Notes: generated from the letters alone by a model not told the origin. A stretch of DNA of 32,000 bases from Methanothermobacter thermautotrophicus str. Delta H (GCF_000008645.1 NC_000916.1:300001-332000); one strand, 5' to 3'. Shown: positions 1 to 32,000, numbered from the stretch's first letter. Program-made: numbers and translations.

Positions 1-1383
1 GCTGGCGGCATCCATGATCATCGATGCGGTGATTGAATTTTCAGCAGACGGCTTTGTTGTTGCGGATGGTATCCCACCCAGAAAGTCTTTATCGATCAAC
101 CCGTACCTGAAGAGGGCGTATCCGTCGGCTCCTCCACGGAGGGCTGAATCTATATCTCCCCTGAGCTCATCTGCAGGTATGGGCGTCACATCACTGTCGG
201 ATCTGTAGGTCTGAAGTCCGGTCCACACCTGTGCACCGGGGCTCCTGGCCTTGATGTAGGCAGTTACATTCTGTATCCATGAGGAATCCTCCCGGTAGTT
301 ACCCTTGTAGACCATCGGCACAAGGACGTCCAGATACTCTGCAAGCTGGGTGTAGTTCTGGCCATAGTAGTAGGCATTTGATCCCTTCTCTGGCATCAGG
401 GCAGCCGACAGTAGAAGCCCGGGGTTAACAGATTTAACGGCTTCACTGATCCTCCTGACTATCCCTGTTATGGTTGCTGTTGAGTTGGGCACCTGGTATG
501 CGTTTCCAGGGTACCGGATATAGTCGAGGTGGATACCACCAACCCCTGGAATGCTGGTGTATGATAGCACCCTCCGGGTGAGGTTATCAATGAACTGCTC
601 TGCATAGCTTGTGTTGTAGCCGTATCTTGTCTCTGTACTGGTAACCGTCTTTGTAACTGTCCTGTACTTTATGGTGTAACGTGTCTCCTTGACGTACCTG
701 TAGGAGGTTTTCTTAACGTAGCGGTACTTCCAGGTGTATCTCCACTTACCCCTGTACTTGTACCATGACTTGTACCACTTCTTCACATAGGTTGTGTAGG
801 CCTTCTTCACTGTTACAGTGTAATAGTACTTGTAGGGTTCCTTGACTGTGACCTTGCTGGTGGTTGTAACATTGTAGGCGTACCTGCCGGTTGGGTCAAC
901 CCATTTGCCGTTAGCATCCTTGAGGCAGATGACCCAGGCACTCACCCTTATACCCTGGGCTGAAGTGTTACCGAGGAATGAGGTGAGGTTTGCTCTGAAG
1001 CGTTCATCATTGAAGGCCAGCTGCTCAAGGAAAACATCAGATATACCCTTACCTTTGAGTTCACTGAGGTTGACCTTTCCCATGTCATAGGCCTTGACCC
1101 AGATGGCGCCGTGTGCCTGTTCTGTTGTTGTGTTTTCCTGTGTTTGTGTTGTGTTCTGCTCTGCTGTTTCTGTTGTGTTTTCCGTTGTTGTGTTTGTGTT
1201 CTGGGCCTCCATATCCTCTGTGCTGCTGTCTGCCATTTCAACGGCAGACGCCACATTTGAGCCCATGAATGAAAGCACCAGAACAAGGGCTATTAGAATG
1301 TTCAGCTTTCTCGAAATTTTACCGCCTCCACTGGGGCTAAAAACCCCATGTAGACTCTTAAAAAGGCCTTTATATATAAACAT
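1..1383 (-). CDS. Secreted putative glycoside-hydrolase-like protein (GHL10/DUF187-type), 5' portion; the gene continues past the left edge of the window
   Basis: Absent from the ORF track because it is edge-truncated. Hand translation of the minus strand is open from 1383 down to 1. Order of elements: KISRKLNILIALVLVLSFMGSNVASA (Sec-type signal peptide); EAQNTNTTTENTTETAEQNTTQTQENTTT linker; AIWVKAYDMG...GIRVSAWVICLKD; a Y/K/W-rich insert; GGIHLDYIRYPGNAY...LVPMVYKGNY...GADGYALFRYG; then SITASMIMDAAS, which resembles the start of a pseudomurein-binding repeat. The start codon is uncertain (see finding); 1383 is only the most upstream in-frame ATG. Confidence 0.75.
   Translation of the reverse strand, partial: MFIYKGLFKSLHGVFSPSGGGKISRKLNILIALVLVLSFMGSNVASAVEMADSSTEDMEAQNTNTTTENTTETAEQNTTQTQENTTTEQAHGAIWVKAYDMGKVNLSELKGKGISDVFLEQLAFNDERFRANLTSFLGNTSAQGIRVSAWVICLKDANGKWVDPTGRYAYNVTTTSKVTVKEPYKYYYTVTVKKAYTTYVKKWYKSWYKYRGKWRYTWKYRYVKKTSYRYVKETRYTIKYRTVTKTVTSTETRYGYNTSYAEQFIDNLTRRVLSYTSIPGVGGIHLDYIRYPGNAYQVPNSTATITGIVRRISEAVKSVNPGLLLSAALMPEKGSNAYYYGQNYTQLAEYLDVLVPMVYKGNYREDSSWIQNVTAYIKARSPGAQVWTGLQTYRSDSDVTPIPADELRGDIDSALRGGADGYALFRYGLIDKDFLGGIPSATTKPSAENSITASMIMDAAS
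1369..1380 (-). promoter_or_regulatory. Archaeal TATA-box candidate (palindromic TTTATATATAAA) for the hydrolase-like gene
   Basis: Perfect match to an A/T-rich archaeal TATA element. An ATG at 1350..1348 lies about 25 nt downstream of its centre, the spacing expected for a leaderless transcript. Confidence 0.5.
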
Positions 1384-1403
1384 TGTGGTTTAAAAATTGA
1401 AAA

Positions 1404-1453
1404 AAGACATTATTAGAACTTTTTAAATCAAATAAGACAATATTAGAGTCTTT
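1404..1453. promoter_or_regulatory. Pair of direct repeats AAGACAwTATTAGA spaced 30 bp, just upstream of the TATA box
   Basis: Copy 1 is aagacattattagaacttt (1404-1422). Copy 2 is aagacaatattagagtcttt (1434-1453). The 14-nt core has 1 mismatch, and the spacing is about 3 helical turns. Confidence 0.3.
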
Positions 1454-1627
1454 CACGGTTTTCATTATGCTCCGTGAGTCTGGATAACAGCTCCTAAAAA
1501 GATAAGAGCATTCGCGCTCCGGATCTAATTTCGGAGCCACCATATAACCGCTGTTCAGAGGAGGAGGTCTGCGCATGTCAGATTAAGGGGGTAATACAAT
1601 GTTTGATCAACTCTCCACATAAACCCC

Positions 1628-3166
1628 TCACTCCTCAAGCTCACAGACCCCACTGTAACAGCTGAATATCTCATCTGAGATCCTCCTGGTAGCCTCACGC
1701 TTCTCTGAAACCACCACATCGGCCCCTGCCGTGTAGAGCATCTCAGTATTCTCAAATCCCCTTATCCTCGCTATTATCTTCATACCCTCATTCAGCGCCC
1801 TGGCTTCATGGATGGCATGGACCGTGGACCGGTAGTCTGCAATGGCAATCACCATCACCGCAGCCTCCGGGACATTGAAATGCCTCAGCACGGCCAGGTG
1901 CGTCCCATCCCCATAGTAGACATTGAGACCCTCATCGCGGGCCCTTCTCACGGCTTCAGGGTTGACATCCAGGCCTATGTAGGGTATACCATGGTCCTCA
2001 CAGGTATCAGCAAGCCTCCTCCCGGTTATACCCATACCTATGATTATCAGGTGGTCCCTGAGGTCCACAGAGGGCCTCCTGTAGACCCTCCCATTCTTTA
2101 TCCGGGGGTGGAGGTCCGCGCGGACTATCCTCTCTGAGATCCTGGGTGAGAGCGATATGAGGAAGGGGGTGATGGCCATGGTTATCAGTGAAACCGAGAG
2201 GAAGGCCTGGAATGTTAAACGGTCCATGAGGCCGTAACGTAGCCCGGTCTCAGAGAGTATGAAGGAGAACTCACCGATCTGTGCAAGGACAAGGCCCAGA
2301 AGGACCACAACCCTTGCGGAGTAGCCCATGACGAATCCAACGAGGCTGTTCATGACCACCTTTATCATGAGAACCCCGATAACCGCAAGGACTATGAGGT
2401 AGATGTGGTCCAGGAAGAACCTCAGATCCAGCAGCATACCCAGGGAGACGAAGAAGAAGCTCAGGAAGACCTCCTGGAAGGGGAGTATTGTCCCCTGGGC
2501 CCTGTGGGCGTATTCTGTGTTCGCAACGATGGAACCCACCAGGAAGGCCCCCAGGGCGGGTGACAGGCCCACCTCCCCTGTGAGCCAGGTGACAGAGGCG
2601 CATACAAGTATGACTGTGAGGAGGAATATCTCACGGCTCCCTGTGGCCGCAACCACATCGAAGAGCCTGGGCACAAGCACCTTGCCGATACAAGGTTCCC
2701 AAGGGAGCACAGCACCGGCTGTGAGGAGGGTTCCCAGCGCCGATGAGGGGTCACCCACCACCCCGCCAAGGAAGGGCACCGTGAGGATCATGGGCACGGC
2801 TGCAACGTCCTGAAATATGAGGATGGCCAGGGAGGCCTGTCCATGGGGTGCCTCTGTCTCATGGAAGTCCTGGAGGACCTTGAGGACCACAGCTGTACTG
2901 CTGAGTGATATCAGGAAACCCAGGAAGACGGCTTTACCCGGGCTTAGACCCAGCACCATGGTGAGGATGGTCACCACCGAGACAGTCAGACATATCTGGA
3001 GGGTTCCACCTATAAGGGCTGTTCTTCTGAACTCCCCGAACCTTTCAGCTGACATTTCAAGTCCGATTGTGAAAAGAAGCAGTATAACACCCAGTTCAGC
3101 CAGGCTCTCAATACTCCCTGATGACACAGCCCCGAGGACAGATGGACCGGCTATCACCCCGGTCAC
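1628..3166 (-). CDS. Kef-type monovalent cation (K+)/H+ antiporter with C-terminal TrkA-N/RCK domain; N-terminus apparently detached by a frameshift
   Basis: 512-aa ORF with a GTG start in the track. Multi-TM CPA2-like body (PHILGFFVTGVIAGPSVLG just upstream in frame, ILIFQDVAAVPMIL, LSPALGAFLVGSIVANTEY). C-terminal Rossmann domain HLIIIGMGITGRRLA...GADVVV. Confidence 0.85.
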   Translation of the reverse strand: MTGVIAGPSVLGAVSSGSIESLAELGVILLLFTIGLEMSAERFGEFRRTALIGGTLQICLTVSVVTILTMVLGLSPGKAVFLGFLISLSSTAVVLKVLQDFHETEAPHGQASLAILIFQDVAAVPMILTVPFLGGVVGDPSSALGTLLTAGAVLPWEPCIGKVLVPRLFDVVAATGSREIFLLTVILVCASVTWLTGEVGLSPALGAFLVGSIVANTEYAHRAQGTILPFQEVFLSFFFVSLGMLLDLRFFLDHIYLIVLAVIGVLMIKVVMNSLVGFVMGYSARVVVLLGLVLAQIGEFSFILSETGLRYGLMDRLTFQAFLSVSLITMAITPFLISLSPRISERIVRADLHPRIKNGRVYRRPSVDLRDHLIIIGMGITGRRLADTCEDHGIPYIGLDVNPEAVRRARDEGLNVYYGDGTHLAVLRHFNVPEAAVMVIAIADYRSTVHAIHEARALNEGMKIIARIRGFENTEMLYTAGADVVVSEKREATRRISDEIFSCYSGVCELEE

Positions 3167-3270
3167 AAAGAAGCCCAGAATGTGGGGTTCCTGGCCCGGT
3201 TGAGCAGAAGGAGGACCATGAGTGCCAGGCTGAATATTATGACAATCTCCCTCATGAGTGGAACGTCCAT
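3167..3270 (-). other. Out-of-frame 5' coding segment (first TM helix) of the Kef-type gene
   Basis: Minus strand reads ATG(3270) GAC GTT CCA CTC ATG(3255) AGG GAG..., giving MDVPLMREIVIIFSLALMVLLLLNRARNPTFWASL*. It then stops, while the main ORF frame reads ...PHILGFFVTGVIAGP. The two frames join if one base is added to the G4 run at 3184-3187. Confidence 0.65.
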
Positions 3271-3440
3271 GTTAACACCATTTTAACTTTCTCTGACCGG
3301 TTTCTAATTAGCTTTTGTATCCGGTGTTCATTATCCCATTCTGCCTCGTGTATCCGGTGTTTATTCCGGGGCTCTGATCTGATGGCAATGGTTCCTGTTA
3401 TTATGGATTATATATGATGTTCTCTCAGCGGAGCGAACCA

Positions 3441-3471
3441 TCAAAAAGAAAAAATGAGGTTTATTAACCTC
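3441..3471 (-). terminator. Hairpin plus oligo-T terminator after the PMBR/transglutaminase gene
   Basis: Minus strand reads GAGGTT-AATA-AACCTC (6-bp stem, overlapping the last base of the TAG stop), followed by ATTTTTTCTTTTTG. Confidence 0.6.
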
Positions 3472-5075
3472 TAAAAGGGTAAACTCGCGTATATGCCCTT
3501 TATCACTGCGCTGGAAGTGTTCCAGTTGTTCACAACTCCAAGGCTGTTCCTTGAGCTTGTTGCATCTGCAGCGTACCATGTATCGCCAACGAGGAGCTGG
3601 GCCCAGACATGTCCATAGACGTTACCTGATGTGAAGTTACAGGTCCCGTGCACATACCTGGCAGGTATCCCGGCAGCCCTTGCCAGGGCAACCAGGAGGT
3701 GTGTGTGGTCCACACAGTTACCTGTCCTGTTTTTGAGTGTGCCCACTGCGCCGTACTTCGTATTATAGTAGAAGCTGTAGTTTATATTGTCACGCACCCA
3801 GCCGAAGACGGCCTCCGCCCTGGAAAACGTCGAGGTCAGCCCCCTTGTTATCTCAGATGCAAGGGATCTGATATCAGGACTGTCCACGGGACAGCTGGCT
3901 GACGAGGCGAGGTACCTTGCGGTGCTCTCACCCCTGTAGGGGTCATTCTCTGGCCGGTTCTTCAGGGAGGACGCCAGCCTCGTCACGGTCACGGTGTTCG
4001 GAAGTCTTTTGTTGCTGCTGTAGAAGCTCAGGACCCTTGAAATGGAGTATACAAGGCTCTCATACGAGATTCTACCTTTACTTGATCCTGCATAATTTGG
4101 GGCCCTATGGTTCTTCTCCATGAACCCCTGAACGCCGGATGCCACCTTGAGGTACTCTAACCTTGTGAGAGTACCCCTGGCATCACCTGCAGGGTTTGCT
4201 GCCTCACCGGCAGTTACCGGTGCGACTGGGGTGTTCTTCCCCAGATTTATCTGGTTGAGGCATTTAACCATAAGATGCAGAAACTGGGCTATACCAAGCC
4301 TCTGGTTTGCCACCTGCACATACCCGGGTAGGCTCTGATTCCTGTCAATGTAGTTCTTCAGTGAATTGGCCGCTGCAAGTATCTGCTCCCTTGTGAACCC
4401 TGAATTGCCACTGGCAGCATCGCTGCTGCCGGAATTGTTACTGGTGGGTGTGGAGGATTTCACAGAATTCAGTGCGTCCAGTTTGATGTGGTTTGGAAGG
4501 CGCTGATTTGCCACTTTAAAATTAATTGCCCTTGCAAATAGCCACACAAGTGATTCGAATCCTATCTTCTGGTCCCTGAAGCCTATGTATCCGGGCGCCC
4601 CTCCTGAGGAGAGGACCCTCCCTGCAACTTCAAGGTAATCCTTAAGGTAAATTGAGCCTTTGAGCATGGTCCCTGATGTTTTCCCTGGAACCTGGACCTG
4701 ATTCACTGTGGGTGTCCGGTTGAGGACGTAGTATGCTTCAAGCTGCAGGAACTGTGCCATGTTCACCTTAACGCTTCCAACCTCAACTGTGAGGGGAAGA
4801 CGTTTATTCCTTGCTATGAAGGCGTTGACACGGACTGCGGCGTCCTCAACATCGGCCCGTGAAACGGATGGGCCCGCTGCAGAGTCCAGAGTCCTGTTAG
4901 CCTCTGCACTCCCATTAACCACTGCAACTGTGGAGTTTGACTCCATCACCGTACTGCAGGTTTTCACTGTCATATTATCAGGAAGCAGTGCTTCTTCACC
5001 TTGTGTGTTCTGGGCATAGATCTCTCCGGTATTAAGTAACACCATGCATGCAAAGAGCACGCACAGCAGTTGCAT
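3471..5075 (-). CDS. Secreted protein with pseudomurein-binding repeats and a C-terminal transglutaminase-like cysteine protease domain
   Basis: 534 aa. Signal peptide MQLLCVLFACMVLLNTGEIYA. About four PMBR-like units (e.g. FTREQILAAANSLKNYIDRNQSLPGYVQV, VEDAAVRVNAFIARNKRLPLTVEV, ...NKRLPNTVTV). Transglutaminase core GNCVDHTHLLVALARAAGIPARYVHG...GHVWAQLLVGDTWYAADAT (Cys/His/Asp). Many N-x-S/T sequons. Confidence 0.85.
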   Translation of the reverse strand: MQLLCVLFACMVLLNTGEIYAQNTQGEEALLPDNMTVKTCSTVMESNSTVAVVNGSAEANRTLDSAAGPSVSRADVEDAAVRVNAFIARNKRLPLTVEVGSVKVNMAQFLQLEAYYVLNRTPTVNQVQVPGKTSGTMLKGSIYLKDYLEVAGRVLSSGGAPGYIGFRDQKIGFESLVWLFARAINFKVANQRLPNHIKLDALNSVKSSTPTSNNSGSSDAASGNSGFTREQILAAANSLKNYIDRNQSLPGYVQVANQRLGIAQFLHLMVKCLNQINLGKNTPVAPVTAGEAANPAGDARGTLTRLEYLKVASGVQGFMEKNHRAPNYAGSSKGRISYESLVYSISRVLSFYSSNKRLPNTVTVTRLASSLKNRPENDPYRGESTARYLASSASCPVDSPDIRSLASEITRGLTSTFSRAEAVFGWVRDNINYSFYYNTKYGAVGTLKNRTGNCVDHTHLLVALARAAGIPARYVHGTCNFTSGNVYGHVWAQLLVGDTWYAADATSSRNSLGVVNNWNTSSAVIKGIYASLPF

Positions 5076-5258
5076 ACCACGGGATATACTATCGCCTCCA
5101 GAATGCAGGACGGAATCCTGCAGCTAATATTTCTGCCCCTGATTTTATTTATAAATTGTGATCTTTTTCTGGTTTCTGGTTTCTGGGGGTTGCGGTAAAA
5201 TTAGAAGAAAGCCCCTATTTTGAGACTCTTTTTGTGTGTATCCGGTTTTTCAGGGTTC

Positions 5259-7361
5259 TTAGAATCTCTTTTTGTACTGTATCTCCGAGAACCTCACCCG
5301 GAACTCTGCGCCCCCATTGGAGGTGTACTCCAGTTCACCGTTCAGCTGCTCGGTCAGGTTCCTCACAAGGAGCATCCCAAGGCTCTTGAGGCTGTCCAGG
5401 TTGAAGTCATCAGGGAGTCCCACGCCATCATCTGCAACGGTAAGCAGAAACCCATCACCATCACGGCCCAGTGAAACACGCACCTCTCCTCCACCATCAG
5501 GGAATGCATACTTGAAGGCGTTTGTCACAAGTTCATTCACTATGAGTCCCAGTGGCATTATGGTGTCAACGTTGAGCTTGATGTCCTCTATTTCAAATCT
5601 GAGATCAACCCGCTGATCAGGCCTCATGTAGGAGAACATTATGCTCCTTGCAAGGCCCTCTATGTAGCCCCTCACATCCACATCCGCAAGGTTCCCTGAA
5701 CGGTAGAGCTTCTCATGTATCATTGACATGCTCATGATGCGCCCCTGGCTGTCCCTGAGGACACCGGTGATTCCCGGGTCATCTATGTAGCTGCTCTGAA
5801 GGTTAAGGAGGCTTGAGATAACCTGCAGGTTGTTCTTGACCCGGTGGTGTATCTCCCTCAGTAGCAGCTCCTTCTCCTCAAGGGATTCCACTAGTCTCTT
5901 CTCATAGAATATCCTCTTCAGTGTCGAGGCAGCCTCTCCACCCATCGTTTCAAGCAGTCTAAGCTCATATTCATCCGGTTCATGCCCGTTCCTGAAGACC
6001 ATGAAGCCGAGGGTCTTATCGTCATGTCTCAGTGCCACCGCTATAAGGTCATCCCTCACCAGCACGGCATCATCCATTTCTCCAAGGATTTCCTCGGGGT
6101 TATCAATGATGAAGCCGTCTCCCATGGGCTTCAGGACACCATCCCTCATGAGGTAGACAGCACCCTCTGATAGGCCCAGATGCTCATTAAGAAGTACCAT
6201 GACATTCCTGAATAGCTCATCAGGGCTGTTACTGTGGTTTATCCTGATTATGGCTTCATTGAGGGTCCTGAACTCATGTAGGCGCATCCTGGTAAGTTTC
6301 TCTGATTTCTCTGTTTCCTCTATCCTGTCCCTCAGCCTGAGTGTGTGGCGGAGGTCCTGGGCTACCATGGAGTAGCCCACCACATCGGCACCCTCCCTTA
6401 TGAGTGATATGAAGAGCTTCACAGGGAGCCGCTCACCATCTGACCTCAGGTACTCAATGGATAGCGGCCTGTGATGATAGTCACCCCTGGAGGATGAAGC
6501 CCTCTCCCTGATGTCCTCAAATTCCCTCTCCAGTTTGCCGTGGTGTTCGGGTGCAACGATGTCCCTCCAGTCCCCTGCAGAGTCCACACCCAGTTCACTT
6601 TCTGCCCTCTGGTTGAGCTTTGTCACCCCTCCCTCTGCATCCAGGAGGACTACGAGGTCGGTGACCTTATCTATTATGCTCTCACCTGCAAGGGATGGGC
6701 TCATGGATGGTGGATGGTAATTGGCCATCCCATGGACGATACCTGCGGCTCCGATCATCCCCACGATCTGTCCCAGGGTGTTCATGTTCTGGGGGCTTGA
6801 CGGGATGAGGGTGGTCACGATGAGGGCTGCAATGAGGCTGAAGGATGATGTGATGAATATGAGGGTGGTCATATTCCTCTCACGGTGGGATGGTGCCACC
6901 CTGGCATGGTTCCATATGAGTGAGACTGCAACGGCAAGATAACCCACCATGTAGGCCTCAAATAATCCCCGGAAGTCTCCGGTCCATGAGAGGAGGTCAT
7001 GGATGTCCCCCGGTTTAACAAGGGAGGCCACAAGCAGCAGGTAGATGAAGAGGAAGGAGGGTATTATGGGTATAACGGTGAACTTACCGGGTCTTTCATC
7101 ATCTGCAGAGAGTACCAGGGCAAAGTTCAGGAATAGGGCTGGCAGCAGGATGATGGAGAGGCCCGAGAGCATGTAGAATATCAGACTGTACACGCCTGAG
7201 GTGGTGTGGAGGAGTGTGGATGTCAGTGCCCACAGGGCCAGTGCTATGGCTATGAGAAGGAAGCTCCACTCCAGATTACACCTCCTCAGCTTGAGGGGGT
7301 ACATTCCGGCCCCCAGATAGAATACCGATGCCAGTACCGATAGGGTTATGTAGATGTCCAT
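5259..7361 (-). CDS. Membrane sensor histidine kinase (multi-TM sensor, PAS, GAF, HisKA_2-type phosphoacceptor, HATPase)
   Basis: 700 aa. The N-terminal ~210 aa contain about 6-7 hydrophobic helices. PAS-like segment DLVVLLDAEGGVTKLNQRAESELG. GAF-like segment LGLSEGAVYLMRDG...TLGFMVFRN. H-box EIHHRVKNNLQVISSLLNLQS. ATPase motifs LIVNELVTNAFKYAF and DDGVGLP. No response regulator lies adjacent. Confidence 0.85.
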   Translation of the reverse strand: MDIYITLSVLASVFYLGAGMYPLKLRRCNLEWSFLLIAIALALWALTSTLLHTTSGVYSLIFYMLSGLSIILLPALFLNFALVLSADDERPGKFTVIPIIPSFLFIYLLLVASLVKPGDIHDLLSWTGDFRGLFEAYMVGYLAVAVSLIWNHARVAPSHRERNMTTLIFITSSFSLIAALIVTTLIPSSPQNMNTLGQIVGMIGAAGIVHGMANYHPPSMSPSLAGESIIDKVTDLVVLLDAEGGVTKLNQRAESELGVDSAGDWRDIVAPEHHGKLEREFEDIRERASSSRGDYHHRPLSIEYLRSDGERLPVKLFISLIREGADVVGYSMVAQDLRHTLRLRDRIEETEKSEKLTRMRLHEFRTLNEAIIRINHSNSPDELFRNVMVLLNEHLGLSEGAVYLMRDGVLKPMGDGFIIDNPEEILGEMDDAVLVRDDLIAVALRHDDKTLGFMVFRNGHEPDEYELRLLETMGGEAASTLKRIFYEKRLVESLEEKELLLREIHHRVKNNLQVISSLLNLQSSYIDDPGITGVLRDSQGRIMSMSMIHEKLYRSGNLADVDVRGYIEGLARSIMFSYMRPDQRVDLRFEIEDIKLNVDTIMPLGLIVNELVTNAFKYAFPDGGGEVRVSLGRDGDGFLLTVADDGVGLPDDFNLDSLKSLGMLLVRNLTEQLNGELEYTSNGGAEFRVRFSEIQYKKRF

Positions 7362-7497
7362 CCTCCCACATCTCTTAAAGTATACATAAAATGAGGTGGT
7401 ATACTGGTTATATCCGGGTTACCATTAAATACCTTTACGGTCATGAGGGTGTGTATCTACCGGAGGCCCACCGGGTATTAATTCATGGAGGATCATA

Positions 7498-8607
7498 ATG
7501 TCATTGCATGATTCATTCGTCAGGTTTCTGCTGAATTCATGGATTGGAAGAGCCCTTAACCTTATCATGGTTGCCATAAATCGTCTTGTACCCAAGAGGG
7601 ACAATCAGATACTCTTTGAAAGCATACCAGATTTTTCAGATAACCCTTCCCAGCTTTACAGTTACATTAAATCCCTTGGAACAGATTACAGGATGATATG
7701 GGTGGTTGACAGTATCAGGGATGACCTCGACGCCCCACAGTATCTGAGGAACACTCCATCAGAATTCTGGCAGTTCCTGAGGTCAAGGTACATAGTCAGC
7801 TCCCACGGCTATCACCTCATGATAAGGGCGGGTAATCAGGTCTACCTCAACCTCTGGCATGGGATGCCCCTGAAGGCAATGGGCTACACAGAAAGGGAGC
7901 CATCCATACTGCTCCCGGGGGTATGTGATGAGAACTACTACCTCATCGCAACTTCCACCATAATGAGGAATGCCCTGGCGGCCTGCTTCAACCAGGACGC
8001 CCGCAGGATACACATAACAGGTCAGCCAAGGAACGATAAACTCCTCACAGAGGGCAGAACCATGGATGATTCCAGGACCATAATCCTGTACACACCAACC
8101 TACCGGGATACCGGGAGGGACGAGTCCATATTCAGCATGCCGGACTACAGTGAGGAGAAATTTCAGGACTTTCTCAGGGAACATGACGCAGTCTTCCTCA
8201 TGAAGCTTCACCCACTCGATTCAGGGATCAGGCAGAGGTCCGGGGGTAATATCAGGGCCCTTGACCCGTCAGAGGATCTCTACGACATCCTCCAGGGGGT
8301 TGATGTCCTTGTAACCGATTACTCATCGGTCTACTTTGACTTTCTGCTCCTTGACAGGCCTGTGATCTTTGCAGTCCCTGACCTGGAGGAGTACCGGAGG
8401 GTCAGGGGTTTTGTCCTGGAGCCCTTCGAGTTCTGGGCCCCGGGTCCCCGTGTTGAAACCTTCACGGATTTCCTGGAGGAACTTGAAAGGTGTCTTGAGG
8501 ACGATGACTATTACAGGAGGGAGAGGAGGATCGTGAACAGCCTCGTGAACCAGCACCAGGACGCGGGGTCATCCAGGAGAGTCTATGAACTGGTCTGGGG
8601 TGATTGA
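7498..8607 (+). CDS. TagF/TagB-family CDP-glycerol:glycerophosphate glycerophosphotransferase-like protein (paralog 1)
   Basis: 369 aa. RBS GGAGGATCA sits 3 nt before the ATG. Motifs YLNLWHGMPLKAMGY, IHITGQPRNDKL, ILYTPTYR, VLVTDYSSVYFDFLLLDRPVIFAVPDLEEY are typical of Glyphos_transf. Confidence 0.8.
   Translation: MSLHDSFVRFLLNSWIGRALNLIMVAINRLVPKRDNQILFESIPDFSDNPSQLYSYIKSLGTDYRMIWVVDSIRDDLDAPQYLRNTPSEFWQFLRSRYIVSSHGYHLMIRAGNQVYLNLWHGMPLKAMGYTEREPSILLPGVCDENYYLIATSTIMRNALAACFNQDARRIHITGQPRNDKLLTEGRTMDDSRTIILYTPTYRDTGRDESIFSMPDYSEEKFQDFLREHDAVFLMKLHPLDSGIRQRSGGNIRALDPSEDLYDILQGVDVLVTDYSSVYFDFLLLDRPVIFAVPDLEEYRRVRGFVLEPFEFWAPGPRVETFTDFLEELERCLEDDDYYRRERRIVNSLVNQHQDAGSSRRVYELVWGD
7927..8043. 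repeat. 117-bp near-identical block shared by the two tagF-like genes, copy 1
   Basis: gatgagaactactacctcatcgcaacttccaccataatgaggaatgcc...gaacgataaactc matches 11512-11628 with 2 mismatches. Confidence 0.9.
8281..8603. repeat. ~320-bp near-identical 3' block of the tagF-like genes, copy 1 (direct repeat)
   Basis: Ungapped alignment to 11935-12254 at a constant offset of 3654 bp, with roughly ten mismatches by eye. Confidence 0.9.
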
Positions 8608-9825
8608 ATGAGGATTGGACTCATATTACCATCCCTTGATGATAGTGGAGTCGCCAGGGCCGCTGCCAGTCTATCATCTCTTCTATCAGAGCACCATGAG
8701 GTGCACGTGATCACAGTTTACAGACATGAACCCCTGCAGGAGTGGAGTGGCAGTTTCCATGTCCTGGACGTCCCCCCTGCCTCTCCAGGGGATGAACTAC
8801 CCCGGAGGCTTGGACTTTTCATAAGGAGGATACTTGCACTGCGACGCATCAAGGCTGAACTTGAACTTGATGTCTCGGTATCCTTCTCAGAGGCCCTCAG
8901 CATACAGAACATATTCACAGCCGGCTCTGACAGACCGGTTGTAAGTCATCACACTGTACTCTCAAGGAATGAGAACCTTGACGATATCTATGGGAGGGGT
9001 GTGAAGGCCCTCGTGAGGCTCACCTATCCCAGGGCGGCTGGAATAATCTGTGTATCCATGGAGTCGGCCACTGACCTCACTGATGCCTACGGTATCGACC
9101 CCCGGCAGGTAGCGGTGATACCAAACCATATAGACGTCGATGCCATTGAGGGGGCTGCTGTTCTACCGGCAAGGTGGAATGATGTGTTCACCGCACCTGT
9201 GATCCTGACCGCTGGAAGGTTGACACATGCCAAGGGCCAGTGGCACCTTATCAGGGTGTTCGCCAGGCTAAAAGAACTCATACCCGACCTCAAACTGGTC
9301 ATAATGGGTGATGGGGACCTGAGGGAGTACCTGCAGGGACTATCAGAGGACCTTGGTCTTAAAACCTTCACCGGTGGCGAGCCAGGTGAATATGACGTTT
9401 ACTTTGCTGGATTCCAGAGGAACCCCTATGGTTTCATGGCACATTCAGACCTCTTTGTCCTGCCATCACTGAGGGAGGCACTCCCGCTTGCCCTGATGGA
9501 GGCCATGGCCCTGGGGACGCCTGTTGCAGCCGCAGACTGTGGGGGTCCAAGGGAGATACTTGCCCCCAGTTCAGATCCATCATTCAAAACCGAGAAGACG
9601 GAATTCGCAGATTACGGGGTCCTTCTACCTCCCTTTGATGGTGAAATGAGGGCTGCAGATGATGAACTGTGCAGGGAGGAAAGGTTATGGGTCGATACAC
9701 TCCACGAGATCATCACAGACAGGAAGGTCCTTGACTCATACTCTGAGCGGGCCAGGGAGAGGGCCTCCAGTTCAGCCCTGATGCCATCAGGAGGAGGTGG
9801 CTTGATTTCCTTGATGCCGTGGTAG
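8608..9825 (+). CDS. GT4-family glycosyltransferase (3' end possibly frameshifted; alternative stop at 9836)
   Basis: 405 aa. The ATG immediately follows the tagF-like stop. GT-B/GT4 motifs ILTAGRLTHAKG, FVLPSLREALPLALMEAMALGTPVAAADCGGPREIL (E-x7-E). Confidence 0.85.
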   Translation: MRIGLILPSLDDSGVARAAASLSSLLSEHHEVHVITVYRHEPLQEWSGSFHVLDVPPASPGDELPRRLGLFIRRILALRRIKAELELDVSVSFSEALSIQNIFTAGSDRPVVSHHTVLSRNENLDDIYGRGVKALVRLTYPRAAGIICVSMESATDLTDAYGIDPRQVAVIPNHIDVDAIEGAAVLPARWNDVFTAPVILTAGRLTHAKGQWHLIRVFARLKELIPDLKLVIMGDGDLREYLQGLSEDLGLKTFTGGEPGEYDVYFAGFQRNPYGFMAHSDLFVLPSLREALPLALMEAMALGTPVAAADCGGPREILAPSSDPSFKTEKTEFADYGVLLPPFDGEMRAADDELCREERLWVDTLHEIITDRKVLDSYSERARERASSSALMPSGGGGLISLMPW

Positions 9826-9856
9826 ATCAGGGATAAAATGTTTGATGGGATGGATA

Positions 9857-10678
9857 TCAGCCTTTGCCGGTGGCGTCGGGGCTCATCCCGGTGACCTCCA
9901 GGATCAGACGCCTCCACTTCTCCCCGATAACCTGGGGGGACCTGGTTTTCAGTACATGGGCCCTCAGGTTCTCACCCCATTCACGAACCAACGAAGGATC
10001 TTCAATAGTTTTTACGAGTTTTTTGATCATGTCTTCTTCGCTTTCTGCTATTATACCATGGACTCCATCCTCGAGTTCCTCGAATTCACTTTTAAACTTG
10101 GCTATTGGGACTGACAGGTAGCCTGCCTCCATTGCAGCATATCCAAGTTCAATCATTTCATATCCAAGGATTATCATGTCTGCTGATTTGAGATAGCATA
10201 AGAAGTCGTCGCGGTAAGCCATCATTTTAATATGGGGATTGTCTGTTTCTACGGGAGTGCCAAAAACTAAAAGTTGAATTTTTCTATCTGTTCTTTTATT
10301 CACCTCTGTAATTATCCTTGAAAGTCTCTCCATCCCTTTAATTAGTGATCCTCCTACACTAACATATGTTACAAGGGTGAAATCGTCAAATGATAAATTT
10401 TTGCAGTTGGCCACTTTCTTGTCTACGTCTGCTGTTATGAAAGCATTTGGTATGACAACACCATTAATTCCATTTTTTTCTAGTTTTATCCTAGCAATTG
10501 CAGTAACACGACTATAAATCAGTGGGATGAATATCAGCCTGTGCAGTATCCAGTTTATTATCCTGAAGATGTAGTGGAAGTTCCCCCTGGGGTTCATCCT
10601 GAGGGCGGTTATTGCCTCATCCATAACCCAGCCATGTACCGTGAGGATTGCGGGCACCCCGCTTCTGCGGATCATCAT
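9857..10678 (-). CDS. GT4-family glycosyltransferase, C-terminal 273-aa fragment of a split gene
   Basis: Begins MMIRRSGVPAILTVHGW, which is the middle of a GT4 N-domain. It overlaps the upstream 75-aa ORF by ATGA. The C-terminus RSPQVIGEKWRRLILEV is typical of GT4 tails. Confidence 0.75.
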   Translation of the reverse strand: MMIRRSGVPAILTVHGWVMDEAITALRMNPRGNFHYIFRIINWILHRLIFIPLIYSRVTAIARIKLEKNGINGVVIPNAFITADVDKKVANCKNLSFDDFTLVTYVSVGGSLIKGMERLSRIITEVNKRTDRKIQLLVFGTPVETDNPHIKMMAYRDDFLCYLKSADMIILGYEMIELGYAAMEAGYLSVPIAKFKSEFEELEDGVHGIIAESEEDMIKKLVKTIEDPSLVREWGENLRAHVLKTRSPQVIGEKWRRLILEVTGMSPDATGKG

Positions 10679-10902
10679 AAGCCCCCGATGATGAGGGGCC
10701 CATGGACGTGTATGAGGTCATAGTCCCTGAGGTTGACCCTGTCAAGTTCTGATGCATGGACTGTTTCGGTGCTGGCTCCAAGCATCCTGTAAACGGTTTC
10801 CTGAGATTTAACAGCCCTCATGACACCACCCCCGGTGGATGGGTCGAAGGGTATTATCATCATTATCTTCATAAACTCCCTCGCTTTCAGTTTCCTGAAC
10901 AA
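10675..10902 (-). CDS. GT4-family glycosyltransferase, N-terminal 75-aa fragment of the same split gene
   Basis: MKIMMIIPFDPSTGGGVMRAV...YDLIHVHGPLIIGGL* is a truncated Glyco_trans_4-like N-terminus. It would fuse in frame to the next ORF if the C5 run at 10682-10686 were one base longer. Confidence 0.65.
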   Translation of the reverse strand: MFRKLKAREFMKIMMIIPFDPSTGGGVMRAVKSQETVYRMLGASTETVHASELDRVNLRDYDLIHVHGPLIIGGL

Positions 10903-11133
10903 AGTGTCTGATTACATGATTTTCCAGGTGTTCCACTGGGGGATCCTATTGTTTCTGCCGGTTAATCTAATTTGTGATGCAAGTTCTTTCCTGCATCCAT
11001 GATCCTCTCATGATCTTATCCTCTGTTCATGATGTTCTTGCGTTTTTTTGTCTGGCAGATGGATGGATCTATATATGGCCTTTGCCATAATGTGATTGAT
11101 CAATCCATGAATGCGAAACTGGAGGCCTGTTTC

Positions 11134-12258
11134 ATGTTAACACGTTTACTCAAGTTTATCAACTGGATTTTACCAAAGGACGATGGGCTGGCTGTATTTG
11201 ACAGTGTACCTGATTTTTCAGGAAACAGCCAGGCTCTGTTTGAATTCATGAGGGACATGGGTGAACCTGAAGCGGTATGGATCGTTGAAGAGCCCCTCGA
11301 CATTGAGGGTGTGAGACAGGAGAGGAGACACTCGCTGAGGGCCCTCCTCACCATTTTACGTGCTGGTTCCCTGGTCTCCACACACGGGAGGATGAGTGAG
11401 ATCCGTGTAAGGCGACAGAAGTATGTTAACCTCTGGCATGGAATGCCCCTGAAGGCCATGGGCTACGCTGAAACCGGCGGAAGGGAGTTTAAGGAACCCG
11501 TAAGGTTCGATGATGAGAACTACTACCTCATCGCAACTTCCACCATAATGAGGAATGCCATGGCGGCATGCTTCAACCAGGACGCCCGCAGGATACACAT
11601 AACAGGTCAGCCAAGGAACGATAAACTCTTCAGATCAGATGGAAGGATCCCTGAGATTACAGGTATTGATACCGGTTCCTACAGCAAGGTGGTGCTCTTC
11701 GCACCAACATTCAGGGCATCAGATTACATAAGTGATGGAAGACTCATATCCCACCACCTCAATCTCCCTGACTTTGATGCCGAGGCCTTCTCAGGGTTCC
11801 TGAAGGAAAAGAACATACTTTTCCTTGTGAAGTTCCATCCACTCGAAGAGGAGGAGGCAAGAAGATTCTTCAGTGAAATGGACAACGTGGTGCTGATAGG
11901 TAGCGATGACCTTGCAGAGAGATACATGGACCTCTATGACGTCCTCCCGGGGGTTGATGTCCTTGTAACCGATTACTCATCGGTCTACTTTGACTTTCTG
12001 CTCCTTGACAGGCCTGTGATCTTTGCTGTCCCTGACCTGGAGGAGTACCGGAGGGTCAGAGGTTTTGTCCTGGAGCCCTTCGAGTTCTGGGCCCCGGGTC
12101 CCCGTGTTGAAACCTTCAGTGATTTCCTGGAGGAACTTGAAAGGTGTCTTGAGGATGATGACTATTACAGGAGAGAGAGGAGGATCGTGAACAGCCTCGT
12201 GAACCAGCAGCAGGATGGGGAGTCATCCAGGAGAGTCTATGAACTGGTCTGGGGATGA
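11134..12258 (+). CDS. TagF/TagB-family CDP-glycerol glycerophosphotransferase-like protein (paralog 2)
   Basis: The track ORF starts at 11029. However, a TATA-like CTATATAT lies at 11069-11076 and GGAGG lies 8 nt before the ATG at 11134, so a start at 11134 is more likely (11107 is an alternative). Motifs YVNLWHGMPLKAMGY, IHITGQPRNDKL, LFAPTFR, VLVTDYSSVYFDFLLLDRPVIF. Confidence 0.8.
   Translation: MLTRLLKFINWILPKDDGLAVFDSVPDFSGNSQALFEFMRDMGEPEAVWIVEEPLDIEGVRQERRHSLRALLTILRAGSLVSTHGRMSEIRVRRQKYVNLWHGMPLKAMGYAETGGREFKEPVRFDDENYYLIATSTIMRNAMAACFNQDARRIHITGQPRNDKLFRSDGRIPEITGIDTGSYSKVVLFAPTFRASDYISDGRLISHHLNLPDFDAEAFSGFLKEKNILFLVKFHPLEEEEARRFFSEMDNVVLIGSDDLAERYMDLYDVLPGVDVLVTDYSSVYFDFLLLDRPVIFAVPDLEEYRRVRGFVLEPFEFWAPGPRVETFSDFLEELERCLEDDDYYRRERRIVNSLVNQQQDGESSRRVYELVWG
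11512..11628. repeat. 117-bp near-identical block, copy 2
   Basis: See 7927-8043. Confidence 0.9.
11935..12254. repeat. ~320-bp near-identical 3' block of the tagF-like genes, copy 2 (direct repeat)
   Basis: See 8281-8603. Confidence 0.9.
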
Positions 12259-12277
12259 AAAATAGGAAATGCATGTA

Positions 12278-12292
12278 ATTTTATTTTTTTAT
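12278..12292 (+). terminator. Oligo-T tract (ATTTTATTTTTTTAT) after tagF-like paralog 2
   Basis: T-rich run about 20 nt downstream of the stop at 12258, in a convergent intergenic region. Archaeal termination commonly uses oligo-T. Confidence 0.5.
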
Positions 12293-12344
12293 AGAGTCTT
12301 GCTGGCACCCCTCCTTTTCTCTGACAGTTCTCTGTGGGAGTCAT

Positions 12345-12731
12345 CTACCAGAGGTCATGTTTTTTGATCCCGTAGACCCTTATTGCCAGGACTATGGTTT
12401 CGGTTATTATCACGAGACATGCAACGATGTATATGTTCATGAATGCCGATACTGCAAGGAGCATTATCAGGTGCACAATTGAACCTATTATCACGCTGCC
12501 GTTGGCGTACCTCTGCTGTCCAAGAACGGCGAGGAAGGGGTAGCCCAGGGAGTATCGAGGGGATTACCACCATGAGGGCCACGGCAAGTAACCTTAGGAC
12601 GTTGACACTTGGCATGTACTGCGGGCCAAAGAGTATTCCTATTATGGTGGGCGCGAAGAGGATTATCCCGCCACAGAGGATGGTGTTGAGGGATGAGGGA
12701 CTAGCGCAGGACCTTCTTGTGGAATGCCCTG
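12345..12731 (-). pseudogene. Out-of-frame 3' remainder of the Wzx-type flippase gene
   Basis: Hand translation: a second frame reads [47 protein letters not shown]. This includes the first ~24 residues of track ORF 12355..12615. The original frame then resumes with [68 protein letters not shown] and stops at 12347..12345. The span 12345-13601 is 1257 nt, i.e. 419 codons. Confidence 0.7.
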
Positions 12732-13601
12732 TTAATGTGTCTTGGCCATATAGGGATATGTTACTGCTATCAGGGGGCTGTAGAGGCCCTGAGCAGCAGT
12801 GTAGAGTTCTTCAGCAGACCGAGTAGTACCCACTGCTGTGTTACCCGCGAATAAACCCAGGAAGAATGAGTTACTGCCGGTGTAGATCGAAACAGAGACC
12901 CTTGACAGGAAGAACTGGGTGCTGTCCCTGAAGGTCTCGTAAACCGTCCTCAGGGGTGGTAGATGGAACCTTACATTGAAGCGGGTCCTTATAATCCACT
13001 GAGAAATCACACCGGCGGTCAGGGTCCCCATGGACTGGAGAAGGGGTACGTAGAGGTAATCGGACGGACGTCTTATGAATATGAATATGGCTGCAAGGAA
13101 TATGAGGTTCGTGAGGACATTAAGGACGGTTATGTACTTCATCCGCTCCATGCCCTGATAGAACCAGGTCGGGAAGATCACATTCCCGATAACAAGTCCA
13201 AATGCAAAGGTATAGACCTGCCAGTTAACCGAGAAACGGGGGATGTTAAGGATGACGAGCAGGAGTATGCAGAAACTCAGGGTTGCAAGGATCCCCTTGA
13301 TTAACATGACGGAACTGAATATCTCGGATACACGGTGCGGGTCCTCCCTGTTCACCGATATCTCCCTCACAGCAGAAAGGTTGAAACCGTAATCGGTGAT
13401 GATGATGAAGTAGGTGTTGAATGCGATGGCAAAGTTCACAAGGCCATAGTTGTAGACACCCAGAACCCTGGTGAGGTACGGGAGGGTGATGAAGGGTATT
13501 ATGTAGACAAGCACCTGGAGGGTTGAAAGTGAGAGGAAGTTCTCGGCGAGAACCCTGTACTCCTCTGACCTGATAAGTCCCATGAGATCCCGGATACTCA
13601 T
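12732..13601 (-). CDS. Wzx/MOP-family polysaccharide flippase, N-terminal 289 codons (gene interrupted)
   Basis: RBS AGGAG upstream. Typical polysaccharide-biosynthesis-protein N-terminus (LAENFLSLSTLQVLVYIIPFITLPYLTRVLGVYNYGLVNFAIAF...). It ends prematurely at ...YPYMAKTH* after about 8 TM helices. Confidence 0.75.
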   Translation of the reverse strand: MSIRDLMGLIRSEEYRVLAENFLSLSTLQVLVYIIPFITLPYLTRVLGVYNYGLVNFAIAFNTYFIIITDYGFNLSAVREISVNREDPHRVSEIFSSVMLIKGILATLSFCILLLVILNIPRFSVNWQVYTFAFGLVIGNVIFPTWFYQGMERMKYITVLNVLTNLIFLAAIFIFIRRPSDYLYVPLLQSMGTLTAGVISQWIIRTRFNVRFHLPPLRTVYETFRDSTQFFLSRVSVSIYTGSNSFFLGLFAGNTAVGTTRSAEELYTAAQGLYSPLIAVTYPYMAKTH

Positions 13602-13621
13602 CGAAATAAACTCCTGATTAC

Positions 13622-14587
13622 CTAAAATTCGGGTCTGGATATCCTCTCCTGGAATTCCCTTATGTAGAGGTTGACGTTTTCAGGTTCCTGCATGGTCTGG
13701 TATACCATTTCAAGGACCGGCAGCTCAAGACCCTCTGTCAGCTCCCTTATGGCCCTTATGGACCTGAGGCTCTCTATGGTTATGGTGGAGTCCTCGCTGA
13801 GTCTCATCTTCTTACCCAGCATGAGCCCCAGGGTGCGGTTACGGCTCTTATCGGTTGTTGATGTGAGGAGAAAGTCTCCAAATCCACAGAACCTGTCATG
13901 GAGTTCACCGTACCCCATCTCATTGAGTATCAGGTTCATCTCCCTGAAGCATAGGGTCAGGAGGGAGTGGCGGTGATTCTCGCCTGTTATCTGTCCGTCG
14001 AGTATACCCATGGCCACGGCGTAGACGTTCTTGAGTATCCCGCAGAATTCAACACCCTCAACGTTCTCTGAGTGGTCGAGGATTATGCGGGGAGACTTCA
14101 GAAGCCCTGCAATTTCCCTCGCATATCTGGTGCTGGCACCCACTGTTATCCCGGACGTCATGCCCCTTATGAGTTCGTCGGCGAAGTTGGGACCGGATAT
14201 GCTGAATACTGTCCTGGACCCTGTTTCCTCCCTTATAACAGAGCTCATGGTTTTGAGGCCTGGGTGCTCTATTCCCTTTATACAGGATACTATCTTCTTA
14301 TCCTCAAGGCTGCTGTTCATTGACCTTACGATGCTCCTGAGGTTCCCTGATGGCACGGCCATGAATACGTACTCGGATTCCTCCAGCACGGAACCGTCCA
14401 TGAGTGTCGCCTCTATGTTATCCCTCAGTTTCACTCCAGGATGATAAGCGCTGTTTTCGCGCGTCCTGTTGATGTTCTCCACAACTTCGGATCTCCGGGC
14501 CATGAGGCGGACCATCTCAGCATTCCATGATAGGACCTGTGCTATCGCTGTTCCGAAGCTCCCTGCTCCAATGACCGTGACCATCAT
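13622..14587 (-). CDS. gpsA: NAD(P)H-dependent sn-glycerol-3-phosphate dehydrogenase
   Basis: 321 aa. N-terminal dinucleotide fold VTVIGAGSFGTAIAQVL, with the length and layout of the GpsA family (...ISGPNFADEL..., KNVYAVAMGI...). The start overlaps the upstream gene stop (ATGA at 14584-14587). Confidence 0.8.
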   Translation of the reverse strand: MMVTVIGAGSFGTAIAQVLSWNAEMVRLMARRSEVVENINRTRENSAYHPGVKLRDNIEATLMDGSVLEESEYVFMAVPSGNLRSIVRSMNSSLEDKKIVSCIKGIEHPGLKTMSSVIREETGSRTVFSISGPNFADELIRGMTSGITVGASTRYAREIAGLLKSPRIILDHSENVEGVEFCGILKNVYAVAMGILDGQITGENHRHSLLTLCFREMNLILNEMGYGELHDRFCGFGDFLLTSTTDKSRNRTLGLMLGKKMRLSEDSTITIESLRSIRAIRELTEGLELPVLEMVYQTMQEPENVNLYIREFQERISRPEF

Positions 14588-15279
14588 TTATGGTTCTCCA
14601 TGAAATATTTTCTGGCTTCCACGAGGTCCTCAGGGAAGTCCACCTCTATGCAGAACCTTTCGCCTATGTTGAGTGGTCTGAAGGTTTCCCCTTTCTCTAT
14701 GAGAATTTCAACTCCCCTCTCAAAGTAGTCCTGATCCTGGCATTCCCTGAGGGCATTCCTCAGCATGGGAATGGTTTCTCTGGAGACCTGATTTATTCCC
14801 ACAGCCTCCCCGAGGGGGTCCGTGACATTCTTGGACAGTTCCCTTATGAATCCCTGACTGTCGAGGCTGTATTTAACCTCTTCCTCCCCCACCTTCTTGT
14901 TGTCAACGCAGATGAGGTTTTCGCCCGGCTTCTCACCTATCATTTTGAGGATGGATGGGTCGAAGACCACGTCCCCGTTCATCCAGATCACATCCTCATC
15001 CATGTCCTCCAGCCCTATTAGAAGGCTTTTGGAGGTGTTTGTTTCGCTGTAGCGATGGTTGTAGACGAATTCAAGGTCGGGGTACCTCTCCTCTATGAGA
15101 TGGCCCCTGTAGCCCAGCACGACCCTCACGTTTTCTGTTGACGTTATCTGTGCTATATTTTCGAGCTGTTGATCCATTATCGTTTTTCCATCTCCGAGTT
15201 CCACGAGTGCCTTGGGTATTCCATGCCCAAGTCTGCTTCCGGTTCCTGCAGCAAGAATAATAACCCTAATAAGAATCAC
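14584..15279 (-). CDS. Nucleotidyltransferase (NTP_transf_3/LicC-like); candidate CTP:glycerol-3-phosphate (or related alcohol-phosphate) cytidylyltransferase
   Basis: 231 aa with a GTG start. Signature ILAAGTGSRLGHGIPKALVEL (G-x-G-x-R...PK). Translationally coupled to gpsA. The substrate assignment is inferred from context only. Confidence 0.7.
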   Translation of the reverse strand: MILIRVIILAAGTGSRLGHGIPKALVELGDGKTIMDQQLENIAQITSTENVRVVLGYRGHLIEERYPDLEFVYNHRYSETNTSKSLLIGLEDMDEDVIWMNGDVVFDPSILKMIGEKPGENLICVDNKKVGEEEVKYSLDSQGFIRELSKNVTDPLGEAVGINQVSRETIPMLRNALRECQDQDYFERGVEILIEKGETFRPLNIGERFCIEVDFPEDLVEARKYFMENHK

Positions 15280-15376
15280 CTTTAAATGTAGATAAGAACA
15301 ATTCTAGACCAGATTTATGTTGCATACTATTTAATTGTAATTGGTAACCGGGCCCCGGAAAAGGAGGTTTATAGGA

Positions 15377-16528
15377 TTGAGGATACTTCATGTAACACCA
15401 TACTTCAAACCCTCATGGGAGGCAGGTGGTCCTCCCCGTTCAGTCTATGACCTGGCATCGAGGCAGGTGTCTGCTGGACATGAGGTCACGGTCTACACAA
15501 CAGATGGGTTCAAGAGGCGACTTGACGTCGAGGTTAACAGGCCCCTCGATGTTGATGGCATAAGGACCTACTATTTCAGGAACCTTTCAATGTACCTGGC
15601 AGGGAATATGAACCTCCCGGTACCACTTAAACTCCCCTATGTTGCCTGGAGGGAGATCCGGGAATTTGATGTTGTTCATATCCATGAGCACAGAACCTTC
15701 CTTGCAGCCGTTGTAGCCACACTGGCATCACGTGCAGGTGTACCCTACATTGTACAGCCCCACGGCTCCGTCCCGACCATGTCGAGGGCTACCCTCAAGG
15801 AAGTATTCGATTTCATTGCAGGTAACCGGATAATGTACGGGGCGTCCCGGATAGTAGCAACATCCACTGTGGAGTCAGGTTTCTACCGGAAGGTTTACCC
15901 TAAACTCGACGCTGAGGCCATAGTGAAGGTACCTAACCCGGTCGATATCCCTCACAGACCATCCAGGGGGCTCTTCAGGAAGAAATGGGGTCTTGAAGAT
16001 GCGCGGATCATACTCTACCTGGGCAGGATCCATGAAAGAAAGGGTCTCGACATACTCCTCAGGGCCTTCAGGGACATGGATGAAGACACAGTTCTGGTCA
16101 TAACGGGACCTGATGACCACTACCTGGAAAGGCTCATGGGCCTCATAGATGAACTGGGAATCGGTGAAAGGGTTCTCCTGACAGGTCCCCTCTATGAAAT
16201 GGATAAACTTGAGGCCTATGTGGACGCCGATGTGTTTGTGCTGCCATCGGCATCAAAGTATGAATCCTTTGGGAACTCCGCTGCAGAGGCCATTGCCTGC
16301 GGCACCCCGGTTGTCGTAACTTCAAGTTGCGGGATATCTGAGTGGATGGATCCCGGTGATGGCATCATAGCGAGGCCCTCAGCCAGGGACCTGAGGGATG
16401 CCATAATCAGGGTCCTGAAGGAACGCGACTCCTTCAATCCATCGGCAGAGAAGTTCGACCCTGAATCAATATCAGAGACATTTGAGGACATTTACCTGGA
16501 GGTCACCCATAAGGCTTCCAGACACTGA
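15377..16528 (+). CDS. GT4-family glycosyltransferase
   Basis: The track ORF starts at TTG 15341. AGGAGG at 15362-15367 favours the in-frame TTG at 15377, giving (M)RILHVTPYFKPSWEAGGPPRSV. Motifs LYLGRIHERKG, FVLPSASKYESFGNSAAEAIACGTPVVVT. Confidence 0.8.
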   Translation: MRILHVTPYFKPSWEAGGPPRSVYDLASRQVSAGHEVTVYTTDGFKRRLDVEVNRPLDVDGIRTYYFRNLSMYLAGNMNLPVPLKLPYVAWREIREFDVVHIHEHRTFLAAVVATLASRAGVPYIVQPHGSVPTMSRATLKEVFDFIAGNRIMYGASRIVATSTVESGFYRKVYPKLDAEAIVKVPNPVDIPHRPSRGLFRKKWGLEDARIILYLGRIHERKGLDILLRAFRDMDEDTVLVITGPDDHYLERLMGLIDELGIGERVLLTGPLYEMDKLEAYVDADVFVLPSASKYESFGNSAAEAIACGTPVVVTSSCGISEWMDPGDGIIARPSARDLRDAIIRVLKERDSFNPSAEKFDPESISETFEDIYLEVTHKASRH

Positions 16529-16631
16529 AACCGGTTGGAGCACCTATGCAGAGGTTTATATGGGTCCAGCCAATTAATGATATGCAGTGATGGAAGTTGA
16601 TTGAAGTTATTTGGTGCAAGGGGTATCGATC

Positions 16632-17348
16632 ATGTCATATGATAGAAGGTTCATTTCAGTTGTTGCCATCTTCTCGGTCTTCATAGCCGTTATCCTTGTC
16701 CTTATCCAGAACAGTATAGGGATCTATTACTGGGACATTTTCCTGTATGTTAACAATGCCATGAAAATGGCCCACCTTGGACCCGGCGACGCCCTCTACC
16801 TACCACCATTCTTCCCGGCGGTGCTGGCCTTACTTTTCAGACTCGGGTTCACAGGTGAAATAACGGTATTTGCGGCGGCAGCGGCATTCTATGTTGCAGG
16901 TATCATCGGGATGTACCTCCTCCTCCAACTGAGATTCAGTGAAATGGAGAGCCTTGCAGGGGCCATCTCATTCGCATCCTTCAGCCTTATCCTATCATGG
17001 GCAGCCACAGGGTCCCTGGATGTCCCGGCCATCTCCCTCTCTATATGGGCCGTTTACCTTGCACTCATCGCAAGGAGGCGTGACAGCCGATTCTACTACC
17101 TTGCATTTCCGGTTGCAATGGCAGCATTTCTCACAAGATATACATCGGGTCTCATGCTGCTCCCACTTGCAGTGATAATACTCACTGACCCATCCCTCAG
17201 GTTAAAGCTGCCAGACATAGGCAGGGGAATTGGCCTGGGGGTCCTCCTCTACATCCCATTCGGGTACTTTTTTACAGAAACATCGGAACACCCCTACCCT
17301 TCACAAAACAGGTTTCATCCACAGTCACCGGTTCAGCCACATCCATAA
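16632..17348 (+). CDS. GT-C fold (ArnT/PMT-like) membrane glycosyltransferase, N-terminal fragment
   Basis: Multi-TM protein (MSYDRRFISVVAIFSVFIAVILVL...YYWDIFLYVNNA...FLTRYTSGLMLLPLAV). The frame turns non-membrane-like after ...LYIPFGYFF, at the T6 run 17268-17273. The ATG at 16632 is preferred over the TTG at 16611. Confidence 0.7.
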   Translation: MSYDRRFISVVAIFSVFIAVILVLIQNSIGIYYWDIFLYVNNAMKMAHLGPGDALYLPPFFPAVLALLFRLGFTGEITVFAAAAAFYVAGIIGMYLLLQLRFSEMESLAGAISFASFSLILSWAATGSLDVPAISLSIWAVYLALIARRRDSRFYYLAFPVAMAAFLTRYTSGLMLLPLAVIILTDPSLRLKLPDIGRGIGLGVLLYIPFGYFFTETSEHPYPSQNRFHPQSPVQPHP

Positions 17349-17410
17349 ATCCTGGCTACAGCACAGACAGCCTCTACTACCTCAAGCACCTTCCAGAGTA
17401 CATCTCAGCA

Positions 17411-18274
17411 ATGCCTTCACAGGATTACCTCAGGGTACTGAACCCCTCACTTTCAGGACCGACACCAATCGCCTTCATAATACTGGCCCTCATATCAGCA
17501 GGTTTACTGATTATTATATGGAGGAACAGGGACCTCATATCAACCGATAACCTCAGGGGAAAGATTATATTCATTGTAATATCTGCAGCACTCATATTCA
17601 CCTTTGGAAGGATATCCTTTGCACTTAGCGAGGTCCTCATATTCCTCTGGGCACTTTCAATCCTCTGGATAAGGGGGAACACTGATAACATTGAGATGAA
17701 CCTTGCGATGGCTGCCTGGGTCCTGGCCTACCTCTACATGCACAGCTTTCACCCTGTAAAGGCTGACAGGTACATCATAACAGTCCTGCCAGCCCTCGCC
17801 TACGCCATATCCCTTTCACTGAACAATTTATCTGCTTTGATGAGATCCAGGAGGGCATCGACGGTTCTGTCCATTGCAGTCACCCTTCTGATGGTCTCTT
17901 CGGCAATCCATTACACTGCAGGATGGCCCCAGGAATATGGGATAGTTAAGGGTGAGAGGAGCGGCGCCTGGCTCATGAACCATGACCCCTCCTACAGGGA
18001 CAGGGTCATAGCTGCTGACAGGGGCCCTGCCTTCACATGGTACCTTGGAGACTATGTCTTCACAAGGATAATCCACCCACAGCGTAGGGAGTTAAGCCTC
18101 AAGTACTTCTATGAAGTGAACCCTGACTACTATATATTCTGGACGGGTAAAACAGAGTTGCCTGAAGGTTACAGGGTCATATATTCAAGGGATGGGGTTC
18201 CATTGCCAGGAAGATTCAGTAGATATGCCGGGATCCTTCCCCTCCGGTACAGGATTCAGTGGATGTTGAGGTGA
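17411..18274 (+). CDS. GT-C fold membrane glycosyltransferase, C-terminal fragment (this frame is open and protein-like from about 17274)
   Basis: The same frame upstream of the ATG reads YRNIGTPLPFTKQVSSTVTGSATSINPGYSTDSLYYLKHLPEYISA. It joins the upstream fragment if the T6 run is read as T7. It contains several TM helices and a soluble C-terminal domain. Confidence 0.7.
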   Translation: MPSQDYLRVLNPSLSGPTPIAFIILALISAGLLIIIWRNRDLISTDNLRGKIIFIVISAALIFTFGRISFALSEVLIFLWALSILWIRGNTDNIEMNLAMAAWVLAYLYMHSFHPVKADRYIITVLPALAYAISLSLNNLSALMRSRRASTVLSIAVTLLMVSSAIHYTAGWPQEYGIVKGERSGAWLMNHDPSYRDRVIAADRGPAFTWYLGDYVFTRIIHPQRRELSLKYFYEVNPDYYIFWTGKTELPEGYRVIYSRDGVPLPGRFSRYAGILPLRYRIQWMLR

Positions 18275-18315
18275 TTCTCTCTGGCGAGGGATGGATTCGC
18301 TTAACAGATTGAAAC

Positions 18316-18324
18316 TATTTATAT
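18316..18324 (+). promoter_or_regulatory. TATA-box candidate (TATTTATAT) for the plus-strand operon 18480-24323
   Basis: Strong A/T element in the 205-bp gap, preceded by GAAAC (BRE-like). Two palindromes follow it (see finding). Confidence 0.45.
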
Positions 18325-18479
18325 GGCGAGTTCAATAACTAGTTTGAGTTAAACTAGGATATACTCTGAATCGTATATTGTGGGAAGGAAATCTTTATTC
18401 ATTCATATCATGAATAATGTTACCAGGAAAACCCTTATTCTTACAAGGGAAATCATCCAAAATAGGGAGTGATGCTAAT

Positions 18480-19421
18480 ATGGAAACTCAGAGAATACTC
18501 GTGACCGGTGGCGCCGGATTCATAGGTACAAACCTTGTCAATGAACTGAGGAACAGGGGCCATGAGGTCCTTGCGGTTGACCTCATGCACACAGAACGCG
18601 AGGACTACATGAGGGCCGATGTCAGGGAGTACAGGCAGGTTGAGAGGATCTTTGAGGAAGATAAATTCGACTACGTATACCACCTGGCCGCAGAGTACGG
18701 GAGATGGAACGGTGAGGACTACTATGAGAACCTCTGGAAGACCAACGTCATAGGTACAAAGCACATGCTGAGGATGCAGGAGAAGCTTGGCTTCAGGATG
18801 ATATTCTTCTCCTCAGCAGAGGTCTACGGGGACTACAGTGGTTTGATGAGTGAGGATGTGATGGTCAAAAACCCCATAAGCGACACCTACCAGATGAATG
18901 ACTACGCCATAACCAAGTGGGCCGGTGAACTCATGTGCATGAACTCTGCAGAGATGTTCGGCACAGAGACTGTCCGTGTGAGGCCGGTGAACTGTTACGG
19001 CCCCCATGAGAAGTACTCACCCTACAAGGGCTTCATACCCATATTCATCTACCATGCACTACACAGGAAGCCCTACACCGTCTATAAGGGCCATAAGAGG
19101 ATAATCGACTACGTGGAGGACTCCGTGAGGACCTTCGCCAATATCGTGGATAACTTCATCCCCGGGGAGGTCTACAATGTCGGCGGGCGAACCGAGTGGG
19201 AGCATGACATCAAGGAGTACTCAGACATGGTCCTTGAGGCTGTGGGGATAGATGACTCCATAGTCACCTACAGGGAGTCAGAGCCCTTCACCACAAAGGT
19301 GAAGACCATGGACTTCTCAAAGGCCATAAGGGACCTCAAACATGACCCACAGGTACCCCCCGAGGAGGGTATCAGGCGTACAGTCGAGTGGATGAAGTGG
19401 TACTACAGGATAGAGGACTGA
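18480..19421 (+). CDS. NAD-dependent sugar-nucleotide epimerase/dehydratase (extended SDR; dTDP-glucose 4,6-dehydratase-like)
   Basis: METQRILVTGGAGFIGTNLVNEL is a Rossmann fold at the N-terminus. YxxxK is present in YAITKWAGE. The track start at 18417 would add 21 non-Rossmann residues. GGGAGTGAT RBS-like sequence lies before 18480. Confidence 0.8.
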   Translation: METQRILVTGGAGFIGTNLVNELRNRGHEVLAVDLMHTEREDYMRADVREYRQVERIFEEDKFDYVYHLAAEYGRWNGEDYYENLWKTNVIGTKHMLRMQEKLGFRMIFFSSAEVYGDYSGLMSEDVMVKNPISDTYQMNDYAITKWAGELMCMNSAEMFGTETVRVRPVNCYGPHEKYSPYKGFIPIFIYHALHRKPYTVYKGHKRIIDYVEDSVRTFANIVDNFIPGEVYNVGGRTEWEHDIKEYSDMVLEAVGIDDSIVTYRESEPFTTKVKTMDFSKAIRDLKHDPQVPPEEGIRRTVEWMKWYYRIED

Positions 19422-19423
19422 AA

Positions 19424-20299
19424 ATGAGGATAGTCGCGGTCATCCCTGCCTTCAACGAGGAGGTTGCCATAGGTTCAGTTGTGCTCCTCACAGGGGAACA
19501 CGTTGATGAGGTTATCGTTGTTGATGATGGGTCGGCTGACAGGACAGCCCACGTGGCTGAGATGGCAGGCGCAAGGGTTATAAGGCACCACAGGAACCTG
19601 GGAAAGGGTGCAGCCCTCAAAACAGGGTTTGAGGCTGCAGATGCAGATGTAATAGTCACCCTTGACGCTGATGCACAGCACAACCCTGCAGAGATACCTA
19701 AACTCGTGGAGCCCATACTGAGGGGGGAGGCCGACGTTGTGAACGGGAGCCGCTACCTCCATGGGAGGGACGAGAACACCCCCCGCTACCGCAGGGTGGG
19801 CCAGAAGATACTTGACAGGGCCACCAACATATCAACGGGCCTGGACATAACCGATACCCAGAGCGGCTTCAGGGCCTTCTCATCAGCCAGCATACCCCAT
19901 TTCAGGTTCAGGGACCCGGGCTTCGTGGTTGAAAGCGAGATGCTTGCAGACGCCGCCGAGGCCGGCCTCAGGATAGTGGAGGTGGAGGTCGGAGTGAGGT
20001 ATGATGTGGATGGGTCCACCAGGAACCCCATAAGCCACGGTGTATCGGTGCTCCTTAGGATCATAGGGGACCTTGAACTCAAGCGCCCCCTCTACTACTT
20101 CACACTCCCGGGCCTCATAATAGGGATTACAGGGGCAATCCTAAGTTTAATGTTCATAAGGGACTACATAACGGGTTTAAGTGTGAACATGGGTCCCACC
20201 ATCGTGGCGGTGATGCTCACACTCTTCGGGACCTTCTTCATATTCACAGGCATCATCCTCGACTCCATGAGGAGGATGATCATCCACTATGGAAGGTGA
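19424..20299 (+). CDS. GT2 glycosyltransferase, dolichyl-phosphate hexose synthase-like, with two C-terminal TM helices
   Basis: MRIVAVIPAFNEE...VVDDGSADRTA...NLGKGAALKTG...LDADAQH...DTQSGFRAF. C-terminal hydrophobic pair LPGLIIGITGAILSLMF / IVAVMLTLFGTFFIFTGIIL. The start at 19424 is chosen because the conserved core begins there, 2 nt after the previous stop. Confidence 0.85.
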   Translation: MRIVAVIPAFNEEVAIGSVVLLTGEHVDEVIVVDDGSADRTAHVAEMAGARVIRHHRNLGKGAALKTGFEAADADVIVTLDADAQHNPAEIPKLVEPILRGEADVVNGSRYLHGRDENTPRYRRVGQKILDRATNISTGLDITDTQSGFRAFSSASIPHFRFRDPGFVVESEMLADAAEAGLRIVEVEVGVRYDVDGSTRNPISHGVSVLLRIIGDLELKRPLYYFTLPGLIIGITGAILSLMFIRDYITGLSVNMGPTIVAVMLTLFGTFFIFTGIILDSMRRMIIHYGR

Positions 20300-20331
20300 C
20301 TGCAGAATCTACTGATGGAAGGTGATTGATT

Positions 20332-21324
20332 ATGGATGAATTCAGGGCTTATGATGGTAAATGTGTTCTTGTAACAGGTGGAGCTGGATGCGTTGGAAGC
20401 AATCTCACAGGGAACCTTGCAAAGGCAGGGGCCAATGTGATCATACTGGATAATCTCTCATCAAGCTATGAGTGGAACATCCCGGAATATGAGAACATAG
20501 AATTCGTTAAGGGCGACATACTCGACGATGAGGTCCTTAAACGGGTATTCAAGGAGAGGCCGGACTACGTCTTCCACCTCGCAGCCCACTTTGCAAACCA
20601 GAACAGTGTTGACAACCCGGAGAAGGACCTCCTGGTCAACGGGCTGGGCATACTGAAGGTCCTTGAGTATGCACAGCTTGTGGGTGTTGAGCGCTTCGTT
20701 TACTCATCATCAGGGTGCGGTGTCTACGGCCTGGACTCAAAGATACCCTTTGAGGAACACGACATCTCAATATCACTGCACACCCCCTACCAGGTCACCA
20801 AGCTCCTCGGTGAACTGTACACCAACTACTTCCACAACCTCTACGAGATGCCCATAGTCAATGCAAGGTTCTTCAACGTCTTCGGCCCGGGTGAGGTCCC
20901 AGGGAAGTACCGTAACGTCATCCCCAACTTCTTCTACTGGGCCATGAACCAGCAACCATTACCCATAACCGGGGACGGCTCAGAGACCAGGGACTGGACC
21001 TTCGTGGAGGACATAGTCAGGGGCCTCATGGCCATGGGTGTCAGAAGGGAGGCCATAGGCGAGGCCATCAACCTTGGCTCAGGGACCGAGCACCAGGTCA
21101 TAGAGATGGCGGGTATCATAAACGAGCTCACAGAAAACCCTGCAGGCGTGGTCTACAGGCCGAGGAGGGACTGGGACGCCAAGACAAGGCTCCTGTCATC
21201 AATCGATAAGGCCAGAAGACTCCTGGACTACGAGCCACAGGTATCCTTCAGGGAGGGACTTGAGAGGACCCACAGGTGGTTCACAGAGAACTGGGAGCTC
21301 ATAAGGAAGAGCGCAGAGTTCTAA
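20332..21324 (+). CDS. NAD-dependent sugar-nucleotide epimerase/dehydratase (extended SDR)
   Basis: KCVLVTGGAGCVGSNL, YQVTKLLGE (YxxxK), 330 aa. RBS GGAAGGTGAT lies before the ATG at 20332. Confidence 0.8.
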   Translation: MDEFRAYDGKCVLVTGGAGCVGSNLTGNLAKAGANVIILDNLSSSYEWNIPEYENIEFVKGDILDDEVLKRVFKERPDYVFHLAAHFANQNSVDNPEKDLLVNGLGILKVLEYAQLVGVERFVYSSSGCGVYGLDSKIPFEEHDISISLHTPYQVTKLLGELYTNYFHNLYEMPIVNARFFNVFGPGEVPGKYRNVIPNFFYWAMNQQPLPITGDGSETRDWTFVEDIVRGLMAMGVRREAIGEAINLGSGTEHQVIEMAGIINELTENPAGVVYRPRRDWDAKTRLLSSIDKARRLLDYEPQVSFREGLERTHRWFTENWELIRKSAEF

Positions 21325-21351
21325 TCAAAAACCTTCTTTTTCTGATCGCAT

Positions 21352-22539
21352 ATGAGGATACTGGTTGTACAGGAATCGGACTGGATAGAAAGGAACCCCC
21401 ACCAGCAGCACCACCTCTTTGACAGGTTATCTGCGAGGGGTCATGAGGTGAGGGTCATAGACTACCCCATAGACTGGAGGAAGGAGGAGGGGGGAAGCAT
21501 CCTGAACCCCCGCCGGGTCTACCTGGGGGTCCAGAAGGTCCGGGAGGACGCCGGTGTGGATGTTATAAGGCCCGCCCACCTCAGGGTCCCGGTACTGGAT
21601 TACCTCTCAATACCCTTCACCCATGGGAGGGAGATAAGGAGGCAGATAAGGGAGTTCAGACCAGACCTTGTGGTCGGATTTGGTCTCATAAACTCCTTCA
21701 TAGCATCAATCGAAGCAGGGAGGCAGGGCATACCCTTCGTATATTACCTCATCGACGTACTCTACACCCTGATACCAGAGAGGGCCTTTCAGGGTCTGGG
21801 GAAGCTGCTCATGAGGAAGACCATCGAGAGGTCAGACCTTGTCCTCACCATCAACAGGAAGCTCGACCAGCTGGCAGCTGAACTGGGGGCCAGGAGGACG
21901 GAGGTCATAGACGCGGGCATAGACCTTGCAGAATTCGACCCGGACCTTGACGGTTCACGCATAAGGGAGAGGTACGGTGTCGGGGATGATGACATCCTCC
22001 TCTTCTTCATGGGATTCCTCTACAACTTCTCCGGTCTCAGGGAACTTGCAGCAGCAATGGCAGAGAGGCGTGGGGAATACCCGAACATCAAGCTTATGGT
22101 TGTAGGGGATGGAGACGCATACGAGGACCTTAAAGGGATAAGGGATGATAACAACCTGGACAGCCTCATACTGACAGGGAGACAGCCCTACAGTGAGATA
22201 CCTGAATTTGTAGCGGCTTCTGACATCTGCATACTCCCCGCCCACATAGACGAGGAGATAATGCAGGACATAGTCCCCATAAAGCTCTACGAGTACCTTG
22301 CAATGGCAAAGCCGGTCATAGCCACAAGGCTGCCAGGCATATACATGGAGTTCGGTGAGGGCAACGGCATCCACTACATAGAGAGACCAGAGGAAACTCT
22401 TGATGTAGCAGTGGAACTTGCAGGCAGACTCAGGGAGGAGGGCCAGAAAGGGAGGCGCTTCGTGGAGTCAAATGACTGGGAAAGCATCACCGAAAGATTT
22501 GAGGAGACCCTAAGGGAACTTGTGGAGAAGGATGAATGA
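21352..22539 (+). CDS. GT4-family glycosyltransferase
   Basis: 395 aa. MRILVVQESDW... N-domain. ILLFFMGFLYNFSG and VPIKLYEYLAMAKPVIATRLPG are GT-B C-domain motifs. Confidence 0.75.
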   Translation: MRILVVQESDWIERNPHQQHHLFDRLSARGHEVRVIDYPIDWRKEEGGSILNPRRVYLGVQKVREDAGVDVIRPAHLRVPVLDYLSIPFTHGREIRRQIREFRPDLVVGFGLINSFIASIEAGRQGIPFVYYLIDVLYTLIPERAFQGLGKLLMRKTIERSDLVLTINRKLDQLAAELGARRTEVIDAGIDLAEFDPDLDGSRIRERYGVGDDDILLFFMGFLYNFSGLRELAAAMAERRGEYPNIKLMVVGDGDAYEDLKGIRDDNNLDSLILTGRQPYSEIPEFVAASDICILPAHIDEEIMQDIVPIKLYEYLAMAKPVIATRLPGIYMEFGEGNGIHYIERPEETLDVAVELAGRLREEGQKGRRFVESNDWESITERFEETLRELVEKDE

Positions 22540-22597
22540 GCATGATCCCACGAGGGGTGGTGATTACCTCAATGACTGTACCGCTGGAGGTGTCGCG

Positions 22598-23278
22598 ATG
22601 AGGGTGGTCACAGTGATACCTGCATTCAATGAGGAGAGGACCGTCGAATCCGTTGTGAGGGGCGCCCTTGAACATGGTGACGTGATCCTGGTGGACGATG
22701 GCAGCACAGACAGGACTGCAGCCCTTGGTGAGGAAGCAGGGGCAAGGGTCATCAGCCACCCCAAAAATCTCGGGAAGGGGGCAGCCCTCAAGACAGGTAT
22801 AAGGGAGGCCCTTGGAGGAGACTACGATGTCATAGTATTCATGGACGCCGATGGCCAGCACGACCCCTCCCTGATACCAGAACTTGCATCCGCGGTTAAC
22901 GGTGGCGACTTCATCATAGGGTCAAGGTTCATAAGGAATAACCATGATAGCATGCCCCTCCACAGGCAGCTATCAAACCGGATAACCACCTGGATACTCA
23001 GACTGGCCACAGGGTACCGGATAACAGATAGTCAGAGCGGCTTCAGGGCAATATCAGCCAGGTACGCCCACCTGATACTCGAAATACCCTACGACGACTA
23101 TGTGTATGAATCAGAGGCAATATGTGAGACCTCAAGGCACCGGCTGAGGATAGCCGAGGTCCCCATCACCTGCACCTATGGTGATGAGAAGTCCTACATC
23201 GGGGTCGGGGACGTCCTCCAGTACATCAGGTTCATAGTTAGGCTCTTCGTCAGAAGGATATCCGGTGTCAGGGGCTGA
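22598..23278 (+). CDS. GT2 glycosyltransferase (dolichyl-phosphate hexose synthase-related, soluble/peripheral form)
   Basis: MRVVTVIPAFNEE...VDDGSTDRTA...NLGKGAALKTG...MDADGQHDP...DSQSGFRAI. GGAGGTG lies 5 nt upstream of the ATG at 22598. The track start at 22520 overlaps the previous gene and adds non-conserved sequence. Confidence 0.8.
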   Translation: MRVVTVIPAFNEERTVESVVRGALEHGDVILVDDGSTDRTAALGEEAGARVISHPKNLGKGAALKTGIREALGGDYDVIVFMDADGQHDPSLIPELASAVNGGDFIIGSRFIRNNHDSMPLHRQLSNRITTWILRLATGYRITDSQSGFRAISARYAHLILEIPYDDYVYESEAICETSRHRLRIAEVPITCTYGDEKSYIGVGDVLQYIRFIVRLFVRRISGVRG

Positions 23279-23318
23279 TGTGGGAGCTGCTTCCCATCAC
23301 CTTCACATCTGAGAGGAG

Positions 23319-24323
23319 ATGGACTCCATGAAAAGGTTTTACTTCTTTGCACTGAGCATCCTTCTCATCCTGGCACTCATAATATGGATGGGACCCTCAA
23401 GGATCATCAGGGCAGTCTACATGGCGGACTGGATGATCATAGCCATCGCACTTCTCATCCACATGGGGGTTCTGGCTGTTAGGGGCCTCCGCTGGGGTTT
23501 CATTATAGGCCAGCCCTGGAGGATGCGGGTCAACTTCATGGTGAAGACCATCGGCCTCTTTGCCGGTAACCTCAGCCCCATGAGGAGTGCTGGCGAGGTC
23601 ATGAATGCACTAGCAGGTAAAAAACTGAACGGAATTGAACTCTCAGAGGGTCTCTCAGCTGGTTTAACCGAGAGGTTCTTTGATCTGGGGATAGGAGGGG
23701 GTCTGCTTCTCCTTGCAGCCGTGATGGTGCCGGTGATAAGGGTAATAGCCCTCTTCGGGGCGATTCTATCTGTCCTCATAACCTACCTCATCTACCTTGT
23801 TAACTGGAGGGAGGAGAAGGGTTTGAGGATCTACCAGAGGATACATAGCATCATTGAGAGACTTCCAGTATCTGAGGAAACACTTGAAAACCTCTATGAA
23901 CGTTTAACCTCCGGTATAAAGGGCATGATAGGTTACACGAGATCCTACTCCAACTTCACCTCCCTTGGAGTCATATTCATCCTTTCACTCCTCTCCTGGC
24001 TCATGGAGTGCCTGAGACTCTACCTGGTATTCATGGCCTTCGGAGTGGAGACCTCCTTCTCTGCAGTTATAATAATATTCCTCCTGGCAAACCTTGTGGG
24101 CATACTATCTGCCCTTCCAGGGGGCATGGGCTCAATGGAGGTCTCAATGGCAGGACTGTTTGTAGTATTTGGTGTCCCCGGGTTCCTGGCTGGAAGCATA
24201 GCCCTGGTGGACCGTATAATATCATTCTGGATGGTCACAGCACTGGGAGCCATCTTCTCATCCTGCTATGCCGGGGAGATATTTGATGAGGTCAGGTCCT
24301 ATATCCTTGATATAAGGGCGTGA
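23319..24323 (+). CDS. UPF0104 / LPG-synthase-TM-like 'flippase-like' integral membrane protein
   Basis: 334 aa with about 8 TM helices. The N-terminal pattern (...IIWMGPSRIIRAVYMADWMIIAIALLIHMGVLAVRGLRWGFII) is typical of this family, which is often paired with GT2 enzymes. Confidence 0.65.
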   Translation: MDSMKRFYFFALSILLILALIIWMGPSRIIRAVYMADWMIIAIALLIHMGVLAVRGLRWGFIIGQPWRMRVNFMVKTIGLFAGNLSPMRSAGEVMNALAGKKLNGIELSEGLSAGLTERFFDLGIGGGLLLLAAVMVPVIRVIALFGAILSVLITYLIYLVNWREEKGLRIYQRIHSIIERLPVSEETLENLYERLTSGIKGMIGYTRSYSNFTSLGVIFILSLLSWLMECLRLYLVFMAFGVETSFSAVIIIFLLANLVGILSALPGGMGSMEVSMAGLFVVFGVPGFLAGSIALVDRIISFWMVTALGAIFSSCYAGEIFDEVRSYILDIRA

Positions 24324-24357
24324 TGAGGGGCTTTGTGATGTATTTCTGATAGTCCTG

Positions 24358-24364
24358 TTTTTTT
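24358..24364 (+). terminator. T7 run after the plus-strand operon
   Basis: TTTTTTT lies 35 nt downstream of the stop at 24323, in a convergent gap. Confidence 0.4.
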
Positions 24365-24393
24365 GGAGGTCATATATCCTGATGAACTGATTT

Positions 24394-25812
24394 TTATCTC
24401 TGGCCCCTGATGATTGACCTCACCACAGCCCTGTCCACAGAGTCCAGGGCACCTGTCAGGAGGATCCCGGCGATATAGGCAACCAGGGCCAGGGGGATCC
24501 TTATGAGTATACTGAGGGGGAGCAGGAGTAAGATGATTGAAGCTGCTGCAGGGAGGAGGATCCTCCAGGCAACATGCAGGTCCCTCCATGCAGGACCAAA
24601 ACCGAGATCGCGCACCGTCCTGAGGAAAAGTAGGGTCATGAGGGCCTCCGTCATTACTGTGGCAGCACTCGCACCCATAAAGTCAAAGCGTGGGATCAGT
24701 GCGAGGTTGAGGGTCACATTGAAGAGGGCTGCAACCCCAGTGATCCTGGTGACCGTGATCTGCCTGTTGGCTGACCCCAGGAGGCTGGAGCTCACACCAT
24801 TTATGAACATGAAGGCGGTTGCGATTATGAGCACCCTGAGGGCGGGGACCGATTCAAGGTACTTCGCAGAGAAGATGAGCTCTATCAGGGGCCCTGCAAG
24901 TGTGAATACCGTGAAGATCAGGGGGACCGCTATGATTATGAGATACTTCAGGGACCTCATGTAGGTGAACCGCAGTGAATCTTCACTTTCAACGTGGAAC
25001 CTGGACATCACAGGGAATACAGCGGTGAGGTAGACACCGTAAAGTGATGTGATGACCGTGAGGAGCCTGTAGGGTGCATTGTAAAGACCCACTGAGACAT
25101 CACCCTTCATGAGGGAGAGCATCACGGAGTCTATCCAGAAGTATATCAGAGAGAATACACTCGTTATCCCGAAGGGGATGGCCTCCCTGATCATGTCGCG
25201 GCTGAAACTTAAACCTGGAGTGAAGAAACGACGGGTGAATGTTGTAGCGGAGTATACAAGTGAGAGGGCGGCTGCAATGAGGTAGGCCACTGCGACATGC
25301 ACAACACTCCCACCCAGCCAGACAACGGCAATGACACCTACAAGTATGAAGAGGCTGTTGAGGATGTTCCATACTGTCTGGTACTCCATCCTCTGGAAAC
25401 CCTGGAATATACTGTTGAAGAATGAGCTGAAGGAGGTCAAAAGCATGTACCCTGCTATGAAAACGATGACTGCAGCGGCAGTCCCGCTGTACAGTCCTGT
25501 GAGGGGGAAGAGGAGTATCAGCACAAATACGATGCATGAGAGGATGATACGGTTACCGAGACCCGCCGCCACAAGTTCCCTGGCCCCTCCAGGGTTCCTT
25601 GCAATCTCCCGGGTGATGTAGGTCCCTATACCCAGATCTGCGAGTATGCTGAATATGCCGGTCAGGGCCAGCGCAGTCGAGAGTATACCAAAACCAGCGG
25701 TTCCAAGGTACCTTGCGAGGTAGACGTTCCATACAAAGGCCGCAAGGTTTGTGAAGAGTGTGGCCACCAGGAGGAATGCCGTGTTCCTTGCAAGGGTCCT
25801 TGCATGACTCAT
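24394..25812 (-). CDS. Wzx/MOP-family polysaccharide (O-antigen-type) flippase, intact
   Basis: About 472 aa from the ATG at 25812 (MSHARTLARNTAFLLVATLFTNLAAFVWNVYLARYLGTAGFGILS...), with 12-14 TM helices. The track start at 25860 would overlap the upstream gene by 43 nt. GTGAT SD-like sequence lies before 25812. Confidence 0.8.
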   Translation of the reverse strand: MSHARTLARNTAFLLVATLFTNLAAFVWNVYLARYLGTAGFGILSTALALTGIFSILADLGIGTYITREIARNPGGARELVAAGLGNRIILSCIVFVLILLFPLTGLYSGTAAAVIVFIAGYMLLTSFSSFFNSIFQGFQRMEYQTVWNILNSLFILVGVIAVVWLGGSVVHVAVAYLIAAALSLVYSATTFTRRFFTPGLSFSRDMIREAIPFGITSVFSLIYFWIDSVMLSLMKGDVSVGLYNAPYRLLTVITSLYGVYLTAVFPVMSRFHVESEDSLRFTYMRSLKYLIIIAVPLIFTVFTLAGPLIELIFSAKYLESVPALRVLIIATAFMFINGVSSSLLGSANRQITVTRITGVAALFNVTLNLALIPRFDFMGASAATVMTEALMTLLFLRTVRDLGFGPAWRDLHVAWRILLPAAASIILLLLPLSILIRIPLALVAYIAGILLTGALDSVDRAVVRSIIRGQR

Positions 25813-25817
25813 TTCAA

Positions 25818-26768
25818 TCACTGATAGGAGGATCCTATCTTCAGTCTTTCCAGGAACCACTCAACGGTCCTCATAAGCCCCTCCTCAAGTCCAACCTCTG
25901 GCCTGAAACCTGCTGCAGCGAGACGGGACGTGTCTGCAAGGGAGTGCCTCACGTCTCCGGGCCTCTCATCAAGGTATTCTGGTTCTGCATCTGACTCAAG
26001 GATCCCTGAAATTATATCGAAGAGCCTGTTGACTGTAACGGAACTTCCACCGGCCACATTGTAAACCCCTGATCCACGGGACTCTGCCAGGAAGATGTTG
26101 GCCCTCACAACGTCACCGACGTATATGAAGTCACGGCTCTGCTCTCCATCCCCGTAGATCTCAGGGGACCTGCCACTGAGGAGGGCGTCGATGAACCTGG
26201 GGATGACTGCAGCGTACTGTGAATCAGGCCTCTGGCGGGGTCCGTAGACATTGAAGTACCTCAGGGAGACGGTTTCAAGCCCCTGGTCCTCAAATACCTG
26301 GCAGTAGTACTCCCCCGTCACCTTGGACACTGCGTAGGGTGATAGGGGCATTGGTCTGGCGTCCTCCCTCAGGGGAATCTCCGGGTTGTTCCCATAGACA
26401 GCAGAGGTTGATGCGTTCACAACCTTCCGGACACCTGCCCTGGAGGAGGCCATCAGCACCCTGAGGGTCCCTGTGGCATTGACACGGTGACACCTGAGGG
26501 GGTCCCTCACACTCTCGGGGACACTGGCCAGGGCTGCCTGGTGGAAGACGTAGTCCTTGCCCTGAAATACCTTCTCAAGGTCCAGATCATTTATGCTCCC
26601 CTCAATTATCTCAAGGTCCTCATGGTGGGGGTCCCTGAGGTTATCCGGGCTTCCGGTTGATAGGTCATCGATTACGGTGACACGGTTTCCCCTCTCAAGG
26701 AGTTCATCTGTGAGGTGTGAACCTATAAATCCAAGTCCTCCGGTTACAGCTACATCCATATCTCTCAT
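25818..26768 (-). CDS. NAD-dependent sugar-nucleotide epimerase (UDP-glucose 4-epimerase-like, extended SDR)
   Basis: VAVTGGLGFIGSHLTDEL, YAVSKVTGE (YxxxK), 316 aa. Confidence 0.8.
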   Translation of the reverse strand: MRDMDVAVTGGLGFIGSHLTDELLERGNRVTVIDDLSTGSPDNLRDPHHEDLEIIEGSINDLDLEKVFQGKDYVFHQAALASVPESVRDPLRCHRVNATGTLRVLMASSRAGVRKVVNASTSAVYGNNPEIPLREDARPMPLSPYAVSKVTGEYYCQVFEDQGLETVSLRYFNVYGPRQRPDSQYAAVIPRFIDALLSGRSPEIYGDGEQSRDFIYVGDVVRANIFLAESRGSGVYNVAGGSSVTVNRLFDIISGILESDAEPEYLDERPGDVRHSLADTSRLAAAGFRPEVGLEEGLMRTVEWFLERLKIGSSYQ

Positions 26769-26875
26769 ATTATCCCTGTCCGGCTGATGAAGTTTGATAT
26801 CGGTCAGTATTTGATCAGTCTTATCCGTTGATTTGAGCGGTTTTCATGCCTACAGATCACCATCTGAAGCATTAA

Positions 26876-28693
26876 CTATGTGACGTTTATGAAGAGATGG
26901 AGGGACCTGTAGGGCTTTTCTGTGTCAGGTAACCTGTAGAGAAGGAATTCGAGTTTCTGGTTCTTTCCAGCCTCTGTTACTGTGAGATTCACCCTCTTCT
27001 CCCACCTCTCACCATTACCCAGTTTTAGGGTTTCATTCCTTAAAACATCTCCGCCTATTCTCACCACCATCCGGTAGGTTTCGTTACGGTACTCCCTGTT
27101 CACCACTCCTACCATTACCTCAACGCGCTCGCCGGCAGTAACATTCTCAGGGTAACCGTAGGCCTTACCACCAGGCCCCAGGATGTAGAACTCGGTGAAC
27201 CTCTCAGAGGGCACCGGGTTAAGGGTCAGGTAGACCGTGACTGCAACGAGGGCCACGAGTACAGCCGAGAGTATGAGGGATACCTTACCATCCCTTGAGA
27301 GACTGCGGGGTGATGGGATACGTCTCACATCAACTGAGTATGCAAGTCCCCCGGCCCTGTAACGCCTTATAAAGGCTGCGGGTGTCATTATCAGGCTTAT
27401 TGCAGATATGCTCCTTGCAAGAAGCGGCTTGAAGGTAACATGACCACCCATAAGGAGCGCTATCACCGATGATATGATTATGCTTACTGAAAATTCAAGG
27501 AAGAGCCTCTCGGGGACGCTTAACTGGTCTCTGAGGGGTGCCACGGCAGCTGTTAGAATGTATCCGGGTATCAGGAGCACCTGGAGGTAGAAGAGGGCTT
27601 CCACAACGCCCCGCGGAGATGAATTGATTGCAGCGATGGTAAAGATGCTCAGGAGCACCATAACCAGAAGGTCACTGAAACCTGCCAGGTTCCTTCTGGC
27701 TTCCTTTTCTATCCAGAACTCATCCCCGGGGAATGCCCTTCTGAGCTCCCCCTCCAGATCCCTCTCTTTACCCGTCCTCAGGGCCTTCTTCTTTATCCCT
27801 GAAGGGTCAACTGCCCTGAGATCCCTTTCAGGTATCTCCGGGACATGCAGTATTACATCATCCTCGACGAGTCCGTACCTTTCGAGGATGTCCCTCTCTG
27901 ACATCTGCAGTGACTCTATCTCCCCTATCCTCTGCCTGGTCCTCCTTATGTAGGCCACAAGGGCTGATAGTATACCTGCTGCACCAAGGACCACCACCCC
28001 GTATTTGCTTCCTGTGGTTCCAGCTACCAGCGTGAGTAGAAGGGCGAATGGTATGGTTAATGCGGCCCTTCTGAGCCTTCCATATCCCTGGAGTCTCAGT
28101 AGAAGGGCGGCTGCAAGGCCATAGGACGAGGAGGCTATAAGTATAATGATGAGCACAAACCTGACCGGGTTCAGGTGGATGAATGCTATTAGGAGAGGTG
28201 TGGCACCGGAAAGGACAGCTGAAATCAGGATGTCCCTTAATGGTGCATGTTCTCCCCCATGGGCTTCCTCTAAACCGCTTTTTCTTTCAGAGGTATCAGC
28301 CCGGCTTTCCACTGGGTGGTCTCTTTTTGCGAGTTCTCTGGCGGTTTTTATCTGGGTGCTTTCCACCTCAACATCCTTTCTGGAGCGTTTCAGGAGCAGG
28401 ATGATTGGTATGAGTATGGCGGGGAGGGCGTAGAGGACCCTTACATTCCTAAGGTATGTATAGTTCAGAATGAATGCGTTGAGGGCCAGTATTAGAAGCC
28501 CCGGTATGGGGGTGATCAGGGTATCCCCAAGACCGGTCAGTCTGAGGAAGCTGTAACCTGTTACCAGCACACAGAGGATGAGCCCTGCTACCCTGAGGTG
28601 AAACTGGGGCGCTGCTATCAGAAGAGCTGAGATTATACCTGTTATGAGGAGTAGGATTTTCGCTTTGAACTTCACATGAGATTCTCCTGTCAC
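26876..28693 (-). CDS. DUF1616-type archaeal membrane protein with C-terminal extracellular beta-domain, N-terminally extended
   Basis: 605 aa. Many TM helices separated by two charged cytoplasmic segments. The C-terminal FTEFYILGPGGKAYGYPENVTAGERVEVMVGVVNREYRNETYRMVV...KLEFLLYR... is the DUF1616 hallmark as I recall it. An alternative GTG start at 28675 is preceded by AGGAG. Confidence 0.65.
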   Translation of the reverse strand: MTGESHVKFKAKILLLITGIISALLIAAPQFHLRVAGLILCVLVTGYSFLRLTGLGDTLITPIPGLLILALNAFILNYTYLRNVRVLYALPAILIPIILLLKRSRKDVEVESTQIKTARELAKRDHPVESRADTSERKSGLEEAHGGEHAPLRDILISAVLSGATPLLIAFIHLNPVRFVLIIILIASSSYGLAAALLLRLQGYGRLRRAALTIPFALLLTLVAGTTGSKYGVVVLGAAGILSALVAYIRRTRQRIGEIESLQMSERDILERYGLVEDDVILHVPEIPERDLRAVDPSGIKKKALRTGKERDLEGELRRAFPGDEFWIEKEARRNLAGFSDLLVMVLLSIFTIAAINSSPRGVVEALFYLQVLLIPGYILTAAVAPLRDQLSVPERLFLEFSVSIIISSVIALLMGGHVTFKPLLARSISAISLIMTPAAFIRRYRAGGLAYSVDVRRIPSPRSLSRDGKVSLILSAVLVALVAVTVYLTLNPVPSERFTEFYILGPGGKAYGYPENVTAGERVEVMVGVVNREYRNETYRMVVRIGGDVLRNETLKLGNGERWEKRVNLTVTEAGKNQKLEFLLYRLPDTEKPYRSLHLFINVT

Positions 28694-28834
28694 TGCAATT
28701 GATTAAGTAGATTATTATCAATTCTGGACTGATAAATATTTACCATCAGTGCCCGGCGGAACATAATAAAATTAGAATAGATAAGGTTTCGATATATCCT
28801 GCCTGGACAGTTCTGGCATGGAATTCCGATAGAA

Positions 28835-29347
28835 TCAGGTACCCGGTGACCTTATGGCTATATGGTAGACCCTCACCCTGTATTCGCCGGGTTCTGTGAA
28901 TGGTGGCACCGTGAGACTGAGATCAACAGGCACCACCGCATCGATATCCCGTTTCGCTGCCCAGTTCTTTCTTACCGGTGTGTAGGTTGTTGTTAGTGGT
29001 GTTTCGGGGAGTCCGATGCCGTAGTTGGCGTATTTGAGGTTCTGTATGGGTATGGTTTCTGGGCCCTGGAGGTCTCCTTCGGCTCTTATGTAGAGGTCGA
29101 TGGGTACGTTGGATAGGTCCTTTATCTGGAGTCCCTGGGGTCCTCCTGGCCAGTAGTATTCTTTTCCGGGTTCCACTGTGGCTGTGAGTGTGAAGGAGTT
29201 CCCGGTTTCCCTTCCCTGCCAGAGGACCATTATTTCAACACTCTCGGGTACCGTAACGGTAACTTCCTGCACCGTATTCATGGTTGCAAATGGCACCGGA
29301 AGGAGGAGCAGGATGAAGAGCACACCCATCCATTCGTGGCTGTACAT
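28835..29347 (-). CDS. Small secreted beta-rich protein, paralog 1 (unknown function)
   Basis: 170 aa. Hydrophobic N-terminus WMGVLFILLLLPVPFA. Core VQEVTVTVPESVEIMVLWQG...TTTYTPVRKNW is identical to paralog 2. The C-terminal motif VPVDLSLTVPPFTEPGEYRVRVYHIAI resembles Ig-like or CARDB-type strands. Confidence 0.7.
   Translation of the reverse strand: MYSHEWMGVLFILLLLPVPFATMNTVQEVTVTVPESVEIMVLWQGRETGNSFTLTATVEPGKEYYWPGGPQGLQIKDLSNVPIDLYIRAEGDLQGPETIPIQNLKYANYGIGLPETPLTTTYTPVRKNWAAKRDIDAVVPVDLSLTVPPFTEPGEYRVRVYHIAIRSPGT
28961..29274. repeat. 314-bp near-identical block, copy A (core of secreted paralog 1)
   Basis: Aligned by eye to 29636-29949: 2 mismatches (29250 t/c, 29264 t/c) and no gaps. 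Confidence 0.9.
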
Positions 29348-29512
29348 GATATGACCTGATTGAGTGGTTGCATTTACTTATATTATGTTAGATTATCCCT
29401 ATAATAATTTATTATCAATAAAGGTCTCACAGCATGAACCATGTGACTCATAAAAAATAGTGTGTTGAATGGGAGTGGCTGCTGTTAAATCATGATTCTG
29501 GTGTATCCCTGG

Positions 29513-30022
29513 CTATTCTCCATGGGGGACCGCTATGTGGTATATGTTAACTGAGTAGACACCGGCAGCGGTTGCTGGTGGTACCGTGAGGTGGAGGTCA
29601 ACCGGTATCAGGGATTCATCCTCTGATTTAACCATCCAGTTCTTTCTTACCGGTGTGTAGGTTGTTGTTAGTGGTGTTTCGGGGAGTCCGATGCCGTAGT
29701 TGGCGTATTTGAGGTTCTGTATGGGTATGGTTTCTGGGCCCTGGAGGTCTCCTTCGGCTCTTATGTAGAGGTCGATGGGTACGTTGGATAGGTCCTTTAT
29801 CTGGAGTCCCTGGGGTCCTCCTGGCCAGTAGTATTCTTTTCCGGGTTCCACTGTGGCTGTGAGTGTGAAGGAGTTCCCGGTTTCCCTTCCCTGCCAGAGG
29901 ACCATTATTTCAACACTCTCGGGCACCGTAACGGTAACCTCCTGCACCGCGGTGGCTCCTGCTGCAGGTTTTAAAAGCAGAAGGAGGATGACTGCAGTGA
30001 CCATTCCAGCAGTTTTAAGCAT
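29513..30022 (-). CDS. Small secreted beta-rich protein, paralog 2 (unknown function)
   Basis: 169 aa. Signal peptide MLKTAGMVTAVILLLLLKPAAGA. Identical ~104-aa core and a diverged tail IPVDLHLTVPPATAAGVYSVNIYHIAV. Confidence 0.7.
   Translation of the reverse strand: MLKTAGMVTAVILLLLLKPAAGATAVQEVTVTVPESVEIMVLWQGRETGNSFTLTATVEPGKEYYWPGGPQGLQIKDLSNVPIDLYIRAEGDLQGPETIPIQNLKYANYGIGLPETPLTTTYTPVRKNWMVKSEDESLIPVDLHLTVPPATAAGVYSVNIYHIAVPHGE
29636..29949. repeat. 314-bp near-identical block, copy B (core of secreted paralog 2)
   Basis: See copy A. The flanking coding sequence on both sides is strongly diverged. Confidence 0.9.
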
Positions 30023-30135
30023 ATTCCCACCCCATCATGTCCTGGAGGTTCCTATGGAGTCACATCCACTTACCGGTTTCTGTGAATATAATCACGAAAA
30101 CGACTATGAAAATCCTTAAAATTTATTACTAAATC

Positions 30136-30210
30136 TTCTGTAGAGGGACCCTTCAGATATCAGTAAAAAAAAGTTTCTGTAGAGAAACCTCCAGATATTA
30201 GTAAAAAAGG
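30136..30210. promoter_or_regulatory. Two tandem ~38-bp imperfect repeats in the divergent region between secreted paralog 2 and ehaA
   Basis: R1 is ttctgtagagggacccttcagatatcagtaaaaaaaag (30136-30173). R2 is ttctgtagagaaacctccagatattagtaaaaaagg (30175-30210). The period is 39 bp. Confidence 0.4.
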
Positions 30211-30264
30211 CCATAATTTTATTAAGAGGTCTTTTTTAGGTCTAACTCACCTTTTTTAAAAAGA

Positions 30265-30272
30265 TTTATATA
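30265..30272 (+). promoter_or_regulatory. TATA-box candidate TTTATATA (with upstream AAAAAGA, BRE-like) for the eha operon
   Basis: Consensus-like TATA. The in-frame ATG at 30296 lies about 27 nt from its centre, consistent with a leaderless start. The track ATG at 30272 is embedded in the box itself. Confidence 0.45.
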
Positions 30273-30295
30273 TGTTGGATTATCATTCTTTTATC

Positions 30296-30589
30296 ATGAT
30301 TATTCATGTTACATATCTTTCAGGTTACCTAGCAGCCATTATTTCATCGATAATCGTTTCAGCGATACTGGGGCTTCCCCTGACACCTGAAAGGCCGGCC
30401 AGGCACTCATGGACACCATCGGCCATCTTCCCGACACCGGTAATTGCACTGGGACTCACAGCAATATCCATAAAACTGGGTGTCACAGGTATCTATGGAG
30501 CCGACCTCGGAGCCGTGGCAGGGGTCCTATCAGCAATAATGACTGCATACTTCCTTGAGGATATATTCCCCAGACCGGAGGACTCATGA
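30296..30589 (+). CDS. ehaA: Energy-converting hydrogenase A, small membrane subunit EhaA (alternative start 30272)
   Basis: Small protein with 3 TM helices, first of a series of tightly packed or overlapping small membrane-protein genes. The gene order and the neighbouring glycan cluster match my recollection of the Methanothermobacter eha locus. No search was run. Confidence 0.6.
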
Positions 30590-31092
30590 TGAATGAACTG
30601 GTTGGAGTTGCAGCCGCAGCAGCCATATCCTGGCTGAACTTCGTTGTGATAGACACATGGATGGGTCTCCCTGAGAAGCCAGGTGTGAGGGGGGCCGACT
30701 ACATTGGAAGGGACATAGAGAAGAGGGGAGGCGACCTTGCGGGTGGCTTCTTCCAGGGAAACATTGTATGCTCACCGGACGCATCAGCAGGCACCCTCCT
30801 CGGCGCCATCGGATGCTACCTCATTGGCGTGCCTGAGGGAGGCCTCGTGGCAGCCCTCCTGGTGTTCATAGGGAACCGTCTCTGCGCCGACCCGGGGTAT
30901 GCCGGGACACTCGGGGCCCTCTCCATAACAGTCATAATAGCGCTGGCATCCCTCGCCGGGATGAGCCCCGGGCTCTTCGTCGCCGGGATGGTCATTGCAA
31001 TAACCACCATACAGGGTGTGAGCCACTCCAGATCATCAAGGCTCCTTGGGGCCATAGCCAGGAGGATGAACAGGTACACTGACCTGAAATAG
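30586..31092 (+). CDS. ehaB: Energy-converting hydrogenase A subunit EhaB (integral membrane)
   Basis: 168 aa. ATGA overlap with ehaA. Hydrophobic Gly/Ala-rich helices. Confidence 0.6.
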
Positions 31093-31095
31093 AAG

Positions 31096-31356
31096 GTGTT
31101 AATCATGTTGATCCAGATAACAGGGATAATAGTGGTGCTCATGGCCTTGAGGACACTCCTGGCCCAGGACAGGGCTGAGAGGCTCCTCTACCTCAATGCC
31201 ATGTCCTTTGGAATATCTGCAATGATAGCCCTCTACGTTGGAACCGCCTTTGGCGCTGTCCTTGCAACGGTATACTTTGTGGCATCAACCATAACATCCA
31301 ATGCAATCGCCCACACCCTTGACCGTGTTGGAGAGGAAATGGTTATCGAGGATTAG
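31096..31356 (+). CDS. ehaC: Energy-converting hydrogenase A subunit EhaC (small membrane protein)
   Basis: 86 aa with 3 TM helices. It starts 3 nt after the ehaB stop. Confidence 0.6.
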
Positions 31357-31380
31357 GAATATATAGATGATTACTGGTGA

Positions 31381-31659
31381 ATGTTTATGAATCCGATGGA
31401 CCTCCTTAACATTACAAACGTTGGTGTCTTTGTCATATTCACGGGAGCTGCAGGCATCATACTCCTCTCAAGGCCCCTTGATAAGATAATAATGTTTTCG
31501 CTCCTCCAGGGGGGCTTTGTGATGGTCCTTGCAGCTGCAAGGTACCTTGATGTTGCCATGGCAGCGGCCCTCTTTGACCCCATATCAACCATAATACTGC
31601 TGATGGCCGTTATGAGGATAAATGATATAAGGACTTCGAGGGGTGAGGAACTTGCCTGA
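31381..31659 (+). CDS. ehaD: Energy-converting hydrogenase A subunit EhaD (small membrane protein)
   Basis: 92 aa with 3 TM helices, in operon context. Confidence 0.6.
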
Positions 31660-31712
31660 GGCTTCCATGTTCTCATTCAGGATTATTTACGGGGGTGAGG
31701 AACTTGCTTGAG
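31640..31712. repeat. 21-nt direct repeat GGGGTGAGGAACTTGCyTGAG (31640-31660 and 31692-31712), spaced 52 bp, spanning the ehaD stop and ehaE start
   Basis: 20 of 21 positions are identical. Copy 1 contains the ehaD stop and copy 2 contains the ehaE GTG start. Confidence 0.8.
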
Positions 31713-31964
31713 ACCCAGATCTGGTTCTATGCAGGGGCAGCCCTTGTGGTGATAGGTTCAATCGCAACCGTGGCAGGTCCGGGTGTCAGGGACCCCATTG
31801 TGAGGATCCTCAACACCGAGATACCTGCGGTTGGTGTTTCACTCATATTCCTCACCTACAACCACACCCTTGCCCTCCTGACCTTCATCGCGGCAACAAC
31901 CATAATGACACTGGTACTCCTCAGGGCGGTTATAAGGCTTGAGGAGATGGGGGTGGAATTATGA
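31695..31964 (+). CDS. ehaE: Energy-converting hydrogenase A subunit EhaE (small membrane protein)
   Basis: 89 aa with a GTG start at 31695 and 3 TM helices. The stop overlaps the next ATG (ATGA at 31961-31964). Confidence 0.6.
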
Positions 31965-32000
31965 GTCTTGGAAGAATCCTGAATGAACTTGCGAACCCCA
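31961..32000 (+). CDS. ehaF: Start of the next eha gene (EhaF by position), truncated by the window edge
   Basis: ATG AGT CTT GGA AGA ATC CTG AAT GAA CTT GCG AAC CCC... is open to the window end and translationally coupled to ehaE. Confidence 0.45.

What the first reader, a model, noticed from the sequence alone, without database searches (positions are those of the whole stretch)
7498..15279. Bacterial-style glycerol-phosphate polymer (teichoic-acid-like) module with its own sn-glycerol-3-phosphate supply, in a pseudomurein archaeon
Seen: two TagF/TagB-family ORFs (7498-8607 and 11134-12258) with motifs WHGMPLKAMGY, IHITGQPRNDKL, TPTYR/APTFR, VLVTDYSSVYFDFLLLDRPVIF. On the opposite strand there is a translationally coupled pair (ATGA overlap at 14584-14587): a G-x-G-x-R...PK nucleotidyltransferase and a GpsA-type NAD(P)H glycerol-3-phosphate dehydrogenase. 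A Wzx-type flippase follows, and GT4 enzymes flank the module. Established: TagF-family enzymes transfer glycerol-phosphate from CDP-glycerol. GpsA makes sn-glycerol-3-phosphate. Archaeal membrane lipids instead use sn-glycerol-1-phosphate, made by a different enzyme (G1P dehydrogenase, EgsA), so a dedicated GpsA has no obvious lipid role here. The canonical CDP-glycerol synthase TagD (a small HxGH cytidylyltransferase) is not in the window. Inference: the LicC/NTP_transf_3-like enzyme is a non-orthologous CDP-glycerol (or CDP-alcohol) synthase. The module would then build or decorate a wall glycopolymer with glycerol-phosphate of bacterial stereochemistry. As I recall, tag-like genes have been remarked on in Methanobacteriales genome papers. 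I know of no biochemical demonstration of the pathway or the polymer.
Basis: partly seen in the sequence, partly recalled or inferred. Interest (0 to 1): 0.7.

Follow-up and report, generated by a model that had tools for sequence, protein, structure and literature searches.

The report
Archaeal glycerol-phosphate glycan module, own precursor supply
A methanogen surface-glycan gene cluster holds two teichoic-acid-type glycerol-phosphate transferases beside an enzyme pair that probably makes their donor, CDP-glycerol, by a route not used in the known bacterial pathway; the same three-gene set recurs in unrelated archaea, but no activity has been measured.

Summary
The window is 99.85% identical to Methanothermobacter thermautotrophicus CP064324.1.

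What the window holds:
- Two full-length Glyphos_transf (TagF/TagB-type) genes, both with the catalytic histidines.
- A LicC/PntC-like NTP_transf_3 nucleotidyltransferase (NT) overlapping by ATGA a GpsA-type glycerol-3-phosphate dehydrogenase with an intact DHAP site.
- A Wzx flippase 20 nt further downstream, and GT4 genes on both sides.
- No TagD-like gene.

- NT, GpsA and TagF-like genes sit together in 8 of 8 archaeal loci examined, including Methanoculleus and Thermoplasmata.
- Of 80 bacterial loci with 44-51% identical NT homologues, 64 carry a TagF-like gene. None carries a GpsA-like or TagD-like gene.
- This pattern fits sn-glycerol-3-phosphate as the NT substrate. Bacteria already make it for their lipids; archaea, whose lipids use the other enantiomer, must add an enzyme to make it.

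Qualifications:
- The split flippase and the split GT4 in the window look like sequencing errors.
- The module is not specific to pseudomurein archaea.
- It uses Wzx and lacks TagO/TagA/TagGH/LCP, so a glycerol-phosphate-bearing lipid-linked heteroglycan is more likely than a classical wall teichoic acid.
- TagF homologues in Methanobacteriales were already noted (Leahy 2010). The supply route appears undescribed.

The parts
7498..8607 (+). TagF/TagB-type CDP-glycerol glycerophosphotransferase, paralogue 1 (369 aa)
   Evidence: Pfam PF04464, E 4e-104, full length. Aligns to S. epidermidis TagF 3l7i with the H444 (WHG) and H584 (LHP) positions conserved.
8608..9836 (+). GT4 glycosyltransferase (405 aa ORF in the window; 409 aa in CP064324.1, because of a 1-nt gap at window 9763)
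   Evidence: Pfam Glycos_transf_1 and Glyco_transf_4. Coordinate mapping to L001.
9857..10872 (-). GT4-like glycosyltransferase, split in the window by a 1-nt gap at 10680; intact at 338 aa in CP064324.1
   Evidence: Pfam Glyco_trans_1_4 on the C-terminal piece. The N-terminal piece is the ORF 10675-10902. The intact gene is in L001.
11107..12258 (+). TagF/TagB-type glycerophosphotransferase, paralogue 2 (383 aa from the start called in CP064324.1; the window ORF opens at 11029)
   Evidence: Pfam PF04464, E 2e-104. 56% identical to paralogue 1 overall, with the last ~100 residues nearly identical. The last 331 nt are 95.5% identical.
12345..13601 (-). Wzx-type flippase (417 aa in CP064324.1; in the window a 289-aa ORF 12732-13601 plus frameshifted remainder)
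   Evidence: Pfam Polysacc_synt, E 1e-84. Indels are clustered at 12548-12878 relative to L001. The intact gene is in L001.
13622..14587 (-). GpsA-type NAD(P)H-dependent glycerol-3-phosphate dehydrogenase (321 aa)
   Evidence: Pfam NAD_Gly3P_dh_N and NAD_Gly3P_dh_C. Best PDB matches are bacterial and eukaryotic G3P dehydrogenases. K104, K195, D238, T242 and R249 align with the substrate-site residues of L. mexicana GPDH. The closest homologues are archaeal and sit next to NT and TagF genes.
14584..15279 (-). LicC/PntC-like NTP_transf_3 nucleotidyltransferase (231 aa), proposed CTP:glycerol-3-phosphate cytidylyltransferase
   Evidence: Pfam PF12804. No NCBIfam model reaches its cut-off. AF2 model pLDDT 94. 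Foldseek top hits are PntC, IPCT and LicC. Conserved context. Overlaps the GpsA start by ATGA.
15280..15376 (.). A+T-rich divergent intergenic region between the NT operon and the GT4 gene; presumed promoters
   Evidence: Sequence read directly. Promoter function is inferred, not tested.
15377..16528 (+). GT4 glycosyltransferase (383 aa as called in CP064324.1; the window ORF opens at TTG 15341)
   Evidence: Pfam Glycos_transf_1 and Glyco_transf_4. L001 gene call.
16611..28693 (.). Rest of the surface-glycan island: PMT_2 GT-C (apparently in two ORFs), three SDR epimerase/dehydratases, two GT2, one GT4, LPG_synthase_TM, a second Wzx (24394-25860), and a DUF1616 membrane protein
   Evidence: Pfam scans. 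Whether these genes work with the glycerol-phosphate module is inferred from contiguity only.

Best explanation
This is a glycerol-phosphate branch built into a Wzx-dependent surface-glycan cluster of Methanothermobacter thermautotrophicus.

Proposed steps:
1. GpsA (13622-14587) reduces dihydroxyacetone phosphate with NAD(P)H to sn-glycerol-3-phosphate. This is the enantiomer that archaeal lipid synthesis does not provide.
2. The translationally coupled LicC-like nucleotidyltransferase (14584-15279) condenses it with CTP to give CDP-glycerol. It does the job that the unrelated HxGH enzyme TagD does in bacteria.
3. The two TagF/TagB-type transferases (7498-8607 and 11107-12258) move glycerol-phosphate from CDP-glycerol onto acceptors. 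Their C-terminal ~100 residues are nearly identical and their N-terminal halves differ, so they probably share the donor and serve two different acceptors. (Assigning the C-terminal part to donor binding and the N-terminal half to the acceptor rests on general knowledge of TagF-type folds.) The acceptors are probably sugars of a lipid-linked oligosaccharide made by the neighbouring GT4 and GT2 enzymes.
4. Wzx (12345-13601) flips the product outward.

Shown here: family membership, conservation of catalytic residues, gene overlap and order, and conservation of the cassette across lineages.

Inferred: the NT substrate, the stereochemistry, the acceptors, whether the transferases add one unit or polymerise, and where the product is attached.
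For: Family and active sites
- Both TagF-like proteins match PF04464 over their full length. TagF1 was aligned to TagF 3l7i and keeps both catalytic histidines; TagF2 carries the same WHGMPLK and HP motifs in the pairwise alignment.
- GpsA matches both Pfam domains and aligns at the five substrate-site residues, including the phosphate-binding Arg.
- The NT model (pLDDT 94) is closest to PntC, IPCT and LicC, with TM about 0.8.

Operon structure
- ATGA overlap between NT and GpsA, then a 20-nt gap with AGGAG before Wzx.

Archaeal context
- NT, GpsA and Glyphos_transf are adjacent in all 8 archaeal loci examined: Methanothermobacter, a Halobacteriota MAG, Methanoculleus, a Thermoplasmata MAG and four unnamed archaeal contigs.
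- This holds even where the NT is only ~30% identical to the window's.
- All 5 close GpsA homologues whose context was looked up sit in this cassette.

Bacterial context
- Among 80 loci with 44-51% identical NT homologues, a Glyphos_transf-like gene is present in 64. It lies within 5 kb in 59 and within 500 bp in 28.
- In one MAG the two appear fused.
- GpsA-like and TagD-like genes are present in 0 of 80.

Literature
- Every characterised CDP-glycerol synthase I found is of the TagD type.
Against: - No enzyme activity, product or polymer has been measured.
- The NT has no characterised close relative. Its best solved homologue, PntC, is ~21% identical and acts on aminoethylphosphonate.
- Public annotations name the family phosphocholine or phosphoglutamine cytidylyltransferase.
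- LicC-type enzymes are known to take varied substrates and can be promiscuous.
- 16 of 80 bacterial NT loci have no detectable TagF-like gene. In some the neighbour is a CDP-alcohol phosphatidyltransferase.
- GpsA scores below every NCBIfam curated cut-off.
- I could not scan the rest of the genome for a TagD-type enzyme.
- Glyphos_transf members can also use CDP-ribitol.
Confidence: 0.65

Rival explanations
1. The nucleotidyltransferase activates a different phospho-compound and the dehydrogenase has a related but different role. One example is a CDP-2-glycerol route like Gtp1/Gtp2/Gtp3 of Streptococcus pneumoniae 23F. Others are CDP-ribitol, CDP-choline or a nucleotide sugar.
For: - LicC-type (COG1213) enzymes act on phosphocholine, phosphoglutamine, phosphoglycerate and phosphosugars, and can be promiscuous.
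- A CDP-2-glycerol pathway associated with three genes exists in pneumococci. Its enzymology (Wang et al. 2010) I know only from memory.
- Public names for the homologues differ.
- In archaeal locus L097 the NT is fused to a HAD-type phosphatase or mutase-like domain.
Against: - No kinase or other extra conserved gene accompanies the archaeal triad.
- The 80 bacterial loci have no reductase partner at all. This suggests the substrate is a central metabolite in bacteria, as G3P is.
- GpsA keeps the arginine that binds the DHAP phosphate, which argues against unphosphorylated dihydroxyacetone as substrate.
- The window has no LicA, LicB or LicD.
- The nearest folds are small-molecule cytidylyltransferases, not sugar-1-phosphate enzymes.
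Confidence: 0.17
2. CDP-glycerol for the TagF-like enzymes comes from an HxGH (TagD-like) enzyme encoded elsewhere in the genome. The NT in the cluster makes a nucleotide sugar for the neighbouring glycosyltransferases. An older public annotation in the same 90% cluster as the Methanothermobacter homologue P0007, citing AAB84875, reads 'UDP-N-acetylglucosamine pyrophosphorylase related'.
For: - Weak NCBIfam matches to AglF and GlmU-type models, all far below cut-off.
- Methanogens carry HxGH cytidylyltransferase-like genes.
- I could not scan the whole genome.
Against: - The HxGH homologue studied in methanogens is the FAD synthetase RibL.
- NT is translationally coupled to GpsA and not to a sugar-modifying enzyme.
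- NT and Glyphos_transf are adjacent, sometimes overlapping or fused, across bacteria and archaea.
- The fold neighbours are cytidylyltransferases.
Confidence: 0.1
3. GpsA and NT do make CDP-glycerol, but for something other than a surface glycan, for example a compatible solute of the diglycerol-phosphate type or a lipid head group.
For: - In some actinobacterial loci the NT neighbours CDP-alcohol phosphatidyltransferase-family genes rather than TagF-like genes.
- CDP-glycerol-dependent solute synthesis is known in Archaeoglobus (from memory).
Against: - In the window and in all 8 archaeal loci the pair sits with TagF-like transferases, glycosyltransferases and, in four of the loci, a Wzx-type flippase or an ABC transporter.
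- The window has no CDP-OH_P_transf gene.
Confidence: 0.05
4. The module is decaying: the flippase and one GT4 are pseudogenes, so nothing is made.
For: In the window the flippase ORF stops at 289 aa and the GT4 is split into two frames.
Against: - The independently resequenced genome CP064324.1 is 99.85% identical and has both genes intact. The differences are clustered short indels typical of sequencing error.
- Metagenome contigs L002 and L003 carry the NT product exactly, and L002 again has the flippase intact at 417 aa.
Confidence: 0.03

Closest known systems
Bacillus subtilis 168 / Staphylococcus wall teichoic acid pathway (TagD, TagB, TagF, TagO, TagA, TagGH, LCP ligases)
   Same: Transferases of the same family (PF04464) with the same catalytic histidines and motifs. 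The presumed donor, CDP-glycerol, and the presumed sn-glycerol-3-phosphate unit are also the same.
   Different: - No TagD: a LicC-type NT sits in its place.
- A dedicated GpsA is part of the cassette.
- Wzx is present instead of the TagGH ABC exporter.
- The window has no TagO, TagA or LCP genes.
- The transferases are short (369 and 383 aa), the size of TagB or TarF rather than the TagF polymerase.
- The host is an archaeon.
Wzx/Wzy-dependent glycerol-phosphate-containing capsules and pneumococcal-type teichoic acid (S. pneumoniae cps loci with gct or gtp1-3; Bentley 2006, PMC1391919)
   Same: Glycerol-phosphate is added to a lipid-linked repeat unit built by glycosyltransferases and exported by a Wzx-type flippase. 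The genes for the activated glycerol donor lie inside the glycan locus.
   Different: Pneumococci use a TagD-type Gct, or the three-gene Gtp route to CDP-2-glycerol. Here the pair is GpsA plus a LicC-like NT with no kinase. I identified no Wzy here.
TagF-like capsule polymerases of Gram-negative pathogens (A. pleuropneumoniae Cps3D, C. jejuni HS1.09 with HS1.11; PMC11924219, PMC5974469)
   Same: A TagF-fold glycerol-phosphate transferase domain that acts on sugar acceptors. Cps3D (8qoy) matches TagF1 at E 1e-17.
   Different: Those are large multidomain polymerases working with ABC-transporter (group 2) export and a TagD-type cytidylyltransferase, HS1.11, which is 45% identical to B. subtilis TagD.
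LicC / PntC / IPCT / CpgD / Cj1416 group of cytidylyltransferases (COG1213, NTP_transf_3)
   Same: Same fold (TM ~0.8), the N-terminal LAAGxGxRL...PK signature, and a size of about 230 aa. They are CTP-dependent and activate small phospho-compounds.
   Different: Only 17-22% identity to any solved member. None of the characterised members I found uses sn-glycerol-3-phosphate in vivo. The family here has its own invariant motifs: TNTSKSLL, NGDVVFD, EEEVKY, GEAVGIN, DYFE.
Archaeoglobus fulgidus NAD(P)-dependent G3P dehydrogenase (PDB 1txg)
   Same: A GpsA-type enzyme in an archaeon. It matches the window protein at E 3e-13.
   Different: A distant relative. The window enzyme belongs to an archaeal clade that is consistently embedded in the NT/TagF cassette.

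Membership tests
Glyphos_transf (TagB/TagF/TarF/TarL, PF04464) | Full-length match to the family profile above the gathering score | tested here: met
   349 and 350 bits against a cut-off of 22.1, covering profile positions 2-366 of 367, for both ORFs.
Glyphos_transf (TagB/TagF/TarF/TarL, PF04464) | Catalytic His (TagF H444) and the pyrophosphate-contacting His (H584), plus the PRND, PT(W/Y/F)R and TDYSS motifs | tested here: met
   Alignment to 3l7i and to the H444N mutant 3l7j. WHG, LHP, GQPRND, TPTYRD and TDYSSV are all aligned. The roles of these residues are from memory of Lovering et al. 2010.
Glyphos_transf (TagB/TagF/TarF/TarL, PF04464) | Equivalence to a specific characterised enzyme (TarF, TarL or TarB) | tested here: not met
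   NCBIfam equivalog scores are 105-123 (TarF, cut-off 550), 72-85 (TarL, cut-off 1000) and 31-36 (TarB, cut-off 500).
Glyphos_transf (TagB/TagF/TarF/TarL, PF04464) | Use of CDP-glycerol as donor; single addition versus polymerisation | not testable with these tools
   Needs an enzyme assay.
Classical wall teichoic acid system (Tag/Tar) | TagD/TarD HxGH CTP:glycerol-3-phosphate cytidylyltransferase | tested here: not met
   No tblastn hit (E<=1e-3) in the window or in 8 archaeal loci, and none in 80 bacterial loci. The rest of the genome was not searched.
Classical wall teichoic acid system (Tag/Tar) | Linkage-unit enzymes TagO and TagA, ABC exporter TagGH, LCP ligase | tested here: not met
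   None among the Pfam assignments of the window's 29 scanned ORFs. Two Wzx-type flippases are present instead. These genes could lie elsewhere in the genome.
Classical wall teichoic acid system (Tag/Tar) | A poly(glycerol-phosphate) polymer covalently attached to the wall sacculus | not testable with these tools
   Only indirect: high wall phosphate was reported for M. ruminantium.
GpsA, NAD(P)H-dependent glycerol-3-phosphate dehydrogenase | N-terminal NAD-binding domain and C-terminal substrate domain (PF01210, PF07479) | tested here: met
   136 and 104 bits, both above cut-off.
GpsA, NAD(P)H-dependent glycerol-3-phosphate dehydrogenase | Substrate-site residues (L. mexicana K125, K210, D263, T267, R274) | tested here: met
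   K104, K195, D238, T242 and R249 align with them. The residue roles are from memory of the GPDH structure papers.
GpsA, NAD(P)H-dependent glycerol-3-phosphate dehydrogenase | NCBIfam curated cut-off | tested here: not met
   Best score 231.5 against a cut-off of 257 (NF000942). All 14 G3P-dehydrogenase models (NF000939-47, NF0112xx, NF009098, TIGR03376) score below their cut-offs.
GpsA, NAD(P)H-dependent glycerol-3-phosphate dehydrogenase | DHAP to sn-G3P activity and stereochemistry | not testable with these tools
   Needs an assay.
LicC-type (COG1213 / NTP_transf_3) cytidylyltransferases | Family profile match and fold | tested here: met
   PF12804 at 54 bits against a cut-off of 27. Foldseek to PntC, IPCT and LicC with TMq 0.79-0.86 and probability 1.00.
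LicC proper (CTP:phosphocholine cytidylyltransferase) | Orthology to LicC and a lic context (LicA kinase, LicB transporter, LicD transferase) | tested here: not met
   17% identity and E 1.6e-4 to 1jyk. No LicA, LicB or LicD in the window.
Gtp1/Gtp2/Gtp3 CDP-2-glycerol pathway | Three-gene set that includes a glycerol-2-phosphotransferase (Gtp3) | tested here: not met
   No third conserved gene accompanies the archaeal NT-GpsA pair. Direct sequence comparison with Gtp1 and Gtp2 was not possible, because the sequences and the paper are not held.

The most novel reading that the evidence does not exclude
A large, uncharacterised family of LicC-like cytidylyltransferases is the CDP-glycerol synthase of many Actinomycetota, Bacteroidota and archaea, replacing TagD. 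Archaea from at least three orders (Methanobacteriales, Methanomicrobiales, Thermoplasmata) pair it with a dedicated GpsA. They do so to make the 'bacterial' enantiomer sn-glycerol-3-phosphate only for surface glycans. On this reading archaea display teichoic-acid-like glycerol-phosphate glycans whose stereochemistry is opposite to that of their own membrane lipids.
Probability: 0.5. Interest if true: 0.7.

Novelty: new variant of a known kind. Interest (0 to 1): 0.55.

Why it matters
If the assignment holds, three things follow.
1. It gives a function to a very large protein family. Thousands of homologues are now labelled phosphocholine or phosphoglutamine cytidylyltransferase, and this would add a second, non-homologous route to CDP-glycerol.
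2. It predicts glycerol-phosphate-bearing surface glycans in methanogens and Thermoplasmata. This would bear on the high wall phosphate reported decades ago for a related methanogen, Methanobrevibacter ruminantium. It would also matter for phage and antibody targeting of rumen and gut methanogens.
3. It offers a clean natural case of the two glycerol-phosphate enantiomers being kept apart in one cell: G1P for lipids and G3P for glycans.

All steps can be tested directly with four recombinant proteins and a cultivable, genetically tractable organism.

Tried and rejected
- **Pseudogene reading.** Rejected after comparison with CP064324.1. The breaks are short indels and both genes are intact there.
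- **Bacterial context by simple methods.** tblastn and crude ORF calling gave messy results in the high-GC loci. I replaced them with a six-frame jackhmmer search.
- **Genome-contig scan.** Archaeal context had to come from exact-protein look-ups instead. One look-up, P0053 from Methanobacterium formicicum, found nothing on record.
- **Gtp comparison.** I tried to obtain the CDP-2-glycerol paper (Wang et al. 2010) and the Gtp family assignments. The paper is not held under its DOI, PubMed id or PMC id, and Bentley 2006 has no supplements held. That rival is therefore argued only from context.
- **Literature searches.** I looked for a demonstrated archaeal teichoic-acid-like polymer and for a LicC-type CDP-glycerol synthase. 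I found only genome-annotation remarks.
- **Loci without a TagF-like gene.** Pfam scans of neighbours in the 16 such bacterial loci gave CDP-alcohol phosphatidyltransferases in the three acI/Nanopelagicaceae-like loci (L020, L032, L088; Pfam run on L088) and otherwise nothing informative.
- **Promoter and terminator scans.** Not run, because the tool covers sigma-70 promoters only.

Full report
**Source and state of the sequence**

The nucleotidyltransferase (NT) product is encoded exactly in NCBI assembly GCA_027554905.1, record CP064324.1 (1,751,429 bp), fetched as L001. L001 aligns to window 4584-25278 at 99.85% identity. The differences are 14 substitutions and 17 gap positions, several of them clustered at window 12548-12878 and 17922-17964. 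The window also encodes a protein with five pseudomurein-binding repeats and the first gene of the Eha hydrogenase operon. It is therefore a Methanothermobacter thermautotrophicus chromosome segment.

The clustered indels matter. In the window the flippase is a 289-aa ORF followed by out-of-frame pieces, and one GT4 gene is split. In CP064324.1 the flippase is 417 aa and the GT4 is 338 aa. I read the breaks as sequencing errors in the window, not gene decay.

**Check of the observation**

- Both TagF-like ORFs match Pfam Glyphos_transf over the whole profile (E about 1e-104).
- TagF1 aligns to S. epidermidis TagF (PDB 3l7i, E 4e-21). WHG sits on H444 and LHP on H584. The H444N mutant entry 3l7j confirms the register.
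- 13622-14587 carries both GpsA domains. 14584-15279 is an NTP_transf_3 protein.
- The ATGA overlap, and the 20-nt AGGAG-containing spacer before the flippase start, are in the sequence.
- GT4 genes flank the module.
- A TagD probe finds nothing in the window.
- The start of the second TagF gene is better placed at 11107, as in CP064324.1.

**The dehydrogenase**

- Its best solved relatives are bacterial, trypanosomatid and human G3P dehydrogenases (E 7.5e-33 to 1e-18).
- In the printed alignments K104, K195, D238, T242 and R249 fall on L. mexicana K125, K210, D263, T267 and R274. I recall these as the catalytic and DHAP-binding residues, the arginine holding the phosphate.
- The protein therefore looks like a working DHAP reductase. 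It is not a dihydroxyacetone reductase and not an unrelated NAD-binding protein.
- It does fall below all NCBIfam curated cut-offs, so it is a divergent member.
- Its nearest relatives in a search of 5.8 billion proteins are all archaeal where a source names the organism: Methanothermobacter, Methanobacterium, Methanoculleus, Methanomicrobiales, Thermoplasmata.

**The nucleotidyltransferase**

- No NCBIfam model comes near its cut-off.
- By sequence the best solved relative is the phosphonate cytidylyltransferase PntC (E 9e-9). LicC, GlmU and IPCT are weaker.
- An AlphaFold2 model built on 34 homologues is confident (pLDDT 94.3).
- Its best structural matches are PntC (TMq 0.85), the inositol-1-phosphate cytidylyltransferase of IPCT-DIPPS, and LicC. 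All three are CTP-dependent activators of small phospho-compounds. Sugar-1-phosphate enzymes rank below them.
- The family is large: 7,668 scored relatives with E<=1e-5. It is tightly conserved, with invariant TNT-SL, NGD, EE-KY, GEAVG-N and DY-E.
- Sources label members 'phosphocholine cytidylyltransferase family', 'L-glutamine-phosphate cytidylyltransferase' or 'choline kinase'. These are family-level guesses.

**Context in bacteria**

A scan of one genome per species returned 80 loci with 44-51% identical NT genes. They come mostly from Microbacteriaceae and other Actinomycetota, plus Bacteroidota, Desulfovibrionales-type bacteria and Bacillota.

| Feature in the 80 loci (six-frame iterative profile search) | Count |
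|---|---|
| Glyphos_transf-like gene present | 64 |
| ... within 5 kb of the NT | 59 |
| ... within 500 bp of the NT | 28 |
| GpsA-like gene | 0 |
| TagD-like gene | 0 |
| ABC-transporter ATPase | 39 |

- In Bacteroidales the NT is followed directly by the transferase.
- In one actinobacterial MAG the two lie in a single ORF that scores for both Pfam families.
- In acI/Nanopelagicaceae-like actinobacteria the neighbours are CDP-alcohol phosphatidyltransferase-family genes instead. This still points to a CDP-alcohol as the product.
- Canonical teichoic-acid loci keep TagD next to TagB/TagF (from established knowledge). Here the NT occupies that place.

**Context in archaea**

Eight loci were examined, counting Methanothermobacter once. 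All have NT, GpsA and a Glyphos_transf gene side by side, often overlapping.

| Locus | Source | Arrangement |
|---|---|---|
| L001 / window | Methanothermobacter | NT overlaps GpsA, Wzx next, two TagF-like genes nearby |
| L008-L010 | Halobacteriota MAG | NT, GpsA, TagF-like in a row |
| L091 | Methanoculleus sp. YWC-01 | NT overlaps GpsA; TagF-like adjacent; Wzx nearby |
| L093 | unnamed archaeal contig | GpsA divergent from NT; NT overlaps TagF-like |
| L094 | Thermoplasmata MAG | TagF-like, NT, GpsA; Wzx nearby |
| L095 | unnamed archaeal contig | TagF-like overlaps NT, divergent from GpsA; Stealth, GT2s, ABC transporter |
| L096 | unnamed archaeal contig | NT, GpsA, TagF-like, all overlapping |
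| L097 | unnamed archaeal contig | TagF-like divergent; NT fused to a HAD domain, overlapping GpsA |

- Five of these loci (L091, L094-L097) were reached from GpsA homologues. So this archaeal GpsA clade is, as far as sampled, a dedicated part of the cassette.
- In L091, L094 and L097 the NT is only about 30% identical to the window's, yet the arrangement is the same.
- None of the loci has a TagD-like sequence.

**What the contrast implies**

The contrast is the core argument. Bacteria make sn-glycerol-3-phosphate for their phospholipids and need only NT plus transferase. Archaea make sn-glycerol-1-phosphate for lipids with an unrelated enzyme (established knowledge) and add a GpsA to the cassette. 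This is what one expects if the NT substrate is sn-G3P and the product is the CDP-glycerol that TagF-type enzymes use.

**What is probably made**

- The two transferases are 56% identical overall. Their last ~100 residues are almost identical, and the last 331 nt are 95.5% identical.
- That mosaic suggests recent gene conversion of the C-terminal part, where I expect the donor site from the TagF structure, and divergence of the N-terminal half, which I expect to bind the acceptor. Two acceptors with one donor is the simplest reading.
- Their size (369 and 383 aa) is that of TagB or TarF rather than the TagF polymerase. They meet none of the equivalog cut-offs. Processivity is unknown.
- Export is by Wzx, and the island continues with GT4, GT2, GT-C, epimerases and a second Wzx.
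- No TagO, TagA, TagGH or LCP homologue is in the window.
- The cassette also occurs in archaea without pseudomurein.
- I therefore favour a lipid-linked heteroglycan, exported or perhaps protein- or lipid-attached, that carries glycerol-phosphate. It would be comparable to Wzx-dependent glycerol-phosphate capsules and pneumococcal-type teichoic acid. I do not favour a poly(glycerol-phosphate) wall teichoic acid tied to pseudomurein. Attachment to pseudomurein is not excluded.

**Literature**

- Leahy et al. 2010 noted teichoic-acid gene homologues in Methanobrevibacter ruminantium, and old reports of wall phosphate at teichoic-acid levels.
- Later papers only list the annotation.
- NCBI already names the archaeal transferases 'CDP-glycerol glycerophosphotransferase family'.
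- Characterised CDP-glycerol synthases found in the library are all TagD-type.
- A 2025 paper on the LicC-type enzyme CpgD lists phosphosugars, phosphocholine and phosphoglutamine as the known substrates of that group.
- The HxGH homologue of methanogens that has been studied is the FAD synthetase RibL.
- I found no description of the NT-GpsA supply route.

**Limits**

- Nothing here measures activity.
- The CDP-2-glycerol pathway of pneumococci is the most serious rival for the NT. It could be weighed only from context, because neither the paper nor the sequences were available.
- The rest of the genome was not searched for TagD.
- Sixteen bacterial NT loci lack a detectable TagF-like gene.

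**Verdict**

This is a new variant (a non-orthologous donor supply plus a dedicated GpsA) of a known kind of system, and it is of moderate interest.

Noticed in passing
window 9763, 10680, 11076, 12548-12878, 17922-17964, 18446-18447: Short indels (one- or two-base), several of them clustered, relative to CP064324.1. They split the Wzx flippase and a GT4 gene, and shift the ends of other genes. They look like errors in an older sequence of the same strain.
   Followed up: yes
window 8274-8603 versus 11928-12258: The 3' ends of the two TagF-like genes are 95.5% identical over 331 nt, while the proteins are only 56% identical overall. This suggests gene conversion or a partial duplication that homogenised the C-terminal part, presumably the donor-binding region.
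   Followed up: partly
window 3471-5075 (-): A protein with five pseudomurein-binding repeats and a transglutaminase-like core, with a weak match to the pseudomurein endoisopeptidase Pei. It lies just upstream of the glycan island, next to a PAS/GAF histidine kinase at 5259-7361.
   Followed up: no
window 16611-17348 and 17411-18274 (+): A PMT_2 (ArnT-like GT-C) N-terminal membrane domain is followed 63 nt later by a 287-aa membrane/soluble ORF with no Pfam hit. They may be the two halves of one GT-C enzyme. They are called as separate genes in CP064324.1 too.
   Followed up: partly
window 30272-31092 (+): The EhaA gene, the start of the energy-converting hydrogenase A operon, lies immediately after the glycan island.
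   Followed up: no
L097 5493-7004: In one archaeal metagenome contig the NT is fused to a HAD-superfamily domain (Hydrolase_6, Hydrolase_like, faint PGP_phosphatase) and overlaps GpsA. A phosphatase or mutase domain on the NT is unexplained. It could bear on which glycerol-phosphate isomer is activated.
   Followed up: no
L021 8735-10690: In an actinobacterial MAG a divergent Glyphos_transf domain and the NT lie in one uninterrupted ORF (651 aa). This is either a real fusion or an assembly artefact. In sister loci the two genes abut or overlap.
   Followed up: partly
L020, L032, L088 (about 7500-9940): In acI/Nanopelagicaceae-like actinobacteria the NT is divergently paired with two CDP-alcohol phosphatidyltransferase-family genes (Pfam confirmed on L088; L020 and L032 assigned by sequence clustering), one with DUF5941, instead of a TagF-like gene. 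This hints at a different use of the same CDP-alcohol.
   Followed up: partly
L095 7987-9636 and 13494-14975: One archaeal cassette is accompanied by a Stealth-family hexose-1-phosphate transferase and an ABC-2 type transporter pair. That is a more teichoic-acid or group-2-capsule-like export arrangement than the Wzx of the window.
   Followed up: no
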